From Eremomyces bilateralis CBS 781.70 (lineage: Eukaryota), in NCBI GenBank assembly GCA_010015585.1, contig ML975159.1: a DNA stretch of 64,000 nt, one strand, 5' to 3'. The notes beneath the pieces are model-generated. The model searched no databases. It had not been told where the DNA came from and saw only the letters and a list, made by a program, of their open reading frames with translations. The position numbers and the translations under genes are program-made. Position 1 is the first letter of the stretch. Each line of letters begins with the position of its first letter. Below, one piece after another: positions 1-64,000 of the stretch.

Positions 1-1
1 A

Positions 2-238
2 GGCCATCAGGAGATTGCCGCCCTGCTCTTAGACAAGGGAGCAGATATTAATGCCCAGGGCGGCGAGTACGGCGACGCTCTCTATGCCGCTTCATCTGGA
101 GGCCATCAGGAGATTGTCACACTGCTCCAAAGAATTGGCTCTATTACATCTTCAAAGCGGCCCGGCTCTATGGCTCCAAGCATCGCGGCGAAGAAATTAT
201 GTGTCATGCACCCTGAGCCTTCTGATCAAACTCAATAA
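2..238 (+). CDS. 3' end of an ankyrin-repeat protein (fungal NLR-type repeats); 5' part lies outside the window
   Basis: Frame 2 reads GHQEIAALLLDKGADINAQGGEYGDALYAASSGGHQEIVTLLQ...TQ* (TAA 236-238). GADINAQGGxYGxALxAAS is the ankyrin unit typical of fungal NACHT-ankyrin proteins. Not in the ORF track. Confidence 0.85.
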   Translation, partial: GHQEIAALLLDKGADINAQGGEYGDALYAASSGGHQEIVTLLQRIGSITSSKRPGSMAPSIAAKKLCVMHPEPSDQTQ

Positions 239-535
239 TCGTTGAGCTCTACTACGGTGTCCACTTTTTGCCCAGCTTTAAACCTCGTCACTCTTCCCAC
301 TTCGCAGATTCTAGGCGTGGCTAGTTAAAGCCATGACAACCTGGGCTGCGGTTTCTATTATGGTATTTCAATATCCTTATAGGGTCTGGGGAGAGCGATT
401 ATTCTATATATCTCTGTTTTGCCACTGACAGTATACTTGGAATAGTGTATATCGATGGGAGGGTGGTTATTATGGGCATCTAGTCGGGAAATGGAGGTGC
501 ATGGAAATAGATTTGTCACCGTGGATCATTCGACC

Positions 536-727
536 TATTACGGCACTGTAGCTGGATGCACACAACATACACGTAGCCAAAGATATTCTAGATCAAGCTA
601 AAGAAGAGAACAAGAAGGGGAAGTCTTCTTGTTTACATCGAAGAAGGTTGGACTCTGAATCAACCCTTCACCTACCTAGTGAGGCTTGGGCTCAGCCCTA
701 GCCAACCAGGAGTTTCAACCTATAACA
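536..727. mobile_element. Solo LTR (192 bp), termini decayed in a RIP-like way
   Basis: Identical 5-bp flanks CGACC at 531-535 and 728-732. Termini TATTACGG...CCTATAACA are consistent with TGTTAC...GTAACA after G>A transitions. Confidence 0.65.
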
Positions 728-1559
728 CGACCTACGACTTACAGCGTTATATTTTTTCTAAATATTGATTGAGTTGGGGTTTGGGGGGCAGGTTTCTTAA
801 GTACGAAATGGAATCGGTGATAGATAACTCTGGATGGTTCTAGAAGAGTTGTCTCATTCTCCACCACACAGGAGTGGGGGGTTGTCTTACGCCTACACGC
901 TAGATTGAATCACACTTTCCAACTTAGCTCGCTCTTTGCTTTTAGGACTCAATCATTCTGAGGCTAAGAGCGGTTCTGCACCCAGGAGAATCCGGTGTGC
1001 TCCAGAAGTAGTTAGGCTTCACCAGCCACAGATCCCAGACTTGGCAATGGAACTAGTAATAACTTGATGCAGGCCAAGGCATGAGCTCTAGGAGCCTCAG
1101 GCTACAAACTGCATTAATACATGAACGATCTCGATTCAGGCCAAAAATCAATGACAGAATCCTCAGGCTATTTGGTCGAGGACCATACCAATTAGGTATA
1201 GCGCGGTTCGTTGCCTCAGGCACGACCATAATGGCCTGAGCTTGCTGAGGTAAAAGGCGACGCGAAGGCAGCATTGCTAGATTCAGGTGGAAAGTGATGT
1301 ACTGATAGATTTCGTATTAAAAACATAATAACGTACTCCACAAGAGAGTGGTCAATACAATCGAGCTGTCAAACCTAACCACGAAACTCCCGTGAGCCAG
1401 GACATGGAGTTGAAAAAACATGTCCTCTAAGTCGTCCAGTTACTACAGATTAGTGTTTTTCTATCGGAATTTCATATAATTAGGGCGTTGTAGAGATATC
1501 TGTAATTGAAGTGGTTTGGTTTGGCTGGGGCTGACTGCTCGCTTGTGGAGTACGATATA

Positions 1560-2084
1560 CAGTAGAATCCCGATATAACGATAGGATACCAGCCACCCTT
1601 TTTCTATCGTTATATCGAAATATCGTTCAAACGATGATTACAGCAGCCAACTATCTAATCTACTTTGGGTATAGCTTGATGTGAGGTCGAGCTGAAGCTG
1701 ACGCTCCAATCGATTGAGACATCGAATATCACCTTATGTTGAAGTCTCGCTATGTTTTTGATAGTATTGTAGAGCCCGTAAAGCCTTGCGAGCCTTTTGC
1801 TTTGATGGAATTGGAGATAATGGTATCTCCTCCTCCTCCTCCTCCTCCTCCTCCCCCTCTGTCCTAATAGCCTGCGTGATAATAGCTTGCAGCGAAACCT
1901 CCTCTGCAAGTCAGAGATACCCTTACGAGGCATCGTGTATAACGATATTGGTGGGGAAAGGTTAACGATTAATCGAATATCGGGATCAGGGGAAATTTGT
2001 ATGAGGAAAAATCGGAATGGCATATTTGTATCGCTATATCGGGATTATCGCTATTCCGGGAATCGCCATAACGAGATTCTACTG
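1560..2084. mobile_element. Tc1/mariner-pogo (Tigger-like) MITE, 525 bp
   Basis: TA at 1558-1559 and 2085-2086. Imperfect TIRs: left CAGTAGAATCCCGATATAACGAT, right (reverse complement) CAGTAGAATCTCGTTATGGCGAT. Subterminal copies of the CCCGATATA(A/G)CGAT motif and an internal (CTC)n tract near 1826-1853. Confidence 0.85.
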
Positions 2085-2221
2085 TATATCTAACTTATAG
2101 TTACAATTAATAGAATGCTAAAAAATCTTGTTGATTAAATTCGTTTGTTTCCCTTGGGAGACTTGGAGGTTTAGACCTCAGTTTTGGGATCTGTTTAGTT
2201 TTTTTTTTGGCATAGAGCGTG

Positions 2222-3297
2222 TTAAGCTTTCTTAGCTCGGTGAAATAACTCCACTTGAGCACCAAGGCGGCCAAATAGCTCAGACTCCATTCTCGCCGCT
2301 GCCCTTGGACCGTGGAGTATATCACCAACAATATCAGAACCAGGCGGGAAGTCATGCTCAAAGATCGGCTCTCCAGCACCCCTCATATTGGCTAAAACTG
2401 CCTGCCTAAAGTGCCAGCGTAAAACAGAATCAAGAGGTGCATCAGGACGAGCAAAATACCCTGGATCAAGGTGATGGCTACCAATGCCTCGCGCGTTAGG
2501 CCTGAAGGCCATGACCTTGTAATTGTCCTGCGATAACACTTTAGCCACAATTTCCATAAATAGGTATTAAACGTACGTCTGGGTTGATTGAAATGAAGTA
2601 GTTATCAAAAAGCTGGTGCATGACGGAATCAAGCAAGATTCCATTCTGAACCGAGTTGATAGTGCCTCCACGAGGCGGCTCAATCGAAACCCATCGACCG
2701 TAATCATTGTTAATCCAATGACTTTCGTAGGCTAATGGGAAAATATGCGAGGCTTCGAAGCCGTCCCAGATATCAATTCCGCCAAGTGTGATGATGTTTA
2801 GCCCGGATATAACGCATTTACGATCTCGCGAACGGACGGACTCGCAGAAACTCGCGACACGAGTTCCGGTAGCATGAGAAATCGTTCGGACGAGGAATGC
2901 TTCATCGGTCACATTAAACGACCCTGCCCACATGTTAGCACTACAACTATACGTCAAGAGATGACTACAACAACTAACCAGCCGAAACAATAAAGTATTT
3001 CCCAGGTTGAAGAGGACCGTCATCTTTTTCGACTTTTGTTCCTCCCTCATATTGTAGACTAAAGGTGTTTGTGAATATGACAAGAATCTCCACCATTAAG
3101 TAGAGGTTGGCATTTGTAACTCCGGGAGTAAGAACCAGGCCACCAAGTGCGACATTAGTGTTGTTGGCGTCATGAATATGGACATCGCGTCCAACTGAAC
3201 GGTCGAGTCGAGGCATAGAACTTTGTGACGAAATCGGAGGGCCAGAGTTGGCAGAGCGAGAGCCTAGCGACCTGGGAGACGACGACGACGGCGACAT
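2222..3297 (-). CDS. HNH endonuclease (HNH_2-type) protein with a small N-terminal domain, paralog A; 3 exons
   Basis: Exons 3297 (or 3216)-2979, 2923-2577 and 2527-2222, joined by GT..AG introns in phase. Motifs RDRKCVISG, FEASHIFP, SVQNGILL, MHQLFD, SINPD and LRWHFRQAVLANMRGAGEP. Confidence 0.85.
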
Positions 3298-3495
3298 GAT
3301 GGACATTTGGGGTGTGAAGTTTACGTGAGGGTACGAGATAGTAGGCGCAGGCTTGCAGCGAGCAGAGATGGAGGATGGAAATGTAGGTGCGATCGAGCAA
3401 TGACGTTGCAGGTACAAGAACCGAGAATCTGCCGGTTCAACTTCTGTGGTAACTTTTACTAATTACTAGGCGTTTTGGTGAAGAAGAATCGCACT

Positions 3496-3512
3496 CACGT
3501 GACGCACGTGAC
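3496..3512. promoter_or_regulatory. Tandem E-boxes (two CACGTG) in the spacer between the HNH pair
   Basis: TCACGTGACGCACGTGAC, with CACGTG at 3496-3501 and 3505-3510; a bHLH-type site. Confidence 0.35.
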
Positions 3513-3533
3513 CAACATACTTCTGGAATGCTT

Positions 3534-3630
3534 GAGTATTGCGCGTGCCAAGAAGGATCCTGATCTGGCTCCTTCACAAAATCAAAGACTGCAGATTTCT
3601 GCGGTCCTTGATGCTAGATCGACCCGAATA
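3534..3630. repeat. Dispersed relic repeat, copy 1
   Basis: CTGGCTCCTT..AAAATCAAAGACTGCAGATTTCTGCGGTCCTTGATGCTAGATCGACCCGAATA aligns by eye with 8936-9077. Confidence 0.7.
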
Positions 3631-4157
3631 AAGGCAGATGAGATCAACCTAGGCGAACATACCCAGCAAGTTCTCCTGTGGGTTAAACCCCCTTACCAAC
3701 CCAGCTCCATTCCCTTTGCGCAATATTACGATTTGCCGCCAGACAAGAGTAGAAGAATAATAAAAGCATATCAGTTTCTCGGGGCATTCCTTATATATAA
3801 GAGGCAAGAACTTGTGGCCGGGTTAAACTGGCCGTCGTCCTAAACAGGCCTTTCACCTAAATGGGCTCCTCATCCCATGCTGACCGAGCCCAATCACAGA
3901 TCACTTTGGTTGAGTAGTCTGCACCTAACCTCTTCTGGTTTAGTCACCGGTCCCTACCAAGATCCTAGGTATTGGCTAGCCTTAATTGGTTAGCGCAGCT
4001 TCGCTGATCACGACCAACATCTATCCTCCGAACCATCATACTTTCCATCAGCTCAGAAACATCTTGTAAGTACTTGCTAAACTGCAAGCCTGCACCTGAC
4101 GCCTACTGTCTACCCTCTACTCGTCCTTATGCATCCTCTGCAACTCAATATTCCACC

Positions 4158-5217
4158 ATGTCGTCCTCGCCGTCCCCGAAAACGTCAGCTTCTCCCTCCG
4201 CCCTCAATCTTCTGAATCAGCAGCAAAGATGCACTATGCATCCAATCAATCGCTCAGCTGGGCGAACTGTCCATATCTACAATACCAATGACCCTGATAC
4301 CGTGCTCGGTGGTCTGGTACTCACTCCTGGCGTTACAAACTCCAACTTCTACGCTATGGTGAAGATTCTGTTCATATTTTCAGGCCCGTTCTACCTACGA
4401 GTGGAGAACGGAGCAAGGATTGAGAAGGATGATAACCCGCTTCGTCCTGGAAGGTATCATATTATTTCCGACGGTCAGTTTGGCAACACTTCATTTCTTG
4501 ATGAAGTAACATAGTTAATTTGTTAGCAGCTTCTTTTGATGTCAATAACGAGCCATGGCTCGTCCGAACGATCAGCTGTGCTTCTGGATCTCGTGCCGCC
4601 GCCTTTACCGAAGCCGTTCGTTCTCGAGATCGTCGATGTATTATTTCTGGGGCCAATGTGTATACATTTGATGGCGTTGATTTCTGGAACGGCTTTGAAG
4701 CGGCGCATGTTTTTCCGCTAGCCTATGAAGGCTACTGGGTCGAGCGCGGCTACGGCAGGTGGATTACAATGCAACCAACAATAGGAGGATCTATCAACTC
4801 AGTGCAAAACGGAATGTTGCTTGCTTCTGATATACACCAACTCTTTGATGCTTATGACTTCTCGATCAACCCAGATGTATGTTTCTCTCATCTAATATTA
4901 GAGATTCTGGCTAATTTCTATCTTAGGACAACTATAAAGTTGTGGTCTTCAGACCTAACTCAAGAGTTGTTGGTGACCAACATCTCGATCCAACGTATTT
5001 TTCTCGCCCAGATGCACCCGTCGATTCACTTCTACGATGGCACTACAGACAGGCCGTCTTGGCCAACATGAGGGGTGCTGGGGAGCCGGTCTTTGAACAT
5101 GACTTTCCACCTGGCTCAGACATTGTTGGCGTCATACTCCATGGCCCGAAAGCTGCTGAAAGGATGGAATTCGAACTGTTTAGCCGCTTCGGTGCTCAAA
5201 TGGAGTTGTTCTCGTAG
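4158..5217 (+). CDS. HNH endonuclease (HNH_2-type) protein, paralog B; 3 exons
   Basis: CCACCATG start at 4158 (alternative 4236). Exons 4158-4473, 4530 (or 4527, a NAGNAG acceptor)-4876 and 4927-5217. Motifs RDRRCIISG, FEAAHVFP, SVQNGMLL and IHQLFD. Intron positions match paralog A. Confidence 0.85.
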
Positions 5218-6023
5218 TCAAGCAAACATGAGTGTTTGTTCTAAGATAGAGAGAATCGAAAGTCTCAAACATGTCCACATCCCCAGGACGTCAACCCTTC
5301 CTGCGCCTCACCATCTAACCCGCTCCAACCTTCCGAGTCCGTAGCAAAGTTCTATCATGGTACGCACAGCCGCTTATTCGACTGGCTTGGCCATATCTTC
5401 GATGTCAACGACCCTGATACCGGGTATGGTGGTCTAATCTTCACTCCGGGCTCTATAAATCCCAATTTCTTCTTAAAGGGAGAAGATTTCATATATCTCT
5501 TCAAGGTTCTTCTATATAAATGATGATAGAATGGGGTTGTGCAATAGCGGCGGCCCGCTGGCTAGTCGCACGTGGCCTACTGCTACAGTTCCAGTTCGCT
5601 AGCAAGATCGAAGAAGAGGGCCGTTCAGGATTCGCGCCGTTCCAAGGGATTAGGGAAGAATAGGAGGAGAATGAGAGGAATGGGGTATGGCTGTGTAACG
5701 GAGGCGGTTCGCAAGATATCCGCGAGAGCGGAAGCAGTGGTTCCCAGCAGTGAACAACAATTGAAGATAAAAATAGGTCTGTGGTGCATAAAGGCAACCT
5801 TTCTGTCACCGCCACAGGCCTGGAACCATAACAGGTATAGTTTCTTAATAAGACACGTTTCGATCCAACACCTAGTGTCCTCACAAGTCACAACCATCCT
5901 GCCGCGCTATGTTGAATCTTGCCGCGCTTCACACTTCCATACTCCACGACCGCTATATTTGTGTGAGCTTCGTATATACGCCTAGGTCGCTTAGCATCCA
6001 CGACTGCTTACTTTTTCAGATGC

Positions 6024-6215
6024 TCAATCGGTGTGATCTGCCGAGGATTAGTATAGATACACAGAAGGCTATAATTAAACCGCACCTTTATACTTATGGT
6101 CACAGTTTTCACAAGCCTTCCCACTTTCACCTATATGAGCCTGGCAGGTGCAGCCTTGGATGAAGCATTGTCCTCCACCAAAATTGACCAGCTGGGGTCG
6201 GTCTCCTGACGCCAT
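6024..6215 (-). CDS. Putative 47-aa Cys/His-rich microprotein, or the 5' part of a pseudogene
   Basis: Exon 6215-6086, then a 48-nt intron (GTGCGG..CTAAT..CAG), then exon 6037-6024. Translation: MASGDRPQLVNFGGGQCFIQGCTCQAHIGESGKACENCDHKYKDHTD*. A TATA-like run lies near 6330. Confidence 0.5.
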
Positions 6216-6378
6216 ATGAATCTCGTATGTTGTGTGTTGAAGGGGTATATTCTAAGAGTAATGCTTAGACAAGAGTACGGTAATAGAGTAGAGGCGTACA
6301 GAATGTAAAGGATAGTACTCATAGCAGTATATATACATTAGAAAGTTAACCGTCGTTTTCCGAAACGCGCGTAGATAT

Positions 6379-7234
6379 AATAATAAGAATCAATTTAACG
6401 TACTATCTGGATCCCTTTCGGGTCTATGAGCACGGCATTCTATCTGGTCTGACGCGGGCAAAAGTTTCCCCGTAGTCCTGAGGCTGCGGGTACATAAAAC
6501 CCCGCCTCCTCCCTTTAGTAGACTATCTCAAACGTTTATCATCTATCCGTACGAGTCGGTGTTTCCGCCTACGCGGAGAGCTTATTCTGGCACGTCGTGG
6601 AGGAGCTGGAACGGTTTCCAGTCCTCTATTACCTCCTCCTCAACTTCCTTGGCCACCCGGTATTGCTCTAGGCCTCCCGCATCGATCAGCCACCTTGCTG
6701 CGTGGCGCACCTTGTCCCTGTCATGCAATATCCTCTTAAAGTCCGTTGTTCCAGCTCGTTGGAGGAGCGCGATCCTCTGGTCGGTCCGCTGCGGGCAAAA
6801 TGCAAGGAGATGGTAGAGAGACTGTCGGGGGGCACCGCACTCACACGCTGGGTGGATTCCAGGGACACCAATTTTTGCGAGCCATCCTTTAACCCCAACT
6901 ACCTCAGTCCGTAGTGCCATGAGCGCCGAGGCCTCGTGTTTCTGAAGGCCGTCGTACCGGTTAAGGCACTGGGTTTCCCACGGGTCCTTCCATGTCCTTG
7001 CTCTCCTTCCTGGTCTGGCCGCTTCGGCTTGCCATCTCTCCCTCCATTTCGCTCGATACTCGTCCTGGATCAACCGGTGCGGGCCTTTTCGCTGTTGTGT
7101 CTGCTATCCCCTAACTGGTTCGGGCCGGGAATTAGTTGATTATAATTGAATGAAGTGGGAAGAATCGATTACGATCATAATCTCAGCTAATTTCCAAGTT
7201 GTGGGCTGTTTTGCAGAAAAATGTTCAGCCGTTC
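6379..7234 (-). mobile_element. 5'-truncated Tad-like LINE (C-terminus of ORF2, 3' UTR and short-repeat tail)
   Basis: ORF 7073-6582 has the CECG..HLLAFCP zinc knuckle and the W-rich RERWQ segment typical of fungal Tad ORF2. Minus-strand tail ...TTCTTATTATT ends near 6379. Flanked by the direct repeat CGCGCGTAGATAT at 6366-6378 and 7235-7247. Confidence 0.85.
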
Positions 7235-7247
7235 CGCGCGTAGATAT

Positions 7248-8008
7248 TGTGTCGCATAATAAGAACGTAGCTAATCAGCGATATCGACGCCGCCCATGAA
7301 ATGGTTATAGTCGTCAATAAAGATAGGAATAGGAAGCTCTTTTCGTACGTCGTTTCCAAAGACCTTACGCACAAGGGGTCCATTGGTAGACGTAATCGCA
7401 GGGCGTCGTCGGTCTCGTATAATTGTCTGTTCTTCACCGGCCCTGTGGACTGTGGAGCAGGCTAAAACAGTATTGTTATCTTGCCACGCAAAGCAGAGAA
7501 TGCCTGGGTCAAGTAGATCCTCCTCTTCCTCCTCCTCCTGCTGCTGCTGTGTACTTTGAGACGGCTTACACGACGTCTCCCTTTTAATCTTCTTCCGCGC
7601 GACAATAGCAGCAGTTGTGCTCCATTGTAGATGCTTTGAGCAATGCTCTATTAGCTCGACTAGGAGTTGAGGAAGCTCAGGGTGCCTTCGCGTCGTACCA
7701 CAGGCTCCAATTCCAACCTCACGCAGCCTGCGAAGAATAGGTATCCCAGTAAAGAGACTGTCCATGTAGATAATATGAGGAACACCCTCTGGGAGCGACT
7801 TGGCGAGCCGTAGTACTAGTGACTCGGTCATAGTAAGATCTTTCTGCTTAACTATTTCACCGTAGCTCTCTGTTTTCGACGACCAGGTGAAAAAGTAGGT
7901 ATATCCAGCCTCGCAGAGCGCGAAGATCTTATAGCCTTCTTTAATTGGCTTGTATGGGGCCTTGAATGTATGCTTACTTCGGCCAAAGAACCTAACCATC
8001 ATCTCGTC
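7248..8008 (-). pseudogene. piggyBac-family transposase relic
   Basis: Motifs DEMMVRFFGRS..KPIKEGYKIFALC..YMDSLFT..GACGTTR..WQDNN..DYNHFMGGVDIAD*LRSYY. TAG sits where Q (CAG) is expected and the 5' end is missing. A possible terminus TTAA|CCGTCG lies at 6346-6355. Confidence 0.9.
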
Positions 8009-8433
8009 GAAGGGATACGGTAGGGGAGCGCCGTCACGGCGGTTTTTCGACGCCCAAGTGAAATGACGGCTGCCGCTGCGTTTCAGCCTTTCATCGCTCT
8101 TTCTTTCCCTTACTTTGATGAATGAAAGAACACGTACCTCTTGCCTAATATCAAAAAGCTAGGATGCAGAGAACGAGCGAGTTCCACGGCGCGATCGATG
8201 GCCACATTGTCATTCCAGCTCCGCATAGCAGGCCAGGCGGGAGGACGAACTTCAACTTCGGTTATCCGCCAAGATAAGGTGGATACGCTCCCTAGTTAGG
8301 AGTTTTAGCTAACTAAATAGTCCCTCCGATTCATCGTTATGGCAGGGATAGATGTAGATCCCCACATGGCTCTTGAAGATACGAAGCGTAAACCATTATC
8401 TTTCAGGGAACAAATATCTCTGGGTCGACAATC

Positions 8434-8661
8434 TTATATGCTACAAGTATCAATCCAAACCCAATCGTATCCATCTCCTACTGCTTGGTCACAAGCCCCT
8501 CTCAATTTGGCGAAACCTTCTCGTGTATAGGCAAGCCCGGTCTTGAAATCATCCAAGGTTACCTCCTGGCCTCTCGATGTATGGAAAAGAATGGCGTATT
8601 CGGGGATATCTTGTCCATTAAATTCCTGCAAAGTGAGTTTTCGGGTGTGAAGAAGTCGCAT
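8434..8661 (-). pseudogene. Truncated HET-domain gene 1
   Basis: MRLLHT..LQEF.G..IPEYAILFHT..EV..G..KL..AC.QA..DGYDWVWIDTCSI* matches the N-terminal half of the fungal HET domain and stops before the expected DKxSSAEL. Confidence 0.8.
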
Positions 8662-8935
8662 TTTCTCTTTATCGGTTCGGTTCAGTTCATAGAGCTATAA
8701 ACAAAGGAAGGATCTCGGCCCAAAGGGACCAAGGCTCGCAGATGTTATCAAATCCAGAATGTAAGCAAGGCTAGCAAAGGCTTTGGAAATTGGACGGTGT
8801 GTCGAGGACCAAGTCTGGTGATGCTTGCGCAGTTTCGAAGCCGGGAATAGGCGGTCGTATCGATTCGAAAACATGCAAGGCGACGCAAGGGACAGCAATT
8901 CATTCGGTGGAAAACCGTATTAACTGATTGCTACA

Positions 8936-9077
8936 GAGTACTGCACCCCAAGAATATATTATTAAATACCGGCCAAAATATTTTCCGTGTTCCGGAGTCC
9001 TGGGCTGGCTGGCTCCTTGGGAAAAAATTAAAGACCGCAGGTTTTCGAGGTTCTTTGATGCTAGGTTGACCCGAATA
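8936..9077. repeat. Dispersed relic repeat, copy 2; abuts the HET gene 2 break point
   Basis: CTGGCTCCTT..AAAATTAAAGACCGCAGGTTTTCGAGGTTCTTTGATGCTAGGTTGACCCGAATA, homologous to 3534-3630 and ending at the same sequence. Confidence 0.7.
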
Positions 9078-9350
9078 GATGCAACAAGTGTCTATCCACG
9101 TCCACGTATATCCAAGCTCTTTGACACCCTCGCAGCATTTCTTGATCTTTTCCAAGCCTGGTTTTGTTTGAATTGCATCAATCTTCCTTTGTGACACGGG
9201 TTCTCCGTCTCGGAAGTCCGTGAGAGACACCATCTCCTAGTAACTCACTTCCTCCTTGTCCCGCCATATGTGCGATAGGGTGACGTAGTCTGGTATGCTG
9301 GACCCTTCGAATAGTTCGAAGTCGAGCATGTCGACATTTAGGAGACGCAT
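9078..9350 (-). pseudogene. Truncated HET-domain gene 2
   Basis: ATG at 9350: MRLLNVDMLDFELFEGSSIPDYVTLSHIWRDKEEVSY*EM...KIKKCCEGVKELGYTWTWIDTCCI. The internal TAG (9239-9237) falls at a consensus Q. Confidence 0.85.
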
Positions 9351-10060
9351 GCTGGACCCCGTCGAATCAAGATCGATGATTGGGTCTCACTCACACAAGG
9401 GCCCGAGGTTAATGATAACCATCCACAGCACGAATGCTGGAGTGTGGTTTCACGCTTGTGCACAGGCTATATACTGTAGGAATGGGGTTCGGAAGATGTG
9501 AATACCGTAATTCAGGTCAATTACCAACTACCTGCATGTATACCTGTGTGGTGCAAACTGGGAGAATTGTGGCGAGATCTGAAGGAGTTTGAGATGATTC
9601 GCTGAAAGAGAGGTAGGGGACAGCAGCCATACGCTGCGCCACCCTAACTAAGGTGGTGTTCTAAGTTAGTTAGTTAGTGGATGAACAGAATTACCTCGTT
9701 AACTTAAAATATCTCCCACTTCATCGAACCGTCATGGACTGACGGATAGATCGATGGCTCCTGGATTTAACAGTATGTACTCCGTATATATAAAACGAAT
9801 ATAGACAATAATAAAGAAGGGGGATGCTGATTAGTGAAAGTGCGGATCATTTTATACTGCTCCCAGCTGAGCAGGCCACAGGGGTTGCAGCCTCAGGCCG
9901 CGAGTTCAGGGTTCAACACGTGAAACGACCAGCTTCAATCTCCTACCAGAGCTTCCATGACGAAGCTCTCTTGCAACGCGTCCTTTATAAAAGAAGCCAC
10001 TCAAAACCACATCCTCCAGCTCCCCCGTGTATACCCTTCGGCTTCCACCGAGCTGTCACA

Positions 10061-11135
10061 ATGGCCGCTATGATGCCCAGCTCATCAGGAGGCGGATCCA
10101 ACCCGCCATTCCGCTACGACAACGACGCCGTCGAGCAAGACCTAATCGACCCCGACGATGGTAAGTCCAGATCCATCCGTTTGCTTTGCGCCAGCCTCGC
10201 AGAACCCTTCCTCCTCTCCGCTCCATAATACCAATATACCCCCAATCCTAACTCCATCCAGCCAACCTGGACGACCTCGACGACCCCCTCCAATCCACCT
10301 CCGACCGCGCCCCCCTAACCGGCTCCATCCAATCCCGCCCCGGCAACCCCTCCACCCAATCCTACCTCACCTCCCAAATCCCCGGCGAAGACCGCCGCGC
10401 CACCACGAGCACTATCGACGAGTCCGTCTGGGACACCCTCCGCCGCGACCTCCTCGGCGTCTGGGAGAAGATGCGCCAGGTGCTGTACCCGAAATACCTG
10501 TTGGGCGGGATGCTGGCGCGGTCAGGAGGGGTCGGCGCGGAGGAGAGGGGCGAGGCAGGTGTGGGGAGCGGAGCAGGGGCACGGTTTGAGGCGCTGAGAG
10601 GGGTGGTGGGACGGTGGCCGGATGCGGAGACGGTGTTGGAAGGGGGGATGAGTGAGGGATTGAGAGATTGGGATCTGTGGGGTCCGTTGCTGTTTTGTTT
10701 GCTGCTGGCGTTCTTGCTGTCGAGGGGCGCGCAGGATGAGCAGAAGAGTTTGGTATTCTCGGGGGTGTTTGCAATGGTGTGGATTGGAGAGGCGGTCGTG
10801 ACGTTGCAGATTAAGTTGCTGGGAGGAAACATGTGAGTACCCCAAACCTATACCCGCTTCGGTATTCCCGCTAACAAAACCCTAGATCATTTTTCCAGTC
10901 AATATGTATCATCGGATACACCCTCTTCCCTCTCGTCATTGCCTCGCTCCTCTCCGCTCTCAACACACCCATTATTGTGCGGATTCCAGTTTACATCGTC
11001 CTTGTTGCGTGGTCGCTAGCAGCCGGTGTCAGCATCCTCGGTGGGTCAGGGGTCGTGCGAAACCGTGTGGGCATTGCGGTTTATCCGCTCTTTGTGTTTT
11101 ATATCGGCTTGGGATGTCTCTGCTTTATTACTTAA
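10061..11135 (+). CDS. YIP4: Yip1-domain Golgi membrane protein (Yip4/YIPF6-like)
   Basis: Exons 10061-10160, 10262-10832 and 10886-11135. Motifs TIDESVWDTLRRDL, LRDWDLWGPLLFCLLL and LLGGNISFFQSICIIGYTLFP. Confidence 0.85.
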
Positions 11136-11811
11136 TAGGGCAAGCTGAAAATATCATCGAAGGTCGAGCTTCGAAGATCGCTCGCCACTGCGCTGGGAAA
11201 TATGTACGGTATTTGTAGAGATGCATAGTTAGGAGTTTGGGGGCGAACGACAGTATCTCAGACCTTTTTTAATTCGTAAACCACCTATCCAGGTATTGTT
11301 GTGAGGGATGACGTTCCTACGTCTGTCTACTATCTTCACAGCCGCCGGTCGCCATATTTCAGCAGAACAGCGCTAAAGACGGTTTCGACTTCGCAGTGAA
11401 CTGCTGCATTTTCAGTGACCATCAATAGACCCCTCGAGCCTATTAAACCGTTATGAAGACCTCCTTCAGCCGATATATGAAGTGTTGGCGGTGATAGCCG
11501 TACACCTGTGGGCATCCATCCTCCCGTCCTGTGGATCTGAATATCTTCGTTCCAGTTTTAGCAACCTACTACATTTATTTTCTTAACATCACACGTATTG
11601 AATTGGTTTCCGTATATAGTATAGACTACATTCTCGTCTCTTTTCTTAATTTTTCAGGTCCCAGTATTGCGATCGACGGGTTGTTTCTTCAAGAGTCATT
11701 CGAATAGCTGGATTTGGCATAAGCATCAATCTCTTCTATCCACGCCAGTCCAAGTCTCCAAGAGCTGGGAAAACATATAAACATCAATTCCGCCGTTCAA
11801 CTCTTCTCAAA

Positions 11812-13311
11812 ATGTCCCAACCCCTCCAACACACCGACCTCATCTTCCCCGAACTCGCCACCGACTTCAACAAAACCCTCGGCTCCCTCAAATCCCACAC
11901 CCTCTCCATCCCCAACCGCCTCCGCTCCATCCTCACCGACGCCTCCTTCGTCACCTCCGTCGCTCACGCCTACCACCTCCCCCTCGTCGCCAACGAGCGC
12001 TGCGGCTCCTGGTACATCCCTCCCTCCCTCAAATCCGCCTCCGCCTACTTCAAGTCTACCGACGGCCACTTCGCCCAATGGTCCTTCTCCCTCCGCCGCC
12101 TCAACCTCCCGCTCCTCGGCCTCCTGCCCCACCACGGCGGCGCTATTATCGTCGATTCCACCCGCCGCGGGAAGAAGATCCCCGACGCCCTCAGCAAGAC
12201 CGTTCCCATCTGGTGCGCCGTCTGGAATCGTCTGCTTCGCCCGGACGACCCGGAGTGTCACGCACTGGCGACCCCCCCGTCCGCTGTATCCCGCTCCGAG
12301 CACGCGCAGATCGCCGCTCGTCTAGACCAGTTCATCGCGCAGGCGAAGGTGCTCGACCTGGACCTCGAGCCGCTCCGCCAGGAGCTAAAGAAACCGCTCC
12401 GTCCTCTCTGGGTGACCACGGATTCCATCCTCCCCGATTCCTCTCCGCAGTTCGACGAGTTCTACCCCATTGTCTGCTGTACGTCGTCGCGCGCCGTCGG
12501 AGGCGCAGAGATGTCGGAAGGGGGGTATATCCAGGGGGCGGGGGATGATGCCGAAGGATGGAGTCGCGGGCTCACGGCGCCGGTGTTCTGGGCGAATAAG
12601 GAGGCGTTGCTGGGGGCGCCGGAAGGGGATTTGCCGGAGATTATTGAGGGGTTGATGGCGCGGGAGGAGGGTGAGAGGCGGGGTGGGGAGAAGGGAGAGG
12701 CAGCGCTGGTGAAGCCGACGAGGGGACTTTATCTTGGGAGGGTTGGGGCGGTGGATGGTGGGCCATTCGGGGTTGTGGTGCAGTGTGGGGCGGAGGCGGA
12801 TGAAGTGGTGCAGAAACGGTTGGGGAAGAGATATCTATATCTGAATCCTGGAGAAAAGAAGGTAGGAGGTCGATATCTTCGGCACCTACTTCCGCGCGTG
12901 AAGTTTTTTATCGAAGGCCTGGAAAAGGACGACGAGGCGAAAGAGACGGGGAAGGCGGTAGATGACGATGTGAAGGTTCTGATATGCGATGACGAGGGGA
13001 AAGACATCGCAGTGGGAGTGGCGTTGGTCGTATGTTGTCTGTTCTATTCTGATGACGGTAAGTTGCGTTCAATCGCGTCTGAAGATTCTTCACGCATCCG
13101 CTTCAAACCAGCTGGATTGTTACATTGGCGAATATTGTCTAATATTCCATTAGGGACATTCAGCACGCAAGCAAGAACAACCAGGATCGACAAGGACTTC
13201 ATACGCCGACGGCTAGGCTGGATAGTCTCCTCGTCCTCAACCGCGAATCCATCGAGGGCGACGTTGAGATCCGTGAATGAGTTTCTGATGAGCCAACGGT
13301 ATGGTGGGTAA
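11812..13311 (+). CDS. RIT1: Initiator tRNA A64-2'-O-ribosylphosphate transferase
   Basis: Motifs ANERCGSWY, YFKSTDGH, WSFSLRRLN, VDSTRRGK, YIQGAGDDAEGW and NPSRATL. Probable 96-nt intron at 13058-13153. Confidence 0.95.
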   Translation: MSQPLQHTDLIFPELATDFNKTLGSLKSHTLSIPNRLRSILTDASFVTSVAHAYHLPLVANERCGSWYIPPSLKSASAYFKSTDGHFAQWSFSLRRLNLPLLGLLPHHGGAIIVDSTRRGKKIPDALSKTVPIWCAVWNRLLRPDDPECHALATPPSAVSRSEHAQIAARLDQFIAQAKVLDLDLEPLRQELKKPLRPLWVTTDSILPDSSPQFDEFYPIVCCTSSRAVGGAEMSEGGYIQGAGDDAEGWSRGLTAPVFWANKEALLGAPEGDLPEIIEGLMAREEGERRGGEKGEAALVKPTRGLYLGRVGAVDGGPFGVVVQCGAEADEVVQKRLGKRYLYLNPGEKKVGGRYLRHLLPRVKFFIEGLEKDDEAKETGKAVDDDVKVLICDDEGKDIAVGVALVVCCLFYSDDGKLRSIASEDSSRIRFKPAGLLHWRILSNIPLGTFSTQARTTRIDKDFIRRRLGWIVSSSSTANPSRATLRSVNEFLMSQRYGG

Positions 13312-13659
13312 AGCTGGCTAGATGTCGGTACTTGCAAGTACATCTGACTCGGACCCGTACTCGTTGGAATCATGCATATCTATGTTGGGTATGGTATGGT
13401 ACGGTATATCTGTATTACTCGATTCCCTTGGTGCCTGACTGACTGATCTGACAGATGAGCCACCTACATGATGACCACGGCCGTATCCAAAAGTAAAAAC
13501 TTTCTCATCCAGGTATGCCTCAACCAAACATTCGCATACGTCCAAAGTATGGGAACAACGCCGGTCCTGAATGCCATCCGATGCGCCTCTTGCTGGTGCA
13601 AATCATAGCACATACTCACCGGCCCCCTTCAGCTGTCCTCCCATCTCACCAATCCGGCC

Positions 13660-15714
13660 TCACCGATTCGACCTCACCCCCTCCGCACTCTCCCCAACCC
13701 GAAACGTCAACATCCCTGCCGCAACCGCACACAACCCCCCAAACCTCAACGCCCACGCCACGCTCGTATCTCCCGGCGTCCCCCGCGGCTTCTGCAGCAA
13801 CTTGAAGATCAAACTACAAATCAGTGTCGCTAGTACCTGCGGCGCCGACACCGCAACGTTGTGAATCCCGAGAATCACCCCCGCCTGATCGACCGCGCCA
13901 TCCTCGCCGGATGCTAGCAGGTTCCCCTCCACGGTCGGCGGCGGTTTGATCAGGCCCCGGCGGATCGCGTCGCGCTTCGAGACCTCAGAGGCGATCAGCG
14001 CGAACGGCGCCCACATGGTGACGGCCCAGGGGATTCCGACGGCGCCGATGATGATCTTGGCAAAGGTGACGTTGCGGGCGAGGATGGTGAGCCACATGAG
14101 GGCGGCGTAGACGAAGTGGGAGAGAAGCCAGGTGCGGCGGAGGGTGAGGCTGTCGATTTGGATGCGCGTCTCCCAGGTGTTGAGGACCCGGCGGACGGCA
14201 CTCCATTTCTTGGATTGCGGTTTTAGGTGGCCGGATCCAGATATGCTAGTGGTGGGGGTGAGCGCGGTGCTGGCGCGGCCGTTGCCGGAGGGGTCGGGCG
14301 TGATGAAGGCGGGCGCAATGATGAAGGGGAGGAAGATGCTTGCGAGGAGTGTCATCAGGGCGAAGACGAGGAGTGCGTCGGTCCCGACGCGGGTGCCGCG
14401 GACCCACAGCTCCTCGACCTTCTCCGGGTCCATGTGCGGATCGGCTTGGAGGTACGGCTCGACGTAGATCTCGCCGATGTAGGTGGTCACGTAGAAGAGG
14501 AACGGGAACCAGGCGAGCCAGGCCATGAATTGCACGAGGCAGATCTTCTCGATCTGCGGAGGGAGTCGGCGGAACGCGCGGAACAGGTCGGCGAGGATGT
14601 GGAGAAGGCCGTCTTCCCGGTCGGGTGGCTCGCCGTCCAGACGAGGATCGCGCTCGTGCACGGTGGCGCAGCTTAGGATGTTGGTTAACGCAATGACGAG
14701 CGCTGCGATGGCGCAAAGGACTTGGAACTGGGTCTTTCCTAGGAAGGGGAAGATCTTGGGGAGATCGGCTCCGCCGGCAAGGAAACAAGCGATGTTGCCG
14801 ACGCCGTTCAGTCGTGATGCCCAGGCATTGGCGGTATCCTGCTGGTGCGTCGGAGCGCAGTCGACGATATACGCTCGAAGTCCCGCTTGTACTGGGGAGT
14901 GGTCAGCTATCAGCATTCGAGGCATCGCATGGGTACTTACAAGTATTGATCGCAAAGTCGAGAACATAAACAAAAATCACTGCAAACACTGCGACCGAGG
15001 TCTTGACACCCGACGACTCTCGATCCGCGCCAAATAGTCCAAGAAATCCCCCGACGATCTCCCTGGACCATGAGAGTGACAGGAGCGACAATACCGTCGC
15101 GATGCAACCTCCGACAATGAATGGTCTCCGCTTGCCCCATCTCATCCTACATCGGTCACTCTTGATACCGACATATGGCTGGACGATGACGCCCGATAAT
15201 GGTCCGGCAAGCCATACTAAGGACAAGAGCGATTTGCTGATCCCGAGGGAGAGAAGAAATGGCTAGACCGGCGTTAGTAGAGATGCGCAATAATGGGATT
15301 CCATAACCGTCAAGCCGTACCGACCCATAGGAAGTTTCCACACCCCATCCAATCTGCAGTCTATATTCCGTTAGTGTACCATCGTCCAAACCCCATTAGA
15401 AGCAATACTACTCACCCAATCTGCCCAACCGTCAACAGGATCAAATACCCCAACGTCTTCGTCTCCTCGCCCTTGTGAAGCTGCCATTCATCGCTTCCCA
15501 GCGGAGAGTTCACGTCGGCCTCACTGTCATCCTCCGAGTCACTGGGATGAAGCAATGGAGACTGCTCATTCCGGTCCTCCTCTTCTACCACACGTCTCTG
15601 GCTATTCGTCGAGTTCCGCGGCGAGTTGGACGGCTTCGTCGGCGCATTCGCGCGTCGTTTGGATGACCCGGGATCTTCATGCGCCGACCGTGGTGAGGAG
15701 GATTTACCGGACAT
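13660..15714 (-). CDS. Sucrose / general alpha-glucoside:H+ symporter (Sut1-like, GPH/MFS)
   Basis: Exons 15714-15416, 15360-15321, 15262-14941 and 14891-13660. Motifs GGLQIGW, WLAGPLSG..VQPYVG..SDRC..WGKRRPF and GIHNVAVSAPQ. Confidence 0.9.
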
Positions 15715-16176
15715 AATCGCGCTGTTCTATACTCGTATACGGTACCTGTATAGTACTCCGGGCGGCTGGCTATTCGCGGAGATGGAGGTCGAGGCAGAGT
15801 CGATTGTGGAGATGGGTCGCATCGCTCCGGGAATTCCAAAGGGCAGACAAGGCCTAGAGGATCCTAGGTGTACGGACTAGCTACTATAAAGGAGAAAAGC
15901 AAAGTCGGCACATTTGTACAGCTGCAAGAGAGCGTGTGATACAGAGAATCGGGGGTGTCGGAGGTCAAGTGGTCAGGGACCTCCGAATACGTACGACGAT
16001 GTCATTCCAGAGGGATGCCTCAGGCGATAAGGCGATCATGCCTATTGTTCACCATCCGCCGAAAGCTCCGATATCTAACTTCATCTCCGCATGCATCCAC
16101 CAACACTTTTTATATCTCACCGTCTGTCCACTATTCCCGTTGGGTATTGGGAGAAGCAGGACCGGTGCTACCCAAA

Positions 16177-17535
16177 ATGCTCTCCGGCATCATAATATTC
16201 AACCAGAAGGGCGAAACCCTCATCTTTCGAGGTTTCCGACAGGACTGCCGCCCCCGCCTCGCCGACATCTTTCGCATCCAGGTCATCTCCAATGCCCACG
16301 TCCGCTCGCCCATCCTCACCCTCGGCTCCACCACATTCAGCCATGTCAAGCACGAGAACATCTACATCGCCGCCGTTACGAAGAGCAATGCCAATGCCGC
16401 GCTCGTCTTCGAGTTCCTGTACCGGTTTGTCAGCTTGGGGAAGAGCTACTTCACCAAGCTCGACGAGGAGGCTGTGAAGAATAACTTCGTGCTGGTGTAC
16501 GAGCTGCTCGATGAGATTGTGGATTTCGGATATCCGCAGAACACCGAGACCGAGACGTTGAAGATGTACATCACCACCGAAGGCGTGAAATCCGAGCGGA
16601 CCATGCAGGACACCAGCAAGATCACCATGCAAGCCACCGGCGCCTTGTCATGGCGCCGATCCGACATCAAGTACCGCAAAAACGAAGCCTTCGTCGACGT
16701 CATCGAGGATGTCAACCTCTTGGTCTCCGCCACCGGCATGACCCTCCGCGCCGACGTCAGCGGCCAGATCATCATGCGCGCCTACCTCTCCGGCACCCCC
16801 GAGTGCAAATTCGGCCTCAACGACCGCCTCACCCTCGGCGAAGACACCATCGACGGCCCCACCGGCAACAAAGCCGGCACCAAAGCCACGCGCGCCGCCG
16901 CCGGCACCGTCAACCTCGAGGACTGCCAGTTCCACCAGTGCGTCAAGCTCGGCAAGTTCGACACCGACCGCATCATCTCGTTCGTGCCACCCGATGGCGA
17001 GTTCGAGTTGATGCGCTACCGCGCGACCGAGAACATCAACCTGCCGTTCAAGGTGCACGCCATCGTCAACGAGGTCAACAAGACTAAGGTCGAGTACAGC
17101 ATCGCAATTCGCGCGAACTATGGGAGCAAGCTGTTCGCGACGAATGTCGTGGTGCGGATTCCGACGCCACTGAATACCGCGGACGTGACCCCCCGCACGA
17201 GTCAGGGGAAGGCGAAGTATGAGCCGGAGCAGAATAACATCGTGTGGAAGATCGCGAGGTTTACGGGGCAGAGTGAATACGTGCTAAGCGCCGACGCAAC
17301 GTTAACGAGCATGACGAACCAAAAGGCGTGGAGTCGGCCGCCGTTGAATTTGAGTTTCAGCTTGTTGATGTTTACGAGCTCAGGGCTGTTGGTGCGGTAT
17401 TTGAAGGTGTTTGAGAAAAGTAGTTATAGCAGTGTGAAGTGGGTGCGGTATATGACGAGGGCGGGAAATTATGAGATACGGTAAGTTCTAATTTGTGGCA
17501 CATTGGAGGATATCACTAACGATTCCAGATTCTAA
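16177..17535 (+). CDS. APM4: AP-2 adaptor complex mu subunit
   Basis: Starts MLSGIIIFNQKGE at 16177. Motifs VKNNFVLVYELLDE, SWRRSDIKYRKNEAF and FVPPDGEFELM. Ends KWVRY...YEIR|F* across a terminal intron at 17481-17528. Confidence 0.95.
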
Positions 17536-18148
17536 GCGTTGGATGGGCTTCAAAACGATACCATGGCCGGGTAAAGTTGATCCTGCATCGTATGGAGTCC
17601 GGAGTTAAAACCACAAGCAATTTTTGGTGCCAGTCGTCGGCATTGGAATAACTAGTTGCCATGCGTCGTCGGACGTCGTTGGATTGATTTTATATTCATC
17701 TCATCTATACGCTGCATCCAGACTGCGGACGGTGGAAAACGCTGTTCGATTTTGGAGATCGATAACATCTGCTGTTGTGAATTCGATTAACTTGAAGATA
17801 ATATGCAGCTATTGTATGCTTCTCCTTTGTAGCATTGTACCTTTTTTATACTCCAACTCCAGCACCTCGACGGGTTTGCCTTTGTGTGGCACACTCCCGT
17901 ACGGGCCAGCATGATCAATCCCCTATCTCAAACCACCTCGCTCTGATCGAGTTATCCTCCCCTAGTCACCAAACTACGGGATTTGCAACAAGGAGGAATA
18001 TCCGATGTCGCGGGGGGTCGACATGGGGTGAAGGTCGAGTCTTTTCCAATCCCCCTTTAGGATCCCGTTCGGCATTCAGGAGTGTCCGGGCCATATAAAT
18101 CGAATATATCCAGAAACGATGGCTGCCCTTGCGATGCCATCTCTCAAC

Positions 18149-18937
18149 TTAGGATTCGATTCCTGCGTCTCCTTCGAACATCCACCGGTCATCATCAATC
18201 GATGCGATCTTCGCTTGCAAGCTGGCGTGCAGTGCAGCCTTCAGTTCCGCTACACATCGTCAGCATTCTAGACCAATTTCTCAAACCCACAAGACATCCA
18301 ATCCACGCCAGAAATTCGGGAGCCTCAAGGAAATCCAGCGACAAGCACTTCTCATAAAAACGTACCATTTGGTTCCACATCCTTATGCATTCGATACGAC
18401 TCAATCACCTGATTCTGCGCCTCTATCATCCCCAATCATTAGCACTCTCCATATCAACCCAACCATCGTCCTCGCTCACTCACCTTGCTCCTCCCCCTCC
18501 TCATCCCTGGGCACCGCCATCCCCGCCGGCCGATCCACCCTCACAACCCCCCTCTCATCCCTCACCAAGATCTCCAGCTCCTCCCCACCCCCTTCCTCCA
18601 TTCCTCCCCTCCCTCCCCCTCCTACATCAAACGCCCCATCCAACCCTCCTATCCCACCACCCCTCCCCGCCGCTGCCGCCACCCCGCCCGGCGGATGAAG
18701 ATGCAGATGCTGGTCCGCGACGCCGGGGGCGAAGGAGTGGTGCGGTGGTGGACGGCGGGAGAGGTTGGAGGCGAAGAGGTTGCGGGCGCGGGTGCTGGTT
18801 GACGGTGCGGTGTTGGAAGGGGGGATGGTGGTGGAGGTGGAGGACGGGGCGGTGGTGCGAGAACCGTGGGATGTGGAGCGGGAGGTGGTGGAGAGGAGGG
18901 AGGGGGCGGGATGGTTGGGGTTGCTGGGGGGCGGCAT
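18149..18937 (-). CDS. Small fungal protein, low-complexity N-terminus, C-terminal SIDDDRWMFE motif
   Basis: Exons 18937-18484, 18422-18366 and 18249-18149 with consistent phases. Ends AELKAALHASLQAKIASIDDDRWMFEGDAGIES*. Confidence 0.7.
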
Positions 18938-21095
18938 TTTGGATGAAGTGTGCGCGTGGTGGTGGTTGGTTGGTGTGATGGAAGAGAATTGGAGAAGGGA
19001 CAAATGTTCGGTTCGCTATTGGAGGCGCTGATCTTTCTTTTTGGCGGTTGTTCGGTGTCCACGGTGAAAGAAATGCCTATTCAAGAATGTCTCTAGGTCT
19101 TTGTCCGTGCTCTTTCTATTCAAACTAGGCGGATCACGGTCCGCAGATCATCATGTGCCTGACCCTTGTAGATGGATAGGGGAATGTAGGTGCATATATT
19201 TTTAAAGTCCGGATATATTGGACGCCAGCTGAACCTTCATTCAAGAAACGTCGGTGTATGGGGGTTCCGCAGAAGGGGAGATGATGAATAGTCTGGGAAA
19301 ATACAGGAGGAACGAAGTCGCTCAGGGAGTGGTACGACGCTTCCGTTTCCTGTCAGGAACATGCTACAGGTACTTGGTTAGCTCCATGATCGTCCAACCC
19401 ATAATACATCAAACCCAATATTATATGGCAGAATGGGAGGTATTGACACATGTAGTCCTGGTCTTGAGATTAGTACTATTGACCACATTCTACAAAAATA
19501 GACACCTGAGGAATCTAACACTAACTGAAAACTCATAAGGCAACAATTTCTCTTCTCCACTGAAGTCAAGTGTGACATTGTAAGTGTGCGTGGGGGAAAC
19601 GTGGGGGTCGAATTCCATCCCGCCTCTTTCGCTGAAACATATCTTCGCTTGACAATGCGACTTACAGGTTACATTTCACAACCCCCTAATCATGTATGAA
19701 CTAGGGACTGGACGCACCATAACGGGAATCCCACGTGCTAAGCAACGAAATCAACCCCCAGAATGAAAAACTGCCTTACGATATGCAACGACGAGATTGA
19801 GGATGGGCTGCGGCGCCGGACTCATGCACGAGGAAGAGCCAGGAACAGTTGGCGAGGGTCATGTGAAGTTCTAGTGTTACTCTACTGCCCATACCCCGTG
19901 CTCGATGCAACAAAACTAAAATCGCGGAATCGGGAATACGCGACACCGTGGAGGCCATTCGAGCAATCCTGCGTCTCTGCCTTGTGGATCGACGATGCGA
20001 CATGCATCGATGAAGGAAATGAAGGCGAAGGGTGGGACACTGGGATTAAACTCCCACGCAACTTGATCGACGCTCGATTAGAGCATATTCCTATGAATAT
20101 GTTATCCACGGAGCTGCTTAAAGGTGCGGGATTCGTCTCCCACGCCCTACTGCCTCGACTGCATTAGTCCGGCACCTTAGCAGATCTCACTAGTGATGCC
20201 TGCTAGACATATAGGTAGGTAGCCTCCTGCCTTGCCACACCGCCGTGAGTTCGCATGCAAATGTCTTTCCTCCGTGGGATCGCATCCCACCTTTCGAGAA
20301 CACGCAACTGCTGACCTAGTATCGAACTTCCGAGTATTAGAGAGGATATGGCTGGGGCCTCCACGGTGCGATATGGTTGGATATCCTCGTCTTCTCCTGA
20401 TGTTGTGCGGCGATCGGAGATGCTCTCCTCTGAGAGGATATGCAGCGGAAATAGCTCTCCGTGCACTCATCCTAGTATGTTTATCTCTCATCCGCATGTT
20501 TGGCATCAACGCGGTGTAGGATAGGAGGAGTGGTTGGATTCATGATTGGACCTAGCAGGTGCGTGAGGTTGTGGCCCTCGCCATATTCAAGTTCGAATGC
20601 TCAATAGGTTGCAAATCGTGCACTTGCCCCTGAAATCGGGAGGAACACCTTGGGAGCCCAGGCGTCCACGCCAAATGATATTTGATGCTAGGGACCGAGA
20701 TTTTATAGGTAGCGTAATTCGTACTGTACAAATCATTATACAGAGTTCTCTCGCAAGACGCTCTCTTAAGCGTACCAAACCACTGCCCAGTAATAATCCG
20801 AAAATATAACCGTAGGCTGGGACGTCTAAGTACAAACCGAAAGGGACTCAAGCCTCACAACTGTCACAAATAGCGACAGAGGCAAGTCCAGGACAAAGAA
20901 ACCATTCATCGTCAAACCGTAACCGTCATAAAAACCGAAAAGTGACCGTCCCTATGGTCCGTTCGCTCATTCATCCCGAAATACGCCCAAGCTCGATCGC
21001 TACCGTCCTTCCTAAACACAATACCCAACGATTCACGCTCGCCGTCCACTTAGTACATGCCATTTCCACAAGCTCAACCAATACAAAAGCACCGC

Positions 21096-24000
21096 TTAGA
21101 ACATCTTGCGCTCAGGGAACACCAAATCGCCATACTCTACATTCGCCCCATCAAACCCAAAGTGTTCGTCAGTCCTAATATTTGGGTTGATATGATGGTG
21201 ATGCATCCCATGCAAACTCCCCTGCCTCTGCATCGTCAAATTATGATGCCCCTGCTCACTCACCAGCGAGCTATCCCTGCTTCCGCGTTCATGCTTCGCG
21301 TTCGCGGATGCCGAGTCGACGGACGACGGCCCCGTGCTGGCACCATATGACGCATTCGACGAGGCAGAGGCAGGTGGGGAGCTGGAGGAGTGGAATTCGG
21401 GGGAGGTGGTGGCGATGCGGCGATGTTTGCCCCGGCCTTTGATGCCTTTGTTGGAGTTGCGGTACAGGCGCGCGAAGTATTCCCAGAGGTCCTTGTCTTG
21501 GGCGGTGACTGGGTCGCCTTCGCGGATCGAGGAGAATTTGTGGGCTAGGAAGCGAAGGGTGGCGGAGTGGAATTTGTTTTGGTGGGACTGTGGTTCAGTC
21601 GTGTCAGTCAACATCGTTCATGCAAAGAATAGGAGGATTTTCCGGGGATCGAGTGATTGATATATGCACAGGCGAGGGAATAAACCGCCCGCCTGCAGGC
21701 AAAGATATCGGTTTCGTATAGGAAAGCTCCACATACCTTGAGGTTCCCTAGCTGCGTGAACTGCTTTCCGCAATCATCAAGCAGACATGTAAATGGCTTG
21801 ATTTGCAGATGCACGATCTGATGCGCTCGTACGTTGCCTCGCTGTGCGAAAGTCTTACCGCACTCCTCGCAGCTATATGGTCGCTCGCCGGTATGTCGTC
21901 GTTCATGGGTCTGGAATCACCAGTCAGTGGCAGTTCCGGTGCGCCATGGGGTTTGAAATTACCTTAAGATTTCCCAGTTGTGTGAATCGTTGGCCGCATG
22001 ATGGCTCTTTACAGATCTGGCGGAGCGTCAGTATACCGTTCACGCCCAATCCTGGGATGCTGGACGTACAAATGGCTTAAAACCAGTGTGGGCACGGGTA
22101 TGGATATCCAGGTGAGTCTTCTGGGAGAAGAGCTTGTCGCAGCCCGGAATACGGCATACATATTTCTTTCGGGCTTTCCCAGTTGCCCGTCCCATTTTCT
22201 TTTGATGTTGCGGATATGAACGAGATTCATTCTGGGAATTCACCGCCTCGAACCCGTTCACTAAACCAGCTCGTTCACTCGACGCTCTTGCTGCTGTCTC
22301 AGTCTTGCTCTGAATGGTCCTCATCAACGTGTCTACGTCCGTTGAGAAGTTGATCCCAGTCTCAGCATTCACTGAATCAGCTCCGCTCATCTCAGTCGCC
22401 ATGAGCGAATCTTTGAGCATCTGCGGTGACTGAATAGGTGACTCCATCTCCACTTTGATCGGTTGATGAATGGCGGCACCGTTCCGTACTTCGGGAATGC
22501 GAGGGACTCCGGTCGAGATGTCCGAAGCAGTTTGGTAAGACACGGCATGAGTATGTGCCGTGGAAGCTGGCATGCTCACATAGGAAGGCGGCATGCTATA
22601 CTGATGTACTCCCATAGCCTCAATGCCATATGCCGTCTGATGCATGGGAATTGAGCTGTTCATGCCCGTCGTAAATGTTCGCATGCTCATATCGAAGGGG
22701 AACGGCTGCGAGTTAGGGACCGCGGTGGCAGATCGGCTGCCTAAATCGTAGGAAGAGAATGCCATGGTAGAGGACGGCATATGTAGCATATTGTAACTCA
22801 TCCTACGCTCCTGCCACGTACCGCCATGCGGGGCAACCACGGCAGCCATATGTACGCCTGGGAGAGGAAACCTGAGGAGGAAGGAAGCAACAGGTTAGGA
22901 ATGTGTCGAATGGCTGGCTGGTGAGGAGCAGATATAGTGTTGGAAAGGACAATGTAACAAGATATGTAACAACAACGGATGCTGTTCAGGTGCTGAATCG
23001 AATCACAAGTTTATGTATGTGACGCCTTCACTGTCACAGGCAGAAACCACACTTGTGATGTTACGGAGCCGTACGAAATTATATCGCTGAGGGTGGAAAG
23101 ATGGAAGTAAATATATGTGAGGATATACAAGCTCGGTGGGATAAGTGGGATGAGTGAACAGACTATCAGGTGGAGAAAGACAAAATTGATATCGACTGAT
23201 AATGGCTCGCCAAAGCGTATGAGGAAGCAGGAGATAGTTTCCGGATGGTCAAATATCAGTTGAAGAGTTCCTTGGGAAGTAGATATGTGAGACCCCCAAA
23301 GTGTTTATGCTAGCATCCCACTCCCTCTCCTCTGTCTGGATCTTGACACCTCCACCGTAATGGACTGGGGTCCAAGGCAAGTACCGATATTCATGGCTAA
23401 TGCCAAGGCAACCCGGATCCTGGGCTAGGGTGGGAGACATTGAGACTTGAGGCTATTGTTGTTAGTATGTGAATATTACTCCGTACAGAGTATGGAGTGG
23501 GATTGTTGTCCGGGTTTACAACCTACATCTGGATGTACGGTAGGGAAGACGTTAGGGAGATGTCAAGGGATGCTGGGTCGAAGGATTGGCGTGACGGCCC
23601 CGAGGACGGGTTTCCTAATGTGGCGGTATTAGTGTGAGATGTGGATAATTGAGGGGGGGTTATCGAAAATGTCAGTGTTTTGAATTGGTAGGGGTGGGAG
23701 GTCGATGTCGATAGAGCCATGTCGCATAGACCGATCCATGATCCTGGCTTCTCTCCCGCTCTGTACGGAATGGATCGAGGATTATGACTGAGGCGGCCCA
23801 CTGTTGGTGGTGACCATGTCGTTTGCCACTTGGCAGGTTCGGTAGTCCCAGCTAAGATCTGTATCGTCATCGTACTGAATAGCCTCGAGATAGATCTGGA
23901 ATCAAGACGGTAATCTGTCTCGGACATTTCTTCGATTTTTGAAAATACAACTAAATTCAAAATGTAGAGAGAAAACACTTCTGACTTGATATGTATTCTT

Positions 24001-24223
24001 GACTTTGAATTAGAAGAGAGGAAGAGACTCACCGGCAGCCTGAGGTTGAGTCTGGGTGTGGTGGGTGGTCGACCAGAACCACACCCCAACCCGATCTGTA
24101 TCTACTTGCACCGGCGGCAATCGCCGAGTCACTTTGGTCTTCCACGGAGGACAGTTCAGTCGTCCTGGTCATCACAGCTCTTGCATCCAAAGGGTCAATC
24201 GGACTTCGGAGAGTCGGAGACAT
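21096..24223 (-). CDS. AZF1: Azf1-like C2H2 zinc-finger transcription factor
   Basis: Four C2H2 fingers (two contain FTQLGNLK) plus [21 protein letters not shown]. Exons 22871 (or 22849)-22070, 22016-21963, 21910-21737 and 21587-21096. An upstream exon at 24223-24033 is inferred and less certain. Confidence 0.85.
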
Positions 24224-27200
24224 CCACTCCCCGGGTGGGGGTACCCTCTCCTCATTCGCTTGATAGACCGCTAACTGGCGGAGCCATGGCGGCGGCTTTA
24301 TTCGTCATGCGGTTGACTTGTATCTGCAGGCTCGCAAATTCCATCCCAGCGGGAATAAACCAGCTATCTGACGGCCCGACTATCAACATCTCTGACCCGC
24401 GAGGTGTCGCCAGACGATTAATCCTCAGCTATGAGCCAGCGCATCAATCAAGAAGCAGTACTGCTACACTAACCGTGGAGTGATTTTCACAGTGGCCACC
24501 ACGGGACGCGTATCATATCTCCACAATCCCGCTGATGAAGTAATGGTAACAGCAACCCAGCAGAAGTGTGGCATGAGGCGTCCCTTGACGATGTTGAGCT
24601 GCTGTTTTAGTGATGGTGTTCGCTCGCTTGATATGATGCCATGATAGCACGTGCTCCTCTACCGAACTTCACCTACTTGAATTCACATCTGAGCACTGGC
24701 GGCGATGCATATTGAATGGCATGCATCCACCATCTCGTTAGGGATGCTTGGAAACACTTTCATCTTGAAAGCTGGAAGCCGTCCAGTTCAAGGCCTATCG
24801 TTTGCGTCTACTGTCAATCATTTCCTATTCTCGGCGTCTATTTGAAATATACAGGACATCTCAAAGGGCGGAGCACACGTAATGATGTACCTTCTTTTTC
24901 TCTCGCAACGGTCAAGTGGCCTCTAGACGGCTGCTGCATCAGGCAAAAATAGGCACACGCATGAATTGGGTTTCATACAGTGATCCTAAAATGGAAAGGA
25001 ACCCGGGTTGGGGGGCCTGGTGGCGATCATACAGCAAGCCATGCGAGCTGTGCTGATGAGACGTCCTCGACGACAGCCAAACTTAGGATCTTCACGGAAA
25101 GAGCCAGGTCGGGAAGCACGGCAGCAACCAGGCAACCTTTTTAAAATTGTGGTGGGATTCTAGCAGCTACCGACAAACTGTACGAATCGCACGCGAGGTG
25201 TTGCACAACAGCTCGTCAAGCACGCAAGAATGACTTTGTTTACCGCAGTACATACTTCTCCCTTAAAGAGAAGCAATAGATGAGCTAGCGGCCGAGCATG
25301 AAATGTCGCCAGGTCCTCGGGACTGGGTCAGTCGAAAACTCGGAAAATACCATCTACATCTGACCCGACCTCCTGTCACATTCTACTAATCATGCGGTAT
25401 ACATTACCTTCAGCGAACAATGGTGGAGTGAACACTATCGATAAAATCGGCGAGTTGAGTTTGTCCAGTGGTGCACTCGATTGAGTAATAATTACTTCTT
25501 CGGCCTAACGTCCCGGTCCAGTCGCGCCGGCGGGACAGCCCATGGAGGCTAGTGGGGTGGGGAGCATCAATGCCAGGAACAAATCAGAGCGCTTATCCCC
25601 GTCACGCAAGATTTGTTCGAATGAGCTTGCTGCGCCCTAGCCGTGTGGGAGGCTGGGAGCATGCGGCGCAGCGGCGGGGACATTTTCATCCAGAGACAGA
25701 AGTCACCGCTTCAAGCGCGGAGATCAATTGCTAGCGAACTGCATTAGTGTGCGAATGGGGCGTGGTACTAGCGTACATCTTGGGGACTTGGACTCGATAG
25801 GCGATGAGGGTGTGGTGGTCCCGAGAAGCCGGGTCCGGATACGGTGGCGAGGCGCCTCCCCTTGCGTTTAAGGAGACATGCAGCATCATCCAAGCCGCTT
25901 TAGTAGGAGAGGCGCCTGGTTTTACCAATGGAAGGGAAAGGAAACGATCGATGGGACTGTGACGTGTGAATCAAACGGCTGGGATTTCAAGACCTGCGGC
26001 TGCGAGGCTGCGACGAACGCCTGGTCGAGGAGCGTGATTGAAATCGACACTCGAATCAGATTGGACCGTTCCATGAGCGATCCCTCCTCGCTCTGCTGTG
26101 CCTCTATCGTGAATTTGAGGCAGCCAGGGGCGGTTACGGAGCCAGCATCTGCCCTGCTAGATCATGCCCAATATCCATCCATTACATGGTTTACGATACA
26201 CCTCATGTTGAACATCTTTCCTAATCCTTCACGTCTGTGTCAAGGATTGACATATCAGTCTGAATAGGTACCGACTAAGGAGGGTATGCGGACATGGAGT
26301 CGGACATCGCCTCACTCCTACCCAGTATCATTGCTCGCACAAGGACATTATTACGAAACATACCACCCCATTCCCGAGTCTCACATGTCTGATCCCAAGA
26401 ACAAGGGCCAGGTACCCTTGAGCCTTGGGGTCAGCACGAACGCCACCTAGGCAACTGGGATGAGTCCCATTTTGAGCCTCTACACCCCTCTACTGTCGAA
26501 GGGTGTGTTTTGCAGTGGACCGACTGTTTGGACTCTAATTACGTGTGTGCCAGGACTGGTGCTGGAAGTATTTCCATTCTCCGGAGGTACGTTCACTGTC
26601 CAGGTATTTCGGGCCTATCCTTTCGTCCACCCGAGATACCTAGATCAAAGCTTTGTTTGCAATACAATGCCCGTATTTGTGGTGCTTCCGAAGATGAGAC
26701 CGAGCCAACATCATACGTTCCTGTCACGACCTTTGGATGAAAAGGATGCGACTCAGCAAACTCTTCGTTGCAGACCGCAGTAATGGGATTTGAACATTCC
26801 CGGTACTTTGGAACGTTTAATTCATTTAATAACAAATTACCCCCAAGATTTATCCCATGAGTCTCCAGGCTAAATTTGGAGTGATGCGACGTTTATGGGG
26901 TTACTCAACTGTTTCAACGGCACTGGACCCCTGACCAGGAATACAGTTGTTGAGCACCAAGGGGGTTGATTTTCGAGTTAATACTGCGTCGAAGTCATCA
27001 ATTTTACTCGGTCCTACGAAAGCATCATTGTTATGGGAATAATCTTGGAACGTGCGACCCGGAGGAGTGGTTCGAGCATTATTCCTTTTTGCCATTTAAC
27101 TTTCTCGGGAGTCTCCCCGCAATAGCCTCCATGATCGCCAACGGCTTTCTGGCTCGTGAGACGTGCATTTCAAAGATCGCCATCAAAGGACACTTTCCGG

Positions 27201-30200
27201 CCTTCCGGGTCGCCAATAATACTATCGAGACAACATTGATCAATCCTCAATATACATGTCATTTCGTTTACGTTTGTTTATGAACTATCCGAAAGGACAT
27301 TTCATCGCACAAATCATGGACCCTTGGAACCATAGACTGGTCAATCTCCAACAAGCCACGAGTTGGCAAGCACCGAAAAGAGCCAAGGAAATCACTCCCA
27401 AGTCCAAAAAGACAGGGGAAAATTCTCCGAAACGTGCATCTTCGTTGTGCTGAACCCTGGATTTCCTGCATCCAGGTACCCCGACTATCGGTCTGTCCCT
27501 CCAATCATGGATCTTTCATTCCGCACATATCCCAAAACAGCCTCCCAGAGGCAAGCCAAGCCATCCGCCTCTGTTCCCCGAAGACTGTCGTGACTACCCA
27601 GTCCAATGGCTAAGTGGAACACAATAAGCCGTTTGACGAACGTGGTCCAGCCAGGACTAGCTAGCAGCACAGTTTGCTTGTGCCTACTTTATCCATTCTG
27701 GCGGGATGGAGCACTTTGGTAACGAAAGTCACACAAGAAACGCCATTTGATGCCATGTCGCCGGGTCGCTTTCCCGGTTTCAAGCCACCAAACTTCAATT
27801 TCCGAGCTGTACGGATACAGGTATCCCAGACGTGGACAGGAAAACCCAGGATCGAGATTCGAGACAGAAAGCGCAAGGTTGAGCAATTCGCTTTGATCGC
27901 GAAGGATTGTTCCCTAGACATATGTTGCTCTTGGGAAATATCTAGTAATTAACGATAAATTCCCATGCCACAGCGGGGGCCGGGGCCTGGGGAGTGGGGC
28001 ATTATCTCTACACACGGGCCAAGGAGCAGCGGGACTTGTATCCAGTCTGTTGGGACTTGGAAACTTCCCCAGATTTATCTATGAAACGGTTACATCCCTA
28101 GAATAGCAGGGAGCCACGACTTCACTATCGCAAATATGGAGTCTTGTGGTATCGGCTCGAATAGTTTGGAATGGCGAACAATACGGAATCCTTTTACTGT
28201 AGTTCTATCTGGCTGACCCCCACTCGTACCGAACTACAGACGGGTTCCACAATCAGCAACACCAGGCACCCCGGAAATCTTGACACTAAATCGCATCCAC
28301 AATTCAAAGTCAAGAGCAGTTCTTTGTCCTCGTGGAAACGTGGGATGGAAAGACTATGCAAGGGCGATAAAGATCCCACAGTTTCCAATCAATTATTCGA
28401 TATTTTGGTTCCAATGATTGAACTTCAGGTACGGAATACTTCTCCGTATTTCACACTCAATTCCATAAGTCTGGATACCCCAAGCCTGGGGAACCCTCTT
28501 TCGCTGCCCAATTAAGGGGGAGATTCGACCAGGATCGCTGACTCGTGCATGCCCCGGGGATGTCTGCCAGGGGTGGAGGAGAAGGCGTGATACCAGAGGT
28601 CTGCAAAGTGCATCGGCTGCCAAATTCATCATCTCTCAATGAAACAAGTGCCAGCGACGACCCTTGGCTGTTCAAACTTTCAAAGTTGTATTAGGGTTGG
28701 CGATCAACTTCAATAATACAACCCTCAATTGGTGCTATTTCCGTGCTTATTTGGATTACGTTCTTCCCATAACCGCTGGATATCTGTCACATTCATCTCT
28801 CGCACATCTGAACACTGGAAATGATGGGACTCATGATTCTACGGTTAGAGTCTTGCACCACGGTGTGGTAAGAACTGAGATGTGTCAAAAACTCAAGACA
28901 ATAGCAATTCCGACAGGGACGTGCTGACAATCAAGAAAGAATACGGAGTATTTCCTTGGGAAAGAGTGTGCTGACTAAATCCCTTGCTTCGAGGTTTTCT
29001 TCAGCCGTCTATTCCCCAGTCCGCTACGGAATACTCCGTAGACTTGCGCTTAATATCCGAGATTCTCTATCGCTCCATGGCGGTTCTCCTATGCGGAGGC
29101 CTAATTCCCCCCTCTCCCGGTTCCCGATCAGTGGCTTAACATGGCGAAAGGCACAGTCTATTTCTTCGCGCTATATGATTACTGTGGCGTCCTATCTCAC
29201 GCTTCATAATTTTCACTCCCTCATCATTGGCTAAAGCCGAATAACCTACAAGAAAACAAGATCAGCTTGTGCTCGAATCGAGCGTCGTACAGGCTTGATA
29301 TCAAGGGAGGCGGCGCCGGATATTAAGCAAGGTTGGGCGAAACATGTCAGACAAATGGCGCTGGTAATGACGTTCCTTAGCCGTCTGCTGATCTAGAATA
29401 TCGATATCATCCTCGCCATCATCGGTTACCGGGACTGAGGATCTGTCAAAATAAGGTCATTCGGCAATCCGACAGATGGGATATTGGTCGCCTAATCAGA
29501 TGGTGGGGCGGCCTTCGGACGATATTTCCTTTCCATCCCATGGATTGAACGATCGAATTCCAGGCCTACAAATCCCCTGATAGGCTATTCCAAGAAATCG
29601 AAGATCTGTGTTCGGCGTTGTGCATTGGATGTGCCGCGGACTTTGCCTCCTTACGATCTGGTCGATCCTACTAGCAAGTGGCTACGAATGTGATCATGAC
29701 ACGGGAAGGTATCTCGAATATCTCAGTCATTATTTCGATTCTTTTTCGTCGCTTAGAGGTTCTGTCACTTCAATCGACTGGCAAGTTTCCCGTCAGCGAA
29801 CAGATTTTCCAGTTCGGCAATGTACCTTCTCCGCAATATCACATCCATCTATTAAACCAGTGGCGTCCCTACAAGCCATAGCCTCGTATCCCCATCCACT
29901 CCTTTCGTATTTTCCACTGTTTCGCCTCATCGCGGCACCATTGCTGCCAATCAAGTCTGTGGGTCCTTCGCCAAGCTGACAGTCTATCAACCGGTCGAAT
30001 CAATTGTCGCTGCGGATGTGCTCCCGGCTTCCGCCATCCGATCGTAAATCACCTGCGCACCCGAGCGGTAGCAACACTCAGCGTCTCAGCCTAGGCTAAA
30101 GTGGCACAGACATAAGACAACCTCCGTCCCATGTTCCAGGAGTTGGCAGCCGAAGTCGATCACCCAGCGTTTATGGGTCGCAGTATTTGAGTGATACGTG

Positions 30201-30437
30201 CATTTCGTATTGGATGGAGCATCCGCCGCCATGGGTGGCACACCTTTTATTCGACTTAAATCCAGTCTCCAATTCGCTCCCCATGTGCGGGCTGTTGTCC
30301 CAATCTATCGGAACTCGCATGTCCCTGTTGTGATAGGCGGTTGCTGTGGCTGGGAGGTCCATGTTGCTCGGGGATGCCACACGGGTTCATGCTGTCCATG
30401 GCGTCCCCATCACCGTCTCCGGCCGTAGGCGCTGATG

Positions 30438-30459
30438 CCCCCCCCCCCCCCCCCCCCCC
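30438..30459. repeat. Poly-C tract (22 nt)
   Basis: Read directly from the sequence. Confidence 0.95.
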
Positions 30460-32675
30460 ACATCCTATTACCTTGCCACCACCATGTAATTGAATGAAGT
30501 GTTACTTTGCAAGGCCAAGCGACCGTGTGGCAATGTAGGAAGGGATCACCATGAGATTGGCAAAACTATTTGCTAATACGTTCCCAACGGACGTCTCCTA
30601 AGACCGAGACTGAATTAGAACGACTGTTTCCATCCCACCACTGCTGATTTTGGGGAAAGAATAGATGACGGAGATGTGAGCCATCAACATACCATTCATA
30701 GCGGAGATACCAAGGTGATTACAGCCGTCTGATGATCTCGGTTTGTAAGGTAGTCTTTATGTCCATCGACCAACCATCAGCCCAACTTCGTCAACGACAA
30801 AGACTTCTCACGTCATTTACCGATTAGCAGCAATATCTACTTTCGCATAAGGCTGCAACTGAATATCATTTCACATTCTACGTACTTGGTCAAATGAAAT
30901 CTTTGATTGCGCTTGAGCATGAGATGTTGAAACATAGCTGAAAGAGTTAGAGTGACCTTCTCTTATTATGCATCCTCGTTAGACTCAATATGGGTCTAGG
31001 AAAGTGTTTTATGAGAAATAGGTACCTGATGTAGGCGGTGGTGACTGTTATAGAACTAGCTAGTTTCGCAATTCTGCCTAAATAAGCATGTTTATGCTTG
31101 CATCGATGAGAGCCAGATTGAAATGAGAATTTGCTCACCAGAGTCTAGATGGCTGGCGTTGAAATCCGATTGCAGTTCTTACTGACTCACTCCAGTGACT
31201 AGTCGTTCCTATGCTACTCGCCCTGTTTCTTATTACCTTGATTTCCGAAACATTTCTCAATGGGATACCTCACGAGCCGTCAAATATCAATGAAAATTCA
31301 GGATGCTTCACACAATGGGAAATATGACTTCGTTAGGCAATCCTTATCAAACGATGAAGAGAGAGGGGACTGAATTGACTGGTTTGACTGAATGTACTTG
31401 TCATCTAAGCCTTGCACCCTGACGCACAAATATCGCGCCAGCGGGCCACATAAGATGTCTGTACTTGCGTTCTCATTCCTAGTTATCATTCGAAAAGGTG
31501 AATTCTATTGAGGCAGTGATGATCCCAGGCTCCCCAGGGCATGGGACCAGCGTATTCATTCCCCTTGCAACGATCAACCGCCGAGGGGGGTTCCGCCTTT
31601 GGTTTTGAGTTATGTCTTTATTCCCACAGTATAATTCCTCATACCCATACGTTGAAAAGTTTGTGTTCTGAATAGCGAGGATCGTTGATCCCTTTGCACA
31701 AGAACATGCTGAGAGAGGATGACATTATCGAAAGCAAAGTCATGGGAATCAATATATCTTTGCGTTGTGAGCAGACTATATAAACATATGACTTATACTC
31801 ATTAGCAAGTGGCATATAAACTTACGGAAACCCTATCCGAGCCATCGTTTTGTGAAATACAAAACCGGAGTGTCGCATGAAGCACAGAGCACAGTCAGAA
31901 AAGAATTACTCTCCATAGATATTGATTTCGATACGATCTATGCGTCTTGAATAGCATTCATTTAAATAGTTAGTCTCGTTTTGCTCTACGCTACCGATCA
32001 CCAAACCTTATTGATCCATTGCGCGATAGAATTGGTCACGAACTTATGCTTTCTCATACCATAATCAGAGCGGCACTGTTCATGCGACTAGATGAAACAA
32101 ATATGGCTTATAGCGCCAGTTCATCCGCATTGCCATTTAAGGGCGTTCTCTCTCTACTTCTCACGTTTCTGCGCCGCTGGGGCTTTGGGTTATTTAAGGT
32201 CAATGTCACGGACAGGAAGCAGCATTCGTCAACGGCGTGAAGACGGGAAGGGTTAATTCGGTGGAGTTCCTGGTGTGGTACCGACGAGAAGAACACTGGA
32301 ACTGGGTCGATGGACGGGCTTGTGAGACTGGAGGGATACTGATTCACCTAGCACATTTGGGAGAGCTGCCAGACATATAGGGATGTAGTAGCTGAGTCAC
32401 AATGTCGGCTGCGGGGATATCACATTAGAGAAAGCCTGGGCAGAACAAAAAATGCATTGGAAGTAAAATCTATGAAGCCCGATGCCATCCATTGTCGTTC
32501 GACATCCAGGCATCCCCGGATCGTGATGTATGGCGACGTCATGCGGACCGATCGTGAAGCCGTGCAGAGACGGAGAAGCAGACCCCGCAGACCGCGTAGA
32601 GCAACCCACGAACACCATACACCGAAAATGTGGTATACTGAACCAGAAACCAGGCCCACGGCCCCCCCATCCAGC

Positions 32676-34805
32676 TTATCGCGACCGGGTCTTCCCAATG
32701 CCGCGCTTTCCAGCGAGCTAGTCATAGTCGTTAGCACATCGCCCATTCCATCGAGGTCCAAGGAGTAGATTGGTAAACTCACCAAATGCTTCGACAGCAT
32801 TGCCGTCGTGTGCCGATCCGCCTCGCCCTGCCTCGCCATCCGATTCATGTTCTTCTGCCCCAACTTCGCCATCCGCTCCGCCTTCGTGCGCGCCGTCTGG
32901 TTCGTGACGCCGTCCTCGCGGCGATTCGTGCTCGCGGTGCGTACGCGGCTGCGCGCGCGCTCGAGCGCCGACATGGGCGGCTTATCGACGTCCATGGCGT
33001 CCTCGTCGACGTCGGGCGCGCGGGAGACCGGGCGGCCGCGCGACTGGGAGCGGGCGCGGTCGGTGGAGGCGGCGGGGTCGAAGCCGAGGGACTCCAGGGT
33101 GGAGGCGAGATCAGAGATTTTCTTGGGGCGGGCGACGGAGCGGGGGATGACGGGGCGATTTTTGAGGGATTTGCGGAGGCGGGACTCGTTGCGGATGAGG
33201 ATGCGCTTCTCGCGGATGAGGTCGGCTTTGTGGCGGATGGTGGCGACCTCGAGGTCATCATCGTCGACTTCGAGCTCGTTGTCGTAGTAGCCGCTGGATT
33301 CGAGGCGGTCCTCTTCCTCTTCGAGAGCGGCGAGCTTGGCTTCGATTTCCGGGTCGACGAAGTCGTAGACGTTGCGGCCTTCGAAGACCTCGGGCATCTT
33401 GTCGTCTTTCCAGTCGGGGTTGTCGAGGAGCCAGTTCTTTTTGAGGTTGATGTTGTAGACGCCGGGCCCACCCTGTTCCTCTTCGAGGTCGCGTTCGAGT
33501 TTGGGCCGGTTGGGGTCGTCCAGCTCGTACTTCATCCGGTTCTTCGCGCCTTCGGGGATAAAGGCTTCGCGCGTGACGCCGCCCAGCGGCTGGGCAACGT
33601 GGATGCGCTTGAGAAGCTCGCCCAATCGGCCGCTGACTTCGCCGGAGGTGTTGAGGCCGGACTTTAATCGCTCGGCGTTCCGCTCCGCGAGCAGGCGATC
33701 GCAGGCCGCATTGCGAACTTGCATCAAGCCCTCGGTTGTTGTGCACGATAGCTGCAGCAGTTCCACCTCGCCAGGCTTCAGCATCGACTGAAGTTGGGCC
33801 TGTGTCTCGTCGTCCAAATCCTCGGGTCGTTTGATGTCGATCTTGTTGATGACGATGAAGACCAGCTTGTTGGAGAAGAGAGTCTTGACGTTGTGGAAGA
33901 GTTGCATTTGCGCGGAGACGGAGAAACCGCACTCTTCGGACAAGTCCATGAAGTAGAGGATGGCCGATCGAAGATGGGCAATGGCGGTGATCGACTGCAT
34001 TTCAATCGCGTTCATCTCCTCCACGGGATGATCCAAGATTCCGGGGGTATCAATCGCTTGGAATCGAAGCATCTTGTAGTCGAAATGCCCCACGTAGAGA
34101 CTCTTCGTTGTGAACGCGTACGGCTGGACATCGACATCCGCGCGCGAAATGTTCCGGAGGAAGCTCGATTTGCCCACGTTCGGGTAGCCGCAGATCAGCA
34201 GCGTTCTCGTGTTCGGGTCGATGGCCGGCAGACGGCCCAGATGCTGTCGGACCTGCTCCAAATAGCCCAGCGCATCTTTCAGGCGCTTGCAGATAGTGGC
34301 CATGCGGCCCAGCGCGGCTCGCTTGAGCTGCTTGCATTGGTAGAGCGATTGCGCATATTTCAGCAGGCGGACGTAGTCTCGCGCCACGGTTTCGATAAGG
34401 TGCTTGGCAGTGGACAGTTGGCCAAGGGAGATTTTGAGATGGTCGGAATCATAGAGGGTGTTAATCAAGTCGCGATCTGAAGATGTTAGCCTCTGCCTTC
34501 GGTCTAGCAGAATCGATGTCCTTACGGAACGGATGAATGTCTGCCAGTCTTGGGAAGCCTTCAATGACTGCAGCGAGTTTCTCTGAGAACGTCTCCGCCG
34601 TGTACTTGACTTTTCTCGTATAGAACGCTATGCAGTCGTCAGTCTAGTTCTCTTCACCTCGATTGTGTTCCGTACCTCGAATTCTACTGATCTTGAAACC
34701 CGGACGGATGAGGGTGGGGAGGCGTCGCTGGGTGCGGCTTAAGACAATGTCGATGAACTCCGAAGAGCTCGGGACGGGAGCGATATCCTTCCAAGTGGTC
34801 TTCAT
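32676..34805 (-). CDS. NOG1: Nucleolar GTP-binding protein 1 (60S biogenesis)
   Basis: Exons 34805-34676, 34627-34526, 34476-32783 and 32717-32676. Motifs [25 protein letters not shown] and NKID; C-terminus [13 protein letters not shown]. Confidence 0.97.
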
Positions 34806-35313
34806 CGTTACGGCTTCCGTTACGGCTGCGGTTCCGATTAACGAAGTGGATATATCAAAGACTTGGGGGGGAATCGACAACTGCAGATTCGCACTTTCGC
34901 TTGAAAGTTGGACGTGGAAAATTTCGATGCACGGGCCACCTCCCCTCGAATCGTTTTTATCGATAACGGGATTTCACGCCGGTTTTTGGTAGGAATAATG
35001 GGACATCCAGATCGACTTGGAGTCTGGAGAATGAAGCAGGAATCTCAATGAGAATTCGAGAAGTGCAAATTAATATTACCGAGACATCAAATCACTGCAT
35101 CGCGGTATCGGATTATCATCGCACAGTGCTCTAACCCAGCTCCATTCACCAGTAAAAGATTTTTATACGAGACATATCCGTGGCCATAGAAGTGTCTCAA
35201 TTCATTCATCCCGATCCTCCTCATTAAGAGTCTAAATTCCTATTCAAAAAAGCATCGGGATACCCTCAGATTCCCCAAACAACTCCCTCAGTCCACCATC
35301 CAACCCATCCACC

Positions 35314-36036
35314 ATGGCATCCCCCTCCATTCCCCCTCACAAATCCTCCTTCCTCTCCCACTGCCTCTCCGCCGACGCCCTCTCCTTTGGCACCTACACC
35401 CTCAAATCCGGCCGCCAATCTCCCTACTTCTTCAACGCGGGTCTCTTCCACCGCGGTCCGCTCATCCGCGCCATCTCCACCGCCTTCGCCCACACCCTCG
35501 CGTCCACGCCCCTCCCGTTCGACGTGCTCTTCGGGCCCGCCTACAAGGGCATCCCGCTGGCAGCCACGGTGGTGGATAAGTTGGCGGGGCTGGATGAGGA
35601 GCGGTATGGAAACGTAAGCTACTCGTTTAATCGGAAGGAGGCGAAGGATCATGGGGAGGGGGGGAGTATTGTCGGGGCGGGGCTGAAAGGGAAGCGGGTG
35701 GTGATTATCGACGATGTGATCACGGCGGGCACGGCCATTCGGGAGGCGATTGAGGTTATCGAGCGGGAGGGGGGGAAGTTGGTGGGCATTGTGGTGGCGT
35801 TTGATCGACAGGAGCGGATGCCGAGCGCGAGTGAGAAGGGGGAAGGGGGAGAGGAGGGGACGAAGGCAAGCGCGATTGGGGAGGTGCGAAGACAGTATGG
35901 CATTCCGGTGCTGGCCATCTTGACGCTGGACGACCTCATCGCGTACGTCAAGGAGCAGAAGGGATCGTTTGGCACGGAGGAGGACATGACACGGCTCGAG
36001 GAATATCGTAGCCGGTATCGCGCCACCGATGTGTGA
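35314..36036 (+). CDS. URA5: Orotate phosphoribosyltransferase
   Basis: Motifs [35 protein letters not shown] and [11 protein letters not shown]. Confidence 0.97.
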
Positions 36037-36233
36037 GGTAGAGGTAGAGCCAACAATAAATGCATTATCCACCGCTCATCCGCCGAGACGTGCTTTTGAT
36101 CGAGCTATATCATTGGTAAAGTACAGGGAATCTATTCCATTGTGAGATTCGGTTCTTGATCCGGAACACTCCAGAGGATATCCGTCGCGGTCCCAGGGAA
36201 TTTATCGAAGGTCGCGATGTCGCCACGCCCAAA

Positions 36234-36587
36234 TCAGGCCTTAGCCTTCTCTTCTGACTCCTTGGTCTTGATGAAGTTCCTGTCGGCATATTCATTAGTA
36301 TCCTTCCCATAAAATGGTTGATAGAGTCCGGTCATCTCCACCTACTTGATGAAAGACTCCTCGTCCTTGCTTCCCGCATTCAGTGCCGGTCCTTCCTCCT
36401 TCTTGCTTCCGCCCATGGCCAGATATGACCCTCCGCCAACCGTGGCGAGCGTGGCGATGGACAGCTAGAAACACGTTAACCTCTAACCTTTGATGTCTGA
36501 TGAACGGGGAGTGCGCGGGAATTGTCGCCAACGTACCCAGTGCGCGCCCACCTGGCGGCCGAGGATGGTATAATGAGCGTAACCCAT
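36234..36587 (-). CDS. ATP19: Mitochondrial ATP synthase subunit k
   Basis: Exons 36587-36537, 36464-36346 and 36279-36234 give MGYAHYTILGRQVGAHWLSIATLATVGG...NAGSKDEESFIKNFI. Not visible as one ORF in the track. Confidence 0.9.
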
Positions 36588-36764
36588 GGTGAAGATGGAG
36601 TGTTTAAATGGGAGATCGAAGGGAGTTCAATTGACGGATGGGACTTGATGCATCGGATAGTACCTTGAACGAAGAGATGTCAAAAAGCGATGATCCACGC
36701 CCCGAGAAGCTCGGCGCAGCTTCGGCGGAATCGCCCGGTCCTTGCACCGTTCCGCCATGCCATC

Positions 36765-36807
36765 ATCGCTGAATATCGCTGAATATCGCTGAATATCGCT
36801 GAATATC
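36765..36807. repeat. Tandem 10-bp repeat (ATCGCTGAAT) x4.3 in a divergent promoter
   Basis: Read directly from the sequence. Confidence 0.95.
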
Positions 36808-36909
36808 AAGCTACTCCTCCTCTCATCTTCACTGTCCCTATTTCATTTTGTTGATATCACTTCTTTTATATTTACTTAATACGTCTGCTGCACCTAACTC
36901 CCTTTCACT

Positions 36910-37899
36910 ATGGGGAAACCCGACAAGAAAGATGCCCTAGACGACGTCCCCCACATCCGCTCAGAGGCCCGTCCCGACTTCACCACCCCTCTGCCCCCCA
37001 AGAAACTCCCCCGTGAGATCCAAGAAACCCTCGACAATGAAGAGAAACTCTGGCGAACCGTCTACGAGGGCGAGTGCGTGCCCCATCTTCCCCCAATCCT
37101 ATCCGATCCTAACTAAACCTCCCCCTAGCGCCCCCGAATCCACTGACTCCTCCGTCCGCTACGCCGCCTACGCCACCCGTATCCGCACCATCCTCCTCTC
37201 CGCCCAACGCTACGTCGCCTACACTTCTGACATCGGCGAGTCCTTCCGCCCCGTCGCCCACCCACACCTCGTGCGCGGCGCCTACGCCATCTCCTGGCTG
37301 TATATCGGCGGCGACGTCGCCCACGAGGGCTACAAGGCGTATCTACGCAACATGAAGATCCGGCATCCGGAGCGGTATTTCCATGCGGATGGGAGTGTGA
37401 AAGAGGAGGGGAGGGAGGGGAAGGGGGAGGAGGTGAGGAAGGTGGTGGCGGGGAGTGGGGGGTTGGTGGCGGGGAAGATTTCGGCGATCGAGGATTATCG
37501 CGCAGTGATGGCGGAGCGGGCGGTGTTTCAGAGCTTGGCAAGTATGGGGTTGCCGGCGTTTACGATCCATAGTATCGTGCGGTATAGTGGGCGGGCGATG
37601 AAGGACATGAAGAATAAGACCCTGAGGACGTGGGGGCCGATCGGGGTAAGTGAAGCTGCCTGGAGGCGATATACGCAATATTCTGATTTGCTGATGATGT
37701 GGCTTGATAGCTCGGTTTGGCGGCGGTGCCGTTCCTGCCGTTCGTGTTCGACGAGCCGGTGGAGAAGGCGGTGGGGTGGACGTTCCATAAGGCGTTCGAG
37801 ACGTTTGGAGGGCCGGAAGCGGTGAAGAAGGGGCCGATTAGTGCGGAGTTAGCGATGTTGAGCGCTGCGAAAAGTCAGCAGAAGGAGAAGGAGTTGTAA
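36910..37899 (+). CDS. MTFP1: Mitochondrial fission process protein 1 (MTP18 family)
   Basis: Exons 36910-37073, 37129-37645 and 37711-37899. Motifs RYVAYTSDIGESFRP, FQSLASMGLPAFTIH and GLAAVPFLPFVFDEPVE. Confidence 0.9.
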
Positions 37900-38224
37900 G
37901 GGGGTATGGTTTGAAGGACTCTTGCGGGTGATAATCTGGGAAATGTAGACTCACCTCTGCCGACTTGGGGTGGTCGGATACTGTAAATATATAGACTTCG
38001 CTCTGCGATAGATTGGATGTGTTGACGATCACGTTTCTCGACGGGTCCGTTTCGGATGACATGGACTCTCATTATTTTCCGTAACAAACCTGATATAAAT
38101 GCTGTGACCAACCCAGCCGATTCTCCAGACGCCAAACGCAGCCGCCAATGCAGTCCAGTCAAGAGCGCCGCTCCGATGTTAAAATCTATTGTACACACGA
38201 CAAGAACAAACCCGGATCCTTCCC

Positions 38225-39168
38225 TCAATCTTTCCATCGGTTCAAAAACTTCTGCATATCCTCATTCACCCCGGGTCCCGGTGGCGCCTATCACGCAAAT
38301 TAGCATCACCCCCCAAAATCCAAGAAATCAAATAACTCACCGGATTCTCAATCATCGTAATCGTATACGACTTACTCTGCGTCACTGTCGTCATAATACT
38401 CGGACTCGCCGGCGGCAAAAACGCCGTCGCGATAATCACGTTGCTGGTCGGATACAACGGCGGCTTATCCTTCGCCGTGATCTGCGTCGGCGGCAAGCTC
38501 TGCATGGGCGCGTATCGGGTGAGTCCCGTCTGCTGGCCGAACGGCACCGCGAAGTCGCCCGTCGCGCCGGGGTTCGCGGCCGCCATGGCGTTCTTGCGGG
38601 CGGGGCCGGCAGTGGTGCTGCCGAGGGTGGAGAGGGCGGTGACAACGTTCGCGGGGAAGGTTCCGGTCATGCCGGAGAGGGTGAAGCGGCCGGAGTAGTT
38701 GGTGACGGTGCCTTTGGGGGAGGTGGAGATGATTTTGATGAAGCTGGGGGGGTTAGCGATGGGAGGGAGGGATATACCGGGGGGGGAGATCGTACTATGC
38801 GTTCTTCTCGGGGCCTCCTACGGTTGCGGAAACCACACCCTGCGCGATGTTACCCATGGAGAATTGTCCGGCCTTGACCAAGGGGACGAGATCAATCTAT
38901 CCGTATCGTTCAATCAGCAGGTCTTCTCTTCCTTCAATCTTTCTCTCTTTTCCCAACGTACAAATGTCCCATCCGTGTTCCCTCCCGCGCAAAGAAACAC
39001 CTCATACGTCGTCAAGTCCGCCAACGCCGGCGCTTCTCCGGAGTCCTTCCATTCCATCGACACTGCGCCCACGGGGATCGTGCTCCCGGGGGCAGGGGTG
39101 ACGAACGTGATGTCGGCGAGGACGGCACTGGCGAGCGATGTCCAGAGGACGAGGAGGCTGGATCGCAT
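38225..39168 (-). CDS. KRE9: Kre9/Knh1-family secreted beta-1,6-glucan synthesis protein
   Basis: Signal peptide. Exons 39168-38962, 38896-38796, 38743-38341 and 38287-38225. Motifs NYSGRFTLSGMTGTF, QTGLTRYAPMQ and MQKFLNRWKD*. Confidence 0.9.
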
Positions 39169-39922
39169 CGTGGTGGGATGGTCGGATGTCGTATGTGGCG
39201 GTGAATGTCGAGGGTTGAATGAGGGACGGCGGACGAGCGAGTGAGTCCGTTGGGCCCTCAGGTTGTTAGGAGTTGGAAGTCTTAGGGGGCCAGTTCGTAT
39301 GAATCATTTATAGAGGGGGTTATAATTGGCCGTGAAAGAGTCGGTGGGTATCTTCAAACCAAGTCTCTTCAGACCAAGTATTCGTGTATGACGACGGAGA
39401 TGAAGTCGAAGGCGGGAATGAGGGAAGAAATCTGTGAGATGCGTTGTGATTGGCCCAGAAAGGAGATATACTGTTGTCGTCACTCCTCCTTTCTTCCGTT
39501 CAACATACCTACATTAGAGATACATGAAACATACCTGTGTTACTCTTAACTTGCTACTTGAATCATAAGGTGGGATTGATTCATTAAATCGTTAGGCGAC
39601 TGATGTACTCGATATGCTCGATATGCTCGCTACGAGATCCATATTGCACAAATAGCCCGCCCCACCCTGCGTGGCTCTATCGTTTTCTTACCCCCTTCGT
39701 CCATGCCTTCTCTCAGACCATGATATATGCCTTCTAGCAAAGGCTCGTATACGGTATGTCTAATTCCCGGAACGACCCTTTCAGATGCTCAAAACGAAAA
39801 ATGCCTACTCCCTGGAAATGCCGCCCCGTGGACAACGCTTCCACTCCCCCTTCCCATCAAATTTCCGTTCGAACCTCGAGGATTGCAAATGAACCATGTG
39901 ATATCCCACCACTCTCCCACCC

Positions 39923-40876
39923 CTACCCATTCTCCCTCTCCTCCTCCCTCCTCCTCCTCCCCGGTAACATTGGCTGAAACCCATCCGGCAACCTCCCGCT
40001 CACCAAACTCGCATGCTCCGCCGCCATCTGCAGCGCCACCGTCTTCTCATACAACCGCTGCGCATCCACCTGCAACTCAAACCCCGTCAAAAAACACAAA
40101 CTAATCTCCAACGTCTTCAACTCCCCCTCGCTCACCCCCCCCACCCCCGCGAACCGCTGCTGCGGGTACCTTAGGTCCTCCAACGCCTTCATCGCCACCC
40201 GCAACGCCGCCAATACCAATCGATGCACCGTCCGCGCCGTCACCGGCACCGTCCGCTCCTCCACCCCCAGCTTGCAGATGTACGCCCCTGCCGCCAAGTA
40301 CACCGCCGTCGACATCGGGCAGTACCGCTGCAGCCGCGCGAGGTAGTCCGCCAGCGCGATCGCCGGTGCCCGCTTGCTAAAGAACTTCCGCGCGATCGCC
40401 TCATGCTGCGCGCGGAGGGGTGCCTGCGCCACAGTGCGGGATCCGACGCTGGGTTCGTGCGTGCTGGCTTCGGGGGCGCCGACGTCGGGGGGGTGGAAGG
40501 CAGGGGGGCGGAGGTCGTCGGAACTGATGGGCGTGGCAGGGCGGGAGGATGAGCGGTGGTGGGCGCGGGTCTCGTTTGATCCTGGTTCTTCGGATGCCGC
40601 TTTGGGGGTCGAGGGCCGGGAGATGGGGGGCGTCGGGGGGATGTCGCCGGTGACGTTCGCGAGGGTCTGCACGCTGCGGCAGAGCATCTTCATGGCGGTC
40701 TCCGGGCGGATGTCGAAGACAGACCAGTTGGCGGGAGGGGTGGAGGGGGCGGAGGAGGAGGGGGAGGAGAGGGGAGGGAGAACGCCGGCGTCGGCGGCGG
40801 GGCTGGGGGGGGGAGGGGGGGCGGGGGAGGGCTCGACATCTGGCACGGCCGGCCCTTGCTGCGTAGCGTCTCCCAT
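39923..40876 (-). CDS. Pho80/Pcl-family cyclin
   Basis: Motifs FFSKRAPAIALADYLARLQRYCPMS, VHRLVLAALRVAMKALED and FAGVGGVSEGELKTLE. Confidence 0.9.
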   Translation of the reverse strand: MGDATQQGPAVPDVEPSPAPPPPPSPAADAGVLPPLSSPSSSAPSTPPANWSVFDIRPETAMKMLCRSVQTLANVTGDIPPTPPISRPSTPKAASEEPGSNETRAHHRSSSRPATPISSDDLRPPAFHPPDVGAPEASTHEPSVGSRTVAQAPLRAQHEAIARKFFSKRAPAIALADYLARLQRYCPMSTAVYLAAGAYICKLGVEERTVPVTARTVHRLVLAALRVAMKALEDLRYPQQRFAGVGGVSEGELKTLEISLCFLTGFELQVDAQRLYEKTVALQMAAEHASLVSGRLPDGFQPMLPGRRRREEERENG

Positions 40877-42432
40877 GTCGGCGTGAAGTCGTAACAACGT
40901 AAACAAAACTCCAAATGACTCGGAGGGAAGGGAATCGTGGGGATGAACGTCGTGTACTCGACAAGGCTACAGCGCTGGGCAATATAAAGTATTATGACCG
41001 GTCTCGTGATGCAGTGGTCAAGCATTCAAACGCAGGAGAACGAAACGTCAAATCACCTGCATCCACGATTCGGTTGAACGTCTTGCTCGCGTCGTTCGGA
41101 GACCATGTGCATCGCGGAACGTGGCCGTGGTCGTCACCTTTCAGCAGATCTGGTTGCGAGCACCGGGGAGTGGTGAGCTTCGCACTGTTCGCAGCATGCA
41201 GGAATCAGTGTCGCACAGTTATGGAGAAAGACAATCATGCAAATGCAGCGGGACCCGGCCCGCCTCATAGCGACGACGGAAGGCCACTGCTGGTTCCGCA
41301 GCCCATGATGAACCGAGCCCGCGGACTGGCTCGCACGCTCAAACCAGGCGTCGATGGGAGGAACAACAGCCGGGGCGATACAGCCAGCACTGGATGGGAA
41401 TCGGGCGCTAGGTAATTCCCGCACCGGCGTCACCGTTCAAGTTTTCGATCCCAGGGCCTCAAGTAGTTAGGCCGGCGCGCTCGCATTGGGGTTCCCGCCG
41501 GCGGCCCGAAACGAGTGGGAGGGGCAGCATTGCAGAACGGAATACAGCGAGGCGACAGAGGCGCGGTGAGATGGGTGGGATTGCACCCGGCCGCTCTGGG
41601 GGCCTGGAACGTCGATGGCGAATGGGGAATGACGGGAAACGTGTTGGCAGCGGAGAAATGGCTTAAGCTACGAGGGGTTCTACTCCGTAGGGGAAAAGGG
41701 AACAGAAAGGGTCATGTGGTTCGTGATAGCCCAATCTGGGAAGAAAGGGGACGGGGTCGGACTTGGTTGGATCAGCAGGACAACAAATTTGGCTGGCGAA
41801 TCAATGAACTGAACGATGCTGGGGGCCGGAGATATCTCCGATGTCGCCTGGTTAGATATTGCGGAATGAAGAAAATGGATCGGAAGCAGCTGTCTTAAAT
41901 CATGGTGCTTGTATCGAGCTTCTCTATGCACCTCCAGGGGAGCTTGAGGATCTTATTCGATATTGTACCACTAGCCACAGAAGTTATGCAACAAAGCCTG
42001 GGAGAATGCCTTTCGTTCAACTGGCTGAGATTGAGACTACATTATATACAAGAAGTCCACCATGTTTGCCAGCTTCAGAATAATGCTCCTCGTGTCTCTG
42101 CTGCTTGCGTCGATGCCGCTTGATGTATTCCTTCCGCATCGACCGAGGTCGAACACATCCAAACTGAACACTACTATACACACCACTTCGAAGTCCAAAC
42201 TCTATACAAGTACCGAACCCTTCAGCCTCGCTCGTAATCGTACACAACCCTCAATCCCTCCGGTCGATCGTACAAAGCCCGAGAACCCACCAAATGCAGC
42301 CTCCTTGACCCATATTCCCTAGATCCCATATCGATACAGATCCAATCCCATGCTTTTTCGCCCAGGAACACAGTTCTCTCGTCCCCAACTCTCACCTCCA
42401 CATCCACCGTAACATCTCCTGCGTATGCCTTT

Positions 42433-42862
42433 TTACCTCCTCATCTGCTCCAACTGCCTCACGATCAACTGCGTCCCGTCCAGAAACCGCTCCACGCAAT
42501 TGGTCATGCACGGCTCCTCATACTTGTCCAGCTTCCCGTTCGCGATCCGCGCGGTGATGCATTTGCGGAAGCAGAGGTCCGTGAGGCTGTGTATTGCTAT
42601 TTCACTAATTAGCTATCATTTCTCCTGGGCGGCGTTGGAAGTGCGCTCGTCCTCTCCGCTTGGTCGCTCGGGATGGAGATGGCGGAGAGGTGGTTGCGGT
42701 GGTGCTGCAGATCCGTCACGTACATTGTTGGAGGGAGGCTTTTTGGCTCTCCGCTTGGATGAATTGGCGAAGCTCGGCTTTATCGGTGTCGGAGAGCTTG
42801 GTGAGGTCAACGCCGCCTGCGGTTGTAGGGACGTTGCCGCCGCCGCCGAGGATGGATTCCAT
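42433..42862 (-). CDS. TIM8: Small Tim chaperone (twin CX3C)
   Basis: Exons 42862-42724 and 42596-42433: ELRQFIQAESQKASLQQSIHSLTDLCFRKC..CMTNCVERFLD. Confidence 0.9.
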
Positions 42863-43395
42863 GGTGCTTGGTCGAACGGTGATGGGCGATGGGTGTGGGA
42901 TGGAGGATGATTGGGAATTTGGAGAATGAACGGTCAAGAGGAATTTAATGGAAGGGAAGTGACGGATGTTTTGACCTTACTTGTTCTTGGAATTGAATTG
43001 AAGATATGAGAACACTTGGATTGTTTGAAGCTTTTCATGGACTCTCCGGCTGCACAGGGAAATATGGAATGGCCCGAGCTTTGGTCATGACAACATGAAC
43101 TTCTTCATCGCATACCATCGACCAAGATCCAACTATATCATCTATATTCATCCGGTCTGCCTTAATCGGTGCCATTTCAGTGGAAGTTATGTCTGATAAT
43201 CTAGTAGAGTCGCAATCCTAGGGTGCCTTGTCACCTACGAAGTACAGGAATTGTTCTTACAATCCAATTTTGAGTCAACCCCTTGATTTTACCAGCTGCA
43301 ATGCAGCCAGCATTTATACACTAGTCTCTGGGTGTGAAAATGCTGAACAAGAGGAGTACGTTATATACATGGCGTCAAATGGTTTTGTGCACCAT

Positions 43396-44355
43396 TTAAC
43401 ACTTCTTGAACCCGCTGACCTTGCACGTCTTTCCATCATTCGCATTGCTCTTCAACTTCTTGCTCTCTCCCTTATGGTTGGTCACGCCCTGGTAAATATC
43501 ACAGCCCTTCGATTGACTCTGGCAGCTGTCCTTGATGGTGCAAGTATCTGGTTTCATGTCAGCGTCCCGTTATCTCAACTTATATCCTCCAAGCACTCAC
43601 CTCCGTAGTTCTGGTTGATGCCACACAGCGGCCCCTTTCCAATTGCCGTCACCCCGGTGATCACCACGTTCCTCGGACCACCGTTCCCCTCGCAGTCACC
43701 GCAGCTCCGAATCAACTTCCCGTAATCCTGCACATAGAAGTCGGTGATCTCCACGGTGCCCTTGCCGTTGAACTGCAACACCTTGTCACTGGCGCCGATG
43801 GCTCCACCCCCGATGACCTTGGACGTGCCGCTCTTTTGGTTGAAGGTCGCGGCGTCTTCGCAGACCTTAGTCCACCAGACGTTCGTAATGGTGCTGGGCG
43901 ATCATTAACTTCCGAATGCATGCGCAACGGGGTCATACGTACCAGGTTCCGCGGCAATGCACCCCTTCGGCCTGCGACGCTCCGATGATGACATTGGACA
44001 ACGATCCGCCGTCCTCAATGATGAACATCGCGTCCTTTTCTCCCGTCTCCTTCTGGCCCTGGCAGACCTTGGCTATCCACCTCATCCATCAGCGATCGAA
44101 CCCCCCCTTCGGCTCGGAATACTTACGGTTTCGCTCGTACCGCTTGTTCTTCCCGTCAAACGATGCCCCGGCCTTCACCGTGATCGCCGTCTTCGAATTC
44201 TCCACGCCCGACGACGGCGGGACCTTCGCCTGCCGCGCCACCAGGGATGCTTCCTTCTGGGTCTTGGTCGGCCCTTCGATCAGCTCGACCGGCTCGGGGA
44301 GCGCGGAGGCGACGGCGGCCCACAGGGCGACGGCGACGGGGAGAGAAAACTTCAT
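43396..44355 (-). CDS. Secreted pectate lyase, family PL3
   Basis: Signal peptide. Exons 44355-44127, 44072-43943, 43893-43601 and 43547-43396. Motifs [23 protein letters not shown] and [11 protein letters not shown]. Confidence 0.92.
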
Positions 44356-45563
44356 GGTGGGCGAGGGATGGATGGAATGAATGGCACAGCCAGTAGAACG
44401 AATGTAAAGGAACGGATGTCTGGACTTCGTAGAGGAGACGAGATAGCGCAGATACGGGAAAGATAGAAGTTTGATGCTGGAGGGAACGACTCGCGAGATA
44501 TATCACTGTAGTGAGCAGATTTACATTAATATACGTCAGAACTCATCCGTCGCTTGACCGCACCGTCGAGTCTACTTCATACGCCGGCCGTGAGTGGAGG
44601 CCAAAGGTCCACAACCTCCAGCGCCCTCGGAATTCCACCAATCATCTCCCCATCTCCCTCTATATTGTTCTCCCTACCCAGTGTTCATCAACATGAATAG
44701 ATAGCCTTCCCCAGGTTTCGCAGGCGCGTTGCCTAATCCGGGCGCCTGGGAGCGCAGCATGGCAGGTCGTGCGAGGGCACGTATATCGAATCCGATGTTT
44801 AACGAACACAGATAGATTGGCGCCAAGTGCCCATGCGTTGAGTGAAACCTACGATCGATCAAAACATGTTGGTGGGGCGGCGCAATATCGATGAAACCAC
44901 GACGCTTGACTGGCCATGGATCAGGTGCGCTGATCCATGGATATTGCGATGGGGCGGCGAAGGGATAAGAAAGGCTCGCTGTAAATGCGGAGGGGTAGGA
45001 CCGAATTAGCGGTTGGAATGCACCGATGGCACGTGGATGGGGGATGTTGATTGCTGGACTGTTTTTGGCTCATAAATTGATGAGTATGAAGCCAATGGGA
45101 GAATATGGGGAATACTTTAGTCAACGAAACGAGTTCCCGGTCGTCAGGAAGGTTCGCGGAGGGTGATCGAGGGTTCATGGAGACTAATTCCAATTAGACT
45201 TCTGGCTCGGGACTATTTCATTGGAGCGTTCTCTCGTTCTCTACTATATTTCCCTGGTTGATCTGTGCGAATCTTGCTCACGACCAGCGAAGAGCGAAGA
45301 ACGACTGTAGATCGAAGGACGTGCCTCACTCCAGCCTCACAGTCGATGGAGAAACTCCCAAAGTGATCATGCTCGTTTGTAATTTCTAATGCAAACATTA
45401 TCCATCATAAGCAGTCTCAACGCATACGACTTCAATGCAACGCTCTACCGCGTCGTTCATCCCCTATGATTACCCCTCGCTCGAAATAAAACCCCATATC
45501 ACAATACTCCAATCCATGGCACACCAATCACCAGAATATCTTCTCTTTCCTCCTCCCCCTCTC

Positions 45564-47473
45564 TCACGCCAGCCACGCTCCAAACAGTAGCGAGAGAAGT
45601 GAGAACGACCACGTTCCGTATCCCGTCGTCACGCCCCGCGACGCGGCACCCGACGGTTTGGTCAACGGTGCCGCAGGTCGCGATGCAGAGGGACCGCCGG
45701 CTCCGCTGGATGGGCTGCCACTAGCTCCAGCGCCGCCTGCTGGAGCGTCGGTCGCTCCGGGACCACCGGCACTGTTTCCGCTCCCATTTCCACTTCCGCT
45801 CCCACTTCCGCTCCCACTTCCGCTCCCACTTCCACTTCCGCTTCCATTTCCGCTTCCACTTCCGCTTCCACTTCCGCTTCCACTTCCGCTTCCACTTCCG
45901 CTTCCACTTCCGCTTCCACTTCCACTTCCACTTCCACTTCCACTTCCACTTCCACTTCCACTTCCACTTCCACTTCCACTTCCGCTTCCACTTCCGCTTC
46001 CGCTATCACCACCAGTGCCGGCCGGGTTACCTGAATTCCCTTCTCCAGTTCCCGACCCCGACCCAGTACCAGGTGTGGCTCCAGCCGCCGGGGCACTCCC
46101 TGGCGTGTCTCCGCCAATCGCACTAATGATGAACCCCGACAGCGGATCGCTCGGCGCCGGAGCGCCCGGTGCAGCGGGTTCAGCAGGTCCAGCGGGTGCG
46201 GCTCCGGGAGGGGACCCAGCGTTGTTTCCGGGGTTTGCGGGGGCGTTGGGTGCGGGCTCTGGGGCAGGTTGCGCGGGAGCGGAGTTGGCGGGGGGGTTTG
46301 TGTTGCCGCCAGGGTTGAGGAGGGAGGCAATGATGCCGCCGACATCGTTGCCGGGAGAGGGTTGGGGTTGGGGGGATGGGGCGGGCTGTTCAGGCTGGGG
46401 GGATGGTGCCGGTTGTTCAGGCTGGGGCGTTGGTTCGGGTTGGGGTGGTTGGGCTGATGGTTCTGGTTGTTGTGGTATGGCTGTTGGTGTAGGCGGTGTA
46501 GGCTCAGGATCGGGATTCTCCGAGATTCCTGGAGGCGTTGGCTCGATAGAGTCGTCGAAACTGACGCTCGTCTCGGTTAGGAAGCCGACGGTGTTTACGG
46601 GCATGACAGGAGCAACGACATCCATTTCGCACATGGAATAGGGTTCCAGCTCCGGGAAGTGGAGCCTGGTTTGAGCTCCGATCCCTTTCTGTAACCCGTG
46701 TCCCACCAAGGTATATGTAAGTCCGAGACTGTCGTTAGATTCAGGATACTTGTGTCCACCTGTCGGCCAGGCGGAAGCACAGCTAGTGGCAGAGGGGCGA
46801 TTCGGCCAGGAATCCGTGGAGGGTCCATATGCGGATGACATACAGCTTTCCCAAGGATCTGTGTCCCCTGGCCAGGTATAATAATCAGTCACCTCTGGAT
46901 ATGGCGGATGAGATTTCAGAGTTAGGGTTGTACCGCCTTTTGGCGCTGTAATGCATGTTGGGGCGTTATCCGTTAGACCTCCCGATGCCGTCGTCGTCGA
47001 TACATTGAGAGTCCCCTCCCAGGAATACTTTTCGCCGTATTCCCACCAGATGGACGGATAGGTGATGACCTTCGTTGTATTGACCGAATTGTACCCTTCG
47101 TAGACGAGTGTCTCGAGAGCGGTGCCCGCCGCATTGGTCGGTGGGGGCGTGATTCCCGCGGGTAAAGTATTCGTTATGGTTGAGGTCTTGGTCGTGTTGG
47201 TCCGGTTGTTCACGATATATATGACCGTGGCCAGAGTGATGTTGCTAGTGATCGAAACCGGCTGCCATATCCAAGAGGTGAGGTCAGGGGCAGCGTATGA
47301 GCAGTCGGCTGTACATGATGATGCTGGGCCAGACGATTTGGTTATCGAGCTGGAGACATTATGGAATACTGTGGAGCGGTTAGCCAAATCTCGATCCGAA
47401 AGATGCACTTTCACATACACTCAGCATTAGCGAGGGTGAGAAAACTGCCGAGAACGACAGTGGATAAATGCAT
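45564..47473 (-). CDS. Secreted, probably GPI-anchored Pro/Gly/Ser-rich cell-surface protein
   Basis: Signal-peptide exon 47473-47419 (MHLSTVVLGSFLTLANAE) spliced to 47368. Cys-containing N-terminal domain, PQPEQPAPS repeats, a long (GS)n tract and a hydrophobic C-terminus after SGAA. Confidence 0.8.
45776..46003. repeat. Coding hexanucleotide repeat TTCC(A/G)C encoding (Gly-Ser)n
   Basis: Read directly from the sequence. Confidence 0.95.
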
Positions 47474-48959
47474 CGCTCAAACAACACCCATATCAACACT
47501 TCTATATGAACGAATGACTGGATCCAACGATAAAGAAGAAAAGAAACGGGACAAAACACAACTGGGCGCTGACAATAATATGGGCGATCCGGAGGCAAGT
47601 GGGACTTCGCTGACAATAGGATGGGACTTGGGAGATCCGGAGACATCTGCATTCTACAACTCCATCGGGGCTCTGGCCTTCGTACAACTACTTTATGGAG
47701 CATAGCCACCATCCAGGGTCGGTGGATCTAGTTGCGGATCTAGCAGGGAATGATTCCGAAGTGGACTACTACTAATTACGTAGTAAACTGGTGCCTGTTA
47801 CCTGTTAACGGTAGTCGGTAAAGTCATAACTCCCAAGTCTTGCTGATCATAACAAATGCATCAACGCTCCGACTCAACAAGTACGGATTCCCCCTGGTCC
47901 GTTGCCAATTGGCTTATTCGTCGTCCAACGCATCGCCGATGCGCCCGACAGCGTTGCCGTTGCTTGGGCTGCTTGGGATATCAAGGGGAACTTGGCCTGA
48001 TTGGCAATGGCACGGTCTGGGATTTCATCCAACCAGTCTCTTTGTTGCTTGGGCGGTAAGATTACTTGTAAGCCGTAAGCCTCATCCAGCCAAGCGAGGT
48101 TTCGGTCTGTCGGTGCGTTTACCGTTCAGCCCTTCAGCCTTGCGATCGGATCACTCGTTTTGGCCGCGACACAAGTTGGGCAGGTGGTCATCATTGATGT
48201 TGTTAGGTCTATCGGAAATTATCTCCTCACCTCTGGGTAGCCGGCACTGTGTTATGGGAAATTTGCGGCATCAACAGGGTGTTTATTTGCAGAGGACAGC
48301 TCACGAAGAACGCCTACCTCGGTCGTGATGGTGTGAGCCTTAATTACTAGTACGGAATAGTTAATAATATAATTATGTTAGATTTGGAGGGGCGACAGGC
48401 GCCTTGGGCCATGGCCTGGGCAACCGGAGTTCCCGAAATCTGCATGATTCTCTGATTTCCCCCAATTCATCCCATGTTCCATCCAATGGTCCGACATCAA
48501 CATCATTTTCGTTGATGCTGCCAATAACTCTAAACTCACACTATCATAATTAGCGACTTGGAGAGACTCTGGTACCTGGAGGCTAGAGTGGACTCGCGAC
48601 ATAAAGAGTACTCATTCAGCACTACAGCAGGCGTACGGATGGTTTGCATGGGAAGCTTTCATTGTATCGTTCACAGTTGAGAGTACAATGATATGCAAGT
48701 GAGATTTATTGCATCAGTAGTGAAACCTTTCTGACTCCCGTAATTACATTCTCTTTGGTCTTCGAGTGCTTGCGTATTGCGAACATCGTTCCCCCTGCTC
48801 TCTGGGTGTCGCTGTAGCTAGGAATTTATGCAGTCCTTCACTCAATCGGCCGTCCGCATCGTTCTATTAGACATGTCAGAATGCGATAGTTCTCAACCTT
48901 CCGCGCGTTCATCTCTCTTACATACCATCCCCTCGATATCGCGTCGTTCATCCTGTCAA

Positions 48960-49283
48960 TCATGCCAATTGTCCGGACGTGCCACTTCCCGATGACGCAT
49001 TCGCATTCTGCTGACGTCGGTACTCCGTCCGCATCTCCACGATCCCCTTCTGCTCGCGCTCATTCCATGCCCAGATGTCATCGTACTCGGTGAGCTGGCC
49101 GCTGTTGATGACCTCGTCGAAGCGAAGGAGACAATCCTGCGCATGGCGAGTGAGGATCGTGAGCCATTCACGACGCGAATCAGGGAGGGGACGGTCGGGG
49201 TCGGTTAACTTCCGCTGGCAGTCGGAGATATGGAAGACGAAGGACTGGCGGCACATGTCGACGAGGTCTTCGGTTGTCGACAT
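48960..49283 (-). CDS. Unassigned 107-aa protein
   Basis: Single ORF with a CACCATG start context and a TATA-like sequence upstream. No family recognised. Confidence 0.5.
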   Translation of the reverse strand: MSTTEDLVDMCRQSFVFHISDCQRKLTDPDRPLPDSRREWLTILTRHAQDCLLRFDEVINSGQLTEYDDIWAWNEREQKGIVEMRTEYRRQQNANASSGSGTSGQLA

Positions 49284-51076
49284 GGTGGTTGACGATGAGC
49301 TGCTGTTGGAGCTGGAGGTGATGTGTTGTGTTGGTATACGAGCAGATAAGGTATTTTCCAGACTATAAACAACGGCGAGTGAAGAAGATTAAAAGGACAG
49401 GTGAGGTTCGTGATAGCCTAGGGAAGAGAAACGATTTCACTGACTGGATTTACATGCAATGATTCACATTACATTCACTCCATCATTTGGTCTTAATGAG
49501 TCCTCTTATGACTTGACTACCTTCCCAATCTCACATTGTCCCTCTGAGTACTTGAACGATATGCCACAAGGCACATCAACCCGATATTCACCATGATACC
49601 CGAACAATCTCACATTGGAAATGCAGACCGGTCTCAGATCCGTACTGAAGGATCCAAGCGACTTGGACCTAAATGGCTGCCTGACAGATTCCGTTACATG
49701 TGCTACTCGGAAGGTGGTCTCGTCATCATCACTGTCAGCTGTGTGTTTAGAGTTGGACATCAGTGATATTCTGATGGCCTGGCATGGTGTTAGGAGTCAT
49801 GGACTGAAATAGCCCACAGCGGTGTGGGAGTCACTATTTCCCTCCGGGTTTGTTAATGGTCCGGCGGTGAATATCGATGATGATACCTAGAAGAAGAGCA
49901 TTAGGAGAGACGTTTGCAAGAGGCGACCGCCGACCCAGGTATCAGATCAAGATGCGGTTTTACGGTTCCTTGTTCATCCTCCATATTGGATCCTGCGCTT
50001 CAACGTGTAGCTGGAACGGTCGAAAGCACCAATCATTTCTCCATATATAATAAATCGTTGAGTGATATAATTCTGATTGACGGTCCTCTTCACAATGGAG
50101 GTTGCTATGGTATCCCTCAGAGCTGTTGACGACACTAATTTTATGTGGCTGTACTTTCTCCGTAAGCGACTTGAAGTATTGAAAGAAGCTCTGATGCCGC
50201 CCTGTATATTCATGCTAAGTCCCTAAGCATTCCATATCCCATCCCATGTCTTGCAAGGTCATTGTTGACGTATATGACCATCACCAACCCCTGGGTGTCC
50301 CACTGGTTCTATACCTTATTGCCCTCCAAGATCCCTTTCTATCCTCCGACCTACTTAGCCTTGCCATACTATGGACCAGTTCCAAATAGCTCCTCCACCG
50401 TTCGATTGTCGGATAACTGGACAACTGCCCGGCAGGGGATGGCATATACTGCTTGCCCAAAGGAATGATTGAGAGAGGCTATGTTGGTGTCCGTCATTGC
50501 GTTCAGATGAATACGATTTCAATTCTACGATCCGTCTTACGAATATCGTCCGCTGTGTTGTTGTAACTGTGTATGAGGAAAGATCTAAATGGTTTTTGAA
50601 GGTGCGAAATGATTTTATGCCCTGCGGCTACTGCATCATTTACTAAAATCACTGACTGTCTCGTGGTATCAGAACGAAGTCGTACATGGGCTCTAATAGA
50701 AATAACCGGTTAGTGGGTGTAAACTATGGATTTCAACAATGTATATATACTATAAATTTCTGGAAGAGGAATTATCAATGGGTAATGTAGGGAGTTTTGT
50801 GCATTGATGGCGTCCTGATGATCTAGACAAGCTGCACACAGAACAGGTTTACTGAAAGCGGTTGATTGAGGGTGAAAGAGTGATGGTGAATATATCGTTC
50901 ATGAAATAGAGTCTTCTGGTCCTCACTTTCCAAATTTTCCCAATGTTCTGTTCAATTCCCTTACCCACTTAATCCTACTCTAGGCATATTAACACTGGTA
51001 CATATACTCGCATTCACAAGGCACTCCCGCTTTACCCCCCGAACTTTTTGACTGAAACACCATTTCCCTAGTTAAC

Positions 51077-51790
51077 ATGGCGCAACGATGGTGGAGGACC
51101 TGGGAGGACACTCCCTTGCCCCGAACAAAAGTCAAAATCCTGCCGGATCCTTCTACGCTTTCCAATGCAGAGATATTGGATGAACTGCTTCACTCAGCGG
51201 ACCAGGGAATGTATATGCCAAAAGATCTACGCAATGAAATCGATCAAACAACGCTCGAAATCATCCACGCGCAAGGCAACAGTCCTCTTTGGGTTCGCCA
51301 TGCCAGAATTAAAGCGATCGCAGGAATGATCCATCGCCTCCATTCACAGCTTCAGAGCAATCGTGACTTGGCATCCCATGTGCATCTCATCGAAACAATT
51401 GACTATCTGAAGTACGAGCGAAAATGGACGATGGACGAGTTGAGGGGTGAAATAGCGCATGTAGGTTTACGGTCGGTTTTGTTATGTTTGTTATTAACAT
51501 CACTCACTGGCATTCAGCGACAAGATGAAAAGACGATGAAGGAAACCTGCGCTAAAGGGGGAGTCTTCATGAATATACATGCCCTGGCCTTGGAATACGA
51601 CGCAATGACGTGGTATATGGGCCTCGAGGAAGAATTTCATTCGAGGCGAGTGCCCGGCCGCTCCGGGCATGCCCCTTACAACGCATCAGTCCGTCGATAC
51701 ATGCTACGAAACCATAGAGCACTCTTTGGACCGGATGGCAGAGTGAAGAGGGCGGAAAAGGCAAATGTTACGGATCAGCCGAAACCGTGA
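51077..51790 (+). CDS. Hypothetical protein
   Basis: 237-codon ORF containing a probable 57-nt intron at 51461-51517 (GTAGGT..TTAAC..CAG). No family recognised. Confidence 0.6.
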   Translation: MAQRWWRTWEDTPLPRTKVKILPDPSTLSNAEILDELLHSADQGMYMPKDLRNEIDQTTLEIIHAQGNSPLWVRHARIKAIAGMIHRLHSQLQSNRDLASHVHLIETIDYLKYERKWTMDELRGEIAHVGLRSVLLCLLLTSLTGIQRQDEKTMKETCAKGGVFMNIHALALEYDAMTWYMGLEEEFHSRRVPGRSGHAPYNASVRRYMLRNHRALFGPDGRVKRAEKANVTDQPKP

Positions 51791-52128
51791 CTGAACAGAG
51801 CACTGGTAGATGGGGTTGTCGATGAATCTTGCGAACGGCAATACAAAAGTTGGTGCGCGCAAGACGGGACGGCAGAGACAATGAGAAGGCGTAATGGTAA
51901 AGGTCTCTTGGTGTGTAGAGAATCAATTCTACCGTGCGGATAACATGCGCTGAACTTTCATGAGAGCAAGTCGCATTGCTTCTCATTCCGTCAACTTGCA
52001 TCTACTCAAAAACGGGAGCTTGTACAGCAGCACGGCAACATTCCATTGCCAGTTATGTATCCCGTATCCCGCAGAAAACCCATCCCAGAATCCAATAGCC
52101 AACCCACCGACTCCACCAAACCTCATAA

Positions 52129-55100
52129 TCACATAACCACACACTTCTCCGCCCTCTCCTCCCCAGCCTCCACCCCACTCGTCCGCCTCCCCGGCCTCCC
52201 CCCATGTACCCCCGACGTCCGTCTCGCCGGCCTCCCCCCCATCTGCGGCGCAGGCCCCATCCCAGGTCCACTCCCCATCCCCACCCCACCCGGCGGATAC
52301 CCACTCCCAGGCCCATATCCACTCCCGGGCCCATACCCACTCTGCGGCGCCATCCCACCCCCTTGCTGCCTATACGGCCCCTGCCCCATCTCGCTCGACA
52401 CCACCGGCGCCAACGGACTACTCGGATGATCCATCGGTGGAACGTACGGCTGACTCCGACTCGCCTGCTCGTAGCTCGGCGGCGGCGCCTCTCCGCCCCC
52501 GCTGCCAGCACCACCTCCATTGTCATTTCTATTCCCATTGCCATTCCCCGCACCCCGCCCTGTTCCCTCCGTCGTCCTGACGTTTAGATTCCCCGACCCA
52601 CCCGGGGCCCCACCCCCGCGTAGCCGCGGCGGAATCAGTGGCCTCACCTCGTTCGCCGTGCCCGCGCCGCGGCCCGCCTGCCCCCGTCCCTGCCCCTGTC
52701 CCTGCCCCTGCCCCTGCCCTTGCGCCCCCGAGCTGTCCTGTGAAAGGAACTGCGCGGAGAGCTCGTCCTCGCGCTTGCGCTGCGCCAATTCGCGGCGATG
52801 GCGGTCTTCTTCTTCTTCCTGGAGCTGGAGGGCAAGGGCGAGGTCGTGGTCTTCTTGCTCGGTGCGCTGGCGGGCGGCGGCGGCGGTGGCGTCGCCGAGG
52901 TCGTCGGGGGGTTGGGTGGAGGGGGGAGCGGAGGATTGAGTGGGGAGGGTGGAGGAGTGCTTGGAGCGTCGCTTGCTGTCCGTGACGGTCTCCCAGCCGT
53001 CTCCGTCGGTGGGATCGATGTCTATCAAGTTGCGGACGGGGTGGGAGGGGTTGCTGGCTGCAGCGGGTTGTTTCCCGCGGCTGATTTCGCCGCTTTCGTG
53101 GCGTTCCATGTTGCCGACGACGCGGAAGTCGCCGGCGAAGAGCTCGGAGTCGCGGCCTTTTACGTCCACGAGGCTTTCCCAGACGACCTCTTCGTGGCTG
53201 GCGTAGCCGGCGTCGGTGACGATGGTGAGGAGCATGCCGGAGGAAGGTTCTTTGTAGAGGGTGTTGAAGTGGTCGTTGCGGAAGAGGATGGCAATTTCGC
53301 CGGGACGCATACGTTTTACCATGGTGATGAGACCGGTGTCGGTGAGTTGGGTTGGCCAGCGACCAAGGAAATCTTTGATGAGAGAGAGGTCGTCGAAAAG
53401 GGCCTGCTCCTCCTCTGAGAGGGTAGCGCCGGAGCCGAGTCTCTGGAGCAATTCCTCTTCATGGAATTGGATGTTCTGGGCATCTTCGTAAGTTTGAGCG
53501 CTGCGTTCGAAGGACACCGATGCTCTCGACCCCGGAATCGGCAACCAGCCGTGAATCAGAGGGATGTTAAAGGTGGAGTACAGTTTCATCTCCCGGGTCG
53601 ACTCGAAGGTTCCAAGAGGGGCGGATGAAAGGGATCTTCGGAAGAGGGGGTGGATATCCGGGTCCTCTTCAAGGGGTTGGGTGCGGTTGGCGCCATTGGG
53701 GTTCGAAGAGGCTGGAACGAAGCGGGGATTGACATTCATGCCGGTGTGAAGTGTTACGAGGAAGCTGTATAGCTCGCCAACATCGGGAAGTCCCTGAGCT
53801 GCGCCACCTCGCCGTCCTGACATCAGCTCATCAAAAACAGCGTCCAGAAGTAAGCCGAGCGAAACCTGCTCTCTTGGTCGTAGTACTTCAATCAGGGCAG
53901 TGTTCTCCTCTGCCGGAGTTGACAGCACTAGAGCGTTGACAAGAGCCAATAGCGGACATGGACCGTTTAGGTTTTGAATCAGAATGGGCGATACCCTGAG
54001 TTTGCCTCGTCCACTGTCGGCGGTCGAGTCAAACCAACGGATATTCTTGATTGCATAGTGCTCTTTCCGCTGACGAGAAGTACCGGTAGCGGATAATGGA
54101 CTAGATGTCTGCGGTCGAACAGGCTTCGCGGGTGGCGCTTCTGACGGGACATCTGCAGGTCTCAGCGGCTGTGGCGGAGGATATTCGGCTTGGATAGCAG
54201 GGGGGGGTGGCTGAGGAGGAGGGAACCCATGTTGTTGCTCGGGTCGTGGAAGTTGAGGCGGCTGATCATTTAGCGTTAGATTTTGCATCGGACCAGTTGT
54301 GATGTCAGTATGCCATTCTTGTTCGGCTCGCTGTTGCTGCTCTTCCAACGCGGCACGTTCGGCTGCTGCATGGGCGTCTCGTTCGCGCTTCATCCTTTGA
54401 CTCTGTTCCCACTCCTGCTGTTCCTGCCAAGATCGTTGATGTGCAACGGGGGAGCTTGGGCTGGGCAATCCGCGACCCCTTGAGGAGGCAGCGTCAAGGC
54501 CGGAGATGTCCATGCCGGGGTGAAAAGGGCTTGATGGTTCGGATCCATGACGGCCGATGCCAGGAGACGCATCTTGCGAGGATACGGGTATCAAAGGCGG
54601 CTGCTCCAATGTAGGGGAGTTGGTGGCGGGTGGAGGAAGGGGAGGAGCTCGTTGCGGTGGGCCGTCGATAGGCGATTTTTCCGAAGGTAGCTCAACTGGA
54701 GCTTGGAATTGCTGGGGTAAGGAGGAGTGAAATGGGTTCGTGCTCGTCTGGGGCACGGATGCCCATACGGCGGACGTGTTCTCCTCGCCGTATGAGGGGG
54801 AGACAGTCGTCGGATGATTGTTCTGTTGGATGTTGAGGAAGGGATTATGAGATTGTGGCTTCGCAGCATCTTGTCCGGAGATATTCGTATGTTCCACCGT
54901 TTCCCAACCTGGCGACAATGCAGCATTGTCTGATCGTAGACTTTCCTGCGATCGTTGCGGAAGTCCGCCAGGCGGTCCAGCTCGCAGGGTTGCGGGCACC
55001 TTTCTCAGCTCTTCCTGCTCCGACTCTCGTGAGGTTGGTCGATTGCCGATCTGCAGTGCGGCTGGGATTTCGTGCTTGGGCTTGCGCTGTCCCTCGTCGG

Positions 55101-55281
55101 CACTCTCCCAGTCCGAATTGGTAGGAGAATTCCATTCATCGTCATCCTCGTCAGATTCATCATGCGGTGGGGGTGGTACCGATGGAGGAGTTTCGGTCGC
55201 TGGTGTAACTGGGTATGGCGCCGTGTTCACCGGCTGTCCCTGACCAGGCTGTCCTGGATTGACCGGCTTGCGGGTCACCAT
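52129..55281 (-). CDS. MINDY-family K48 deubiquitinase (Miy1/DUF544-like)
   Basis: Catalytic Cys motif QNLNGPCPLLA and His motif LFRNDHF. MIU-like EDHDLALALQLQEEE, a PPPSY motif and a C-terminal CaaX (CVVM). Confidence 0.9.
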   Translation of the reverse strand: MVTRKPVNPGQPGQGQPVNTAPYPVTPATETPPSVPPPPHDESDEDDDEWNSPTNSDWESADEGQRKPKHEIPAALQIGNRPTSRESEQEELRKVPATLRAGPPGGLPQRSQESLRSDNAALSPGWETVEHTNISGQDAAKPQSHNPFLNIQQNNHPTTVSPSYGEENTSAVWASVPQTSTNPFHSSLPQQFQAPVELPSEKSPIDGPPQRAPPLPPPATNSPTLEQPPLIPVSSQDASPGIGRHGSEPSSPFHPGMDISGLDAASSRGRGLPSPSSPVAHQRSWQEQQEWEQSQRMKRERDAHAAAERAALEEQQQRAEQEWHTDITTGPMQNLTLNDQPPQLPRPEQQHGFPPPQPPPPAIQAEYPPPQPLRPADVPSEAPPAKPVRPQTSSPLSATGTSRQRKEHYAIKNIRWFDSTADSGRGKLRVSPILIQNLNGPCPLLALVNALVLSTPAEENTALIEVLRPREQVSLGLLLDAVFDELMSGRRGGAAQGLPDVGELYSFLVTLHTGMNVNPRFVPASSNPNGANRTQPLEEDPDIHPLFRRSLSSAPLGTFESTREMKLYSTFNIPLIHGWLPIPGSRASVSFERSAQTYEDAQNIQFHEEELLQRLGSGATLSEEEQALFDDLSLIKDFLGRWPTQLTDTGLITMVKRMRPGEIAILFRNDHFNTLYKEPSSGMLLTIVTDAGYASHEEVVWESLVDVKGRDSELFAGDFRVVGNMERHESGEISRGKQPAAASNPSHPVRNLIDIDPTDGDGWETVTDSKRRSKHSSTLPTQSSAPPSTQPPDDLGDATAAAARQRTEQEDHDLALALQLQEEEEDRHRRELAQRKREDELSAQFLSQDSSGAQGQGQGQGQGQGRGQAGRGAGTANEVRPLIPPRLRGGGAPGGSGNLNVRTTEGTGRGAGNGNGNRNDNGGGAGSGGGEAPPPSYEQASRSQPYVPPMDHPSSPLAPVVSSEMGQGPYRQQGGGMAPQSGYGPGSGYGPGSGYPPGGVGMGSGPGMGPAPQMGGRPARRTSGVHGGRPGRRTSGVEAGEERAEKCVVM

Positions 55282-55934
55282 CTTCGCTGAATATCTTTCG
55301 TGAGCGCTTCCGGGGTCACGATAGGGAGTGAAGGATAGCACAAGAGGGAGCAAGTCGAAGGTCGCATTGGGATTATGGAGATATACGATAGACTCGGTTG
55401 CGTAGCCTTGGGGGTAGACGTAGTCTCTATACTATATATGGGCTGAGGAGGATACGAGGCTCAATACCAGATGAATGCAGGGTAGGTTACGTATGTTAGG
55501 GAGTGGAGAGAGGCAAAGAGACGCAATGAGGAGGAAGGATGATAGGCACTCGATCATTCATAGGTGATCATTCGTAGATGATGGTCGGTGCTTGTCAAGG
55601 TTGATTGCTTCATTTGCTTGGACAAGGCGGACATGACGACGCTCTCAGCCTGGAGTAAACGCCACACTGAACGCCACATTATTAGCGCCACACTTGAACC
55701 GCCAAAACTCGTCATCAGCCACACTAGAGGCTCTTCCGGGTAGTTTTATATGAAGGCGAATCGGGGGGCCTGGAATTATTTATTATGGATCAATCACATA
55801 CTCCCAAGTCCCAATTGCTCCGAAAGAGAAGGATACGCCCGATAGATATATCGAGCGAATGGTCTGCTCATAAATCCTCGTATACGTAAATCCAATTCAG
55901 CTTCGATAGACCCAAAGTGGGGGAAGCGGCATCA

Positions 55935-57870
55935 ATGAACTCATGCATTGAGCCGGATACTTATGTGATCCTTCGCTTGCCCTCAGAACAGTTGAGGATA
56001 GTGGAGGTGAAGCCTGACACGTACGTTGATTGTTTATAACCTCGTTCAAATATATACCTGGTTATGGTTGCTGATAAATAAGGCTTATAGACTCATCACC
56101 ATCCCTAAACTCGGGTCCTTTCCCACCAATCTCATTATCGGACGACCCTTCCACTTCACATACGAGCTCCATGAACGGAGACCAGATGAACCCTTCTCAC
56201 GACTACGGGTAGTCCCCGCCAACGAACTCCATGGCGACGCGCTCTCCAGCCGTGACGATGCGCCCGACGGTGTCGACGATGGTTCCGACGAACCTGAAAC
56301 GGGCGCGCAGTTCGACATCGTCGCTGATGACGGATCGGTGCTCATGCGCAACAACCGATTGACGGTAGACGACGCCTCGCGCCAGCACCTCACACACGAG
56401 GAGATCGAAGAGCTCAAAAAAGTCGGCACGGGATCCGGGATCGAGCTGATCAAGACGATCATGGCGTCGCATGCGGCGCTGGGGGAGAAGACGGAGTTCT
56501 CGCTGGCGAAGTACACGCTGCGGAAGTCGCGGAAGTATCTGAAGCGGTTTACGATCTTGCCGTTGGACGTGACGAATTTGGCGGAGAGTATTTTGGAGCG
56601 GGAGGCACCGAAGATTATGGAGTTGAGGGAGGAGACGGTGGCGTTGGCGTGTGCGTGGTCAAATGCGCATTGGAGCGAGGGGACGGGGGAGGAGATGACG
56701 GGGAGGTGGCTGGTCATTGACGACTCGGGTGGGTTAGTGGTCGCGGCGTTGGCGGAGCGAATGGGGATTCTCTATGAAGACAAGACCGTGGAACTTGAGG
56801 ATGGAGATGACGGAGCGCCAAACGAAGCAGACGCAAACCCGGACTACACCGCAGATACTACCAGGGGCACCGAACCCAACGAACAACAACCAAACGAAGC
56901 CAACCCCGCCGGCGAAACTCCCAACGGTCATTCCACCCCGCGCAAACCTCCTCGCCCCCGACCCGACGGCCTCCCCCTCAACCGCAGCCACCCCGCCGCC
57001 ATGTCTGCCACCACTAACACCCTCACCCTCCTCCACCCCAACCACCAACCCAACATCGGCCTCCTCCAATACTTCGGCTACGACAACTCCGCCCCCGTCT
57101 CCTCTCATCCGCTCTACACCCACCTCCGCACCGTCTCCTGGCTGCAACTCCTCCATCCGTCCGAGGACCCCACCTACATCGAACCTGACGTCGTGAGCGA
57201 GGACACCCTCGCCGCGATGAAGAGCGGGAAGCGCGGGAATTACTACCGGAAGCGGAGGCGCTGGCAGCGGGTGAAGGCTGTGGTGGACGAGACGCGCGGG
57301 GGCGGGTTCGATGGGCTGGTGGTCGCGAGCTTCACGGATCCGAAAGAGATCTTGAAGCATACGGTCCCGTTGCTGAGCGGAGGCGCGAAGGTGGTCATGT
57401 ACAGCCCAAACGTAGAGCCGCTGACGGAGGTGGTGGATTTATACAGCAAGGAGCGAAAAGCCGCGTACCTGGAATTGAAGAGGGAGCCGGAGACCAAGAC
57501 GACGCAAAACGGTGGGCATCCAGAGTCGCACGATGATGATGCGGAGAAGGAAATGGACGCCGACTTCCCCGTGGACCCAATGTTGCTGTTGGCGCCGACG
57601 CTGCAGACGGTGCGGGTGAGAGACTGGCAGGTTTTACCTGGACGAACGCATCCGATGATGACGTCGCGCGGCGGAGCGGAGGGATACGTACTCACGGCTA
57701 CACGGGTCATCCCGCACTCTGGCGCGGTGGAGGCGAGAGGGAATGCGTCCAAGAGACGGAAGACGGAAGCGTCGGCGGGGCCGTCGGAGGTGGATTCGGA
57801 CGCGGGGATTGAGGCACGGGCGAAACGGGGGAAGCTGGAAACGGGTTCGGAAATGGAGGTGGAGGTATAG
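55935..57870 (+). CDS. TRM6: tRNA m1A58 methyltransferase non-catalytic subunit
   Basis: Exons 55935-56020 and 56091-57870. Motifs KTEFSLAKY..RK..KY and WQVLPGRTHPMMTSRGGAEGY (Gcd10 family). Confidence 0.92.
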
Positions 57871-58000
57871 ATGGGGAGCGGAGTCACGGTGGTCGGCGAT
57901 AGAATAGACTTAAAAAAAAAAAGGCGACACAAGTAGTAAGCCCCGTAAACGTTCGAATGCCAATACATATTCATTGAACCTCATCAACAGCTATCGTCGC

Positions 58001-58838
58001 TCAGAGCGATTTCCCCATAAACTTCCGTTTCGTGAAACTCAACCACCACTATCATTAGGTCAGCAACTCTCCTTCAATCTCGCGTACGGCCTGCCTACCT
58101 TTGACGGCGTATCTCCGTCAGCGTATACCTTCGCTAGTAACCTCACCGCAAGCTCTTGTCGCATCTGTGAGATATACTGCCGTAGCACCTCCGCCTCGTT
58201 GCGATCTCGTGGCGGTTCGAAGGCTTGGTTTAGCGGGAAGCTGGCGTCGCCTGGGATGGAGAAGTTGGTGTCGAGGGCGGTGTTCATGACCGACTGTTGG
58301 ATATATCCGTCAGCATTTCTCGTCCTCTCCCTTCTCTCCAAACCAAATCCCCTCGCCCATCAATCCCCAGAAGCCCATCCAACTCAACAAAACAGAAACA
58401 GAACCAGTACCCACCTTCTCCGCTTCCCGCCGACTCATCCCCGACCTGATCTTCCCCAGCGCCTCGCTCACGAACAGAATCCCATAAATCAGCACCCGGT
58501 CCGCGGGCCCCTTGATCTCGAAGTTGCGGAAGAACGTGTTCGCGCGGAAAAGCGAGAGGATCTCGTCGAGCGGGTCGTAGGACTCGTGGGAGGCGTCCAC
58601 TTCGGTGACGTTCGGGGGGAGGGCGGGGAGCTGGAGGGCGGGACCGCGGGTGCGAGTGCGGAGGGGGAGGAGGGCGAAGTTGCCTGGAGGGTTAGTAGGA
58701 AGGGGGGAGAAAGGGGAAGGGCCTACCGATGAGCTGTTGGTTCGGCTCGTCGAGGAAGACGGAGTGATAGGCCTGGTAGATGGGTTAGATTCGGGGGTTC
58801 GGGGAGAAATGGGAGAAATGGGAGGGTCGTACAGGCAT
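58001..58838 (-). CDS. ARC18: Arp2/3 complex 21-kDa subunit (ARPC3)
   Basis: Five exons: MP|AYHSVFL..|NFALLPLRTRTRGPA..FRANTFFRNFEIKGPADR..|FSIPGD..|WWLSFTKRKFMGKSL*. Confidence 0.95.
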
Positions 58839-59055
58839 TGTGAGGATGTTTATATCATGGGCAGACTAGATTTCCACATACGAAGTCCACAACCAGTCTG
58901 TGGTTTGGTGTAGTAGGTAGAATAGCTTCAATATCAAGACGACAGTGCTCCGTCCAGTTCGTGGGGCGCTGCTGTCGTTGCAGCCACAGCAGCTAAGGGC
59001 AACGTCAGTGTCAGCACGTGACTTGGATAGGACCTGACTCGTGAAATTCCACTAA

Positions 59056-59081
59056 ACGCGTGTTGCGCGACTCAGACGCGT
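59056..59081. promoter_or_regulatory. Paired MCB (MluI cell-cycle box) elements upstream of RFC3
   Basis: ACGCGT at 59056-59061 and 59076-59081, about 130-155 bp upstream of a DNA-replication gene. Confidence 0.65.
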
Positions 59082-59211
59082 CAACGACATGGACATCGAC
59101 GACAACCTCACCGCGAGCGTTTAAGATGAACTGATTCCCGATGAGCTGATGCTCAAGCCAGAGAACAATTGATTAATACCTTCAAATTGCCAAGATCCCA
59201 CTACAGCCACA

Positions 59212-60430
59212 ATGTCGGACATCGATGAAGTCCACATGGACATCGACGCCGCGCCCGGTGCGCAATCCATCACATTCTCCTCCGAGACGAAAGGCAAAAG
59301 AAGCGCAGCCAACCTTCCAGTCGAGGCAGAAGATACTCTTCCATGGGTTGAAAAATATCGACCGAAGACGCTAGATGATGTCTCAGGCCACCAGGATATC
59401 CTGGCGACCATCAATCGCTTCGTCGAAAAGAATCGACTCCCGCATCTCCTACTATATGGGCCACCGGGGACGGGGAAGACGTCGACCGTGTTGGCCCTGG
59501 CGCGGAAGATATATGGCAGTAAGAACATGCGGCAAATGGTACTGGAGCTGAATGCCAGTGATGATCGAGGTATCAACGTCGTCCGGTATGCTTGAATCGA
59601 CACCTCCGGTCATCCTCATGTCTAACGTATCCAGGGAACAAATCAAGACCTTCAGCAGCACCAAGCAGATCTTCACCGCCGCCCCCCAACCCGGCGATTC
59701 CTCCCTCGCCTCCTTCAAACTCATCATCCTCGACGAAGCCGATGCCATGACCGCCACCGCCCAAATGGCCCTCCGCCGAATCATGGAGAAATACACCGCC
59801 AACACCCGCTTCTGCATCATCGCCAACTACACCCACAAGCTCTCCCCCGCCCTCCTCTCCCGCTGCACCCGCTTCCGCTTCAGCCCCCTGAAAGACCTCG
59901 ATATCCACCGCCTCATCGACCGCGTCGTCGTCGAGGAAAATGTCCAGATCGACCCCGCCGCCGTTGAGAGTCTCGTCAAGCTCAGCAAGGGCGACATGCG
60001 CCGGGCCCTAAACGTTCTGCAAGCGTGCCATGCGAGCAGCACGCCGTTGCGTGCACCGGGGGAGCCCGCGCCGGACCCGACAACGATCCGGCGGGACACG
60101 ATCACCGAGACGACGATTTACGACTGCATCGCGTCGCCGCATCCGGAGGACATCGTGCGCATCGGAGACACGCTGCTGAACAACGTGGACGTGACGGGGT
60201 GCTTACAGACGATCAATGCGATCAAGGTCGCAAAGGGGTTGGCGTTGGCGGATATCTTGACCGCGTTGTCGGAGCACTTGATGGGGGCGGGCGTGCCGGC
60301 ACAGACGCGGGTGACGTGGATGGAGGGGTTGGCGGATATTGAACATCGGTTGAGTGGAGGGGGGAGTGAGATGATTCAAACGGGGGCGATGGTGGGAATC
60401 ATCAGGAAAGGGGCAGAAATGGCAGGGTAG
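59212..60430 (+). CDS. RFC3: Replication factor C small subunit (yeast Rfc3 / human RFC5 type)
   Basis: Motifs [37 protein letters not shown] and SRC. Intron at 59586-59634. Confidence 0.93.
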
Positions 60431-61321
60431 GCGATGCCTATACCGGTAGAGTGAGTGAGTGAGAGGGTGAGTTGGAGTCTCTTAGCCCGATTAGAGAACT
60501 GAATGATATGTTAATGTCCTGTAAAAAATAATGCCACACCGCCGGTTCGAACCCGCGTCCTCCCCTGAACTATTTCTTCCTCCCTCAAGCTCTATCTTGC
60601 CCACCCGAGCCGCTTCCACCATCAACCACCATTGGTACCTCCAGTCCAGTAGCAAAAGTGCAAAAACTTACCCACCTTCTTGGGTGAGTGTAGAAAGTCA
60701 ACTATCTCGCAGGTCCCAGGTGTCTGTTCCATGGGACTAGTATCATTTTTTCAGCTGTACTTGATCCACGTCAGTCGTGAAACCAACTTGACCATTTCCG
60801 CTGGGAGTTAAATTGGCAGGTTTAAATATATACTACATTTTCACCTTATCTCCGCATGCGATTGATTCATCCTTCAACCACTGGACCTTGGACACTCATG
60901 ATAGATTCTACACGCGCAGTAAGTCATGGACATGACCAAGGCACAAGCAAATTCCCTTGCTGGCTAGTAGGTCTCCGGTGGTATGTTCAGCAAACCAGTG
61001 TCGTCCACCTGGATGGCGACTAAGGTAGACGTGGAAATATCGCGAGCTCTACATCCTGCGCATGAGTTGGTAAGCAAGAGAAAGGCTTCAGAAAGATAGT
61101 ACGCTTAAAGGAGATTGATGAAATATAGCCCTAATAATGTGTAGGAGGCGACTAGGTGCTTTACCCGCAGATAGGAAGGTAGGTACTATCTTGATAAACC
61201 AAATCTGGCCCTAAACCCAATCCCCAGAATGGAAGTTCGTCATGGCCATCTTCCGCTAATTTTCCGACCAGCAATAGCCAAGAATGATACAATGGGTATC
61301 TTCAACTGCGCCAAGACTCAC

Positions 61322-64000
61322 TCATCTCACGTATCCACCGCATCCCAAGTTCCTCCAATGCCGTACCGGTCGCGTATCCTCCAGCTCCACACACCACCAC
61401 AGCACCTCCTTCGCCTTCCCAATCTGACCGCCCGCCTCATACGCCCTTGCTAACGCAAACCACGCCTCGGAGCAATCCCACCCCGACCCAAGCTTCGTGA
61501 GCGACGCCAATAGCCCATACGCACGGTCCCGCGAAGCGAGACGATGCAGTTCCTTCGGTGAAGTCGGAGCCGGTTCGGGGATCTCGAGCGGTGGAGTCGA
61601 TTCCTTGGAGGTTTCCAGCTTGGGTGTCGTTGGGAGGATCAAGGATTTCGCGAGCAATTGGGGGAGCGCATCTGGCGAGTTTTCTGGGGGCTCGGGGGGG
61701 ATTTTCTCGTCGTAGATGTCGAGGAGGAGCTCGGAGAGACCGATGATGGCGAAGCTGTGGTTGGGCCAGTAGGTGAGGGCTTTTTCGTAGCAGAGCTGGG
61801 CTGCGAAGGGGGAAGCTTGGGTTTGGGCCATGGTACCGCGCTAATGGATGGGATATTAGCATTCATGGTTAGAGAGAGATGTGAGGGGCGGTGACTTACC
61901 TCTGCCCATACGTCTCCCCAAAGCTCATCTATGCTTTTCGAACAGCTCCAACTCCTGTTCGCTAGCGCTCTGGCACTGGTGTTTTGGTTCACGGTCTCGA
62001 ATTCGAGTCGCTCAACTAGCGTGGCAGCCTCGTCGGTGGCGCCTTTGGCTTCGCTGTACATGCCAGCACGGCTGTACATGCCGGCAACGAATAGCCAAAT
62101 TTGAACGAGCAGAGCGGTTTTATACCGCTTTTCTTGGGCCTGAGGGTATCTTGGCTGTGGTTCGTGCCCGTTAGAACCCGGGAGTTGTGCAGGTAACCGA
62201 GTATCCTGCCTGGGGGGGTTGTCTAGGTGCCCGACTGGGGCTGGGGCTTGATCGGGGGCGATATTGTGACCGATAGCAGGGAGGATGCCGGCTTTGGACT
62301 CGCGGTGGTGGGGCCCATCCGTCGGAAGCGGCTCATCTGAGCCTTCGTGGGGCTTGTGGTTCTCGAAAATGGAAGAGGCGCCGGAAGTGCTGGGTCGACC
62401 CTTTACCGAACCCTCTCGACTTGGCGGATGTTTCTTATGTAGCTTAGCACTTGCCGACCGCTTCACGGCCGCTGCTTGAGATGCTTTACGTCCCATGCTC
62501 TGTCGCCGCTCTGGCGTTCCATCGTCCCCAGTGACTTGAATAGTGGGCGTCATGGTGACCTGCGTCATTCGAGTTCGCTGTGTTGCGCTTGTACCTGGCC
62601 TTGACTCTGTGATACTGTCCGATGGAGCGGAAATGGGAGAGGCGGTTTTCGGCCTTCGGAAGCTTTTGCGGCTGAATATGCTTCCTTTCACCGTCCCATT
62701 AGCACTTGGCGGCGGTGCCAACCCGTTTGACGGCTTGATGGTGTCCGCATCTGGGTTCCCGAAGAGTCTGGCGTAGAGAGCGAAGAGTTCTCCAGTAGAT
62801 TCCACAGCAACGTCTGAGCCTTCAATAGTCTCGAGCAAAGCAATCTGTGTCATCTTGATCTGCAATATCCCTTCTTTTTCAAAGCCATTCATATCATCAG
62901 CGATCCCTTTCGTTGCAGCTTTAAGATCCATTTCCGAATCTGTACTGGCTCGCATACCCGCTTCTGATCGACCGAAGAGTACAACCGTATCGTGGAATTG
63001 ATCAAATGCCGCCTCACAAGCTTTAGCTGCAACTGCGTAATCCGAGCGAGAGGATAACGCCAGGGCCAGTAAATGCCACAATGGCATCAACTGCCTTTCT
63101 CGCTGAAACATTGACGAACTTGGGCCTTGAGGGTATACCGAAGGGGTTTCCCCGTGGTGAACAGGCGCGAGGGCTTGTTTGGCCACCTTGATCGCATTCG
63201 GGAGATCCCGCATCTCCGCCATTTGGAAGGCCAAGGAGTATAGATACTCTATAGTCTTTGGTTTTCCAAACCGAGGATCAACAGCATTCCGGAAACTCTG
63301 GATTGCCTTCGCTTGGAGCCCGGCCCGTGCAGCGACGTCATAGGTCCAGCGCGCCCAATTCGACCTGCTGATGCCAATGGCGTGGTGAGCAAGAGAAACG
63401 AATTCTGGAGAGACTTTCGGATCGAGTTGGTGCTCAGTTTGTATGCTACCCTTCGACAGACGCCGGATCGGTACAAGCACATGGGATTTCAGCCACCTCT
63501 CAAATTCGTCACAGATCTTTTCGGCTCTTTCGGCTTCCTCGAAGGATCCGTACCGACACAAGAGCTTGATAGTCTCAGCATTGGTCCATATGAACGCATC
63601 AGGCCCATCAAGGGACGGATCCTCTTCCCCAGAATTCTCGTCTCGTTCTCTCCCTCTTTTTATGATCTCCGAGTAGGAATCAAATGCTTTCATTGCCAGG
63701 TCGAACTCGGTTAAATATGAATGGACCGTAAAAAGATGTCGGAGTATTTGAGGGCTGTGGAACGTTTTGGTCGCCGCACGGTAAAGGATGTCGAGTACTC
63801 CGCGTGCGATGGCCTCCTTTCCACCGGCGCCAAGTTCTTCGTCCTGCCATGATGGGCCACAGAGGATGCGCCAATTATCCACAACAGCCTCCACCCACAT
63901 TTCCACGTCCGAATTCCGTTCGTTGGCTTTGGGAAAGGTTGTGCTCTCCAAGATGAGCTTCTCGTTCGCCGTTTCAACACTCTTCAGTTCCGCCCTTTGT
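61322..64000 (-). CDS. YPP1: TPR-repeat Ypp1/TTC7-like PI4-kinase scaffold; 5' part lies outside the window
   Basis: Long helical-repeat ORF with an intron at 61899-61841. C-terminus SEAWFALARAYE..AKEVLWWCVELEDTRPVR. Confidence 0.75.

Follow-up and report, generated by a model that had tools for sequence, protein, structure and literature searches.

Two divergently transcribed genes of Eremomyces bilateralis, here called A and B, each join a small N-terminal domain (DUF7881) to an HNH nuclease domain (HNH_2), and they are, in our judgment, probably old paralogues that function independently and belong to a multi-copy family of Pezizomycotina. They would form a local cluster with a decayed third copy, with a head-to-head layout that is incidental to local duplication or rearrangement. 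The window, meaning the whole stretch of DNA analysed, comprises 64,000 nucleotides of contig ML975159.1 from strain CBS 781.70.

Gene structure and family membership

Gene A occupies positions 2222..3306 on the minus strand and encodes 326 amino acids from its first ATG, while gene B occupies 4158..5217 on the plus strand and encodes 317. Both have three exons with splice sites and frames that stay open throughout. In A, exon 1 (3306..2979) encodes a Ser/Pro-rich leader and the DUF7881 domain, predicted to be ubiquitin-like; exon 2 (2923..2577) encodes a linker helix and the HNH_2 core; and exon 3 (2527..2222) encodes the end of the nuclease fold and a conserved tail, including the stop. The exons of B (4158..4473, 4530..4876, and 4927..5217) follow the same domain order. 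Public E. bilateralis protein models share these splice junctions and start at internal methionines: P0028 (A; Met encoded at 3216, 296 amino acids) is an exact suffix of our 326-residue model, and P0001 (B; Met encoded at 4236, 291 amino acids) is a 100% identical, exact suffix of our 317-residue model. Intron positions and phases agree between A and B, with a phase 1 intron after the N-domain and a phase 0 intron after ..INPD. All four introns are missing from contigs of public run X1, which join 2526/2576 and 2922/2978 in A and 4472/4529 and 4876/4927 in B; we therefore take the run to be spliced RNA and both genes to be expressed. X1 is the single run listed; its contig depths cannot rank A against B, and transcript ends cannot be read from the ends of its contigs. 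The original prediction of a divergent pair about 860 bp apart (the upstream ATGs are separated by 851 bp), with identical intron positions and intact reading frames, is thus confirmed at the level of gene structure, and both genes proved to be transcribed and spliced.

The predicted architecture of a small N-terminal domain followed by an HNH nuclease is likewise borne out by Pfam. DUF7881 (PF25324; cut-off, 27 bits) matches A with 113.4 bits (E = 5e-33) and B with 117.9 bits (E = 1.9e-34), and HNH_2 (PF13391; cut-off, 21 bits) matches A with 55.2 bits (E = 6.6e-15) and B with 58.3 bits (E = 6.7e-16), spanning the full profile (1-66) in each. A and B are canonical representatives of a single family of Pezizomycotina. 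Both Pfam domains occur in 115 of 120 homologues among the matches listed, which include at least seven copies from Eremomyces and at least eight from Zopfia. Members from six fungal classes are 46-79% identical to A and B, and the family is found in saprobes, lichen fungi, and truffles. The N-domain alone matches 540 representatives of clusters built at 50% identity. When conserved columns are defined as those at least 90% conserved across 75 family members (99 columns), 97 are retained in B and 95 in A, against a family median of 97. The retention of the HNH His/Asn/His residues in both genes, which had been read from the letters alone, holds in this alignment, where, in P0001 numbering, H139, N169/N173, and H182 are invariant or at least 90% conserved and are present in A and B.

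A and B resemble other DUF7881-HNH_2 proteins of Pezizomycotina in domains, length class, and conserved tail, and differ from them only in their head-to-head position and in the tandem relic beside B. Public databases already list both proteins under the name "HNH nuclease domain-containing protein," and both domains are already Pfam families; hence, calling the pair an undescribed system was too strong, even though no paper on the function of the DUF7881-HNH_2 family was found in the literature searched. At the Pfam level, A and B also share a family with His-Me finger group 6 (HNH_2; AlwI, BbrI, and HphI). The available part of Jablonska et al. 2017 (PMC5714182) counts 120 fungal members in this group (Table 1), and its section on group 6, as far as that part extends, is silent on their N-domain.

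Divergence, local copies, and the arrangement of the pair

The A and B proteins are 63% identical (199 of 317 aligned residues). Their C-terminal exons, once described as near-identical, are 76-79% identical at the protein level and are still the best-conserved part. Between the two genes, dN is 0.25 and dS is 1.70, and the resulting dN/dS of 0.147 (lowest in exon 3, at 0.06) shows both genes to be under purifying selection. No segment other than the leader shows signs of diversifying divergence.

A degenerate third, tandem family copy was detected by tblastn on the plus strand at 5299..5502, 82 bp downstream of the B stop. What is left of it is a leader plus the initial half of DUF7881, with no HNH part; it is 36-59% identical to nine family proteins (tblastn), and its DUF7881 score (20.1 bits, E = 6.5e-4) falls under the cut-off of 27. 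Low-depth RNA contigs cover it (e.g., 5312..5600). The sole transposon remnant found near the pair is a piggyBac-type DDE_Tnp_1_7 piece at 7274..8158, and the window from 10.2 kb onward is filled with housekeeping genes. A and B had been contrasted with neighboring transposable elements and HET genes that carry stops. The open frames stand, and one transposon remnant was found, but no HET domain was seen among 119 open reading frame translations of the window compared with Pfam, a scan that covered some translations twice and in which short degenerate pieces could escape.

Strong conservation invites the view that the family consists of housekeeping DNA repair or processing nucleases, duplicated here by chance. 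The very strong conservation over six Pezizomycotina classes, the low dN/dS, the expression of both genes, and the housekeeping content of the rest of the window are all consistent with it. We nevertheless regard it as unlikely, given that two species have at least seven to eight copies in each genome, that tandem copies and truncated remnants occur, and that no conserved synteny partner was found. Moreover, one table row in PMC6525431 places PF13391 genes among those of variable presence in Botrytis and Sclerotinia.

Phylogenetic analysis speaks to the age of the duplication. In the careful tree, built from 28 rows, A clusters with Zopfia P0011 (96/90), and B clusters with Zopfia P0002 (94/84) and Eremomyces P0003 (97/92). 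A single clade of A and B is rejected (lnL difference, 25.2; AU p = 0.011), which places the two genes in separate orthologue groups whose split predates the divergence of Eremomyces and Zopfia. The two Zopfia counterparts lie on different contigs.

Pairing was also assessed across relatives, mostly more distant ones (42-65% identity) from metagenomes. A divergent partner within 2.5 kb was found at 0 of 36 related loci with at least 2.5 kb of upstream sequence. A further family copy or fragment lies nearby in 8 of 80 related metagenome loci, seven of them on the same strand and one divergent at 4.7 kb; these loci are partly redundant and amount to 57 groups. Only one neighboring open reading frame family, a GDE1-like ankyrin/C2 gene, recurs in at least 3 of the 57 groups, a recurrence that points to synteny rather than to a partner gene, and no conserved partner gene was found beside family members in these groups. 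In Maublancomyces gigas, one pair is adjacent by locus tag (Q9L58_006860 and Q9L58_006861). A dedicated, co-evolving two-gene module, as originally proposed, is contradicted by the separate orthologue groups, the separate Zopfia contigs, the lack of divergent partners at the 36 loci, and the absence of a conserved neighbor; the pairing of A and B looks like an accident of local duplication, not a two-gene system.

The divergent intergenic region (3307..4157; 851 bp) contains the 5' UTRs of the two genes and, presumably, their promoters. Gene A's RNA contig reaches 3452 and that of gene B starts at 4088, with little or no contig cover between them. One copy of a short leader motif, CTGCAAGCCTGC followed by GCCTACT, lies on the minus strand in the 5' UTR of A (3340..3358), and another (4083..4108) lies on the plus strand, at the 5' end of B's transcript contig or slightly within it. 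The two share 12 exact bases and a few more, and their local alignment score is 28, compared with 19.1 +/- 2.3 for shuffles; of 300 shuffled sequences, 2 score as high. The 3' flanks of the two genes are not similar (score of 17 versus 18.4 +/- 2.2 for shuffles). As a family-wide regulatory element the motif was rejected, since, allowing up to two mismatches, it occurs in just 1 of the 58 regions upstream of relatives, a frequency no different from background and thus no enrichment. The leader match had been taken as homology left over from an old inverted duplication. The duplication is indeed old, with A and B separated before Eremomyces and Zopfia diverged; however, synonymous sites are saturated (dS of about 1.7), so the 12-base match is not readable as neutral relic homology, and that part of the claim is not confirmed.

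Given the leader match and the common intergenic region, A and B could still be co-regulated. In its fullest form, such co-regulation would serve a heterodimeric nuclease, driven by one bidirectional promoter, in which A and B contribute one active site each. Besides the divergent orientation over a shared 851-bp region and the leader match, spliced contigs of both genes occur in one run, and the closest enzymes dimerize via the HNH domain (PMC7897488, available part), so cross-dimerization between paralogues with 63% identity is plausible. Yet the pairing is not conserved at any of the 36 loci or between the Zopfia orthologues, most family members are solo, so that the basic state must be monomeric or homodimeric, and both copies are fully canonical, neither having lost residues that the other would supply. 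The leader motif, at background frequency upstream of relatives, also argues against it, and we consider a dedicated heterodimer rather improbable.

Predicted fold and comparison with known systems

An AlphaFold model of B (pLDDT, 79.8; pTM, 0.81) gives the N-domain, at residues of about 8-85, a pLDDT above 90. The predicted strands (12-16, 19-27, 46-48, 53-56, 72-77, and 82-84) and helix (35-45) form a beta-beta-alpha-beta-beta(-beta) topology that is superposable on ubiquitin-like domains. The modeled domain matches ubiquitin, UBX, SUMO, FERM-F1, and MoaD with Z scores of 6.5-7.9; against ubiquitin, the TM score by target is 0.55-0.66, and Foldseek E-values are 0.2-0.5. Among the top 50 rows of the fold search, 48 map to residues of about 4-86, and by title almost all are ubiquitin-like, while an Atlas structure search of the N-domain returned TUG-UBL1, UBX, and RBD clusters. 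Z scores below 8 are middling, and the case lies in the consistency of the matches, no single one of which decides it; together, they support a ubiquitin-like beta-grasp, as the original prediction had guessed.

The linker and nuclease of the model (residues of about 97-245) find their best structural matches in TagI (6ghs; Z = 10.9, 117 aligned residues, rmsd 3.9) and VcaM4I (6yex; Z = 10.4, 116 aligned residues, rmsd 2.7), which are dimeric, modification-dependent restriction enzymes with SRA/EVE and HNH domains. Both head the Foldseek list (E = 1.0e-3 and 1.3e-3, respectively), although the model has no Foldseek match at a strict E <= 0.001, and a family profile run against sequences of solved structures gave one chance-level match only (E = 0.6). 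The layout of an N-terminal accessory domain, a linker helix, and a C-terminal HNH domain is common to TagI, VcaM4I, and the fungal proteins. Where the bacterial enzymes carry a PUA-superfamily SRA/EVE reader, however, the fungal proteins have a ubiquitin-like domain of ~75 residues, as predicted by the model; no SRA, EVE, or PUA Pfam match was found in A or B at E <= 1 or in the N-domains at E <= 10. The fungal proteins also have an additional, family-specific C-terminal tail of about 45 residues that is highly conserved and predicted to be unstructured. Unlike TagI and VcaM4I, they are eukaryotic, intron-bearing, and multi-copy, and they are only 18-21% identical to these enzymes in the aligned part.

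A second comparison concerns Crinklers, whose header is Pfam PF20147 (PMC9815663). In the CR-HNH Crinklers (AeCRN13/BdCRN13), as in A and B, a ubiquitin-like N-domain precedes an HNH_2-type nuclease; the available part of PMC5714182 places CR-HNH effectors in its group 38, Pfam family HNH_2, and two Plasmopara CRNs have been assigned HNH_2 as well (PMC8044898). A classical signal peptide is absent from Crinklers (reviewed in PMC5289972) and, by reading of the N-terminus, from A and B. One could thus imagine a translocated effector in which the ubiquitin-like header delivers the HNH toxin into other cells. This we judge very unlikely: at E <= 10, none of 12 N-domains matched the Crinkler header or a family of the ubiquitin clan, and the LxLFLAK and HVLVxxP motifs of Crinklers (PMC5289972) are not visible by eye in the fungal N-domains. 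Whereas the Crinkler header is shuffled among toxin domains, the DUF7881 N-domain does not behave in this way, as it occurs only with HNH_2. In a scan of 32 N-domain representatives, HNH_2 was present in 13, another 18 were fragments limited to DUF7881, and the remaining one contained a weak XRN1 piece. No relatives were found among proteins of 511-2000 amino acids, which is weak evidence, and no feature-based look-alikes of the N-domain were found outside HNH_2 clusters. Furthermore, unlike Crinkler effectors, DUF7881-HNH_2 proteins extend beyond pathogens, occurring in saprobes, lichen fungi, and truffles alike. The earlier description as Crinkler-like therefore applies to the order of folds, which is analogous, and fails for the header sequence and for any shuffling with domains other than HNH_2.

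Possible role and meaning

The least likely of the readings is a toxin-antidote, spore-killer, or incompatibility module, with one copy a killer nuclease and the other its regulator or antidote: a nuclease family with copy expansion, pseudogene relics, and a nearby transposon remnant would fit it, as would the toxicity of the isolated VcaM4I HNH domain (PMC7897488, available part), but neither copy looks degenerate (catalytic residues and 95 and 97 of 99 conserved columns are kept), each has its own orthologue elsewhere from a duplication older than an order-level split, neither a conserved pairing (0 of 36 loci) nor a partner gene (57 locus groups) was found, and dN/dS is 0.15, with no sign of diversifying divergence outside the leader.

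For A and B as independently functional paralogues, the following mechanism can be envisaged. The protein plan runs from a variable Ser/Pro-rich leader through a DUF7881 beta-grasp, a linker helix, and an HNH_2 nuclease to the conserved tail; the linker helix is rich in invariant Arg, Asp, and Cys. The predicted nuclease is a beta-beta-alpha-metal (HNH_2) domain of the TagI/VcaM4I type. By analogy with VcaM4I (PMC7897488), the nuclease domains may act as dimers that use a metal ion to cleave DNA, with the N-domain and linker perhaps restraining them until a signal arrives. That signal would more likely be a protein partner than a DNA mark, because a ubiquitin-like domain replaces the modified-base reader (SRA/EVE) of the bacterial relatives. 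The weakest step is the proposal that a role in conflict or defense fits better than a housekeeping enzyme, which draws on the copy-number expansion, the local duplications, the pseudogene relics, and the neighboring transposon remnant; the strong cross-class conservation (46-79%) and low dN/dS are compatible with housekeeping as well.

A bolder proposal, to which we give a modest outside chance, is that DUF7881-HNH_2 proteins are Pezizomycotina-wide, cell-internal conflict nucleases that derive from bacterial type IV restriction HNH enzymes, with the modified-DNA reader swapped for a ubiquitin-like switch and a Crinkler-like design reached independently. Clustered paralogues that are expressed together, such as A and B, might then mix into heterodimers that tune or widen the targets (foreign or repeated DNA, or incompatible nuclei), and the disordered tail might dock the trigger.

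A and B are ordinary members of an uncharacterized family, and what mild interest there is attaches to the family. As a pair they matter little, being one more local duplicate in a family that is expanding by local duplication. The family is noteworthy in that it is large, strongly conserved, expressed, and present in many filamentous ascomycete classes, with an intact predicted nuclease related to bacterial defense enzymes. If its members do prove to be defense or conflict nucleases under ubiquitin-like regulation, they would constitute a new class of fungal immunity-like systems and a second, independent case of the Crinkler design.

Gene structure, expression, and family membership

Gene A (3306..2979, 2923..2577, and 2527..2222; minus strand) and gene B (4158..4473, 4530..4876, and 4927..5217; plus strand) each comprise three exons, based on splice signals located in 1800..5700, and their upstream ATGs are 851 bp apart. 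The spliced frames are open over 326 codons in A and 317 in B. Intron positions are identical: intron 1 (phase 1) lies directly 3' of the part coding for the N-terminal domain, and intron 2 (phase 0) follows ..INPD. Each intron is one nucleotide longer in B (56 and 50 nt) than in A (55 and 49 nt). The public protein models, P0028 for A (296 amino acids) and P0001 for B (291 amino acids, 100% identical), come from the same contig and are exact suffixes of our models, so the annotated junctions are identical to ours and only the start differs, being placed at a downstream Met. Ser/Pro-rich leaders at 3306..3217 (A) and 4158..4235 (B) lie in frame 5' of the annotated Mets and inside RNA contigs. 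Because these leaders align with the MSSSPSPKTS-like annotated N termini of relatives (e.g., residues 2-108 of Zopfia rhizophila P0002), the longer forms are probably the real ones and the public models N-terminally truncated.

Evidence for expression comes from contigs of one public sequencing run (X1) covering this stretch. These contigs omit exactly the four introns (2526/2576, 2922/2978, 4472/4529, and 4876/4927), with all four joints fitting GT..AG on the coding strand, and thus the run holds spliced RNA of both genes. The contig of A extends to 3452 and that of B begins at 4088, with adapter letters in front, noting that neither expression levels nor the real ends of transcripts can be read from such contigs. 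The contig with spliced A is 2,284 nt long, of which 1,035 nt lie left of 2100; its portion at about 1065..2221 crosses an AT-rich stretch that includes a (CCT)n repeat (about 1829..1857). This part is either a very long 3' untranslated region or an overlapping transcript.

Exon 1 corresponds to DUF7881 (Pfam; E values of 5e-33 in A and 1.9e-34 in B), and the HNH_2 match falls in exon 2 (6.6e-15 and 6.7e-16), while a Pfam search with exon 3 of either gene matched no family. The 120 listed homologs span Dothideomycetes, Eurotiomycetes, Leotiomycetes, Pezizomycetes, Lecanoromycetes, and Geoglossomycetes, with at least seven copies in Eremomyces and at least eight in Z. rhizophila. Both domains occur in 115 of them, and the remaining 5 have HNH_2 alone. 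A profile of the N-terminal domain alone retrieved 540 cluster representatives at E ≤ 0.001. In an alignment of 75 members (46-79% identical to B), 99 columns are at least 90% conserved, including the HNH motif residues H139, N169/N173, and H182. An invariant R..RDxxC stretch precedes this motif, and the C-terminal tail is strikingly conserved. Of the 99 columns, 97 are retained in B and 95 in A, compared with a family median of 97.

The two proteins are identical at 199 of 317 aligned residues (63%). The Nei-Gojobori method gives a dN of 0.25 and a saturated dS of 1.70, for a dN/dS of 0.147 overall, falling from 0.68 in the leader to 0.21 in DUF7881, 0.09 in exon 2, and 0.06 in exon 3. The C-terminal exons, originally described as near-identical, are indeed conserved, but exon 3 is only 76-79% identical at the protein level. 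Similarly, the reported resemblance of the 5' leaders is real but small (local alignment score of 28 versus 19.1 ± 2.3 for shuffles, reached by 2 of 300). No similarity was found between the 3' flanks of the genes, and a leader 12-mer matched once upstream of 58 relatives, which is background, with no enrichment. The original observation was largely right.

A literature search found no functional study of this DUF7881 (PF25324) plus HNH_2 (PF13391) family. A and B are ordinary representatives of a family that is known but uncharacterized. Five close relatives from metagenome loci (L002, L003, L013, L016, and L021; 53-65% identity) appear intronless, with match lengths about three times the residues matched, and other relatives carry the two introns, indicating intron loss or retrocopies within the family.

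Predicted fold and the comparison with Crinklers

An AlphaFold model of B, built from 75 aligned sequences, has a pLDDT of 79.8 and a pTM of 0.81. Residues at about 10-90 (pLDDT > 90) adopt a beta-beta-alpha-beta-beta-beta topology, and the nuclease part is also confident. The tail, residues 252-291 in P0001 numbering (about 5098..5214; ..FEHDFPPGSDIVG..GPKAAERMEFELFSRL), is better conserved than any other segment of the family yet is modeled with the lowest confidence (pLDDT below 50), a combination typical of a segment that folds upon binding a partner or upon oligomerization.

No solved structure detectable by sequence was found for the family. An exhaustive structural search ranked two bacterial modification-dependent restriction enzymes first: TagI (Z of 10.9; 117 residues; rmsd of 3.9; model residues 97-245) and VcaM4I (Z of 10.4; 116 residues; rmsd of 2.7). 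The other 48 of the best 50 matches map to residues at about 4-86 (Z of 6.5-7.9) and, by their titles, are almost all ubiquitin-like (Ubl, UBX, SUMO, ISG15, FERM F1, and MoaD). Foldseek likewise returned TagI (E of 1.0e-3), VcaM4I (E of 1.3e-3), and many ubiquitin chains (TM by target of 0.55-0.66), and an Atlas structure search returned other DUF7881/HNH clusters and then TUG-UBL1, UBX, RBD, and RnfH. Since searches with the model consistently return ubiquitin-like folds, the proposed beta-grasp N-terminal domain is supported at the level of predicted fold.

This fold bears on the suggestion of a Crinkler-like header joined to a nuclease. A survey of His-Me nucleases places HNH_2 both with restriction enzymes that have 120 fungal relatives (group 6) and with Crinkler CR-HNH effectors (group 38) (PMC5714182). 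Crinkler headers are described as ubiquitin-like in a review (PMC5289972) and now have their own Pfam family, PF20147 (PMC9815663). Nevertheless, at E ≤ 10, none of 12 N-terminal domains matched PF20147 or a family of the ubiquitin clan, and the domain was never seen with an effector domain other than HNH_2. Among 32 longer representatives, 13 carry HNH_2, 18 are DUF7881-only fragments, and 1 has a weak XRN1 piece. No relatives were found among proteins of 511-2000 amino acids, a weak negative, and a search for look-alikes by features left none once HNH_2 clusters were excluded. The resemblance to Crinkler effectors is thus one of design, not of membership.

Origin and surroundings of the pair

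A quick tree of 71 named homologs and a careful one of 28 sequences agree. A clusters with Zopfia P0011 (96/90), whereas the relatives grouping with B are Zopfia P0002 (94/84) and another copy from Eremomyces, P0003 (97/92). Constraining A and B to one clade costs 25.2 log-likelihood units (AU p of 0.011). As each gene groups with its own Zopfia counterpart, the duplication predates the split between Eremomycetaceae, a family assigned to an order of its own, and Zopfiaceae, both within Dothideomycetes. The two Zopfia counterparts reside on different contigs (1,393,080 and 1,831,616 bases).

A metagenome scan found 489 relatives, from which 80 loci were kept, mostly 42-65% identical and partly redundant. 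Eight of these have a further copy or fragment, seven on the same strand and one (L074) divergent at 4.7 kb. Within 2.5 kb upstream, none of the 36 loci with at least that much sequence has a divergent partner, and 4 have a tandem copy or fragment. One arrangement recurs at L008, L015, L017, and L018, several of which may stem from one species: a full copy is preceded, 0.7-0.95 kb upstream and on the same strand, by a C-terminal family fragment matching query residues about 181-316. Maublancomyces gigas has one adjacent pair of members, judged by locus tag. Across 1,356 flanking ORFs in 57 locus groups, the single family present in at least three groups is a GDE1-like ankyrin/C2 gene, a recurrence that points to synteny.

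Searching the window by tblastn with nine family proteins revealed one further place, a degenerate third copy in tandem with and directly downstream of B (5299..5502, plus strand). Only its leader and the N-terminal half of DUF7881 survive, without the nuclease part, and low-depth RNA contigs cover the region. Also present are the end of an ankyrin-repeat gene entering from the left edge (2..235, plus strand) and a partial piggyBac-type transposase ORF (7274..8158, minus strand; DDE_Tnp_1_7, E of 2.2e-19, profile positions 130-313 of 349). Housekeeping genes, by Pfam, occupy 10252..64000, with matches to Yip1, Rit1, an AP-complex mu subunit, a C2H2 zinc-finger piece, NOG1, phosphoribosyltransferase, MTP18, cyclin, a MINDY deubiquitinase, Gcd10, and an RFC subunit. 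The ORFs scanned gave no match to a HET domain.

Judged from these genomic comparisons, local duplication is common in the family, but the head-to-head pair is not a conserved module. The absence of divergent partners at the 36 loci, the separate contigs in Zopfia, and the separate tree groups lend no support to the original idea of the pair as a special two-gene system.

Proposed mechanism and role

A and B are expressed, are under purifying selection, and keep the HNH_2 active site intact, together with a ubiquitin-like N-terminal domain, a linker helix, and a conserved tail. Enzymes with the VcaM4I fold, as described in PMC7897488, make double-strand breaks as dimers of HNH domains and are kept inactive by the linker helix and N-terminal domain, the bare HNH domain of VcaM4I being a toxic, nonspecific nuclease. 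By analogy, the A/B family may follow the same logic, in which case the modified-base reader would be replaced by a protein-controlled switch formed by the ubiquitin-like domain, perhaps with the tail.

The least secure step of this proposal concerns biological role. A role in conflict or defense is suggested by the expansion in copy number, the occurrence of tandem copies and of relics, the presence of the piggyBac-type remnant, and a table row in PMC6525431 that lists PF13391 among presence/absence-variable genes in Botrytis/Sclerotinia.
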